This document shows positions 1 through 64,000 of a stretch of 64,000 bases of DNA, in pieces. Every line of letters starts with the position of its first letter. Position 1 is the stretch's first letter. Made by a program: the position numbers and the translations under genes. The stretch is from Chrysomallon squamiferum (taxonomy: Eukaryota; Animalia; Mollusca). Below the pieces are notes generated by a model. That model saw only the letters and a list, made by a program, of their open reading frames with translations. It was not told where the DNA came from and searched no databases. Where the stretch lies: assembly GCA_012295275.1 (NCBI GenBank), contig CM022670.1, positions 26,040,001 through 26,104,000 on the forward strand. The letters are read 5' to 3'.

Positions 1-1050
1 TTTGAACGCCAAAGGCTGCTGTTGGTGGATATTTCAGACTGGTATCTTGTTCTTGTTACTTGACGACTGTTCATGATGGTAACAACGACCCGTTATAATT
101 GATAAACTAAAGACTTTTCCATATAACTTTAAGACTGAAGAAACAGCTATTACTTTGATGAATATCAAGTGCTGGGTGTTATAAAGAAAGATGTCTAAAT
201 GCAAGAACCCAGAAATGTATGTATCCTTGTAATTTTGTTATTTTCTTTTTGTTGTTGTTGTTGCTGTTGCTGTTGCTATTGTTATTGTTCTTCATCTTAT
301 CATCATTATTATTTATTACTATTATTATGGTAATTATTATTAAATGTTTTTTTGTAACTAAAACAAAGAGACAGTTTAATTACAGTTCTTTGACCTTTGA
401 CATATATGCATTTTGAGTCACTAGAGATTCTTAAAGTGAGGATCATATATTTTCTTTGGATATAAATGAAATTTCCAAATATGTTGGAAACAAGATTTAT
501 TTCCATATATAAAAAAAAAACTGTATGAGTGAAAAAACAACAACAACAACATCATCAACAGTAATAATAACATATTGTAATAATAATTAATAATATTTTA
601 AACAAACAAACAAATAAATAAATAAATAAATCTCCTGTTTCGGGAATATTAAAACAAGCTAATATACATTTATGATGGCTCATACTAGATAACTAAATAA
701 CTTTGAAACAAAAAATAAAATATTTAATTCTTTCTGTCTTTATTTGAATGTTTTTATTTTCACTCATTCATTCATCCATATTTTTGTTGTTTTTATTTTT
801 TATTTTATTTTTTATTTTTATAAATTTATTTATTTATTTGAATTTGAATTTGTTTGTTTGTTAGTTCGAGAGCTGTCAAGAATCTTTAATGGCTTCACAC
901 AAGATCAGTGAGATGGTATTTAAATATAAATCATTATATTTAACGATATTTTCATGCAATAGTTGTTACTCTTAATGCAGCCATGTAGCCGTATAAATTA
1001 GTTTCACTAAATTGAATATTTAATTGAAATTAATAACTCTTTTCTCTTAC

Positions 1051-1194
1051 CTTTTTTCTCGTGTTAAATATGTCGGGTTGTCGTAAAGTTCTCTGGATTC
1101 TCTAACAGAACATCTCAGTTTCATTCCTTGTATTTCCATGTTTTCAGAACCATCCGATTCACCGTCTGACTGACTTCCTCGACTGTTCTGGAAT
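1051..1194 (-). CDS. Internal coding exon (phase 2-2, 144 nt) of an unidentified gene; paralogous to the exon at 1443-1576
   Basis: Acceptor tctcctcAG (1196-1195) and strong donor AAG|GTAAGA (GT at 1050-1049). Open frame (R)FQNSRGSQSDGESDGSENMEIQGMKLRCSVRESRELYDNPTYLTREK(R), in phase with the upstream exon. Confidence 0.7.
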
Positions 1195-1442
1195 CTGAGG
1201 AGACCGAAAGATTATTACATTATTAATCAGTGTTTAATCTGGATAAGAATCTGGATGTTATATCTTATAACGTGGTTCTGTATAAGATAAAAATATAACT
1301 GGATGTGGTATTCCTATCTAACCTTTGTAATTATGTTTAAGATTAACATTGATTTAGATCTGGTCTTTCTTCCTGTTAATTTTTGTATTTTCCGAATTTC
1401 CCAAATTTTAATCTGTAATATAAAAAACTTGGGTGAACTCAC

Positions 1443-1576
1443 CTCTTTTCAGATGTCTCGTATGTTGTGTTTTCGTTCGATTCTCTCGAATCCTTGTTAG
1501 AGTGTCCTAGGCTTGTACCTTGTATTTCCATAGACTCTGACATATCTGATCCAACATCAGACGAATTCAGTGACAT
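1443..1576 (-). CDS. Probable first coding exon of an unidentified acidic/Ser-rich protein; gene continues leftwards
   Basis: ATG at 1576, MSLNSSDVGSDMSESMEIQGTSLGHSNKDSRESNENTTYETSEK(R), ending at donor AG|GTGAGT (GT at 1442-1441). Clear similarity to the next exon. Confidence 0.6.
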
Positions 1577-2668
1577 CTTTTTAATTTTTATGTTTTCAAA
1601 GACCAGTTTTTCTTCCAGGATTTTAATGATTTTTTTTTTTTTTTTCAATACATCACACTCAAAATTTGTGCAATGTTATAATAAATCATATTTGTTAAAA
1701 AAAAGAAGAAAAAAGAAGTAATAATAATAATCAAATAAATAACATTAGGGAAAGAAAATTCGAGTATTCCAAATGAATACTTAAAAATAATGCAGATGAA
1801 GTTTTGTTAAAACTGAAGGTGATAAATAATGAAAATGAACACACTGAGTCGACCAGTATAGTCAATGTCTTTTGCTGAACCTATAGCAGACGACACCATA
1901 ATCAATATGGTATTGTATAAATGTATAAATGTAAACTGACAAGATAAACCTCATTGTATTATTGACAGCCAATCAAATAAGCAAATACATGGCACGTGAT
2001 AGAGACATAAGCAAAGAGTGTCGGTGCTTGTTGAGTTATGAATATGATTACTGGTTACCATAGCAAAGTAGACACAATCACATCAACAGCGTAACATTTT
2101 GAATCACAACTGCAGTGTACAAATATTTGTTTTAGCCATCAGTTTTCGTTTCTAATGTCTACCGTTATTAAGTGAACATTTGCTTGAAAATTTCAGCATT
2201 TAATGATTTGCTATAATAATATAAACGAAACAATATTAGCAATACAGTTATTAGCATCACCAAAATAAATGCATCTCTCTTTCTCTGTGTCTGTGTCTCT
2301 TTCTCGCTCTTTCTCTGTCTCTGTGTGTCTGAGTGTGTACAGAAAATAACTTCATAAGCTTCTATTTTATCGTCAAATTTTATATGTTTTAAAATCTGTC
2401 TACTGCTTTAAACAGTTAGTTGTATTAGCAAATGTATTTAGACTCTACAGGGACACTTTAATACTGACAGGCACGAACTCGCAGTATGGTATATCTCTGT
2501 AGAACAACTACTCACCCTACGTTTTTCCTTCTGTTATGGTATTCTTTGTATTAAAGAATATTTGAGTCCCATGATTTTTTCCCGATATCCTAGATCGTCC
2601 CTTCTGATATATACACATAATTACAGAATTGTAAATAAATAAATAAATAAATAAATAATTGTTTCATT

Positions 2669-2704
<36 letters not shown>

Positions 2705-2754
2705 TTTTCTTTTGATTTTTTATAAAGATTTTTTATTTTTGGTTATGTTCTGTC

Positions 2755-2790
<36 letters not shown>

Positions 2791-3790
2791 TATTTCAATT
2801 TCGCATGACACTACATCCAAAATGCGAGAAACAAGCTGTCCAATCACTTCTAAAGATATTATATAGATCAATTAAACCAATAACAATAATGGAAAAATAT
2901 TATTTTTCTTATCTCTTAAGCCTGCAGACCTTTGAAACAAATGACATATAAATCACCCTCGAAGCAATTTTACGCAAAATATTCAAATAAAATGTATTTA
3001 GTTAATAAGAAAAAAACTCGCGTAATATCGATAATGCTATTGGTACAAGTTCAGAGTGTTCAGTTATTTCATTCAATCATTGTCAGTTGATACTTTAAAC
3101 CTTAATTCACAGTCGCTAACAGTAGCAGCAACCCTTTCTGTACTTAGATAAAAATATGTGCGGGTCTTAAGATATGTTGATTTTCGAAAAATAAAAGCTC
3201 GGATTCTTCATTTTTTATAATTCTCCTTCTGATTTTTTGGTTTGCTGTACGGTATCAACTGGTGAAATTTAAACTGGAAAGGAATTAAAAAACGTCAAGG
3301 ACAGCTCCGAAGCTTACTCCGAAGTAAACCAAATATGTTATTTTTGATAAAATTCAATCTAGAAATAGTCTTTCATTTTTGTGTAGATATGGATTAAAAC
3401 ATAGATATACATTACTTCCACTCTTTCTATATTAAAAACAAAGTAAAACTGACGTTCTTAAGTAGGAGTGTATACATCTTCTGTATTGGAAATGTTAAAC
3501 AAAAAGAGGAAAGAAAACAAAAATAAAAGAAATGTTTTTTTAAATCCGAGAGTTCTGTTTTCAGACCATGTAAGACATTTACAGTCTAAGAGAAAAATTC
3601 CACTGCTGTTATCCTCACGACTTCAGATTGTTTCAGATTAATTTTAATTTATTGTTATTAGTACTAGTAGTAGTAAGATGTTACATTTTTGAACTAAAAG
3701 AGAAAATGAAAAATACATAAATAGCCGAATTCTAAGGACAAACAATTATTGTCTCGAACAGCTCTGGTTTGGAAGTTTCACTTTTGCATT

Positions 3791-4861
3791 ATGTCCAACA
3801 TCACCAATACCTGTGACGTTAAAAGAGAAAGTGGTTTACATATCCCACTGGGACTGCACGTTTTTGCTGGAATTGGTATGTTTGTGGTAATACTTCTAGC
3901 TGTAGTGGGAAACCTGCTTGTGATTCTCTCGTTCATTCAGGATAAACAGCTTAGAAAGCCATACAACATGTACATCCTTAGTCTTGCCGTTTGCGATCTC
4001 TTCATCGGCAGCATCAGTATGCCATTCTATGCACATTACACCCTCAACAACTGGATTTGGATTTTTGGAAAGACGTTCTGTACAGTGTGGTCAGTCAATG
4101 ATTACTGTTTTTGTTTGGAAGTTATATTTCTTATCGTTCTCTTGAGCCACGACCGAGTTTTGTTGGTGACAAATGGACCCAAGTATGTTATAAAGGAAAC
4201 CAAATTTCGGGTAGGAATCAAAATAACAGTTTCTTTTATTGTCTCATTCAGTGTGTATGGATCTTGTATTATCGGCTGGGAGCACTGGAGAGGATATTCT
4301 ATTGTAGATCCCACAGACTGCGATATCGAGTTTTATGACAATTTTTACTTCAGTATTGCTATAGCCATTTTTGAACTTACTCTTCCTGTTGCAACAGTAT
4401 CTGTTTTGAATTTCATTGTTTTTTGGAAAATTCACAAGCGAATTAAAGTGCAAGGCATTTCAAATAACTATCGCAGAAATAAAAATTCGGAATTGCAAGA
4501 AGAGGTTGCAGACGACTCGTCTACCAAAAGTGATCGAGCAGAGAAATTCCATCGGTACCAAATCCAAAAATCTGTGAGACAAGACAAAAAAACCGCAAAG
4601 TTTCTGGCAATTCTTGTAATCACATTTTTGTTAATGTGGGGTCCATATACGATTATACAGTTGTTAAATAATATCTGCGAAGACTGTATCAACAGGCATG
4701 TGGAAGAATTTTTTGTCTGGTTTTTATGGACAAAGTCGTCTGTTAACCCGTTTCTCTACGCTCTTCAAAACACCCGATTTCGGATGAACATCTTCAGACT
4801 TTTACCATGCTTAAATCTGTTTTTTAAACGAAATAATCGCGTTGCAGTTGACGATAATTAG
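3791..4861 (+). CDS. Intronless class A aminergic GPCR, histamine H3/H4 receptor-like (~356 aa)
   Basis: Seven hydrophobic segments. TM1 GN, TM2 LAVCD, ECL1 WIFG..C, TM3 Asp (NDY) and DRV, TM5 FELTLP, TM6 WGPY, TM7 SSVNPFLY. N-terminal NIT sequon. First ATG is at 3791; the ORF track starts at an upstream TTG. Confidence 0.9.
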   Translation: MSNITNTCDVKRESGLHIPLGLHVFAGIGMFVVILLAVVGNLLVILSFIQDKQLRKPYNMYILSLAVCDLFIGSISMPFYAHYTLNNWIWIFGKTFCTVWSVNDYCFCLEVIFLIVLLSHDRVLLVTNGPKYVIKETKFRVGIKITVSFIVSFSVYGSCIIGWEHWRGYSIVDPTDCDIEFYDNFYFSIAIAIFELTLPVATVSVLNFIVFWKIHKRIKVQGISNNYRRNKNSELQEEVADDSSTKSDRAEKFHRYQIQKSVRQDKKTAKFLAILVITFLLMWGPYTIIQLLNNICEDCINRHVEEFFVWFLWTKSSVNPFLYALQNTRFRMNIFRLLPCLNLFFKRNNRVAVDDN

Positions 4862-6879
4862 ATAAAATTCATACGCAAGTCTTTGCTAACCGAATTTTTA
4901 AAAATTCGAATATTATACGCATTTTGGCATATTAATTGTCTTTGCATATTCCCCTGGATTCAAGAAAAACAACAACAATAGAATATAAACAATAAAACGA
5001 GTGAGAGAGAAAAAGGAAGTACTTTCACAGTAACACATCAATATTTCTGTTTACAAAATAAATTTAAAAAAATAAAAAAAAAGAGCGAGAGAGAAGTATA
5101 ATGTAAAAACTCCTTTCGAGTGTCCTTACCATTCTCCATTGAGGATATTAGGTAATTTTGCAGTTTAGATGATCACCTAATCATCAAAGAGTTTGTTGAA
5201 TATTTTGCAGCTGTTTGTTTTTCTCTTGCTAGTGCAAATGTAAGAAGATGACAGAAAACTGTCTAAGCTCGTTTCAGCCTTACCGGCATGAGGAAACAAA
5301 GAAGACAAATTCCAGAAGATAAATAATTATTAGGATGTTTTAAAAAAAATTAAAAAAATAAATAAAAACGAAAAAAAACAAAAAACAAAACAAACAACAA
5401 ACAAACACAACAGACGTTGTACTAAAAGACACTTTTACCATGACATCTTTAAATCCATTCAGTTGCTTCACTGTTAATGTGAGATTGTCTTGCCCAAAGA
5501 CCGCACAGATGAGAAATTGGCAATTATAATGATTCAAGTGCGAGGACTCGTAAAGCTAGTTTCTATAAATATATACTCTGTAAGTCCGCTTATTTTAATA
5601 CTATTTTAATATGCAAACTATGTATGTTTTTTTGTTGTTTTTTAATTTTTTTTTTTCTTAATGTTTGTTATTGTTGTTTTTGTTGTTTTTATTTTCATTG
5701 TGTAATTAAACACAGTGTATTTTGCTTACCTCTCGAATACAACATGACCCAAACACAAACAGATGTAACCCAGTGACTCAGTTACTGTAGATATCGTGAT
5801 CTCATTGCTTTATTTTATCGGTCTAATTGACTGAAGGACTTGTTTGAAACAAACAGGTTTTCAATAACTTTTAAACTATTATCCAGTTTCAGATACAATA
5901 TCTATTCTAACTGACAAACTAGTTTTAACAAATACATTATAGATAAAATAAAATATCTTAAAAGGTAAAAAAAAAAAAAAAAAAAATAGACGAAGAAAAA
6001 GAAACGTTTCTTGTGTTGTTTCTCATTTACAGAGATGACTGTGTCTGGAGGTGACTGTGTCTTTGGTTATCCCATTCCAACCAGTTTCGAGAATAGCGAG
6101 TTGTATATATATATTTTTTTTTTTCACTGATCATAATGAACATTTGGTTTTCTTTTTTCTTTCATTACTGTTTTATAGACCATATTTAGCTGTTTAGTTC
6201 TTTATTATTATTATTATTTTAAATTAAAGTTTTAGGGTCATTTTAAAGACAATATAGTGCACTTAACACACACACACACAAACACACACACACAAAAAGT
6301 ATCAAATAAAGAAGACTACGTAAAACATTTAATTTCAAAACATTCTCACGTACATAAGAAAAAGGTAATATGGATATCCAACAAACATCTAAATGGACCA
6401 TTTATTTTAAAATTCACACACACACACGCACCTACAGATGATGAAAAACATCTGCATATGTTCAAAATAAATACAAAATCTGAAGGCAGGGTGTTTTGGA
6501 ACCACAGACATTCACACATGCATGTAGTTAATTATCCATTTTCGATTAGTCACTTTCTGTCTCTAAAGTGACATTTCGTAATTTTAATTTATCAAATCGA
6601 ATAAGAAAATTAGTCTTTATGGTCTTTAAATCGGCTTTAATATTCTCACGTTATGTTTTGATGCTTTAGATACTGTTTCCAAAATCTAATATAATAATAA
6701 TAACAAAATTTTAAAATTTTTGTATATGTTAAACTTTCATGGCTTTGTCGAACATTTAAACAATTTTTTTTACTGGGGTGCCAAAATATTTCTGTGAACC
6801 CAATTTACATAAACAGCAGATTTATGAATGTAACATATATTCGTAAACACTGTTACTATAGGTATCAATACAGTCAACA

Positions 6880-7027
6880 TTTCGTCACCCCTTCTCAAAT
6901 TCTAGTGAAAACACGCACACACTCACTCCTTTAAATGAATTCTCGTTTTATTTCGTATATCGTCGGATATTTTCGGTTATTGTCGGACGACTACGGAAAT
7001 TCTTTCAGGTTAATGTCAAAACAACAG
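6880..7027 (+). promoter_or_regulatory. CpG-enriched promoter and non-coding first exon of the raftlin-like gene
   Basis: Local CpG cluster at ~6880-7250 and consensus donor CAG|GTAAGA at 7027/7028. Matching acceptor tttttcaaatcAG at 7913, just before ATG 7921. Confidence 0.6.
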
Positions 7028-7920
7028 GTAAGAAACATACGAACATTTCGGAACAGTTAGGTTGTTTACACTTTTTGTCATCAGACAGATATTTGTCCTA
7101 AACTGAACGGTAATACAAGGCTACTTGCTTAAGACAAAACATAATCATAAAATATATTATTATTATTTTACTGAGATACGTTATATGGCGCTGTCATCTT
7201 AGAGTTAAGTTGTTATTTTAATTTCAATCGGGAAACACTTGCCGATGTTTGAGACTATCCTTTATAAATTTCATAATATGCTGAAATGAGCTTTTGTAAA
7301 ACTTGCTCCATCAAACTATAGTATTGTAACACTAAATTTTTGATAATTTGTAAGTTATACAATTCTATTACGAGAAACTGATATATATATATGTAGGTCT
7401 TAAGATAACAACTTTATCATACTAAAACTAGAATGCCGAATTACAGCAAGACTGTCCAGAGCTGAGAAGCATACATTTTTTTGTTTTTATCCGTCAATCC
7501 AAAAAATTAATAAATATTAAATAAAATTAATTGTTTTATATTTCAGCTCATAAAGAGTTATAGTAGATTTATGCATATTGATTTCTTTGATATCCTGCAC
7601 ATGAAAAACAAAACAGTTTTTAAATAACAATTTGGACCATATACCAAAGAGTCTTACAGAAGTATCTATGAACTATGTGTTCAAACAAGTAATAAAACTA
7701 TGTTTTTGGACAGAGCCCACAAAAATGAATACAAAAATGTATCGATGACATCATCTTGCCATTGTGTATTTTTATTTTTTTTTTTTTATTATTGTTCTTG
7801 TTACATGATAGCATTTGTTTTTATTTTTTTTATTTTTATTTTCATGAAATTGTTTTCTAAAAAAATTTATATTTGAAGTTTTACTTATAATTTCGAATGC
7901 TTTTTCAAATCAGAATCAAG

Positions 7921-9477
7921 ATGGGTAACAAATCTACTAAAGGACAGGTCATAACAACTAAAAAACCTCCAGCAGTGCCTGAAGGACCACCATATCCAGG
8001 ACCCAGTGTTCAGTACTTCTTCTTAAACACAGAGGTATCAATGACCTCACAAATACATTTGTTTGGTAGCAGCATGATCACGACTGATGTTGACAACTAC
8101 TATCCACTTCTTGCAAGTAAATATTCAGAAGGTTTCAGACTGTTGACATTCTACCGGATTCCCTGTGCAAGCAAATTAAGTGGGTTGAAAACTGTGGTCA
8201 CTCCATTTCAAGGAATATTTTGTCGAGATCCTGCTGCACCTTTGCAGCTCAGAATTGAAAAGTCATTGTTGGTGACACAGAATATCCATAATGGTCTTAT
8301 TAATTTTAGTTTGACGCAAGGGCAAGTCAGTGACACAACCCACTTGTATCAGGCCATATTAAACAACACACAAAATGGTGGTCGACTTGTTTGTATTGAA
8401 ATGACTGGTGGTATGCAGAGCCAAGGATTTAAGGCAGCAAGCCATGGAATAAGTCCAAGTAGGTGCAGGTGTTTTTTTAAATAAGTTATTCCATAGGATT
8501 CTAATTGTTCTTAAACACAGTCTTCTATACACATTTGATTACATTTCAAAAATACTCAATGTTACTTTTTGTTAACTGTACTTCTTGATTTCATAGAATA
8601 TCTGTATAGAATGTTTAATTATTGTTCCCCAACAGTAAACAAATAAAGAAAGCATTTTTTTTTCTTTAATTTTGTGGGGGGTATGTCAAAAGCATTAAGC
8701 ATCATTGCCCCAGATAATTTTAATTTAAAACATCATTTTATGGCATCAGACTAATGTTATGAGATGCTAAATGTGAAAAAAAAAAAAATATATTGAGAAA
8801 TGTGGAAAATTTTATATTGACTGTTAGTTTTTTATTTTGATATAATGCTAATTTTTTTTTTTTTTCCAGAGATGGCAGTTGATCTCTTCTTTGAGATTCC
8901 AACATCACCAAATTCAGAGAGATATGTATACCAATCTGTTCCTATTCCATTCACAACAGAAAGCTCTTTCTCTTTTAGTGGACAAGATATTAGGGTCATC
9001 TGTGACTGGAATGGTAACTTGGCAAATCTCCTCAGTCAGGGTTGGCGACTTGTTGAGATTTTCAAAGATCAAACTACGACAACGCAACAGTCTGGTCTGT
9101 CAGTAAGCAGTACAATGAATGCAATCTGGTTCTTTGAAAAACCTGCTTCTTGTATTGAAGACTGCACTCCTCGCTACCAGGGTATGGTAGTCGAGCACTG
9201 GATGGATGTGGTAGGAGGGTTCAGAGGAACCAGTGCCAAAACTGGGTGGGAACCTGTGATTGAGCAGTTAGGTGGTCAGGGTTGGGAACTGGCTTGCATT
9301 CTTGAAACACCAGAAGTTAGAAGGAATGGTCTGGCTTCAATTCGTGTAAAAGTACTGCTTTTCCTTCAGAGACTGATTCTGCCACCTCTTGGTCAGGCAG
9401 CATGTTTTCAAACAGGAACAGCCACAGGTTATACTCCAGAACTTCCACCTTCCTATGAAGAAGCTGCCAAGCAGTAA
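7921..9477 (+). CDS. Raftlin-like protein; coding exons 7921-8458 and 8870-9477 (~381 aa)
   Basis: Phase-1 intron A|GTAGGT...tttttccAG|AG joins the two ORFs in frame. N-terminus MGNKST (myristoylation-type). VVEHW...WEPVIEQLGGQGWELACILETPEV...VLLFLQRLILP resembles the raftlin (RFTN1/2) core as I recall it. C-terminal PPSY. Confidence 0.75.
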
Positions 9478-10498
9478 TCATGTAACAGCTTTGTAGTATG
9501 AATTTGTTAGGTGCCTTCTTACCAACTGACATTCACGAAAATCCACTTAATTTTGATTTTAAAAATAAAACTCTGTCATTTATAAAAACAGCAACTGACC
9601 ATTTACTAATATTACTATGAAGATGCATAAAAAAAAAAATGTCTTGAAGTGACAACAGCAAGTTTCTTCTCTCAGCATGCAACAACTATGAATGACACCT
9701 GATAACCACTGATTTTCTCTTGCTTAAATGACAAGCTTTGCACCATGAAATGGAATCTTTACACTTCTACATTACCAAAACTCAAAAAAAAAAAAAATCC
9801 ACAAAAATACTAAAAACGATTTTATTTTGAAGATATTTTATGTCTTTCTATTTAGATTTTATTATATATGTATATTTATATTTTATAAACACACTCACAC
9901 AGACATATAAACATACATATATCTAAAATGTATACATGTATTTACGGTTTCAATATTATATACATCAAATTTTAATATGAATCTTATATAAATTATACAT
10001 GTTATATATGCTTATTTTTATATTTGTTTATTATTTTGGAAAGAATACATTTTTAAATCTAAATCTGTTTATTTATTAATTTAACATTACTTTTTTATTG
10101 TTTTAATGTGAAAATATGACTGACATAAAAATAAGCCCCCAAAAACAGGGAAGATAGGTAAATAAAATATCTACAAATAAAATGTCCTGGAGGAATAAAC
10201 ATTTTTAAAAATAATACTTTTATATAACTTGTCAGAGCATTTTTATTATTGTATCTTTTCAACACATTTTCAGACACATGTATATAAAAATAATATGATT
10301 TCTTAGGGTTATTTTCCTGCATAGTATTCATTTCATATAATAATTAGAAACATTACATAAATGCAGAAACACAGATATTTATTATTATTAGGTTATCTGT
10401 ATAAGATAAATACCAAAACCATACAAGAACTTCACACATACTGATAGAAGCTGCACCACTGAAAAAATTTGATTATACTCACAACATGATTAGATTTA

Positions 10499-13253
10499 TT
10501 ATGATAATTTTCTGTCTACAGTTTTCAGTAAGAGGTCTGCTGCAAAGCCTGGTGTGACAACACCTTTCACAACAAGTTTTTCTAATTTGGGCAGCTTCTT
10601 CTGCACTTCCGGACTTTGTTTAAATATCTCCATCACATCATGCTGCAAATGGCTCCACATCCACACTTTAAGCTGTTTTTTTCTCTTGGCTACAAATTCT
10701 CCTGATTTTAACATAGCTTCCTTGAAATTAATCATTTTGTTATAGAGTTCAGGAATACCTTCATTTTTAATTGATGATATTCTGCAAACCTATAAAATGA
10801 GGAATAAGTTAATCAAGTGCATTTAATTATAGTCATTAAAGTCTTTTATCTAATGTCTGTAACTTCCTATGACAATCAGCTGTAATAACTGTGGAGAGTG
10901 CTTGAAGTTTTTAATTGTTTACAATAATTATTCTTGTATATTTAGATTTACATTTTATAAAAAGAAAAAACAAACAAAAAAACATTTGTTGTAGTTATAA
11001 CAGTAGGATTTAAACCAGTATCAACATTTCAAAATTTCTATTGTTTTGGGGTTTTTTCTTAAAGGATTTATTTGTGATTATCCTGTGTTTTTTAAGATGC
11101 TAATCACAAATCTTGAAGATTTTTGTCACTGTTTAATTTTTTGGTGTGTTACCTGAGGTTTCCAAACCTTGGATCTGCGTCTCATGAACTTCAAAGCACT
11201 GATATACTCAGCTTGAATCCTTCGAGCAGCTGGTATCAGATCACCATCACTTTTATTTACAACAACAAGGTCTGCAACTTCAATGATACCTTTCTTAATT
11301 CCTTGAAAGAAAGAAAACAAAGCTGTACTTAATGATAACTTTCATTTTTAATAATCATTTTGTCAAAGATTTATAAAACACATAACAGGATATTTTCCTT
11401 TTAATAAGTTAGCTGTTGTTCCTGCTTTGTAATTTGGAGCTATTGCAGATAAAAAAAAAAGTAAAAAAAAAAAAGATGATCTTAATAATGGCCCTACTTT
11501 ACTAAATAGTATTTGTTTTAATAAATATGTTTCTTAGAGGCATAACATAACTTCTTGGAAAATCAAATATTTTCTTTTAGATTTATTTTTCAAGACAATA
11601 AATATGCCATGTATTCTGACTATTGAAATGGTTTTTTTTTATTTATTTATTTATTTATATTTATTTATTTAATTTTAACATTTTATAAAAACGACCTCAC
11701 AATAAAAGGGATAACAACAAGGACCTTGTTACATTATGTGTGTTTGTGAGTTTTTTTTTTTTTTTTTTTTTTTTATTATTATTTATTTTTAAATATTTAT
11801 ATATTTATTTTGTTCTTATCCTGACAATACAATCATTTGGAAGTATTAAAAAACATTGATATCATCAGAGGTACTGTTTAAAATAAAACAGCAAGTTAAC
11901 CACAAAGAACACATACCTTGCAGCTCATCTCCTCCTGCTGGGGGTATAATTAAACAGAAAAGATCTACCATGTCAGCAACAACAAATTCTGATTGACCAA
12001 CACCTATGGAAAACAGCAAATAAGAAAATGTTGTTTGGGAAATTATGTATGTTTGTAACAAAATTCAGTTAATGTTTTGAAGAGAATTAAAAAATAAAAT
12101 GCTTTCTAACACATCTGTATGAATTACAGTTTATAAATTACAATCATATACAATATTTTTAATAAACAAAATATGTTGTTTATTTGATAAAATAACAGAC
12201 AAAGAATAAATGTTTGATGTTGATTTGCTTATTTTGGTTTAATAATGAAGATGAGATTTCTTCACACCTCTGATAAAAAGTAGTAACAGTAACTAGTGTT
12301 ATTACACTGTCACTTAAGTTATATAAAAATATTTTTGGTGCAAGAGCTATCTGAAGTGATTCAAATTATATATTTGGAACAAATTTCACAACTTGTCAAG
12401 AATTTTACAAAAAGTTATGTTCATGTTATGTCTACTAAATACATGTGTTTCTGTACAGCAGAATATTTTCTTTGCCTTTCTGTTGTTAAAATATATATTG
12501 TGTATCTACTTAAACATTCAACAATAATTCAGATTAAACAGATTTATCTCAGTCTGAGTTGAGAACATACAACTTTGACATCTGAGCTGTTTCCTGTCAT
12601 ACATTTTCTGAAAATATTGATGGAAAATATTGATGTGACACAGACCAAACAAAAATCTAAATTCAGTGGAGATTTGTAGCAATGTTTAACGTACCCACTG
12701 TTTCAACCAGGATGATGTCGTAACCTGCTCCCTCACACAGGACAACTGCCTCATTGGTTGTCCGAGTGACTCCTCCGAGAGAACCAGATGCAGGAGATGC
12801 TCTGATGTAAGCATTCTCATCACGAGACAACTCTGGCATTCTTGTTTTATCTCCAAGCAAAGATCCTAAACAGGTTATTGTTGATTTTTAGAGAAAAAGT
12901 ATTTAAAGAATAGTTTGTAAAAAAAAAAAAATAATAATAATAATAATAAACAAGATTATTTTTTGATTTTAAGAGAAATTTTTATTAAACAATTAATTTG
13001 ACCCCTTTTCTCTGTTGGTGGGAAAGGTTAATACATTTATCACTTGTTTTTGTTTTGTTTTGTTTTTATTTATTTGCATTCGTTTTCCCCCATATTGTTT
13101 TAATTTAAAATTTGGTTTAGATGCAGAACATCAGACAAGAAATACATTTTTTGTTATCTTCTTTTATTAAATACTGTTTCTTGCTTTTAATTTTTATTTA
13201 TTTGTTTGTTTGTTTGAATGAAATTTATGCAGAAAGACCATAATTAACTGCTC

Positions 13254-13288
<35 letters not shown>

Positions 13289-13551
13289 TAACATAATTTA
13301 AGTGAGATTTAAATAGTTTAAATAAATATTTGAAATAAAAATACAGTAAAAGAAAAATGTAAACCTCCAGTGGTTGATGATGATGGGTCGACTGCAAGAA
13401 CAGCAACTCGCAGACCTTGACCTGTGAGAAACTTGCCAAATGTTTCAATGAATGTGCTCTTCCCTGCACCCGGTGGTCCTGTCAGGCCTGCAGAAACAAA
13501 CAAACAAACAAACAAACAAACAAATAAATAAATAAATAAATAAATAAAAGA

Positions 13552-13586
<35 letters not shown>

Positions 13587-14429
13587 ACAAATAAATAAAT
13601 AAATAAATTAATTAATTAAATAATTAAAGCCTTTAAAATATTTCGCACAGATTATTTTTAACATGTAATTATTATTTTTTGTTTTCTTTGGAAGTGTCGG
13701 GTTAATTTTATAATTTTTATTTTTATTTATTTTTTGAACAAATGGAATGTTTTTTTTTTTTTTTTTAACTGAATAAAAAAAATTATTTATAAGTTCAGTC
13801 ATAATGAACTGATACAATTGTAGACAGTCAAGTAGATTAAAATGATCATTCCCATGTTTTAATTGTTATACCAAACAGATTGTTGTCCAGATGTCTGCTT
13901 TTTTTTTCTTGCTTTTTTTTGTATTATTATTATTATTATTATTATGATTATTATTATTTTCTTAAATTATACCTATTCTAAAAGCTGAAGAATCCTTGAG
14001 AGAATGCTGATGTTGTTCCCTCTGGTGATGCAGAATTTTAGTCAACAACAACTGAGCCTGCTTTTTCTTCCCTGGATGTGTTGATTCAACTAGAGTTATT
14101 GCCCTTGCTAAACATGCTCTGTCACCTTTCAACAACCCATCAAACAGAAATTTAACACTGGCATCCATTTCTCCTAATTCATTTATTATATTCAGTTCAG
14201 CTGATTTGATGGAAGACTTATCACTAATTAATGGACACACAGTTAAATGAAATAATCTTCTTTGATTATGTGTACATGTTTTAAACCATGTCCACATACT
14301 AGCAGTCTGTGGCACTGTGACATGTAGAGTTCTGTGACAATGATGTGACACTTGAAGAGGGGTCACTATCCTACATGACAGAAGTGACAATCCAGAGAAA
14401 GTAAAAACTGGTCGAAGTGTTCTTGTCAT
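10499..14429 (-). CDS. MMAA: Methylmalonic aciduria type A protein (mitochondrial MeaB/ArgK GTPase); exons 14429-13973, 13487-13365, 12865-12695, 12003-11917, 11301-11153, 10789-10499 (~425 aa)
   Basis: [16 protein letters not shown]-loop [55 protein letters not shown]. All introns are GT-AG and phase-consistent. Arg/Ser/Thr-rich, acid-poor N-terminus consistent with a mitochondrial presequence. Confidence 0.96.
13497..13610. repeat. (CAAA)n/(TAAA)n microsatellite in an MMAA intron
   Basis: Tetranucleotide tandem repeats seen directly. Confidence 0.9.
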
Positions 14430-16543
14430 CTGCAAGTTCTGAAATAAAAAAAATAAATAACCACTGAAACAGAAGCTATGTTTTGTTTAGCTTTGGCTGT
14501 GTGTTCTTTTTATTTCACTACTTGGTGGTGGATTCAAAATCCTCAATGACTGTGTCTTGGTTAGGGTATGTAAATTCTTTTTTAAAGAATGAAAAATAAT
14601 CAAATTTTCTCATTTATTAATAGTCATAAATATATATTTGATTAAACATTTCAAATATTGGCACCTTTCTGTTCACAACTGAACAATATTACCACACAAC
14701 CGATTATTGTTTGTCATCTTTAACTGATATTGTTTTAATTTAAAAATTTAAAGAGATAAATAATTAATTTTTGGTTTTACACCTTATGAAAAAACATTCC
14801 CTTATTATTTATTAAGAAATAATTTCTTTATAAAAGATATCAGCTGTAAAACTTTTAAAAAACATATTCCACACATGAAAAATATACTGAATTATTATTA
14901 TTATTATTATTTTTGAGAAGTCCAAAACAAACTACTTTTTCTTGTTTTTCATTATTTTATTAAACACTGTCCAAATTCTAATAAGTTTACAGTAACATAA
15001 AAAAAAAAAAAAAAAAAAAAAAGTACAAATAAGTAATAATAATAACAATAAACATAAAAAAGATAAATAGGAATACAAATGTATATTTATATGGAGTACT
15101 AAACTGAGACAGAAATCACATGAAAAAGTTACAAAAATATAACAACTTTAAAATATGTATTTGTAGATACAGTCAATAAAGATATGTATGTGGATGAATA
15201 TGTAATGTATACATAAGTTTATATTTGTGTGTAAATATGTGTGTGTGTGTCTTAGGAGTCATGACAAAATAAAATAAATGTATATTAAGTAGATAACGAC
15301 ATATTTAGCAATAAATTATAGTGCTAACAGGCATAAAAACTACAAGTTTGTGCTTAATTTAAATTTAACAATTCACGATAATAATAATAATAATACATAT
15401 ATAGATATATATATAAATGTGGCTTTCATCCCTGAGATTATATAAATTATAAAAAACATCCCTGAGAAAATACACAATTTTCAGATCACAGCAGTCTTCA
15501 AATAATTATAAACTAAGCTAAACAAAATGCTGATTTACTTTAAAAATTGAATAATTATTCAAAATTACATTATAAAGTTGGTAACATTTTTTTAATAATA
15601 ATGAAGTAGAAAATACTGTTGTAGAATGGTGATATTAGAAGAAAAAACAAAAAAAAAAAATGAAATAACAACAAATAATATACATCTTGCTTAACTCATT
15701 TTAACAATAATTATTACTTTTTATTTCCTGTCTCTATAAAATTATATACATCATTTTAATTATATCGGAATAAATATTAAATTTATATATACATACATAT
15801 ATATATATATATATATACAATTCAGTGTTTATTCAGATATAATTAAAATGATATAGATAATTTTATTAAAATATTTTTTTACAATTACATACATACAATT
15901 AAACTTCACAATTTCAATAAAATTTATATAGTTTGAAAAATAATTTAATAACAGAAAATAATTTTTATAATGTTCAGTAAAAATTAATATGAGTATATTT
16001 TACAATTAAAATGTTCTCTTATATATTTATATTAACCAAATTTTAAAATAAAATAATCTTTTCCAGCACATATTCCCATTATTTTAGGAATAATTTTCAT
16101 AACTATTTTATTTACTAGATCAAATTTATATGTATATTTAAATTCACTAACTTGAAATGAAATGTAAAAGATAAATAAATAAATAAATAAATATATAAAG
16201 TTACCTGAATATACAAATGTAACATATTTGAGCTCCCATTCTAGCTTGAAAGTCTAGTTAAATATCACGAAATAAACTTTAATTGAGTCTAAGTAAACAT
16301 TAAAATGATGCCATGGTTAAAATATTAAAATTAATGTTAGCAATCACAACTGCATATTTACAATTACAAACAATTACGTATTTTCAATTTATAAAGGTAC
16401 ACAGTCAGTAACATATGTAATATAAGAAAGAGTATGTTGATATCTATAAAGCATGTAGAGGTACTAACAGTAAATATATCATATACAAATATATGAAGAA
16501 CAATATTCTGACAGAGATATTAACATTCTGACATGGCTGAGAT

Positions 16544-18019
16544 TCACCAGTCAAGTTTAACTGGATAGTCTCCTGAAAGACAAGCAATGCAATGTCCATG
16601 TTTCTCATCATCTTTCATTCCTTCTTCAACTGCTTTCTTTAACCCTTCCACTGACAGGTACTCTAAGCTATCCGCACCAAAATACCACCCAATCTGCTCA
16701 ATTGGCATCTGATTAGCAATGAGTTCTTCCTTTGTAGGAATGTTAATTCCCATATAACAAGGATATTTGATTGGCGGAGAGGCCACACGAATGTGAACCT
16801 CAGAGGCACCAAATGATTTCAGCAATCTCACAATATTGCCCATAGTGTTTCCTCGAACAATGGAATCATCAACCAGCACCACACGTTTGCCAAAAAAGTT
16901 CTCAGTCAGAGGCCCAAATTTTTTGGCAACTCCTAACTGACGTAATCTCATGCTTGGCTGTATGAATGTTCGACCAACATAGCGATTTTTGGACAAAACT
17001 TCCAAATACGGTATTTTTAAATGCTTGGCATAAGCCATAGCAGCTGGTGTTGCTGATTCAGGAACTGTGCTGATGAGATCAGCCTCCAGGGGTGCCTCAA
17101 GAGCCAGCTGTTTGCCACAACGTTGTCGGACTGTGTAAACCATCTGATTCTCTAAAGTAGAGTCTGGTCTTGCAAAGTAGACATATTCAAAAATACAAAA
17201 TGCTGGAAGTTTTGATTCAGGTCGTTCAGCAATGTAACAGGATTTAATGCCATCTTTGCTAATTTCCACTATCTCTCCAGGAAGAACTTCTCTGTGATAT
17301 CTGGCACCAATAGCATGGAAAGAACATGACTCTGAAGACACAACCCAGCCATCAATATCCTGATCTGTTATTGTATGATTGCTGGTAAAAGCTACTGCAG
17401 GTACAAGCTTGCCTATGCATAAAGGTCGATTGCCAAATGGATCTCGAACAGCATATATTCTGTCTTGATGCAAAATAACCAAAGAATAGGCTGTCAAAGC
17501 CTCAGTCATTAGCTTCTGAATGCGCCCTACCCAGTTAACTCCATTAGGCTCACCACAAGCAGGTGTGTGTGTCAGGAGCTGGGTGATTAGTTCACTGTCA
17601 GAAGTAGTAGAAAGACCAACTCCATGAAGAAGTAGTTTCTTCTTCAGAGCTCGTGCACTGACAAGCTCACCATTGTGTGCTACAGATATCAGACCATGGA
17701 TTGTTTCCACAGTGAATGGCTGAATATTCATCAAGTCTGAAACACCATGAGTTGAGTAGCGTGTATGGCCAATACCGAGATTTCCTTTCAGTCTCTGCAA
17801 GTCGTCTTCGGAAAACACAGAACTGACAAGGCCCATGCCTTTCTTCTGACGAAACTTTCCAGATTCCCCGTCAGTTGTGACAATACCAGCACTTTCCTGT
17901 CCTCTGTGCTGCAAACCAATGAGTCCCAGGTGGATAATCTGAGCTACATCAAGTTCACTGGGCCAGTTACCTCCACCAACACAACCAAATACACCACAAG
18001 CATCTTTCATTTCATCCAT
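16544..18019 (-). CDS. PPAT: Amidophosphoribosyltransferase (glutamine PRPP amidotransferase), uninterrupted 491-aa CDS
   Basis: Short propeptide MDEMKDA followed by catalytic [52 protein letters not shown] loop [12 protein letters not shown], Fe-S-type Cys motifs PCYMG and CIAC. Splice acceptor tttttccAG at 18087-18086 in the 5'UTR. Confidence 0.97.
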
Positions 18020-18809
18020 AATGTAGAAAGTTGTAGCTCTATGTTATTTTGTGAAATTGACTGGATTTTTTTCTTGATGTCTTTACTGGAAAAAAATAGA
18101 AATAAAATTGTTGAAAAGATAATACTGCTGTGAAAAAAAAAAAAAACACAGAAACAAACATGGGTAAAAGTGAAATAATTAAACATTATATACCAAGAAT
18201 AAACATAATACTTATTTCATCTTTTATTTACATATGGCAAACATCTAAAACAGAAAATATTTACACCAGCTTTTTTGTTCTCACATATTTAATGTATCGA
18301 TTGTGGACTTGTGATAAAGTAATAATGTGAGAATTTTCTGTTGGTTTCATAAGACTTGTTTGGAAACTAATTTATGAAAATTTATGTTCTGTAGTATGCT
18401 GAAATAATCTAGTGACAACACTAGGTACATTAAGAATTGGGTTTTCAGCATGAGTACCACATCTGATTTAAGAAAACTGTGAGGATGTCATATTTTGAAA
18501 ACTGAGACTTAAACAATTCCCCTTATACACTATTAAAGTACTGTCATTCTATCACATTAGTAATAACAACAGTTAATGATGAAAAGAAATGAAACGATAT
18601 ATTATTCAACATTAAAACAACACGTTAACCAAAATATTTTCTGGAACAATGAAACAGAAATGCAGTCTGACCATTACTATAATTATCTTTCAACAATGTA
18701 CTGAATATATTATGACAATTAATGTACTGAATATAAAATTTAAATATCCTCCATTAATTGATCAAACAGAAATTTAAAACAAGTATTATGTGATAAAGAA
18801 AACTATAGC

Positions 18810-19460
18810 TTATTGATTAAATATTGAAGAAATATCCTTTTTGATACTGTGAGCTATGCCTTACTGATTAAACATGTATTCCATATAATACAATACCATA
18901 TTACTTACTGATTAACAGTGCATTCTACATAACACAATACATAATGTCTTACTGGTTAAAAATATATTTCTTATAATACATGATACAGGATTACTAATTA
19001 AAACTACTCCTTGTAATACAATATATTCCTTTAACCAATTAAAAATGGATTCCATGCAATATAATACATATGATTCCTGTTTCAGACTATTTCATATAAC
19101 AAAAAACACAGTCTCATATGACTAAATATGTATTCCATGCAACGTAATATACCACAACTCACTGATTAATCCTCTAATCTGCATAATACAATACTGTGTT
19201 TTATCAGTTAAAAATGTACTCTTTATGCTATTTATTAGACTATCATTGATTAAAAATGTATTCCTTGTAAAACACTTAGTTTTAGTTATACATATTACTT
19301 ATAATACAATACACTGTTTTACTGTTTACAAATGCATTCCTTGTAATATTATACACTTTGTTTTAGTGATGCATATTCCTTACAATACAATACACAGTTT
19401 TACTGATTAAAAATATATTCCTTGTGATACAATACACTAACTAGTGATTAAAAATATGTA
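18810..19460. repeat. Degenerate ~42-bp minisatellite in the PPAT 5'UTR intron
   Basis: Recurring unit approximately ttactgattaaaaatgtattccttgtaatacaatacaca, roughly 15 diverged copies. Confidence 0.75.
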
Positions 19461-19526
19461 GTACAGATGATTTTATCTTAGTATTTACAAAATCTTTCAT
19501 AAAATATATTAGAATTACTGTCTTAC

Positions 19527-19548
19527 CTTTCACTATTTCAGCTATCAG
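19527..19548 (-). other. Candidate 22-nt non-coding micro-exon in the PPAT/MMAA 5'UTR
   Basis: tgttactttctgtAG|ctgatagctgaaatagtgaaag|GTAAGA on the minus strand. Confidence 0.4.
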
Positions 19549-21239
19549 CTACAGAAAGTAACAACACAAGTGTTACATGCTAACAAGATCAAACAGTTGT
19601 GAAGATCACCTCGTAACCTCATACACCAGTATCTCAAAAACTGTGAAGACACTTAATTAATGAACTAATCCCTTGCATAATTACATAACACCATTTTCTC
19701 AATCTGGACTGGCTGGAGCAAGTTCAGAATAGTTCATTATTGTTTACTGTTGTTGTTATTTTTATTTTTTCCTGGGGAGGGATTGTTTTTTTTATCTTCT
19801 TTTTTATTAAGTTGTCATAGTGATTATGCCTGAATAATATTTGCTAAGGTTAATAACAATTTGTCTGGTTAACTGACATGTTTGTGTCTTATGTAATTAC
19901 TGACTTAAAGTAAATCTTTTCAATTAGTGAAAAGATAAGCTGTCTAATTATCTTGATCAGTACCATCAATTATTCACTAAGTGAAATGAGTAAAATAGGA
20001 AACCTAATTATGAATGACCTACAGAACACAACCTTTCCCCAGCTTTTACTTACCTAATTTAATGTCAAATCCAACTTCTTTTTCCTTCAGATGTCACAAA
20101 TATTCATCTTCAGAAATGTAAAGGCTCTATTTAATTTTATCAGCAATATTATATGGGTAAAAATATTTCACTATTTTGTCAACTTGATAAATAAAGCAAT
20201 TTTTTTTTTACTAGCATGTCATTATTATTTCAACAGCTTGGTGGAATTCAAGCAAAATACCAGTTTGTATGTCAGTATATTTTACAATGTGACCAAGCCA
20301 TTAAGTGGATTTAAAAAAGATTAATTATTTTTGCAAAAATGTATACTGGTATGATTGGCTTATAGGCAGTTTATTAATATTCAACCAGTATAATTAATTA
20401 ACAGTTTCACTTAAACAAACTTTAATCAAGTAAATTATAAAAACTCAGTTAAGCAAATGTTAATCCAAATAATAATGAACTAAATTTTAATTAATCTATA
20501 GAAAAAATGGGGGAGGGACAAAAAAAAAAAAAAAAAAAAAGAAAGAAAAAGAAATAATAATAATAATAATAATGTTAATGTTAGGAATTCAGACTGTCTT
20601 TCTGTTTCTTACTTGTATTTTAACACCATCATTCTACAATTTAGCTCTGCAATAATTTTTCTTTCTTTTTTTCCAAAAATATCAGATATGCTAGTCACAC
20701 ATTTTTAGTTTCAGAAATCTGACTTGGAACTAAAGCCATAGTTTTGTTCTTTTTATTGGTAAACACAATACATATTCTTATTGAACATACTTGTAACAGT
20801 CTGGTTAAAGAAAACACGGTAATATGTCTTAGAAGAAATAAATTAATTATATTAGTAAAATTTTAAATTAATTCTTTATTGTGCACTTTCGGCCTAACAC
20901 ATACCTTTAATATACAATTTATAAATAAAAGTATCACTATCTGTGATTCTTTATTGTTTCTCATCCACACTTCTATTACTGTTCTTACTAAACACCATAT
21001 CTTTGTGGCCATGTATAAAATAACTAATAAAAAAAATAAATAAACAAAAAAAAAAGAAGACTCCAAAAAACAAAAACAGAACGAAAATATCTTCATCATC
21101 TTAATTATTATTATTATTATTATTATTATTACATTGATGGTAAACAGCTTAAATCTTATACTGATTCCTATGTTTTATATTTTAGGGGGTGTGAGGGTTT
21201 ATGATATCTCTTAATCTTATTCTACATGTTTATTACAAA

Positions 21240-23230
21240 TGTAAAGCGATTTCATACGAATCCGCATTTATTAGAGATATACTTAAAATAGTAAAACTAA
21301 TAAAAGGTTATGTGTAACGAAACGACTTGTGGATCTACTTACTTATAACAGATAATGTAATATACCCGTTTATACGATTTTTCTCCTATGATATGACTTT
21401 TTGGTTGACAAGAGAATACATTACATCTATGTGATCTCTCAACATGCTCTTTCAACCTTTTATTCGTGTAATACACACACGACAACACGCTTACTATTTT
21501 CGGGATTTTCCGTACATTTTTCTTTTATTCGTACATACTCGTACATTTCCGACTGGTTTATCAAAAATCTCTGATGTTTGTTTTGAATTTTTCTTCGGAA
21601 GCTGCTAATAGCAAATGGAGACTGTTTATCTGTGCTACCCTTTTCTGACAGTATCGTTAAATAACATACCCGCCTTCCTTCTGAACTGGTGATTTGGTAA
21701 TGCAATCTGTTGATGGATCCAGAACACGCGGTTCGTTTGGTTCATATTATTTGCAAAGTTTGACGCGGCTGAATAGTCATCAAACTAATTACTGTTAAAA
21801 AAGAAAGAAAGAAGAATAAATAATCCTATAATGACGTGATTAATAACTTTAAATAATTATTTACGCGGCTGAATAGCCATCAAACTAATTACTGTTAAAA
21901 AAGAAAGAAAGAAGAATAAGTCCTATAGTGACGTGATTAATAACTTTAAATAATTATTCCTTATGATTTTTATTTTTATTTTTTTTTTTTTTTCCCCAAC
22001 GAGTTCGTCACCAATATGCTGGTGGAGGAAGCAAAACTACAACATTCCATTAATAATAATAATAATAAATGAAAACAGTAAAATAAATAAACTTAACAAA
22101 ATAAAAATTCATAACGAGGAATTTCATGCTACTATTACTGTAAAATGCATTCATTTATAGTATTTATTCTTTTAAATTCTTGTTTGACTTATACATCATG
22201 CCAATTATAAAAATCTTAATGTTTATTGTATTTAACAATGCACTTTCAGAAATATAAGAAAGAGAAATATAACATGTATTATGACACACATATTATAAAT
22301 GTATTCGATCGATCTTAATTAATCTGTTACAGAAAAGTATGTAATGATATGAATCCAATTTTTATTTCCTCTAGAAATTAAAATAATTATATTTAGTGTT
22401 GCTTAGTTTTTGTTGTTTTTGACGATAAGTTTTCTGAAAACTATTAAAACATAAAACAGATATATAAAAAAAAAAAAATGGAGATAAACATTATTAATAC
22501 TATAGTATTAAAATGTAGAAAACTGAAAAGATATAAACCCAGTGAGTAAAATAATACTCGTGGAATGAAAGTAATGTAATTACATAAAATCTATTTGTAA
22601 AAGATTAATAACTATGTTGTCTTTATGGGTACTTTAATAAATAATTTAACTGTGTCTTTTTAATTTACTTTATACATGTTGGAATACGTTTTGTTTATTC
22701 TTAAATGATAACGTCCCTTTTCATAATTATATACAACACGTGCATGTGGAGCGTTCAAAATACCGAAGGAAATAACAAAAGAAGAAAGCGTCATGGAGCA
22801 TGACAGTGCTTGTTGCTCAAGTTTCTGAACGCCGATTATTTAGTTGTTTATTATTTAGTAAGTATAGAAAGTGCGATATATTACTGAAAATTTATAGACT
22901 ATTCATTGCATTTGATTAAGCAAAATTGCAGACAATCAAATTGCATTTCAAATAATATTTAGGAAAACGGATGTGCATAAAAAATTAAAATGTGAATTCA
23001 CGTCTGCGCTCTGGGTTGACGAGTCTTTTTGTTTTAGTTACTTTGTAAATAAATCGTTATTTATTTTGTAAATGAAAGAACTACATTTAACATTTTCTTG
23101 ACGAACCATACATCTTTAAAAAAGTAAAACATTACATTATTAGAATAAGTCCGTGGATATTTTTGCATAACAACGGGCGTCTAAATAAAAAAATGACTTG
23201 TTCAGACACCTTCAGGTTCTAAATGGCCGA
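21240..23230. promoter_or_regulatory. Bidirectional CpG-enriched promoter region between PPAT(/MMAA) and PCM1
   Basis: CpG clusters at ~21240-21960 and ~22700-23230 in otherwise CpG-poor DNA. Minus-strand donor CGG|GTATGT (exon end 21670), plus-strand donor TTA|GTAAGT (exon end 22857), E-box CACGTG at 22737, TGACGTGA twice. Confidence 0.65.
21763..21958. repeat. Near-identical tandem duplication of ~100 bp (21763-21862 / 21863-21958)
   Basis: Both copies read acgcggctgaatagycatcaaactaattactgttaaaaaagaaagaaagaagaataa...tgacgtgattaataactttaaataattatt. Confidence 0.95.
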
Positions 23231-24141
23231 TGTTTTCTTTTGTTACTAATCTTTCATTATTAGTCACATTGCCATCTATTAATTAAAAACTCTATTGTTA
23301 ATACTTCATATTTTCAACAAAATTTATACTGTTTATTTTATTTTAAATATTTTTTTCTTCTCCAGTAATTTTCATTATATTGGTTAATAAAATCTGATAC
23401 CTAATATAAGTTTATTCTACTCACTGGAAAAGTGTAACTCATCTTTACTTTTGAATATACTTGATGAAATATCGTAAAATGTAAATTCTAAAAACAAAAT
23501 TTGAATTTCTTTTATTTTAAAATATATATAATAATGTTACATATTATTCTATAAATTGGTCAGTATCGGTTCCAGCTGTTGATACAGTAAATATTAACTG
23601 ACTAAACTCATTATTTAAACAGCTAAACCAATATTAATTGGCTGCATATTAATTTTAATAATCCATTATTTAAATCCAGTGCTAGAACAGTTGATGATCT
23701 CAGTTTGTGTATGTAGAAAATATTTTATAAAAAAAATTTCAGCCCATTTTATATCAATTTTGCTTGCACAGGATCATTGTGGTCATCCATTACTAGGAAT
23801 TAGATTTTCATTAGTAATAACAACTGATTAAAAGATAGGGAAGAGTAACATTTGAAATTTACTATGTAATTTTTAAAGAAGTATCTGTTTGCTTTTCACA
23901 AAATCTGACTGGATAATAATAATAAAGAAAATATATTTCCAACATTTTTAACAGTTGATGCATGATGTCATACAACTATACACTCTGCTGTTAATGTAGT
24001 ACACTTCTTTATATATCTAATATAATGAAAGTTTTTGTTCACTTGAAGTTGTTGAACAGAAAATTACATAACAATTTTGTTTCCTTAGAAATATTAAATA
24101 AAATATATATATATATTTTATTTCCTATAAAGCTATTTGTT

Positions 24142-27100
24142 ATGGCAACTGGAGGTGTTTCAATGTCTAAGAAAGAAGTAAAGCAGCGAAGCAATTGGAA
24201 AAGGACGACCAGTTTTTCTGACCGAGATGATGCCTTGAGTTTGAGCAGTGTACCGAATGAAGTTCGTATTAATAACTGGGTAATTATCTTTGTACTACAT
24301 TCTTTGATTACTCATGAAACAAGAACTAATTTCAAATTGAATCTGTTTTGCTTTATTTTAGAAAAGTTATTTAATAATAATGAAAATGGATTACATAGTG
24401 GCAAAATATTAAAACATATTCTATATTTTAAATTTTTTCATTTTTTTTCAGGATTTCTCAGACTGGAAACCTACCACACAGTCACTTGATGGTAAACGTA
24501 AAAAGAAGTCAAAGGGCAACCCAGAGAGAGAAAGGGAACAATCTCTTTCACTAGACTCACCACCACAGACTGAGAAAAAACAACACACACCTTCCACATA
24601 TCCAAGAACCCGTATCACAGCAACAACACCAACTTCTCAACGAGTGGCCTTAGAAAATCTTCGGCAACATATGACATTTAGTGACTTTGATGATGTATGT
24701 AAAGCTTTTTCATTTTTAAAATTGTGTCCTCATACTAATTAGCAGGCTGTCATTCTTAAAAATAAGTTTTAACTAATGTACTAGATTTAAAAGAATATAA
24801 AATAATACAAAACCAATTCATTAAAGTAATCTTGCATTTAATTAAGATACTTAAATGGTTTACTTATCTCTTAATTGTCAATTAATGTATCATATTTTAT
24901 GATTGTTTAAAAAATACATGTTCAACAATAATATCTTTTTCACAATTGTACAATTTTTAATGAATTTTGCAGCAGGCCGGTGCAGAAGGTGAACCAAATA
25001 ACGAACGAGTTGTGAACACTGATCGTCATCGCCAGCCCAACTATAAACGCCCCGGTGCCTCAGGAAGCATGGATGATCTTCTTCGTCCAAACCGGGAGGT
25101 GAGAGTCAACTGCAATAACAACAGTGCTGAGGCTGAGGGGGCTTTAGGGGTAGGCAGGACATTTAAAAATATTTTGGGAGGTGATGAGTGAAATATAATT
25201 ACTACTACCACAGCATTTTGTTGGTTTAGCCTTTTTGATGGTGTTGAGTGTTTGAAACACAAACAAGTATCTTTTGTTTCTAAGCTAGATTTAAATTGGT
25301 TAAATGGGAATGTTGATGTAAATGTTTGACAGCTACTGTTACTTATTCTAACAATGATTTAAAATATACAAATGGTTCAGTTTAGACATTACATACTTTA
25401 TTTTTAATAAGCTCTATAAAATAAGAAATTTTATTTTATTTTATTTCATGTATTTTATTTGATGTGTTTGAAAATAAATGTGTAATTTAAATATTTAATG
25501 TTTCAGCCGGACAGTAACCAAATAGTTGGTCGACTGATGCAGATACGTGACTACATAAAACAAGCCTCTAGCATGATGGAAAATCTTCATAAATTTGGAG
25601 ATCAGGTTTTCATATAATCAATATTCATAAAAAAAATATAATAATATTCCAGCTGTTGTTGTACCATTGTAATGTAGGCATGAAAGAAATGACTGTTCTC
25701 ATATTTTATTTTTCATTCTATCATCAGTACGGTTTGATTAGCTTCAGATAAATGTGGAAAATGAATTAATGTTGAAGTCATTAAACATGACTTTGTACTT
25801 ATCTTTCATTATTAATGTTTTTACGAGATGGGTGTTAATGTAAATAGCTATAAATTAAAAGTTAATTTTGAAAATTTAAACTTGTTGTAGACTGATGAAG
25901 AAAGAGCTGCTAAGTTAAAACAAGTGATTACTTCGCTGAAAGAACAAGAACAAAACTGTCTGGACAACTTGCAGAAGCTCTGGGTTAGTTTGTTTACACT
26001 TTTGTTTTGTTGTTCTAGCGTTCTTATAAAGAAGACTTGGAAAAGTTGAAAAAGCTAGTAGACAATCTTAAAGACCAAGAGCATGGGTACATGGGCCTAC
26101 TTCAGGGCATGTTGGTGAGTACCAAGCTCATTTATCAGGTGTTCATTTTGAAGCCTTTTAGAGCATTTAATTTCCTTCATCTTCTCTAAATGTGTTGTTG
26201 GTTGTGGCTTAGCAATACAATTTTAATTTGCTAGCCAATTTAAGATTAAACTGATATTGTTATGGTGCAGTTTATGCAATCTAACCATTGAACTTGGTTT
26301 GGCATGCATGTATAATTAGGTAACAGTTCTAGATACTGTCAAAGCATCACTGAACTTGCCTTGTGCACGTCTATGTATATTTATGTTTGGCCCTGATAAA
26401 TAAAAATCCTTTTGTAAATAGACGTGTTTCTCAGATATTTGTAGCTACTCTGTATTTCTGATTAGTAGAAAGGATTCTTGAAAAGTAGTACATGGAAAAC
26501 CAGAGACAAATTTCAGAAAAGAAAATTACGAAAAAATGTGGAAAAATTGTTTCTTTCTTTTAAGGCAATGCGAGATGAAGCACTGTTACGGATGCCTAAT
26601 GGCACAGGCCCTTCTCCAGTTCAGGAGGAAGATAAACGTGATTCTGATGACACGATATCTGTGGATCTTGAAATCCATACAAATGCCTCTGAGACAACAG
26701 TAAGTTTGTGTTATATTTAATTCTTGGGTAATTTTGAGAATTATAAAAGGAATATCAGTAAATTAAACAAAATTTTCATGAATATTATTAAAACTAGTAA
26801 AATAAAATCAAGGTCATGATATGGTTAATTAAAAAAAAAAAAAAAAAAAAAAAATAGTAGTTTATAGAAAGTTCAATAATGTTTGTACTTTGTTGTTTTT
26901 ATTTATAAAGGAGGACAACACTCTGAGTTCATCATCGCGTCCTCGTATAGAGGATAAACTGGGGGATACTGATGGAGGTGAAAGTGAAAATTCCAACACC
27001 TCAGAGGCCTCTGAGAATATGGACAATACTGTTATTCCAGGTCACTTAAAAAGACATACACACTGGGATATTGACAGAGATGTTGAGGTATTTCTTAATA

Positions 27101-30100
27101 TTTTTAAAATATTATATTTCATATTTTAAAAGATAATTTCTAATTATTATAACTAGATTTTCTTTTTCAAAACATGAAATATTTTTAATACAAAATTTTA
27201 AATATCAATAAAGTTAATAGTCATTTATTATTTTTAAAAGTAATTACCCTTTAATCTGTCTTTTTAAAAAGCAAAATTAATATTAATGATTAAATCACTT
27301 ATATTTCAGTTAAAATTCTGAAATAAACATTGATAGATAAGCTATTTTATTTAGAAATTAAAAATTCAGAGTTTATTTTTAAAAAGTATTTTTTCCTCTG
27401 CAATCTTTGTAGTAGCTGTTCAGTGAAAAGATTTAATAAATATCTTACTTTGTTAATTGTGTTTTTATCGTATAAAACAAATAGGAGACTCCTGTTGTCG
27501 AGGTGAGCAATGAAAGAGAACAGATAGAACACCTAAAACATCAGGAAGAACTGCTGAAAATACTACTTGAAAAACAAGCTCAGGTGAGTTGAAATTCATA
27601 TTATTATTTCTAAGTTCATTGGTTTTGAAAGTGTTTGATTAAATTTTCATTAATTAATAACTGCATTGAGTTTTACAAATTTCAGAATAAATTTACAATA
27701 CATAGTTCTTTTATGATCTTTAAGGTTGATATTTCTGTTTTAATGGAAACAATTTTTTTTTAGCTGAAAGCTTTACAAGAACGACAGGATGCGTTGCTGA
27801 GTATGAAGGATAGTTGTGAAAAGCGATTAGCCATTGCTTCATCTAAACAAAAAGAAGGTTGGTTTCAAATTACATAATTGCAAGTTACCTCTAATACATT
27901 TCAGAATTATTATACAGAGGCTAAATTTAATTTTTTTATCTTATTGTATAAAAATTTCTATTCAAAAGGTATTTTAAGACAAAACAAAATTAAAAATAGA
28001 TTTTTTTTTTTTATAGGCAAAAAAGCCTAATAAGGAAAATTAACTTGTATCCATTTTACCTAAAATTTATTAGATACTGTTACAAAAATCAACAGTTATG
28101 TATGTATGTACATATTAATAGAAAAGGAAATCTGTTTTTATGAATTTTTGCTTTATTACCTAGTTTAATCAGATTGATCATTATTCTGATTTTAGACGAA
28201 ACTTATATTCTGCATTAATGAGAGTATAATTAACTGTTTATAAATACCTAAATACAATGTAAGGACAGAGTTCTAGTTTATTTTTGATGTTTAAGGCATT
28301 TAATGTCATTTACAAGATAACCCTTGGATTTTAAGTGAACGTTTGGAGAAATCTTCTAATGAATGTTTATAACATTTTTCACTGTTTTGTCTTCTTATCA
28401 TCCTTTCAGCAGCTGGAATAACAGCCCAGATAACAGCAGCAGTGGAAGAGGCTGGAGCACAAGCAGCAGTCCTGCGGCAGGATTTTCCACCACTGAAATC
28501 AAATATTGTAGGCTATCCAGAATCTGAGGAAGAAGAGCGAAATAGTGAACAGCATGTACCTAAAGAACTGGCTGATTTGAGACGAGATCTCAACATACTC
28601 AGAAATGAGTTAAAAACTGAGGTAACAGTTATTTTTAAAATCCATTAATTATTGGGATTCAAATTTTCTTTGTGTCTACATAATTTATTTTTAGAACTTA
28701 ATATAATAATTTATATAAAAATAGTTTTTGTTATGTAAAGTTTCATAAACAGATAATTTGGAAAAAGGGAATTTAATGGCAAATAAGTAATGTGAATAAA
28801 ATTTGATACTGTTAAAAACTTATAATCTTAGGAGTGCATATTATTTGTCTTTCTCTTTATGTTACTTGTATATGCTTTCAGACAAGCAATCTGAATAACA
28901 CAGAAGCAGAAACAGCAACTTTGATCAGCAACAGACAACAGCTGAAAGATAAAATGCGAGATTTGCAGGAAAAGAAACAACAAATGGATATACTACTTGG
29001 TCAGCTGCAGAATCTTAGGACAAGAGGACTTGATCAAGAGGATTATGCTAACACAGGTATTGTTGTTTTCATCATTTGCTGGCAGAATATCTAAATGTAA
29101 AGTTATGTTGACGCCAACATTTTTACAAAATGATTATTTTAGGTGTTTTTTCTTTTCATTCTTTATAACGTAAACACCTTCTACTAATCTTTCATATTAA
29201 CCAAAAATTTATTTAAATACCAATGAGTAACAATTTTATGTATAAAATTTTGATTCAATTAAAATTGTACAGCCTTTGGTAATCAACAAATATATTTTTA
29301 AAGATGATGACAACACAAGCCCAACATCATCCCAGGTTAAAATCACTGATTCACTGGGTGCTTCAGCTGCTGCTGGGGAAACTGCAGAGTCTGCCCAAGA
29401 GATGCTTGACATGATGGATGCACAAAATAAACTGAGGTAAATTTTTATTATCATTGTAATTTCATGATAGTTTGAATTACTTTGAGGTCCTTCAGAAAAA
29501 AATGGAACCTAAAGAGAAACTAAATTAAAATATTTATTTCAGATTCTATTGCAAATTCTTTTGTAATTAATTAATGTTGTTGGAATTGTTTTTTCCAGCC
29601 AGCTACATGATGTTCGTGACAGACTTAACAAACTGCGAGATTTGGTTCAGTATTATCAAACAACAAAACGTGACCATTCTGAAACAACAGAACAGGACGA
29701 GCAGTCATCTGTTCCTGGTTATAGTGATTATGGAGAAGGGGAACCAAGCAGGATCAGGTATACAGAGATAAATAAAACACTTTAAATCTAGAATAGAGAT
29801 TAGATATTAGTTTGAAATTATTTGTGGATTTTTTGTTGTTGTTGTTGTTGTTGTTTTAACAAAACAAAATTATCTTTACCTATGAAAAATAGTTTTCATG
29901 TATTTTTATTTTTCCAGTTTATTGTATAGCTAAGTATTAACTACTTATCAGTGTTAAAAAATCACAACTTGACTGACTTTATCAAACTGTATTTAACATA
30001 CATTTATAGCTTTGAAACTTGACACAAGTCACTTAGAAATACAAATTTCTGTATTTAAATAAAGGAGCGTGTGCATAATGTGCCAAATACTTTTACATAT

Positions 30101-33100
30101 TCACATCTATCTGTGGCATCTGTGCATTTATTTTGATTACTTCTTAACTTCAGCAATAGACAACAAGGAAATACTGATCGAACAAAAATGCCTGGACAAG
30201 AAACTTACACATTCCCTGGCATGCAAACAGCAAATATTTCTGCCCCAGAGCAGTCTGATGAAGAAAATGCTTCTGGAGGAGAATCTGATGAAGAATCAAT
30301 GGTATCAAGTCTTGGTCCTTGGGGTGATGATCCAGAAATACAGGAGAAAGTCAGGTTTGTAGACACAGTTCAGCAACATTTTGTTCCAAGGTCTGGACCT
30401 CTGTTTTACAGCAGTTAGTTCAGGCTATGTCATGAATATATTTTGAACAAAAAATGTTTCCGCCAGTTTTTACAGAATTTATACCATAGAGAGAGAGGGT
30501 TTTTTATTATTGTATTTAACTCTTCATGGTTTTGAGATCAGTAGAAATAATTCTTCTTTTTGTATTTAAGCTGAAATTTTGACAGTTAATTTCTTTTTTG
30601 ATGTATAGTTATTAGAATTCCTAAACTTTACATTCTGTTCTTAATTTGTAAATATTGTTTGGTTATATATTTCAATATGCATAATTTCACAGTTCTTAAA
30701 GGTGTGTGGGGAATGAGTTAAAAAAATATTTTTCTTTTCATAAAACAGAAAATTGAAGGCTGCTAAAGAAAAGCTACGACGACTTCAAGATCTTGTGACC
30801 ATTGTCCAGCAGTCTCCCGAGGCTGCCCTTGAACTTCCTGAAAATCTTTCAGCCAATTTGGATGATGATGATGTTGGACAAATTTCAAGAACAGCTGATC
30901 AGAATGTTGCAGTTAATGAAGGAGAAATTGGTGATCAAACCCGACAAAGGTATAGCGTTGGAGAATTTTTTAATAAATTTTTAGTGGTTAATCCAAACTA
31001 AAAATTCTGTTAGGCATAATATCACTTTAAATAAAATATGATTATATCTAACATGGTTTTGTTATGTCTATGATGGGCATCCAGAAATGACTGACAGTGA
31101 GTCCAAATTTAATTAAACAAAAGATAATTTTAAACAAGATTATTATGAGTAATGTAGAGCTGTTGTATTTCAGTACATCTAGACCTGAGATTCCTGTACA
31201 TATACAAAGAGGAGAACTTGAAAGTCTTAGAACTCAAACACAGGATTTGATGAGAGAAGTTGCAAGGTTAGCTATTCTTATTAATGCCTTAATTATTATT
31301 GAATTCTTTATTTCATAGGAAAAGTTACATTTTTAGAATTAGTTCAGTGTTTTATTTCAAATTCAATATAGATGTTCATTGTTATTGTTCTAACTATAGT
31401 ATTAATCAGTATTTGTAACTAATAAAACTGGATTATTATTTATCTCAATGAACCTAATAACAATGCAAAAGAATATTTATATATTAAAAAATATAAATCT
31501 TTAATCAAATTTGTTTATGCCTAATATGTTCCTAATAGTTCTTTTTTTACTGCTGTAGTGTTCAGACATCTGAAAGCCCATCACTTGAAGCCCAGCGAGA
31601 GGAGCTTGAACAACTGAAAGCTGAGAGACACAGACTTTTGGCAATCCAAAGTGCACTGCAACATCTGCAAGTCAGTGAAGATGTCATGGTACAAATAACT
31701 TAGTGTTATATTTGTCTGACACATAATGTGTAATGTGATTGTTCCATCTTTTATCTTGTGGAATTTATTCTACATTTACCTTGAATAAAGGCAATTTGTT
31801 ATTTGTGATTTTTAGTATTTTATCATACATAGTTTTAGAATTCTAAATTATTTTTATTTTTACAGAGTGAAGAAAGTGTTACACCAAGAGGAACAGATAA
31901 CCAGACTGAGAAAATGAGAGAAGAACAAGAACAACAGCAGTCCCATCAGAACACACCAGTTGTTACATGTGAGTCTCATTTATATCCTTTTTTTCCCCCA
32001 AGTATTAAAAATATATTTTAGTTGCATTTTTGTTAAATCTAAAGGCTCAAATTCTAAGATACTAATTAATGATTAATTTTTGTCTTATTTTACTAGTTGC
32101 ATCTAATGATGAATTATACAGTAAGATGCGGAAACAGAGAATTCTGCGGGAAGAACTGAGACAAAAGAAGAAAGAATTGGAAGCAATTATGAAGAAAGAC
32201 AGAAATAAGAAATCATATGTCAGAAACCAGGACAACCAGAGTGATACTGTTTCATACTCTACAGATGCATTTGCGTAAGTAATACACAGACCTTAATTAG
32301 AACTAATTTCAAAATCCTTTCATAAGTGGACCAAATGTTACTTTCAGTTTGGTTCTCTTGAACTTTTATTGAATATGATCTTTGGTTCTGTTTACAGGCC
32401 AAGTGCAAGTGTTGATGTTACAATGGCCACATGGGGTGGATCAACTGTTGACAATCTTGGTAGTATAACTGAAGATGAAGATGGCAATGATCGTGAAGCA
32501 GGAGATGAAGATGATGGTGAGTACTTTTAAAAACAGTCCTGGATGAACATCAATTTCCTTTTTAAGAATTAATGTTTTTTTTTTTTTTTTTTAATTACAA
32601 TCTTGTTCTCTTCATAACCTTGCACAACTCATAATTTTTTTTTCTGGGTTTTTATTTATTTATTTATTTATTTAAATTAAATTTGAATAGATAAGAGTTG
32701 TTAAAATTAAACCTTTTATATTTTACAGAAGTATATTAAATCTTTTTGTTATTATTCAGGTTACCCTAGTGATGGCATTGTGCAAGTGGAGGAGGAAGAA
32801 GAGGAACAGGATTCTGAGAATGGCACATACACTATAGAAGAAGATGCTAGGAAAAGACGCTCTGAGCGAGCTATGCGCAACATGGAACCTGTCCCCAGAC
32901 CAAAGACTGCTCGGGGCAGGACTCAAGGCTATCCTCAGCCTATTAGAAAACAGACAGGTTAGCATTTCAGGCAGTTACAAATGTAAGATCAGTTTTTATA
33001 AATATCTGTCTGTTTCGTATTATTACAAAACAAAAAAAATGAGAGTTGCATTGTTACTTATCAGTTTGTAAAACACTGTAAGATGATTAGACCAATTCGT

Positions 33101-36100
33101 TTTTTATTGATATTAATTATTAATTTTCTATTATTATTATATTTTAACCATATTTAAAATATTTTGAAATTTTTAGATTCCACACGACCCAAGCAAATGG
33201 CTGGAACATCTCAAAAAAAGAAAGGAAAAGGGAAGAAAGTTTCCAAAACTAAACAAGAGGTACATTTCTTATTTCATTATTTTCTAAAGGATTATTATTT
33301 CCTAAAAGATTATTATTTTTTAATTTATTGTCTGCATTACTTTAAATAAAACAGTTAATCATTTATTATTTTTAATTCAGAATTATCGTTCTCCAGAAGA
33401 GATAGTTAATGAAGCTGAGCAAAACAATAAAGGTCAAACATTAGCCATGCTTCAGCAACAGTTGGAACGAATGTCTCAGATGTGTCAGGCACTTTTAGAT
33501 CAACAGAATCTCAACCAAACTAATAGCAGTTTGTCATCTTCAGGTTAGATATTTCTCCTTCACTTACATTTATTTTTCTTTGTGCCAGTTTGTAATGGAA
33601 TATGATTTTATCAGAAGCTTTTGCTTTTCAATTTTAAATCAGTAAGAAAGAATTTAGTACTTTCCTCACTATTTTCGTTCATTATGTATACTGATATTAG
33701 AATAAGAAACAGAACAATTTATAGCAAAGTTTCTGTCCTTTATATAACAGCTTGTAAAATGATACACGTGTCAACCTTAATGACTACAATAAAACGGTTT
33801 ACTTCATATAGGAATGCTTCTGTCTCCAACTGCCATGGCACGTGGATCTATTGTCCCAGATTTGTTACAACAGCAGATACAACAACAACAGATGATGATG
33901 TGCCAGTGCTACCAGCAGTTGTCTATGCAGCAGATGGAGATACATAATCTATACCAGAATGTAAGCAAACTGTCGCAGCACACTGCCTCTGAGCTTGCAG
34001 AGGAGCACCGACCTAGTCCACTAGTTGTTCCCCATATGCCTCCTCTAGTGGCACCCCTGTCAGCTGTTCCTACCAGTGCAGGACTAAGTAATTTCAATAT
34101 ACAGTCTTCTGAGGAAACTACATTCACTTTGGAACCTCAGTCACCATTATTTCGGTGAGTAAAGCTTTTTCGGTATGGTTATAATAGTCTTAATGAAATT
34201 TTATTCTGAGGATATTTTTAATATTAATTTATTTATTTAAAAGAGATCATTCACATTTCTGTTGGTAATGTCACCGAATGGGGTTTTGAAAAGAAAAAAA
34301 TTGTCATTGGATGATACAATCGAAAATTATTTTTTCAGCAATATTATGTCTTATACCTTTTTATTATATTTTTATTTTATTTTATACCAGTGACTTGCCC
34401 CAGGATCGAACAGCAGCAGCTGCATCTAATGCAAAATGGGAGGACATTCTGAAGCAACAACCATCACATCCTAATGGAGCTCCATCTACTTTCCATGTTA
34501 ACAATCTCCGCCCAGCACCACCCCCTCGAGTGGATTCTTACCTCCACAGTGCTGGCATTCCAGAAAGTAGTTATGCCACAAACCAGTCTGCAAACAACCA
34601 GGTTAACATTCTGACACTGTCTGGACCAACAAAAGAGAAATCTTCTACAGACAATACATTTGAAATGCAGATTAATAGAAAGCGGTAAAACATTTATTCA
34701 TTACAGTGCAAAAACATGTTGAGCTGCATGTTAACCAGTTGTCTTTTGTCATTTTAATCAGATGAGATTTAGATTGAATTTTTAAAAAATGTAATTAACA
34801 ATTTATTTGTATTAATCATTACTTTTGTATCTGTCAATGATAATGTCAGATTGTGGATTGTAGTTTTTAAATGTAATCTACATTTTTATTTTTAAACTAT
34901 TTGTTATTGATGGAGGAAATAAAAATTATTAGCTCAGTAGTTTATTATTAAAACTATTATTCATTATTAATTTGTTACTTTATTTTGATGTTCTCTGTTT
35001 TTGTTGTCTTGCAGGAAAAGCCAACAAGAGCAGTCTGTAAAATCACAATCAGGTATCAGAAATTCAGATTTTGACTAGTTTGAATAGCTTGTTTGTTTCA
35101 TTTCATTAATTTATTATTTACATTTATTTTTGTTTTTTTGGCTTTCTAAACAGATAATTTCACCAATGAATAATCTTAAACTTTTGTTGGTTCCAAATGT
35201 GTGTGGTTGATATATAATCCATTGTACATATTTTATTTATTAGCACATATTTTAGTTTTCACTTCTGTTTCTGCAGGTGCTGGTAAAAAGTACTCAACAC
35301 CTACTTCTGACTCAACAGTGGCAAACTCAAGATACCAGTCTGGCCTAAGTACTAATATGAATGCTACAGGCTTTCAAGATATGCCTTCAGTATCTACTGC
35401 GAGAGGAGTTCCAACTTCAGCTTTTCAGGATATGCCAAGTTTGCCCACTGCTAGAAGAAATGTGGATACAGACCGCATCTTTGATCGAGCAAGGTACACC
35501 TAGTTTTCTAATAAGTCTATGATACAAACTAGAAAGAAATGGCAGTGAAGAGTTTATAATTTATTTATATTCTGAAAGACACATTTTTAAGCACACTTTT
35601 TTGTTAAAATATAATTTTAAAAACACATTCTTGTGCCATAATTTGACTGTCTGTTTGATAGCATTTATAACTTTTAATTACAGTAAAACATTTTTTCTTC
35701 ATTTTGCAATGATTGTTGAATCTTTTGTACAGAGATTACAGGTGTGCAGGGGAGTTGTCTCTCTTTGAAGCTTTGAAGGAAACTATCTACTCTGAAGTAG
35801 CAATCTTCATATCTCAGAATGAAAGCCGCCCACATTTTTTGATTGAACTGTTTAGAATTTTACAACAGCTCAATTCTGATTATCTTCGTCAGAGAGGACT
35901 CTATGCTATCCAAGATTTGATTTCAAAAACACTTTCAAAAGAAGGTGCCAGCAACACTGGACCATCAGTATGTTAATTGTTTATTAGAAAAACAGAGTAC
36001 CAATAGTACACTGATTTGATTTGGTAACAGTTAAATTTACACCAACATTTTTAACAAGCCTGAAAGTGAATGTGTGTTTTTAAAAAAAAATACCTAAACA

Positions 36101-39100
36101 GCACCAAATGTGTCATTGGTTGCAACTGTGATTCGGCCTGCAGTGACTATTTTGACAACATCCATGTCACTGGCATCCATCATATCAACAGTGTGCATCA
36201 ATTGACTGTGACCATCTAGCAATAGCTTGCTCAGTTTATGTTGATTTAATAATCATTATGTTGACATCATTAATATAGAATGTTTTTTTTAAACACATGC
36301 ACACATTCATTTTTATTTATACAGATGATTGTCTACATATCTATGTTCACAGGCAAAAATATTAAGGAACTGTTATTAATTTCCACTTTATTAAGGAAAA
36401 TTCTAAAGAAGGATTTCTTCTGTTGTTGTTTTTTTTTAATTGTTTTATCTTTATTATATTCTATGAAATTTATAAAACTTGTATTTTAATTTTTGATGTA
36501 AATTTTTTTTTATTTTGCAGGTACGTTCCTCATGGATGCCAAACACTGGTGAGAACTGGACAGCATCGGATTTAACTCCCAGTGAGAGTTTGGTGACATC
36601 AGATGAAGAGGAAATCAAAGTAAACTTCATTTATTATTGAATCATTCCACAGCATTAATAACTCAAAAACATGATGTTATCTGAGAATCTACTGCACATA
36701 AAAAGATAGACTATTGAAGTCTTTTTTGAATTAAACATTATTCTTTTTTTTGGAATATATCAACCCTCTCTTTTTCTTTTCCTTTTCTTTTTTTAATGTA
36801 GTTGGAAAATGATTCTTATGCAGGTAATTTAATAAAATTAATTTGTTATATATATTTCAGCTAAATATTGAAAGTATTTGTATTTCAGGCTCAGGTAAAA
36901 AAACATTTGGCTGCATCTGTGAAGAAGAAGAAGTTAAGTGAATTGCAGGCTTCAGGTTCCCTCCAGAATGATCAGTTTGACTATGTAGAGGTGGCAGACA
37001 ATACAAGTTCACTTTCAACACCTTCCACCAGTCTGTGGGATTCTCCATTTGCACAGGATTCTCTAGGGGACACAGTCATCCACTTTGATAAAGTAAAATT
37101 TTGTTTGAGTTTATAATTTTTAAAATCTAATGTTGATCTTAATTACATAAATACCAATGGTTTTTATTTGCATACTTTGAATAGGAATTTATATTCAGAT
37201 TTAAGATTAATCTAGTTTGGCATAGATTAAAATAGTCTTTAATTTATCATTTCAGTACATTTCAAACCACTGTATAAAGCTTCCACAACATTAGTACATA
37301 ATCTAAACTGTAATGTGAATGTTGAGCTAGCATAAGTTATAAACTTTTTGTATTTGTATTCAAAGGCAATAGAGAGAATGCAGGAGTATAAAAAGACACA
37401 AAAAGATGAGGAAAATGCAGAAGACAGAAGGTCATATCAAGGTATTCAGCAGAGGCTGAGAGAAGTTCGACAGGCAGCCATGTCTGACCAAGCAGGGATT
37501 AATTTGGATCAGGGAAGTGAGAGTTCTGAAGTTACTGTAAGTTTGCACAACAAAAATTAATTAGCAGATAATAAATTTGTCTGACCAGATGGTGTTTTTT
37601 TTACTTAAAAATAAAAATGTTAAAAATAAAAAATAAAAAAATAACTTATTTTAATTCTTTTTTTTCATTTATTTAAAAACATTTGTCATTAACTGTCATT
37701 ATTTATTAGTTAGAATTTATTTATAACTTACTATAATTAAACAAATAACTGATTGTATTATTTCAGGCAATCCTAATTTATTCTATGATTTACATCTACA
37801 CAAACAATGATAAACTTAATTAATATAAATAGCATTATACTTAATAAAACATTTTATTTTTTTTATTGTAATACAGTTTTTAATCAGCATGAAAGATTTT
37901 GACTGAGTTACAATATTTAACCTTGGAAAATCAAATAAAAACTAGACTTCTTTTTTTTTGTTATGTGACTAATAATTCGACAATACAAATAGGTTTGGCT
38001 GTTTATTTCAGTATCCACGTATTGATACAGCACAACTGGATCAGCAGATAAAGAGCATCATGACTGAAGTGATTCCTGTTATCAAGGAGCACATGGATGA
38101 CGTCTGCTCACCACAGCTGCTTGCTTACATCAAACGACTTGTTCTTTCTCTCACCAAACAACATGACACTGGACAGGAATTCACACACTTCTTTCACAGG
38201 CAGCTTGGTTCCATTCTTCAAGACTCCATGGCAAAATTTGAGGGCAGAAAGTATGTAGCTCTATTAATTCTGAATATTCTCAGTAAATAATTTTTTACTT
38301 TGTTAATACTGATTCTAGTTTCAGTTTTTGTTTACTAAATGCAAAGGATCTTAAAATAATGTTTATTTTGTTAATATTGATGTTTTTCAGTTTTGGTTTA
38401 CTAAGTAATCATTTTATTGAAATAATTTCAGGATGCGAGAATGTGGTGAAGAGATTTTGGTAGAAACATCAGAGGTACTTTTTAATGAATTAGCCTTCCT
38501 GCGACTTATGCAAGATCTTCATCAGCCAGTCAACTTGGCAGACAAACTTGTAGGAAAGACTTGGTTTCAGGTATTATTTTATTTATTATCTTTTTTAATA
38601 AGTATCAGAAAAAATTCAGATAATTATGTTTTAAATTCAATACTGACATTTCTGAACTATTTTAATAGTTATAAGATACACTTTCTAGATCAAGGAAAAG
38701 TGATTACAGTTTTTATTATCATAAACCTTTTTGATTTAAGATGTTGAAAAAGCACTTTCATTTTTTGTTATAGTCTGACCAGCCACTATCAAACAGTAAG
38801 GAAATGGCAGAGTTAGTTGGAGAAAATTCTGATGGCAAAGAATCGTCAGAAGACATGACTGATGAAGAAGGTGTGGACACAAATCTGAGAATGAATTTCA
38901 ATGAGGAGGAAGATCTTGGCAAGGTAATCATTGACAGCAAGCAAGTGAAGAAACTAAACAACAACCAAAAAATACATAATAATAAAAAAAATATTAATAA
39001 AGTATAGTTTATTATTTCACATTGTTTTGATAGACAGTGCTCTTAACATCCTCAGTAATTTTAAAAAGAAATGAAATTTATGACTGATGAGAAATTTTGG

Positions 39101-41135
39101 TGTGCAGAATAATCTGTCTAATGATCATTAAAAACACTTCATTAAGAATTGTTTTGTATTCCAAGTGAAGTTTCTTTATGTTTCAAGAGTAGAATGTGTT
39201 TCACTCTGACTAAGGACATTTTTTTCTGTTTAGTCATTAATTTTTCAACATTTTTAAGCAAATATTTTTCTTTGTTTATACTGGTATCAGTTGATACATA
39301 AACAGTTTTATTATGTAGCTAAATATTAATATTTGTTATACAGGAACGTGATGATGAACTTGCTAATGAAATGACTTACCAAGATACTGATAAAGATGAT
39401 GAATCCTATCAAAGTTCTGGACTCAAAATAGAATTGGCTCCAAGTGAAACTAAGCCTTTTACCAGGTTTGTGCATTAGTATTTATTTGTCATAAATTATT
39501 ATATTTTTCACAGCCTTGGAATATATTATTCATAGATGAATGTTTAGAATGATAACAGAATAAAAATGCTGTTTCATGTAACTTTTGAACTTACTTAATT
39601 TAAACAAATAGAAGGGTGGCAGATTAATATCCAGAATTAAGAAATGTTTCATTTTAAAGGAGCGTTTCAGAATTAAAATGTTATCTTGGCCTGGTTATTG
39701 ATGTGTAAGTATTGCAGTTTATATGTGTCTGAATTTGTTTTCAGAATTGGCAGTGATGAAGATGATGATGAGGCTGATGAGTCTCAGAGCATGGAGGATC
39801 CCTCTGAAACTGCCGTCTCTCGTGATGCCAAACTAGAGCACACTACCCCACAAGATACAGTGGAAGCTGAGGTCAAAGTACAACCTCCTACGCCCCATGA
39901 ATCATCTTCCCAGGAAGATGGAATTCAGAACAGTGCCCAAGTTTCATCATCACCAAGCTGTGATGCAGATGGCACAGTCTCAGAAGTTAGTCCAACTGCT
40001 GGTGGTGAGGAAACTGGGACAGGCACTGATAATGTAACAGAAACTAATCCATCAAGTGATGCCTCACCTCAAAAAGAAGAAAAAAGTCCTGTTCAAGTAA
40101 GAGTTAGACAGTTCTATATTAAATTAATGAGTACTCTGAATTAATATTTTAGTGAATTGATTTTATTATTATGTTTGTCTGAAATGAAATTATTAACCAC
40201 TTTTCAAATTTGTTTTCATTAAACATTTTTTTTTTAAATTAAGGTTAATGGAGAGATTGAAGAAGAATTAGAAATTGATGATTTGCCAGCATCTTTAAAC
40301 ATTGATGGTCCAGTAAGCATTATTTACATGTTCTGTTTTACCTACTATGTCAAAACTTTTTTTTATAAAAATGTAAAAGAATTTTTCTTTATCAATAATT
40401 ACATATTTCATTTGAAATATAAATCTTATTCACATTATTTTTCATGAGAGGGTAGAGTCATATTAATCAATAAATAACACTGATTTCTCACAAGAGTAAT
40501 GTGAAAATTGCCACATTGAAAGACCATTTTTGACCATCAATTTAGGGTCTTAATGATAAATTCTCAAACACTTGTTATATGTTAAAATATATCCGGGAAT
40601 ATTTTTGTCTATATGAGTTTCAGAATTCATTTATTCTTGGTAAATGAAATAAGTATCCAGTGTTCATACCATTTACAGCAACACAGTGCAAAAGCATTCA
40701 GGATTTTGTCATCTTTCTGTTCTTGTTTCAGCCTGATTTAGCTAAAATGTTAGATGAAGAAGAAAAAGAAATAACTGGTCCAGAAGCAATTCTCTTAGAA
40801 TTAGACTCTAGCAATGAACAAGCTGGTGATGGAAATGCCATTAAAGATCCAGGTATCTGAAACAAACTCCACCATAATTTTATATGTGTTGATATACTTC
40901 AGATTATATACTCTACTTTCATGTTAAACATAGCAACCAACCTTAATGCATTTTTAAGTATCATTTTATTCATTTTTTCAACTGTATACATCTTAGTGTA
41001 CAAGTAGTGTTTTGAAAAACATTTCAGATGATTATTATTAAAATTAATGCATGAAGTCTGTTTTATGTACTTAAACCCTTATCCAGTCATTGAAATGGAA
41101 ACCTTAAAATTCATACATATACATACATACATACA

Positions 41136-41166
<31 letters not shown>

Positions 41167-41240
41167 TATATATTAATCATTCAGTGGCTGACTCAGCAAA
41201 GATACTTTTTTTTTTAATTATTTCAGATTCCTTAGCATGA
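24142..41240 (+). CDS. PCM1: Pericentriolar material 1 (centriolar satellite scaffold), ~35 coding exons
   Basis: Start MATGG at 24142. QIVGRLMQIRDYIKQASSM (25507-25605); VRDRLNKLRDLVQYYQ (~29600-29660); SLFEALKETIYSEVAIFISQNESRPHFLIELF...YLRQRGLYAIQDLI (~35750-35930); SDLTPSESL (~36570); YPRIDTAQLDQQIKSIMTEVIP and ETSEVLFNELAFLRLMQDL (PCM1 C-terminal domain, 38012-38570). Early exons 24142-24279, 24452-24694, 24973-25098, 25507-25605, 26565-26699, 26911-27087, 27485-27583, 27764-27857 and 28410-28621 are phase-consistent. Last exon 41227-41240 (DSLA*), or stop at 40860 if the last intron is retained. Confidence 0.93.
25891..25983 (+). CDS. PCM1: PCM1 alternative exon A (93 nt, phase 0-0)
   Basis: ttgttgtAG|TDEERAAKLKQVITSLKEQEQNCLDNLQKLW|GTTAGT. 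Confidence 0.7.
26019..26114 (+). CDS. PCM1: PCM1 alternative exon B (96 nt, phase 0-0)
   Basis: ttgttctAG|RSYKEDLEKLKKLVDNLKDQEHGYMGLLQGML|GTGAGT. Confidence 0.8.
41113..41165. repeat. (ATAC)n microsatellite
   Basis: Tandem repeat seen directly. Confidence 0.9.
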
Positions 41241-42566
41241 AGAACATTATTTTGAAGTTTTTTTAACTGTTCCACTTGATTTCACAGACTGTTTTGATGT
41301 TCATTGAATTAATCTAGCCAAGTGCACATTGTTATTGTACTTAGTTCACTGTAAATTTATATTAAGATGAGAAAACCCACCTTTTGATCATTAAAACTTA
41401 TTGAGGTTCATATGCATTGAAAGTATGAAAACTATATCAATAATAATAATACATTTAAAACAATAATTATTAATTGTATCCTTTTTTATATCTTTTTAAG
41501 TTTGAACAAAAATATAATATATATTTCTTTTTATTTTCTGCTATTCACAATTAATTATTGTTTGAGGAAAAATTCATTGTTAATGATAATTTAAAGCAGA
41601 TGATCTGGTAAAAGGCTCAGTTTTTAATTCTTTTATGAATTTCATCTCTTTTTATACTTTCATCTATTTGCAGAAATGAATAATTAATTGAAGATGTTGT
41701 TTCTTTTAGTAAGGAAAAACAAAGAAAAAAATCTATAAATGGAACAAAATTAAATGCATCTGTAGATATAAATTAATATTTACAATCAAAAAGTGAGAAT
41801 AGTCTGAATAGTGATGGTTTTAATCAGTGTAGGGTTGTATACCTCTGTATGTATTTATTAAGTAAAAAGATCAGAAATATCTTTAAAATAAAACCATAGT
41901 GGACAAATGTTAATTATGTTTGTAACAAGATTAGCTTGGTTATCAGGTGGTTGAACTTTTTGCTACTGCTGTAATATATTAAAAATTAAAATACTGCTGC
42001 TGATATACCAAAACATAAAGCACACAGTTATTTTCTTTTATTTGCTGCTGTAGATGTAAAATTAATAGATGCAGTTTTTACATTTAACCTGTACATAAAA
42101 CACTGGTATGGAGGCCGAATCTTGTTTGCTATCCAACGATCTGTTTCAAAATATTCTAAAAGGAAAAGTTTTTTTGCAGTTTGTTTTCACTGTCTTCACT
42201 CAAGATCTTGGTCTGTAATCATAAATATAGGAGTTTTTCTGTTCTTTGTGCTTAGTTTAGCATGTAGATAAACACAATAAATATTTTTATATGATTCAGA
42301 ATATTGGTGATGCAGACTACTTTTGTCGTTCATGCATTTTATTGAACTGTGTCAAGTTTGAAATACACTGTACTCATTTTTATCTTTATATGCTATAAGA
42401 TTTCAGTCATGCATAGGTACTATAACTCTTAAGAATTCATTTAATTTGTGCGAAATAATGCATTTCTACCAAAAATAAATAATAGTCCTAAATATAAAGT
42501 ATCTACTATTTCAAGATTTTTAAAAATTTATTTTTATTTTTAAACTTTATTAGCAAATAATAAAAA

Positions 42567-42569
<3 letters not shown>

Positions 42570-42619
<50 letters not shown>
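42570..42619. repeat. (AAT)n microsatellite
   Basis: Tandem repeat seen directly. Confidence 0.9.
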
Positions 42620-42622
<3 letters not shown>

Positions 42623-45258
42623 TTAAATTAAATTAAATAAAGGAAAAAAATAATTTTTTTCATACAAAATACAAGATATTTTAATCTATCATTTTCATGA
42701 AAAATTACTACTAATCATAATTAAATCTTGTTCTAATAACTTGTATTTTAGAATTTTGTGTTTGTAAAGATGGTTGTATGATTACTGGTTAAGGTTTTCC
42801 ACTGACAGTTGACATTCCACAAATTAATAAAATGTAATGTAAAAATGTGTTGCAGTTTGTTTAATAAACATACATACATGCATAATTTATGTTCCTATTT
42901 GCTGTTTATATTTGAAATAAAAGTTAATTACAGAAATAAAAACATGTAATTATGTTTCAGTTGTGAAGTTAATGTATTTTAATTACACCTTATATTATGA
43001 AGTTCAGAATGTTGCCTAGAAAAGACCATTATCAAAAAGTTAAGACATAATGGCATTACTATATTTGTTAATGCATGTGATTGTTCAGGTAGAGAAAAAA
43101 TACAACAAAAATCCCTATAATTATTTAGTTGTGTTTTAACTCCATTATAGTTTTAATCCATGAATCTGTATCATATTTAACACTATTAAAAGAATGAATA
43201 TTTTTGTCTTCAAGGACCTCTTTATGATTGTTGTAAAATGATTTTGAATGATAATTTATTTTTATTGTTAATAGTATTAAATAATTAAAAATAATCTTTT
43301 TGAAAATAACTTCACTCTGAATGATTAACACTCCTTCGGAATTGACAAATTTTATACCAGTTTATATTAGTGAGTGGAAATGATATATTTTGGCTAAAGA
43401 AATGATTGTATTCTGTGATATTCATATAAAAGTTATTCAAATATTCACCAGTTGTTTAGTTAATTAGTACTGTTGATTTAGCAAATATAAATTAACTGAA
43501 TTTTATAAACTTGTGAACTGAAATGAAGTGGTTGTGTTTTTAACATTATGTTCAAACTGCACATTTTAGCCAGAATTGTATGGATATTTTTGTACTTTGT
43601 AACAAGATGTTCCGATTGGCTTTCTTTCTTTATTTTGGTGCCTGAATTATCCAGTAATTTCCATGCCAATACTGACAGTTTTAAATAAATATAAACTTCA
43701 CTGATAGAGATAATAACCATTCTCTCATTTTGTATGAAACAAGTACAAAAGAAAAAATTTCTTTGAGAAAATCTTGAATGACATTTTTGTGAAAAGAATC
43801 AAATAAGATACATGTTTGTTTTTGGGGTATTGTATAAATTCCATTAAAAGTATATTAAATATAAGCCATGGTGATTGTGTATTTACAGTATAAATTTATA
43901 ATAATCTTAAATTTTAAAAATTAAAATAGAAAATTAATATTTTTTGGGGTGTTGGTTTTGAAAGAAAGGAGAGAGCTAATGTTACAGGTTATTAATCAAA
44001 GTATAATTACAATATTTATCTTATAATTTTTATTTTATAGACTATTTTCTACATTTATTTTTCAGAAGAATAAAATAATTCTATACCTACTGTTAAAATG
44101 TATCTGTATTTTCAAATGTAAATTAGATGGATCAGTTTCTTTTTATGAGTTCCTTAATTATTGTTCAAAGTTATTAATTTGTTGTTACATAGTTCAGAAT
44201 TGTCATCATTAATTTATAAGGCAACATATTTTTATTACTTTTTGTTAAATACATTTTTGGAACGTTTGTAAATTAGATCAGTAAAAATATAACAGTGAAT
44301 GTAAAATAATTTAAAAAAAAGAAAAAACATTCAAAACTAATGTTCCATAAATGAACATTTTCTGAATCTTGTGATTTCAAGAATTATTTTGTTTTGTATT
44401 TAATAATTACAGTTCTGTTATAACATTTCACTGTAAGAAATTAGCATTTCATCATTGTATTTGTGCAGATACTGAAACATCAAAAATATAACTTTATGCC
44501 ATTGTGCTTCAGAATTCCATCCATCTTATGTGTTGTTCACCATCTTTGAACATGGGAGATGTGTGTATATGTTTCTGTGTTTATGCACAGACACACACAC
44601 ACACACACGTATATTTTAACTGTTCTGTCTTGTACATTTCTGATTTTCACATTTCATTATCAAAATGACAGTTGCATGCCCAAAACCATTCATGATCATT
44701 AAAATGAAGACTGATGAAAATTAAAAAAAAAAAGATATTTTCCACTGTGTATCATAATAACAATATAATTAGACAGACCAAGTACCATGCTTCATGACAT
44801 TTAGATTTCTTAGTGTGTAGTGGCAATAACTGGACAAATGTATGCAAAATCAAATGTTTAACTTGTTATGTACTTAAATATTTTAGTATATTGACACTAT
44901 AAATTAATATAATGAAACTTGTGTTGTGTTTTTGGCTTTCACAATAAAATTCACTGTATTCAGTCTGCCAGCATATATGTTTGTGTTTATTTACTTAATT
45001 ACTTGTTTATTTTTCTTATCTTTAACTACATGGTGAAGATTCTTAAATATACTAAAATAATTTTTTTACACACACACACATATATATATATATATACACA
45101 CACACACATACATATACATACATGACAGCCATTGCATCAATTCAGTTTCCAAATATATTGACTTGCCATAATACTGAATCTTTGCATTTGACAGCATCAG
45201 TATACATTTTTGAACTATGTACATTATGTTGAAATACTCAGACAATTCAAAATGCTTT

Positions 45259-45290
<32 letters not shown>

Positions 45291-46409
45291 CCGTATACAA
45301 TTTTTGGCATTTTTAGAATTAAAGCTATATAGATTTAAAAACTGGCACTAGGCATGGAAATCAAGACAGACTTGTACAAAGTTTCTGGTGACTCGGTATC
45401 TGTTTAAAATAAATTTCAAAATAAAACAACATACGACTCATTTTAAATATATGTGCATCAACAGAGATTTATTTTTTAAAATGTGTTCTGTGACATGAAC
45501 ATTGATCAATAACAGCAGGAGTTATGTATTTCATTTAATAAAATATTCAAAGCAGTGCTTATGGTTTCTCATCGATGCAGAAACATTTATATTTGTAATC
45601 TATCAATGCTCCAGAAAGTAAGACAAAGATGAGCGGGTATCAGTGATTATCGTAATATGAAAAAAAAAAAATAATAATAATAAAAAAATGTATATGTGTG
45701 TGTATATATGTATATATATATATAGATAGATAGATTAAAATAATAATAATAAAGTAAATAATTGAAATAATAAATAATGAAGGAAAGAAGGAAGATAATT
45801 AGATAAATTACTATATATTTTAGAAATGTAAATAATATAAATATGTCTCCTTCAAGTGTGCAAACATGTACTGGTCAGTCAAATATGTGGTATAGTTTGT
45901 TTTAAAAATACTTCTCAAAATTCAATCTAAATATTACTTTAATATATATATATATATATCCAATATATTTTATGTACAAAGCATAAATAGAGTCTTAAAA
46001 TAGATAAACAAATAAAATGCTGTTATGGCGCACTTTTAATAATAATATTTTAATTTGTTTTTCTTCTTTTTTATTTTATTTTTTTATTATTATTAAAATT
46101 GTTTATGAGAGTTAAAAATTAAAACAAAAAATATCTCTGACATAAAATTATCCCAGCGATTTCATATCGAGTAGAACAAAATAATAATAATAAATAAATA
46201 AATAAATAAATAAATAAATATTAACAATTAAAAGGTTATTATTCCGAAGAGCGTTAAGCGAAAATAAAAATAAGCATAAATAAAAGGTTTTCGAACCGGC
46301 ATCAATAATATGAAACTATCCCAAAGGCTCATGTTAGATTTGAAAAATGTTTAATTATAATAATAATTATGGTGATGGCGATGATGATGTCATACAGTGA
46401 GTGCCGTCA

Positions 46410-47063
46410 TCAGTATCTTCGACCGCTTCTAGTTCTTTTCGCAAGAAATTTATCACTCTCCAGATTCAACGCTTCCGTTTTTGTTTTTTGATTCGTTTTT
46501 CCGACCATACTTAATATTCGTTTCCACAAAGACAGCGACGTTTCTTTGTTATTGGTTTTGTTTTTAGAAAAATAACTTAAACGAGCGATAAAAAGAAAGA
46601 AAATCGACAAACATGAAGCATCGAAAAGGTTCTGATTTAAAACGTCACTGAAAACAGGTACGTGTGTGTACAGATTGATTATCTGAAGTAAATACGAAAT
46701 AGCATTTCCAAAACCTGAATAAATCTTCATAAATATTCCCAAAAACCATAACTGTCTGTGCATAGTGCAATCAACTCCATAAATATCATAGCAGATTTGT
46801 ATAATGAATATTAAAATAACCGAAGCGGCGAATATAAATAACCAGACAGGTAGTGAGAATAAATCGAAGTCCGAAAAATATCTGCACTTGTTATCCATGT
46901 TATTGTAATACTGATTTTTGCATCCACTTTTGGAGCCATTAATCCATACGTCAGTGAAGCTAACAACAAATTTCGTTCCAATGCAAACGCAAATATCGAG
47001 AATAATATCTTTCTTATAAATAATAAGTGCAGTCAGTATCAAAATGAAAACTAAATTTCCCAT
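46410..47063 (-). CDS. Intronless uncharacterised multi-pass membrane protein (217 aa) with basic C-terminal tail KRTRSGRRY
   Basis: 654-nt ATG-initiated, non-repetitive ORF in very AT-rich DNA; 3-5 hydrophobic segments; CpG-retaining sequence; CRE palindrome 63 nt upstream. Confidence 0.7.
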   Translation of the reverse strand: MGNLVFILILTALIIYKKDIILDICVCIGTKFVVSFTDVWINGSKSGCKNQYYNNMDNKCRYFSDFDLFSLPVWLFIFAASVILIFIIQICYDIYGVDCTMHRQLWFLGIFMKIYSGFGNAISYLLQIINLYTHVPVFSDVLNQNLFDASCLSIFFLFIARLSYFSKNKTNNKETSLSLWKRILSMVGKTNQKTKTEALNLESDKFLAKRTRSGRRY

Positions 47064-47125
47064 GTTATAACAGTATTGCTGAAAGGGACTACGAAATGCG
47101 TTAACGTCTTTGAACTGCGTGGATG

Positions 47126-47133
47126 TGACGTCA
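47126..47133. promoter_or_regulatory. Full CRE palindrome TGACGTCA upstream of the 217-aa ORF
   Basis: Exact 8-bp match 63 nt 5' of ATG 47063. Confidence 0.45.
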
Positions 47134-50100
47134 TTAACATTCAGAGGAGAATAATTAATATATTCATTTTCTCATACAGTATCCTTGTTCTTTAATGATA
47201 TTATTTTTTATTAAAAGTAAACAGTAGCTCTCTGACTGAAATATTTACCTGAGGTGTAGTGGATCATTAGATTAATCCGTCAATGTGTACATGTTTTTTG
47301 AAATCATTCCTATTCCTGAGAAAACATGAAGGATTTATTACAATAATTTCCACTCTTTAGAAAGGAGGCCATAACATCGAAATATAGCCTGAGTGATTTT
47401 TTAATTTTTAATTTATTTAATTTGTTTGTTTTTTGGTTTTTTTTTTTTTTTTTTTAATTTATATAAATATGCATATGTTCTAATTTATATCAAATTTAGA
47501 GTTATACTAAATAAACTTATTTCGTTATATATATATATATATATATAAAAAAAATAACATTTTTATTTTTAAATTTGGAGAAATAACTCGAAACAATTTA
47601 GCTGTAATATTAAATGTATATCACGATATTAGAGTTATATGTAGATACCACAATTTCATACCTAAATTACATATTGCTATAGTGTAGATACCAAAAATAC
47701 TAACTAAAATACAGATCACTGAAGACATCGAAACCTAGCATGATCATAGACAGCCCGAGTTTTAAACTGATACGATTAACATTTATTAAATATTAGGATG
47801 TCATGTTTTAAAATAAACTATATTGTATTTTTAATTTACATCTAACCGATTTTGAGGGAAAGATAATTACATAGTTTACAAGGCGAGTTCTGCTTCTCTG
47901 TTGCATAAAATACATTAAAAAAACTTCTTAAGACCAAAAACAATGGCGTAGGATTGATTGTGTGTATGTGTGTGCGTGTGTGTGTTTGTTTGAGTAAAAT
48001 CAAATAATTAAAGTACTGAATTATTATTGTTGTTGGTGGTGGTGTTTTTGTATGTCCAATGAAGATTTAAAAATAAATAATTTAAAATCATTATTAATTT
48101 TATTTTATTTAATTTCACATAATCTTATCTTATTAATATTTTCTTCTTCTTCATATAAATATAAATAAATATATTAAAAACAGCAACCAATATAGCCTTT
48201 ATAAATAAATAAATAACATTAAAAAAAATTGAAAGAAAATAATATAATTAAACAAAATAATAAATAAAACAAAACTAAGTAAACGAACGAACGAATAAAC
48301 AAACATAAATTTAAAAAAAAAAAAAAAAAAAAATGTTTCAGCTATGATAAAACTGATAACGAATGAGGGAAATATGTATCTTCACTGGAAATAAAAGTCC
48401 ACTAAAACATCGTCAGCCTAGTGTTTATATTTATCCGTATAAAAGTTGCCTGACAACGACCCGCTAATAATCGTATATTCAAATTAACATGGCTGAATGC
48501 TTCTAACGGCTTTTCCCACCTACTTAATATCCTTTTAAAACGTACCCACTTGTCTTTTCTGAACATAAAAGACAGACATGTAACATACTGTATGTTATAG
48601 ACAGAATGAAAGAGTCTACTGAAGTTAATTCAGTGTAGAAATTCTACACATAGTATATATTCGCACAGAGAAGATTATTGGGTAGCTTGTCACTTTTGTT
48701 ATTTTCAGTAATATACTTTTGTATACTTCTAGATTTTTTTTTTTTTTTTTTTACTATTATTCGCTTTTTTATGCTTGGCTTGGCATGTACCTAATGAAAT
48801 AGCCGTAATCATTAATAAGTAAAAATGAAAACTTTTGTATTATCTTTGAAACAATGCTGTACTGCTTCGTTAGTTTTCGAAATTCTTCTTCCAAGTACAT
48901 CACAAAGATGCATTATGATAGACTCGACAATAGATCTTTAATGGGCGCAATGTTTATCGAAGATGTTTTGTGTATATTAATCGATTTTTTAACATTTTAC
49001 ATCTATATTAATAAGCATTTTATATAGTTTACATAAAGCTGATTATATCTGCATGAAGCAAGAATGCCGAAAGTAAGGCGCCCGCCTAAATCCGCAGAGG
49101 TAAATTAATATATATGTCTTTTTTATTATTTATATATATTATTGTTTCAGTTATCATGTTTCAAGTATTTATTAGCCAAAACTTCACAAAATAAGACAGA
49201 AAACATTATAAATAATACATTTAATTAACGAATTAATGTATTGGCTTTTGAAAATGCTGCTTGTTATTATATATTTATACTTTTATTTATATGTATAAAT
49301 AAATAAAAGTATATTAAAATAATTTAACAAAACCTTTTTTTTTAAGAGAAATTGCTTACTACTACTACTACTACTACTGGTCAGCATCACCACCTATGTA
49401 ATTACTACTAGTAATATCTTCATCATCATCACTACAGTTATAACCACACTACTTGTATTACTACTAGAACGACTATTACTTGTACTACTTACCATTACAT
49501 CCCACTACTACTATTACTGCTGTTGCTACTACTTCTACTACAGCTGTTTCTGCTACAACAACAACAGCTATTGCTACTGTAACTACCACAACTAATATAC
49601 GAAATAACCTTCGAGCTGTGTCCAGCGAGGGTTTCAGTGTTGTATACTTCATGATACTAATGCTTAATGAATGTAGGTTTTGGACGAATTAATTAATTAA
49701 TCTTTAGATACAAAGGTTTTTATACTGGATATGTAAAAGCAAATGGGATGATAATTATAACAAAAGAGTGACTTTTAATAATTAGTGAAAGGTAAAGTAG
49801 AAGTTTGAAAATACGTTAATAAATAAATATCCTTTATACAACTGATTTAAGTTTATTACTGAAACAATTTATTATGTTATATAAGTTTATTATATAATGC
49901 TGAATCACACCTGTTATTATTATTTTTTAGATCATTCATAATCCTTATTATTATTATTATTATTATTATTATCTTTTTGTTGTTGTTGTTGTTGTTGTAA
50001 ATCTTCAGTGGATTATTTTAAAATTTCTTTCTGTGCTAAAATTTTATTACTGATAGCTGTAACATAAGACGCCATACGTGAATTTAGCAATAATTCTGCA

Positions 50101-51379
50101 TACATTAAAACCTAGTTCATTCGTCAGAGTCTCTACCAGCATTAAACATTTATAATATAAATTACATTATGTAAAGAAGTGTTTGTACTTAACACCCCTG
50201 CTAAAATAGGTAAAGTGCCCAATGACATGTTTAAGTTATAAATTATTTTAAGTACTTTCCCATACATTTTGAAAGATGCACTTCCATTTTTAACGCGTAC
50301 ATCTTTTTTTTTTTTTTTTTTTTTCTCATTTATTCTTTAACTACCATCAATACTGTGATAAATATATCCTTTTGAATACTACTGAATTTTTTACAAGTTA
50401 ATAAAACATTTTTTTATTACAATGTGCTTTTGTCCTTTTACTTATATAAAACATTTTAAAATTATATACAGGTTCGTTCGTGATTGTATACACATAAACT
50501 TCTGGAATATTACAAAATATTTCTAAAAATATTTCTGTAAAAAAAGTGTTACATCTCAGAATAGCGTTCTTAGACAAACGTATGAATGTGCGTAGGTGTT
50601 CAGATAGGTAGATATGTAGAGATGTATGTAGGTAGGTAGTTAGGTATTTATGTAGGTATGTAGGTATTTGCCTATGTTTAGGTCTGTGTGTATGGGAAAA
50701 GTATGGACCTATTACATTTCTTTCTTGTCTTGGAAAGCGTTTTACTATTGTTTTATAAATATATTAAAGTGGTATCATGAAACAGATGATATCCTATTTG
50801 AAGTTCAAACAGGATTTTGGAAGGATTATTGAATAAACAGCAACGGTATCAAATTATATGAATTTCAGAAAACCGATTTTATGCAGATAAAATTTGTTTT
50901 AGAATTTGCATTGATCTTCATAACAGACATATTTACTCATTATACAAATTACTGTCATTACGTTGATAATTAACAAACTACGAATAACTATGCTTAACGC
51001 CATCTTGAATGTAATTAACAAAACTGCATTGCTTAAAACAACTAAATGTTAGACCTATATAACCAGGGGTAGTATTTTGGGGCTGAGTGATTTTGGGCAG
51101 GCGAGTGTGTCGAGGTTCCTGAAGGTTCATTTTTAATTACTGAAATATTTTAATAGCTCTTCTTAACTATTCATTTAATCATTAATGACATAGTCTATTA
51201 TTAATAGTCCGATTATTTATTTGTATTTAAATAACTTTACCATTATCAATAGAAACAGAATTTATTGTTATTATTAAATGAAAATTAATTAATTAGTTTC
51301 CAGTTATAAAGGTATTTTATTTTACAAATATCTAAAACACAATTATTCAATGAATTGTATATATTACCGTTAAATTATA

Positions 51380-51569
51380 ACGGGAACCTGTTTGACGTTA
51401 GTGGATTGGAGTTACCTTTCATTATGCATCACGTGACTCTTTCCCATTTGTTTAGCATGGAAACGACTGGTCACACATGTGAGTGGTCTAGTGAAGTAAA
51501 CTTGTGAAAACTTTGAGAATGTTATTATGACAGATATGTCATGGATTGTAGTACGGAATTTCATCAATA
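51380..51569 (+). promoter_or_regulatory. CpG-enriched putative promoter/5'UTR with TGACGT and TCACGTGAC motifs
   Basis: Local CpG/GC enrichment and E-box at 51429-51437, immediately upstream of an ATG-to-donor exon. Confidence 0.5.
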
Positions 51570-51629
51570 ATGAGTAGAGCAGATTACAGAAGTAGGCCTT
51601 CGTCCAGGCCGGTGTCCGTATCGGATCAG
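51570..51629 (+). CDS. Probable first coding exon of an unidentified gene (MSRADYRSRPSSRPVSVSDQ), followed by a long intron
   Basis: ataATG start, GC-rich 20-codon open frame, donor CAG|GTCAGT at 51629/51630. DNA becomes CpG-poor downstream, as in other gene bodies here. Confidence 0.5.
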
Positions 51630-51820
51630 GTCAGTAAAAAGTAAAAAGAAAAAAGAAAATGATTAGGAAAAAAAGGCACTAACCCATTGATCTCTGTCCA
51701 TTCTAACATATTGATATTCGAGGGAGAGAAAAAAAAAAATCAAATAAAAAATAAAAATAAATCATTGTAGTATTTTAAATATTTGTTATAATTATTTGCT
51801 TGATGTTAAAATAACAGTAA

Positions 51821-51823
<3 letters not shown>

Positions 51824-51913
<90 letters not shown>
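51824..51913. repeat. (CT)n microsatellite, ~45 units
   Basis: Perfect dinucleotide run. Confidence 0.97.
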
Positions 51914-51917
<4 letters not shown>

Positions 51918-54900
51918 TTTTGGTCAAAATGTTAAAAAAACAAATATATAAATCTGATCTTCAGTTCTTTAAAAAATATTTTATTTATTCTAAACTATCT
52001 TGACAAAATTGTATAAATTATTCATAATTCTTCTTCTTATTATTTTTACATAGCCTTTATATAGATCTATGGTGGGTTTTTGGTGTTTTTTTTTTTTTTT
52101 TGATTCAGTGTAAAGCGATATATTATATTCTACCTATTGTTCAGTGTAATGATCCATATTGGTATGTTGTATTAACTTCTGTACTTGTAAATGAAACTTG
52201 AATCATTAGGCTAACAGTTCAGTGAGACTGAATGGGTTTCTGGCCAAATATTTTAATGTAATACAATAAATAGATGGATTCAGGATTTGATAAATGGGGT
52301 AGTGGTTTCATTGTCATTATAACATTCAAGGTGAAATGAGTTTTGCTATACTGAAATAAAATGCCAATGATACCCAGAATATGGATGTATCCTGTATGAA
52401 ATATCAATTTATTTCCATGTAATTGTATGTTTCTTTGTCAGTTACTGTGTTTAGTTGGTTTCATAAAGAACATTCTAGAATTAATATTTTACATTTTTCT
52501 TAAGAATTTTAATTGTATATATTCACAGTGGAAAACATGAACTTGATATTCAGTAAACATGTTTTTTAATAATTTCATTTAACTGATATAATTATATGTA
52601 ACTTGTATCTAAGTGAATGTTTGTTTAATTGTTGAAAGAAAGCCTTTTTTTAATATCTGTTTTTACCTCCATCATTTTTCAAAACTCAGATATATTGTTT
52701 AATTGTTTGTAGTTCATTTTGAATTTGACTACCTAATTAAAGATAATGTTATTGTTTTGTTTTTAAAATTTTAAAACTTAAAATTTCTTTTAACCCAAAG
52801 AATTTATGTTTAATTATTATAGTTAATTTTGTATTTAACTAAAATATTTTAATGTTAATGATTATTAATATGTATGTGGTTTTTAATGTTGAAATATCTT
52901 GTTTTTGGGTAATGAAATAGCTTGTGGTTTTTATATAATGATGATTTTAGACATGAAATCTTGTGGCTCATCTTCATGTCTTAATCTTATTAATTAGCTG
53001 CATGGAAATATTTTATATGAACCTTCCCTGTAATGGGAATAATGTTTATTATATAGCACTGGCTTCAAATGGAGATAACCCAAGCAAAGTAGTGACAAGG
53101 ATAGATCCTGTTAGTAATTGTACTCAGACCATACCAACTATTTTTTTTTTAGCTTACTCCCTGCAGTATTGTTTGTTAAAATTTATATATCTTAGCCTAT
53201 AATGAAAATCTGTAACAGAGTTTTGGATGTTAATCTGAAAATATATTTGATATACCTATGCTGCTAACATTACACATGTCAAGTTATTTACTGTATATTC
53301 TGTTCAAACACATGACCAAAAAGTTATTACCTTGTGTTTTGATAAATTGTCCCCTTATGGTTTTCAGTCTTCAATTCAATTTATTTTATAGAGTGTTGTA
53401 AGCAAATGGCAGTGGTAATAAAAAATGAAGCATTACTTGGTTTTATCACAAACAGGCAGCTTGAGATAAAATATCTCTTGAATGCAGTTTTCAGATAAGA
53501 TTTAGGTGGTAATATTTTGGTTATAGTCAGTTTTCTGCCAAAGTGAGAAAATTAAAAAATACAGGCATTATATCTGTTAATGAATTTCTGTTGGATACAG
53601 GATACTTCCCTTGTAAACACATAAAAACTCTGCTGATTTTCAGTATTTTTCTTCATTATAACAAAACTCATTAAATGAATGTTAATAGTTTTTTTTTCTT
53701 GAACAACAGAACCTGATGAAATTTCTTTAAGACAAAATCTATATTAAAGCCTTTTTTTTTTTCATAAATTATTTTGTTAAAACTTATCTTCTCGCATTAG
53801 TGGTATACATATGTGCAGTAAATATTGTCTATGTTTTTAAAAAATTTAAATCTATTTTATAAAAATTATAAAAGAGTTAAATAATATTATGTAATATAAA
53901 CTTGAATGTTTTAACTGATTAAAACATTTATTATTTTTGGCTTTGATTGTAACTTGTTTCGGTATGACAATCCTTGATGTACAATGGATTTCACCCTTTG
54001 ATGTTCAAAGTATCAAATTATCCTTCAGTTTAACAATATGTAATTTATATCAGAAGATTAAAACAAAATCATTTACATTTTAATACAACAGTGTTTTTAA
54101 TTAATTAATTTATTTTATTATTTTAGTTTATCATCTGAGCAAAATATATGAGGTTTTATTTTATAATGCAGTTATTTATGAGCTACAGTAGTGCAAAAGG
54201 GTAGGACAGAGGAGATATTATTAAATTTATGTGAAATTTCAGTTTGCATATTTTATTTATATTACTTTTATTTATAAACAGGACATGTTTATGTGCTAAA
54301 TATTATATTTATTTAATGTTTGTACTATATCCTGATAATAAAATGTTACATATTATAGCAATTGAACATGTTATTTTCAGACAGTTAAAAATTTATATTT
54401 CATAAGAGTATGTATATGACATTTTCACATTCATGTTTGTGATGGATTTGATGTTTTCATGCCTGTGATGTTTGTTTATACATGGGTGTCATATTGAATG
54501 AATTATTTCAACCTTGAGTTATTTCCAGTTATGGGGAAAAAAGTCATACTAATTATTACTGATTTTTAATTTTTTTAATTATATTTCTTGTTTGAAGGAT
54601 TTAAAATTTTCTTGTTATTTTTATATTTAGATGGAGTTATCTTAAAAAGACCTCAGTAAAACAGCCTGTATTAGCATGAACAAACAATATAAACAAGCTT
54701 TTGGTTATATATTTTTGCTAATAAAGTATGGGGAAAAAAAAAAAAAAAAAAAAAAATAATAATCGTGAGCTCTTTTCTTTTTATATCTTTTAATATAGAG
54801 AAATAGATACTGTATCTTTGCTTCTAATAGATATAAAAAATTAAAACCCCACAAAATTTCTCACCAATAAACATTTGATGTGATTTATAATGTTAAACAA

Positions 54901-55999
54901 TTCTTGGTACCCTATACTGAAGAACTTAATCTAGTTTGCTCATCATTTTTTTGTTGTTGATGATTTTCAGCAATGCATGTGAGCTATGGAAATGGGAATA
55001 GTATTAAAATGAAGTTTATTACATAATCGAGTAACGTCCAGTTGCTACTTAACAAGTGATTTGATCTATTGTGTCATATTATATTATTATTTATCATCAT
55101 CATCATAATAAAGATATGGTTACCAGAATCAAATCTGTAATTTGTAAGTAAAACCAGTATATCTAGGTTCTTTGTTTATGTAATGGAAGATAACAAAACA
55201 AAACAAACAAAAACGAAACAACAAAAAACAAAACAACAAAAAAACAACAACTAAAAACCCTAAACAATTTCAAAACAAACAAAAACCCTTGCTTAACAAA
55301 AACCCTCATAAAAACACACAAAGAGACATTTTTCAGATCCGATTATTGTAATGTATTGCAATGGGAGTTTATACCTTTTCCTTTTCTTTTCACAAGTAAA
55401 CTGATTTAAAAAAAGGGGGGAAAAAAACCTTAAAATTTCTTAAAACATTTTTTTTTGTTGGTAGTTTCATACCTATGTGACACATACAATAAATTCAAGT
55501 GTAATTAATTTAATTTTAAAAATTTTGTTTGTCAGATGACTCTCATAATCATAAATTATAATGAAATAATACTGGCTATTACTGGCTTAAATAGACAGAA
55601 AGTCAGACAGACAAACAGATATATAGAGAAATATATAAATAAATAATTTTAGGTATTAGAAAGCAAATGCAAGTATTTTTGAAAAAAATCACAAGTAAAA
55701 AAAAAAGTTCAGTAAATAAAAATACAAAATACTACATAGATTTTAATTGACAACTCATACATTAATAGTTGTATGTTGATTATGATGTTGTAAGAAAAGG
55801 AAGCCAGTATTACTAGGAAAATGTAATGATAATAATGATGATGATGATGATAATGATAATGATAATAATAAATAGGAGCAACTACAGCAGCAATAGTAAA
55901 CAAAAATAATAGTGGTAGGAGTAATAGCTAAGTATAACAACAACAGTAATAACTAACAACAAGAAAAACAGAAGAATAATAATGACAACAACAATAATA

Positions 56000-56045
<46 letters not shown>

Positions 56046-57027
56046 CAGTATTTAATAACAACAATATTTAATAATAATAAAATAAGTATGATATTAATGC
56101 AATAACTGATTATTTCATAAAGTATTATATCTTAAAATTTATTCACTATTGCAGACTGAGTTGATGCAGAAATATTCTTACTACTTCTTTTATGTTTTGG
56201 TCTTCATATTATTCTGAGCTTAAATTTAGACACAAATTCACAAAACTTTGTATTCTATTTATGTTACAGCTAATTACTTCATGTCAGAAAACAACTATTA
56301 TGATCTTAACATTATTAAAAGTCAACCCTCATGATGTAGTTATCTCTATATTTATAAAACAGTTATTGCATTTGTTACTTTTAATATTATCAAATCATTA
56401 AAATATTCCATGTGTTTATGTTAAATAAGTATATGAGATAAATTATCTGAAATATTGCTTCTTCAGAAAATGCTAAATAGTAACCAAACAAAATGAGTGT
56501 TCACCTATTTTTAGAAAGGTCTCAATCCATATTTTTTTTTCATTACAATTCACCATATCAAAAAGACCCGTTCATTTGCTATTTGGAGTAAATGCTGTGA
56601 CTTCCATTGTCTCAGAACTCCGTTGCCAGTGGTGACTATCAATATCTGTTCATAATCCACGTCAGTTTACGACAAATTATACTTTCTCGATAAGCTCACA
56701 ATGAGTATTTATGAGCTGGCACAAAAAGCTTTGTCAATCAGCGATAGTATCAAATACTTTTCTTCATCAGTCTTCACTGGGACAATTGTTCTTAATGTAC
56801 CGGAGTGTAGTGTGATTTAACTGAGATTTCACCGATTAGGAATGGGTAGTTCGATTTTGTGTGAAATTTCAAACATCTGACATGGTGTTTTAAATAAAAT
56901 TTGAATGAAACACAAGGCTCTAAATAAAAAAAAATATTTTTACTGTGTTTATGCATTTTCCCATGAAACTTCAGTTGTTTAAAGAAACCAGAACTAATTT
57001 GATGTGAATTTAAGTTTTACTAGTTGG

Positions 57028-57141
57028 GTCTGGAATTCAGGGTTTTCAATAAAAAATTATCTTTACTGCATATATACCTTTTTTGTCTGGAATTCAGGGT
57101 TTTGAATAAAAAAATGTCTTTACTGCATATATACATTTTTT
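57028..57141. repeat. Tandem duplication of ~57 bp
   Basis: gtctggaattcagggttttsaataaaaaa..tctttactgcatatatac.tttttt occurs twice (57028, 57085). Confidence 0.9.
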
Positions 57142-60100
57142 GTTTCAGCAACAAACTTCATATTAAAGTTTTCTAAAAGAACCTGAATTTTCTTGAGCAG
57201 CATGGTTGCTAGGACCCAGTAGTGTGGTTAAGACAGGCAGTGGTCAGTTGGTGGGTGTCAAGCTGTTCTAGTGTTCTCTGATGTTTATATTATAATCCAC
57301 AAAGAAAAATAGTTCTGTTTCTCAGATGTCTTCATTCATAGTTTCAGAAATTAAAACATTAATCATTTAATTTTAAAATCATTGTTAGTTTAGTGGGTAT
57401 TCTAGCCTTACAGTGTTTGAAAGTGGGCAAAATGTGAAAAAAGGTTTACTAAACACTGAGTTTATAGATTTGAACTCAAAATCTTATAGGGTGATTTAAT
57501 GAATATTTATCTTCAGAGAGAAATTGTCTGAAGGAATCTGAATGTAACAGTAATTATTAGATTTGAATTTGGGTTTTACTAAATGTATCTGGGTAGATCA
57601 TTTAATATGGAATTTTTAGAATTAAGTTACTACACTGGATTGAAATCTTTTTTTGTGAAACTTCAACAAAATTATTTGTCTTAAAGTTTCAGAGCTTACA
57701 TTATTTTTTCAGACATAAATAATAACACTGGGTCTTATGGACCTAGTTTTATTATAATTATGTTTTTAAATTTTATCTATATGTTATTTGTTTGAAAATA
57801 AAATACAAGCGATATCATAGAACATTCACTGTTATTAAGGTATAGGATATTGTAACATTAGCACACAATTCTTACATTAAGAAAAGGATTTAAATTCAGA
57901 TTTCACTGATATGATCTGGACAGACCATTCAATATGGAGTTTTAAATGAAAGATATATGTTTAAACTGGATATATATGTATATATAGATTCAGGTTGGTA
58001 GCTCATTATTTTCAGTTGTTGTGTAATAATGTAGAGTTATAGTTGTTTTATATTAGAAATTTTATTCATTGTTTTTCTTATAAATAAATTCTGTAGGTTT
58101 ATTATTTTCTGATCTGTTCTTGTACATTTTGGGTCATTACAATATATTATAGTTATTAAATGGAAGCAGTGTGAATCAGAATCTGAAATAAGGTTTTACA
58201 TCCAAGCAGATGTTTCATGAAGATAACAGAAAGTCTATGAATATGATTTTAAAACTGAAAATACACTAGCAATAAAAATGAATTTGGTACACACAGTATT
58301 TGCCAGTATCTCGATAATAATGCAATTTTCACAATATCATTTTGTTTACAGAAAATATTACGTAAAGAACTTGCATGACATCTGTTACCCTTGGTTACAC
58401 AAATAGTTCTATGCTGATAATGATTTTTTTTTTCTTTTACCTGTTTGTTTGCATGTACTAATGCAACCAAGTGCAGGGCAAACTGTATATAAATTATCAT
58501 AATTATGTACTAAACAGCAATTCAAGCATAGCTATCTGGCTAAATTGTTTGATCATAGCCATGCTGTAAAATGTTTGATAACAGTTGTTTGTTCAAATCT
58601 GTCATTAGGAACAACTCCCTTTTAACTTTTACACAGAACACATAATGACCAGTTTACAACAGAAATATGGTAGTATTGCCATGTTTGTACAGGTTTTTGT
58701 GTGTACATATAAACAGTCTGATAGAACTTTTATTTAAAACCACCCTGAAGCAGTTCATTTCTTAAACTTCACACAAACCATGTACATATTCAAATAACTG
58801 TAGGAAATAAAATTTGCTTTGGATTAAGTTATGCTTATTAGCTTATTGGCCGTTTTAAGAGTGGAGGTAATTTTCAAGCTGGGTTATAAAACTTATTGTG
58901 ATAGTGAATAAAGAAGCCTAATATATTATAGATTTTACACACAGAGACACACCCATATACACACATGCATATATATACACACATGAATATATATGCAATT
59001 ATATATAACTAGATTCATATATTCATACATATGTAATTACACAGATATACACAAACATGTAGATATACATAGATACGTACACACACACACTTACATACTC
59101 ATACATACATGCATACAGATATACACATATTCATTTACACAAAACGATACATACACTTCATACATACACACACAAACAACTACATTTGTATAGATAAACA
59201 GTGATTCAGTCAAATTTATTTATTCTTTTACATACACATTAACACATATAATACAAAATTTGTGACACAAAATGAATACACAGATCATAGTTGACCACTG
59301 ATTCCTTGGCACCAGTTTCGGTTATTCTACATTTGATCAGTGCTTAATCACTGCCACAAAAACCTTCTCTTGTCCACGTACGGGTCATAAAACACACTGT
59401 TCAGGAATGTATCCTTTTTACCTCTTTCCAGGGCTGTAAGAGGCTTGTCAGAGAAATCAATGTAAGAAGCTAATGGAAGGTGAACAAAGAATCAGGTGCA
59501 ATGTCGTGGCACAATGCCTGGTTGCATGTAGGGAAGGAAGTCAAGACGGTTTAACCGTTAAAAACATGACGTGTCCTTGTTTATAAATTAAAAAAGGCTT
59601 TGGTGCAAGTTAAGGGATATTATTGAAAGGTAGAGACAGTATCAAATTAGTGTAATTCAGCAGATACCTTTTTTTTTTGTAGGATTTTTTTTTTTTTTTT
59701 GGTTAGTGTGTTAAAAAACCCATGTGTCTGAGAGGTGTTTAGCATATATACTGAAATATTTTGAGGTTTCATTAATCCTTTATTCAGTCAAGGCTTTAAT
59801 ATTTACTAAACAGAGTAAAAGTTTCAATTTTTTTTTTATATAATAAAAACAAACCCTCCAAAAAACAATGTAGGTGCTTGTTTTCCCACATTACTCTTCT
59901 TGTGTTACTTTCATAAAATAATAACTATTTCTTCTTGAAGGATTTAACAGTCTTTTGACAATAAAAATTTAAATGTCTTTTAACTTTCAAACATAAATTT
60001 TTTACTAACTGTATTATAAATTATCACTTTAACATTGCCCTCTTGATTACCTTTTAAGTGACTACTGTAGTGGTCATGGTTTTGTCTTCTCTCACAATAT

Positions 60101-60772
60101 ACTGATATAATATGAATTATAACAGCATCCATGATGTATCATGTCACATTTTCACCACTGTAGTATGATGCCAGGATGTCAACAATATTGTTCAAATTTA
60201 GATGAAGGCTTTAATCTGGGAACTGAAGAGTTTAATTTCTGCTTGAAAAAAAAATCTAAATATATTTTTCTTATCAGTATGTATCAAAGTGCTATGGTTA
60301 GCAGGTTATATGAAAAAGAAATATTTATATGATGATCTTGAATAATCCTGAATAGATATTTATTTTAATATTTTATCCCAAGTCTTTCACTTTTGGCCTG
60401 ACTAAAGGTAATCATTCTTCTTCCATTTAGAGAAGACTGCTTTACTTTAGTTTTCGGTGTAAGATCAGGTCAAAGTATGCCTGTCATGCCACTCTTTCAT
60501 CAAAATCTGTACTGTTGCAAAATTATTTAATAAAAATAAACATGATAAGTATCTTTATTAACTGCTTAAACAGTAAAGAGAGTGACTTCCATTGTAATCA
60601 AACTGATTATCTCAGCAGTTATGATACACTTTGTTACAAAAAGATCTCTGGTTTGGTCTGTCCTATCATGTTTTAACTGTTCCAGTACAACACTTGATAC
60701 TTTGTCTACTTCTCTTTTAGCTAAGTTTTGCCATTATTGTTGTTGTTGTTATTATTATTATTATTATTGTTA

Positions 60773-60850
60773 TTAAAGGGAACTTCTAGAGCACATAATT
60801 CTGTTTACATACACACGTCAGCGCTCTGGAGAGCACAGAACCACCTTTAA
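60773..60850. mobile_element. Short palindromic MITE-like relic with TTAA flanks and AGG...CCT ends (Kolobok-type)
   Basis: TTAA-AGG(60777)...CCT(60846)-TTAA, with internal imperfect inverted repeat ttctagagcac / gcgctctggag. Confidence 0.4.
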
Positions 60851-60860
60851 TGACATAATT

Positions 60861-61000
60861 ACTGGTGCAGTTCACATCATACACATACTTATGGCTGAGT
60901 GAACCAAAGACACCATATCACAGGATTTGGGGTCTTGAACTCCCAGTATTTTTTTTTAGTTAAGGGGGGTCCAACACTAACCACTGTATGATCATGGCAC
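60861..61000 (-). mobile_element. Degenerate tRNA-derived SINE relic
   Basis: Minus strand gtgccatgatcataCAGTGGTTAGtgttgg (A-box-like) ... ggGAGTTCAAGACccc (B-box-like), followed by a non-tRNA body; no cloverleaf. Confidence 0.5.
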
Positions 61001-62599
61001 TTTAGATGGTGATACCCATCTGATAATAAAGATGTTAATTAATAAATTACAAATTTAATACATATTGGCTATCCCTTGTCTGGAGTCCTTGAGAATCAAT
61101 CATAAACAGCGAGTCTCAATTTATTTGTATTATCTGATATAAAACATTCTTTAAAACTTGTAATCCATACAGATTAAAATTAATAATATATCCAAAGTCA
61201 ATTATACAAGTGTACCGACAAGTAAAAAATAAATTGAAGGGTTGTTTTGGATAATGTCTGAGTTTTTTCTGGGGTTTTTCAGATTTTTAAAAGTTTGTTA
61301 TTATTTTTCTTTATCAAATTGTACTGTTGAATAATATTGCCTAATATTTAAACAAAACTCAAAGGACTTTTTTTTTTTTTTTTTTTTTAAATTTTAAAGT
61401 GTTGTTAAGTGCTGTGCTCATAATGTGACAGGCCAGATACTTCTAGCTATCAATAAACAAACATTCCTTTCAAATTCATGATAATGTAGGGAACAAACTG
61501 TTGAAAATGACCTTTCTTTGTTATCATGTTCAATATTTTTTAACCTCTTTCTTTGTTCTGTTTTATCAAACCTTCTTGTCAAGTGCATTTCAGATTACTG
61601 TCCATTTCATTTTGTAAATCGATGACGTCAACTAAACAGTTTGTACACACATTTCAAAGAGCCTAGTGATAAAACACAATCCTAGAGTTTTCACTGCTCA
61701 ACCTTTCCTGTAGTTGTTGTTCTTTCATTAGTTTTTCTAGCATTCCTGTGTAATGAAGGAGTGGGCAGGATTTCCAGAATACAATATTTACTTTGTTACC
61801 AGAGGGTCACAGAATCAGGTGGTTGCAGTTGATTGATCTGTAGGGCTGTCTTGTTTTTCATTTAGTAATCATCTAAAGTCATTTCTTGTCCCATTGATTG
61901 TTTTAATAAAACAGAAAAGATTAATAATCAGTAATTGGTAAAATACCTTTTAAAAGTCTACTTTTTCTACTACTACTATTTCATTTACTTCTGCTACTAC
62001 CATTTCTACTACTACTATTAATACTATTATATGTACTAGTACTACTATTTCTAATATTTCTGTGTAACTGATTGCAGACAAATGTCATCCTGACCATATG
62101 CTATTGTTATTGTTTTTAAAACTGAATACAATAGAAATACCCTCTGAATAAGAACAATTAATATTCTAAATCTCCATTATTTCTTCACCTTGACAACAGC
62201 ATTTTAGCTGTAATCGTAAACAGAAGATCTCAAAAGGAAATATTATTAAAACAAACATTGTCATCATTTCATTATTTGTTCTGATTGCAAACATTTGTCA
62301 GGCCGGTTGTTCTACAACTTGTAAAGTTTTTGTTTTATCTGTGTTGTGGCAACTTGATTATGGCAGCACGCTTGATAAATATGATACAGAATAATTGTAT
62401 TTGCTCAGTGAGCTGGCTAAGTAGAATGTATTGGTACAACACTTAGAAAGAATGACCTTACTGGAAGCAAATCTTAAACATGAATTGTGCATTACACAAT
62501 GTGGACAATATCACTGCATTCATGAACTGTTTAAAAAAAATATGGTTTGCAGATGGGTGACAACATTATCATTATTGTGTTGTAAATCCAGTTCTAATT

Positions 62600-62723
62600 G
62601 TTTTTATTGCATGCTTGACATATTAAATATGTACCTTAGAAAACAAAATGAACTTTTAGTTGTTTTTTGTTATTTAATTTTTTTTTTTTTAAAAACCTGT
62701 TTTTTCTTCTTCCTTTTTTTTTT

Positions 62724-62758
<35 letters not shown>

Positions 62759-63570
62759 GTTTTAGTTGTTTTTAGTGTTAATAGTTTTTACTTTATGCAA
62801 GACACACTGCTTTTGTTGTTTTTATTATATAAATCGTTATTACAAACAAGATACATTAAATGGATATTAAAGTTTTTACATCTTGCCAAATACATTAAAT
62901 GTATACATTAACAAACAAAACATTTTAGTTAATGCTCTGTTTATAGCTTTTAGAGCATATCAGATATATTAAATATGTACCTGAGTAAATAAAATTAAAA
63001 GTTTCAGTTGGTTTTTATTACAGGTTCTTTTTTGTGCATACTAGATACATTAAATATATTCTTTAGTAAACAAAATAAACTATTTATACTTTCTTTAATA
63101 ATTTTTACTGAATACTAGATACAGAAAATATATATTTCACATAAACAAAATATATTTTTTTAATTGTTTTTATTACAATGTTTTTTGCTTCATGCAAAAT
63201 ACATTAAACATATATAATTTAAAAAAAAAGCTAATCTTATTGTTAATAGCTTTTACTGCATGTAGATGTATTAACTATGTATTTAATTATACAAAATAAA
63301 CAGTTTTAGTTAATACTTTCATAAATAACTTTTACTTAATACTAGATACCATATAGGCCACATAAACAAAATAAATATTTTTAATGTTACTGTTCATAGC
63401 TTTTGCAAGATATATTACTATATTAAATATATACTTAATTTTACAAAATAAACAATAGTAGTTTACATTATCATTAATAATTGTTACTGACTACTAGACA
63501 CTTTAAATATGCAGTTTGTAAACAAAATAAAAAAAATTTACCATTACAAAATGGTACCTTAAATATGTAC
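62600..63570. repeat. Degenerate ~75-bp tandem repeat array
   Basis: Motif tactagatacattaaatat...taaacaaaataaa...ttttagttaat recurs at ~62963, 63045, 63118, 63198, 63265, 63345, 63420, 63497. Confidence 0.75.
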
Positions 63571-64000
63571 TTGAATTGTAATTGTTTTTAAAATTAATGT
63601 TGGTTACCTCATTTAGTGATGTCTAGAAAGTTATTTATTTATAATAAATTTTAAATTTTTAAAAAAAAATGTTGGTTTATTTTTTTTCAGTGGTGATGGT
63701 TTTAGTCTGGGTGTAAAATGGATTTTAAACTGATAATTTATGCAGTTTAAAGGTCGTTTGAAATAAATTTGTGTAATAAAAAGTTTAGTATGAGCTGTTT
63801 CAGCATGTTATTTACAAATAACCTACATACATTTAAAATCTTTCTGTTTGGTAATTTTTAAAAACCCTGATTTTAAACACTGGACTTCAAATCAGTGCAG
63901 TAAGTTATAAAACATTATTAATTGATGTTCATATTAAAGGGTGCCATGGAATTGTCCAGGCAGTTTCAAGCCTTAAAACTGATTTGTTACTAACATGCTC

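What the first reader, a model, noticed from the sequence alone, without database searches (positions are those of the whole stretch)
14438..21670. PPAT and MMAA appear to share one transcription unit (nested or bicistronic locus encoding two unrelated enzymes)
Seen in sequence: MMAA's first coding exon starts at a strong acceptor (tttatttcAG, 14440-14439), so it needs an upstream exon. The 2.1 kb between it and the PPAT stop is extremely AT-rich and lacks the CpG cluster seen at the other apparent promoters here (7.0k, 21.5k, 22.9k, 47.1k, 51.5k). PPAT is on the same strand and also starts at an acceptor (18087-18086). The nearest promoter-like region is ~21.2-21.9k, with a donor at 21670. 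Inference: a common non-coding first exon splices either to the single PPAT exon (then polyadenylates) or skips it to reach MMAA. That would make de novo purine synthesis (cytosolic PPAT) and the B12/methylmalonyl-CoA mutase chaperone (mitochondrial MMAA) alternative products of one promoter.
Basis: partly seen in the sequence, partly recalled or inferred. Interest (0 to 1): 0.85.

Follow-up and report, generated by a model that had tools for sequence, protein, structure and literature searches.

The report
Two enzymes share one first exon
In a relative of deep-sea vent snails, RNA shows one short non-coding exon spliced either to the purine-synthesis gene PPAT, whose coding part has no introns, or past it to the vitamin-B12 helper gene MMAA, so two unrelated enzymes likely come from one promoter, a known type of gene nesting that our searches did not find reported for this pair.

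Summary
The core claim holds; the coordinates and the word 'bicistronic' do not. The window comes from a close relative of Gigantopelta aegis (PPAT 93.5% identical). An intact PPAT ORF with no coding introns (18019-16544, minus strand) lies directly upstream of a complete six-coding-exon MMAA. RNA contigs (4 shallow runs, one study) show two GT-AG joints from one donor: exon end 21343 to 18085 (PPAT, run X4) and 21343 to 14438 (MMAA, run X1). The proposed donors at 21670, 19527 and 16205 were not seen used. PPAT is therefore an alternative terminal exon inside MMAA's 5'-UTR intron, and each mRNA carries one ORF. In G. aegis the two genes have near-consecutive accessions, one annotation row each, and sit on one contig with PCM1. 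In 23 of 26 species compared they are 43 or more identifiers apart. Other gastropod PPATs show signs of coding introns, so a retrocopy that replaced its parent is likely (about 70%), though not shown. The layout matches RBM12/CPNE1 and VAChT/ChAT: a new member of a known kind.

The parts
21343..21472 (-). Shared non-coding first exon (3' end exact; 5' end is only where contigs stop: 21444, 21465, 21472). Holds three upstream ATGs with ORFs of 19, 1 and 11 codons.
   Evidence: tables 5 and 8
21341..21342 (-). Shared splice donor GT (TAA|GTAAGT)
   Evidence: both joints have GT..AG ends on the minus strand; context
18086..21342 (-). PPAT 5'-UTR intron, 3257 nt (first part of MMAA intron 1)
   Evidence: joint 21343-18085 in run X4, 130 letters on the short side, depth 5.8
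14439..21342 (-). MMAA 5'-UTR intron, 6904 nt, enclosing the whole PPAT exon
   Evidence: joint 21343-14438 in run X1, 30 letters on the short side, depth 6.4
16233..18085 (-). PPAT terminal exon: 66 nt leader, whole coding sequence and 3' UTR (3' end not mapped; patchy RNA cover to at least 16233)
16544..18019 (-). PPAT coding sequence, 491 aa, no intron; propeptide then Cys8, PRPP-binding motif and four Cys at the Fe-S positions (motif roles recalled)
   Evidence: GATase and Pribosyltran Pfam hits
16107..16283 (-). First two candidate PPAT poly(A) signals (ATTAAA at 16283, AATAAA at 16112); 13 such hexamers lie in the AT-rich 2.1 kb, so use is unproven
13973..14438 (-). MMAA coding exon 1 (9 nt leader, ATG at 14429; basic N-terminus with 4 R/K and no D/E in 40 aa, likely a mitochondrial presequence)
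13365..13487 (-). MMAA coding exon 2 (123 nt, P-loop)
12695..12865 (-). MMAA coding exon 3 (171 nt)
11917..12003 (-). MMAA coding exon 4 (87 nt)
11153..11301 (-). MMAA coding exon 5 (149 nt)
10499..10789 (-). MMAA coding exon 6 to the stop codon (MeaB Pfam hit)
21001..23300 (.). CpG-undepleted zone, likely the promoter region for the shared exon and probably for PCM1 on the other strand
   Evidence: 54 CpG, observed/expected 1.25, against 0.14-0.32 across the transcribed bodies
21197..21342 (-). Unspliced continuation of exon 1; contigs of X1 and X2 stop at 21201 and 21197, about 30 nt past an AATAAA at 21234-21229. Possible short promoter-proximal RNA (weak hint; strand unknown).
   Evidence: no Rfam family there

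Best explanation
One non-coding exon is spliced either to the intron-free PPAT coding exon or, skipping it, to MMAA, so a single promoter likely yields two separate one-enzyme mRNAs, and PPAT likely got there as a retrocopy that replaced its parent gene. Shown: both joints from donor 21342, intact ORFs, and the nested geometry. Inferred, step by step: Pol II starts near 21470 on the minus strand in the CpG-undepleted zone. Use of the near acceptor (18086) followed by cleavage at a poly(A) signal past 16544 gives PPAT mRNA. Skipping that acceptor and reading through the signal lets the donor reach 14439 and gives MMAA mRNA. Each transcript becomes one or the other, so the ratio would be set by splice and poly(A) competition, not by separate promoters. 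Origin (about 70%): a processed PPAT cDNA landed in sense orientation in MMAA's 5'-UTR intron after the split from abalones, gained an acceptor, took broad expression from the host promoter, and the intron-bearing parent was lost. The pairing is most likely an accident of two housekeeping genes, not a designed metabolic link.
For: Joints 21343-18085 (X4; the contig runs 66 nt into the PPAT CDS region past the ATG, to 17949) and 21343-14438 (X1; runs to 14101), both GT..AG. The 30-letter side equals the overlap expected where 31-mer contigs branch, and X1's other pieces begin or end at exactly 21343 and 21372 (the branch reading is my inference). CpG depletion is continuous from MMAA through PPAT to 21000. 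G. aegis: PPAT XP_041358673, MMAA XP_041358675-677; both on ctg1019 with PCM1 and a histamine-receptor-like GPCR, as in the window, and K00764 and K07588 each occur once in 21,440 annotation rows (PMC7895826 supplement 6). The PPAT tree puts the window with Gigantopelta and one unnamed ENA protein (100/100), sister to Haliotis (99/95). Biomphalaria and Littorina PPAT isoforms differ by internal 6-aa and 25-aa inserts, and a 40-aa ENA fragment starts at the Littorina insert site, which points to coding introns there. For 8 of 8 human MMAA variants, the published exon number equals the window's coding-exon number plus one, which fits an ancestral leader exon on MMAA.
Against: Each joint rests on one contig in one run, all four runs come from one study, the two joints were not seen in the same run, and likeness was set to 92 with the MMAA side at the tool's 30-letter caution line. 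An X1 contig reads unspliced across the MMAA acceptor (14411-14666, depth 4.0), which fits pre-mRNA, DNA, PPAT read-through or a second MMAA start. No target-site duplication (best flanking match 10 nt) and no A-tract of 8 or more downstream of the PPAT stop. PPAT and MMAA share a chromosome-scale contig in many molluscs, Owenia, Lineus and amphioxus, and lie 3-5 identifiers apart in two unionid mussels; a random retro-insertion would not be expected to land back on the same chromosome. Intron status in Haliotis, Patella and G. aegis itself could not be read from DNA.
Confidence: 0.85

Rival explanations
1. Same shared-exon splicing, opposite history: PPAT owns the promoter and exon 1, lost its coding introns in place by recombination with its own cDNA, and MMAA, brought next to it by a rearrangement on their common chromosome, borrowed PPAT's first exon.
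For: Ancient linkage of the two genes on one chromosome, and near-adjacency in Potamilus (tags 041911/041916) and Sinanodonta (031360/031363). Oyster PPAT isoforms differ by a 4-aa N-terminal extension and several molluscs have multiple PPAT transcripts with one protein, which suggests PPAT has its own 5' leader exons. No retro-insertion scars.
Against: It needs loss of every coding intron in place. The unionid proximity could be chance: about 7-13% for any of 14 lineages if a chromosome holds 1000-2000 genes (my rough model). The nearest outgroups, Haliotis and Patella, have the genes hundreds to thousands of identifiers apart.
Confidence: 0.2
2. MMAA has its own main promoter just upstream of 14438, and the 21343-14438 joint is a minor read-through product.
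For: One X1 contig crosses the MMAA acceptor unspliced (14411-14666). G. aegis MMAA has three RefSeq transcripts with one protein, so its UTRs vary.
Against: The spliced contig is deeper (6.4) than the unspliced one (4.0), though contig depth is a poor measure. The spacer has CpG observed/expected 0.26, like gene bodies. The exon begins at a pyrimidine-rich AG only 9 nt before the ATG.
Confidence: 0.08
3. A true bicistronic mRNA carries PPAT then MMAA, for example through the donor at 16204 in the PPAT 3' UTR.
For: The GT at 16204 scores well (rank 5 of 517).
Against: No joint from 16205 was listed, and MMAA already has a direct joint to exon 1. Such an mRNA would have a stop codon upstream of six introns and be a likely decay target (general knowledge). 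The data are shallow, so a minor form is not excluded.
Confidence: 0.04
4. The joints are artefacts (chimeric contigs, repeats or another organism), or PPAT is a bacterial or symbiont gene.
For: 4 of the 6 listed joints are junk-like repeat joins with non-canonical ends, so the data do produce false joints; libraries are metatranscriptomic.
Against: The two joints of interest are the only 2 of 6 with GT..AG ends, share one base in two runs, and land on acceptors predicted beforehand; pieces differ by 0-3 letters. The tree places PPAT among gastropods, far from bacterial rows.
Confidence: 0.03

Closest known systems
RBM12/CPNE1 and the other human promoter-sharing pairs (PMC2568002; read part 1 of 7 and search passages)
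   Same: Two unrelated ORFs share the most 5' non-coding exon(s) and promoter; the shorter gene's coding sequence lies in one large terminal exon; the choice is attributed to poly(A) use and alternative splicing. The paper tabulates 24 human pairs.
   Different: Different genes and phylum. Here both products are metabolic housekeeping enzymes and the pair looks confined to peltospirid-like snails, whereas RBM12/CPNE1 is kept from zebrafish to human. That paper does not discuss retroposition (0 hits for 'retro').
Cholinergic gene locus, VAChT inside ChAT (PMC7524744, tick; search passages)
   Same: Shared exon 1; the second exon of VAChT spans its whole ORF and lies in ChAT's first intron. This is the same geometry.
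   Different: VAChT and ChAT act in one pathway and the locus is described as common to metazoans; PPAT and MMAA act in different pathways and compartments and the nesting is lineage-restricted.
Orphan retrogenes (PMC3548309; abstract and passages)
   Same: A single-exon coding copy that is the only copy of a gene with intron-bearing orthologues elsewhere.
   Different: That study covered single-exon human genes only; here the copy also borrows a host's exon. Retroposition is inferred here, not shown.
Intronic retrogenes with their own promoter, such as Nap1l5 in Herc3 (PMC3467052; abstract only)
   Same: A retrogene in a host intron that affects the host's poly(A) and splice choice.
   Different: Nap1l5 has its own imprinted CpG-island promoter; PPAT here has no CpG-rich zone of its own and uses the shared exon.

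Membership tests
Promoter/first-exon-sharing gene pair (RBM12/CPNE1, VAChT/ChAT type) | Same 5' exon spliced to both genes | tested here: met
   Two GT-AG joints from exon end 21343, one contig each
Promoter/first-exon-sharing gene pair (RBM12/CPNE1, VAChT/ChAT type) | Unrelated, non-overlapping coding sequences on one strand; shared exon adds no coding sequence | tested here: met
   GATase/PRT versus MeaB domains; upstream ATG frames all stop before either CDS
Promoter/first-exon-sharing gene pair (RBM12/CPNE1, VAChT/ChAT type) | Same transcription start sites for both mRNAs | not testable with these tools
   Contigs cannot show starts; three runs stop at 21444-21472
Nested gene (same strand, in host intron) | Whole guest ORF lies inside a spliced intron of the host | tested here: met
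   PPAT 16544-18019 lies within the 6904-nt skip 14439-21342
Bicistronic/polycistronic mRNA | One mature mRNA carries both ORFs | tested here: not met
   No joint or contig links the PPAT exon to MMAA; both listed joints give one-ORF forms. Shallow data, so a minor form is not excluded.
Orphan retrogene | Coding sequence without introns where orthologues have them | tested here: met
   Continuous ORF; coding introns in other gastropods inferred from isoform inserts and exon-sized fragments, not read from their DNA
Orphan retrogene | Parent copy absent from the genome | tested here: inconclusive
   No genome held for this window; in G. aegis K00764 occurs once in 21,440 rows and one G. aegis PPAT is among the 120 listed hits
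Orphan retrogene | New genomic position relative to the ancestral locus | tested here: inconclusive
   Not near MMAA by identifiers in Haliotis or Patella, but on the same chromosome; 3-5 apart in unionids; the published synteny table gave no outgroup row for PPAT or PCM1
Orphan retrogene | Target-site duplication or poly(A) remnant | tested here: not met
   None found; such scars are expected to decay in an old insertion (general knowledge)

The most novel reading that the evidence does not exclude
The only gene for the first committed step of purine synthesis in vent peltospirid snails is an orphan retrogene that took over the MMAA promoter, and the exon-1 donor works as a regulated three-way switch (PPAT, MMAA, or a short RNA ended near 21200) that trades purine synthesis against B12-dependent propionate disposal by tissue or by symbiont supply.
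Probability: 0.07. Interest if true: 0.75.

Novelty: new member of a known kind. Interest (0 to 1): 0.42.

Why it matters
[quoted passage not shown] Because each transcript becomes PPAT or MMAA, the locus is a clean place to test whether splice and poly(A) competition can tune two housekeeping outputs. It also warns that annotation and RNA-seq counting can merge or misassign the two genes. The architecture itself is established, which caps the surprise.

Tried and rejected
No whole genome is held for this window, so a second PPAT copy could not be sought directly. PPAT itself is thinly covered: no depth in 16897-17163 in any of the 4 runs; this is not evidence against expression. Four of 6 listed joints and the loose ends shown (18 of 37) sit at A/T-rich repeats or single contigs and were set aside. 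A metagenome scan with PPAT gave 80 loci of 580 confirmed candidates, the best at 63-64% identity, none from a close relative, and none hit by MMAA. A search with MMAA exon 1 gave one hit, used as the query. Rfam on 14400-24200: one weak match (mir-3149, E 0.12, 27 bits against a cut-off of 100) on an AT repeat, rejected. Horizontal transfer rejected by the tree. Identifier distance is only a proxy for gene order: RefSeq numbering is not strictly positional (my knowledge); Capitella and Mya were left out of the count as non-comparable series, and Aplysia, Physella, Candidula and Mytilus coruscus gave only differing contig lengths. The donor score uses a rough recalled frequency table and ranked the real donor only 17 of 517, so it does not predict use. 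Earlier findings: two look-ups returned nothing. Literature: searches listed no paper on a PPAT/MMAA shared exon among the rows shown, but 'PPAT' also matches PLoS Pathogens DOIs, so those searches were noisy; the main text of PMC7895826 has 0 hits for PPAT, MMAA or purine and its large supplementary PDF could not be read. A retroposed Prat in Drosophila and the vertebrate PPAT-PAICS head-to-head promoter are recalled and come from no call.
Full report
What the window is. The ORF at 18019-16544 (minus strand) encodes a 491-aa amidophosphoribosyltransferase. Its best hit is Gigantopelta aegis PPAT at 93.5% identity, then Haliotis at 75%, so the source is a peltospirid-like gastropod, not identified to species. 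Downstream on the same strand, six exons from 14429 to 10499 form one open 425-codon MMAA frame with GT-AG flanks, 70.6% identical to G. aegis MMAA. PCM1 lies on the plus strand beyond the promoter zone (PCM1_C hits at 35713-38287), and a raftlin-like gene and a rhodopsin-family GPCR lie on the other side.

Checking the observation. The spacer between the PPAT stop and MMAA is 21% GC with CpG observed/expected 0.26; the PPAT upstream intron is 0.14; the zone 21001-23300 is 1.25. Reading this as methylated gene body against an unmethylated promoter rests on general knowledge of invertebrate methylation.

Direct RNA test. Five public runs hold parts of the stretch; four are RNA, from one study. 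Their contigs were laid on 13960-21950 at 92% likeness. Six joints were listed, and only two have GT..AG ends. One joins 21343 to 18085 (run X4, 130 letters on the short side, depth 5.8; the contig spans 21472-21343 and 18085-17949, so it includes the PPAT ATG). The other joins 21343 to 14438 (run X1, 30 letters on the short side, depth 6.4; it runs on to 14101 and includes the MMAA ATG). The 30-mer is unique in the window, and X1's neighbouring pieces end at 21343 and begin at 21372, as expected at a branch between 31-mer contigs (my inference). The donor is TAA|GTAAGT at 21342. Limits: one contig per joint, different runs, one study, no DNA control, and an X1 contig that crosses the MMAA acceptor unspliced (14411-14666).

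How it likely works. Transcription likely starts near 21470. The donor then chooses between the near acceptor, which opens a terminal exon with the whole PPAT ORF, and the far acceptor 6.9 kb away, which requires reading past PPAT's poly(A) signal. Each mRNA has one ORF, so the locus is nested and alternatively spliced, not bicistronic. Three upstream ATGs in the shared exon open frames of 19, 1 and 11 codons that end before either CDS and would affect both mRNAs if the start lies above them. Contigs in X1 and X2 also run unspliced past the donor and stop at 21201 and 21197, about 30 nt after an AATAAA. This may be a short third product, but contigs show neither ends nor strand.

Conservation. 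In G. aegis, PPAT is XP_041358673 and MMAA is XP_041358675-677. In supplement 6 of PMC7895826, PPAT, MMAA, PCM1 and a histamine-receptor-like GPCR are all on ctg1019, and K00764 and K07588 each occur once in 21,440 rows. Supplement 2 lists PPAT and PCM1 in one block shared with Chrysomallon squamiferum; MMAA is not in that table. Of 26 species with comparable identifiers for both genes, 3 are within 5: G. aegis, Potamilus and Sinanodonta. The other 23 are 43 or more apart, including four Haliotis and two Patella species. Many of these have both genes on one chromosome-scale contig, so the linkage is old and only the nesting looks recent. An unnamed ENA protein (P0242, 92.7% to the window, on a 1.05-Mb contig) is a full-length third relative; if it was called as one ORF, the intron-free state is shared (inference).

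Origin. The tree (38 rows, IQ-TREE) groups the window with G. aegis and P0242 (100/100), sister to Haliotis (99/95), so this is the ordinary gastropod orthologue. Internal isoform inserts in Biomphalaria (6 aa) and Littorina (25 aa), and a 40-aa fragment that starts at the Littorina insert site, point to coding introns in other gastropods. Human MMAA has seven exons (PMC6042273, passage), and for 8 of 8 variants taken from PMC6042273 and PMC8283478 (passages) the exon number is the window's coding-exon number plus one, mapped through a 418-aa mammalian protein. That human exon 1 is non-coding is recalled. Together these favour MMAA as host and PPAT as a retrocopy that replaced its parent, which I put near 70%. 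Against this: no insertion scars, the shared chromosome, and the unionid proximity, which chance would give about 7-13% of the time on a rough model. Loss of introns in place with MMAA borrowing PPAT's exon stays open at about 20%.

Comparison with known systems. PMC2568002 (part 1 of 7 and passages) describes RBM12, with its CDS in one exon, sharing 5' exons with CPNE1, and lists 24 human pairs. PMC7524744 (passages) shows the tick VAChT ORF in one exon inside ChAT's first intron with a shared exon 1. PMC3548309 (abstract and passages) defines orphan retrogenes; PMC2584115 (passages) classifies retrocopy contributions to host genes; PMC3467052 (abstract) covers an intronic retrogene with its own promoter. 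The locus meets the tested features of a first-exon-sharing nested pair and fails the bicistronic test. Searches showed no report of this pair among the listed rows; they were noisy, and most subscription papers are not in the library.

Verdict. It is a new member of a known kind. Interest 0.42.

Noticed in passing
window 21197-21372: Unspliced contigs past the shared donor are the deepest pieces at this locus in X1 (24.6) and the only form in X2; both stop within 4 nt of each other, about 30 nt after an AATAAA on the minus strand. Possible promoter-proximal termination, or a plus-strand RNA.
   Followed up: partly
window 21760-21958: Two tandem copies of about 100 nt (97% over 60 nt) some 290-490 nt upstream of the apparent start, each with a TGACGTGA motif (CRE/ATF-like, recalled).
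   Followed up: partly
window 18856-19438: Degenerate tandem repeat of period about 39-44 nt inside the 5'-UTR intron.
   Followed up: no
window 19419-19932: Intronic RNA cover in X2 and X3 around two high-scoring unused donors (19526, 20053); a possible minor cassette exon or pre-mRNA.
   Followed up: no
window 24142-40144: PCM1 on the plus strand, head-to-head with the PPAT/MMAA unit across one CpG-undepleted zone, so three genes may share the region; its first coding exon near 24142 is inferred.
   Followed up: partly
window 7891-9477: Two-exon-like gene on the plus strand with a Raftlin Pfam hit (E 1.8e-11), ending tail-to-tail with MMAA.
   Followed up: no
window 3791-4861: Single-ORF rhodopsin-family GPCR; G. 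aegis has a histamine-H4-like receptor on the matching contig.
   Followed up: no
window 46410-47171: 253-codon minus-strand ORF, hydrophobic, in a CpG-rich zone, with no Pfam match.
   Followed up: no
Potamilus CHS0354_041911/041916; Sinanodonta ACJMK2_031360/031363: PPAT and MMAA are also near neighbours in two unionid mussels, unlike other bivalves; chance or an old micro-synteny.
   Followed up: partly
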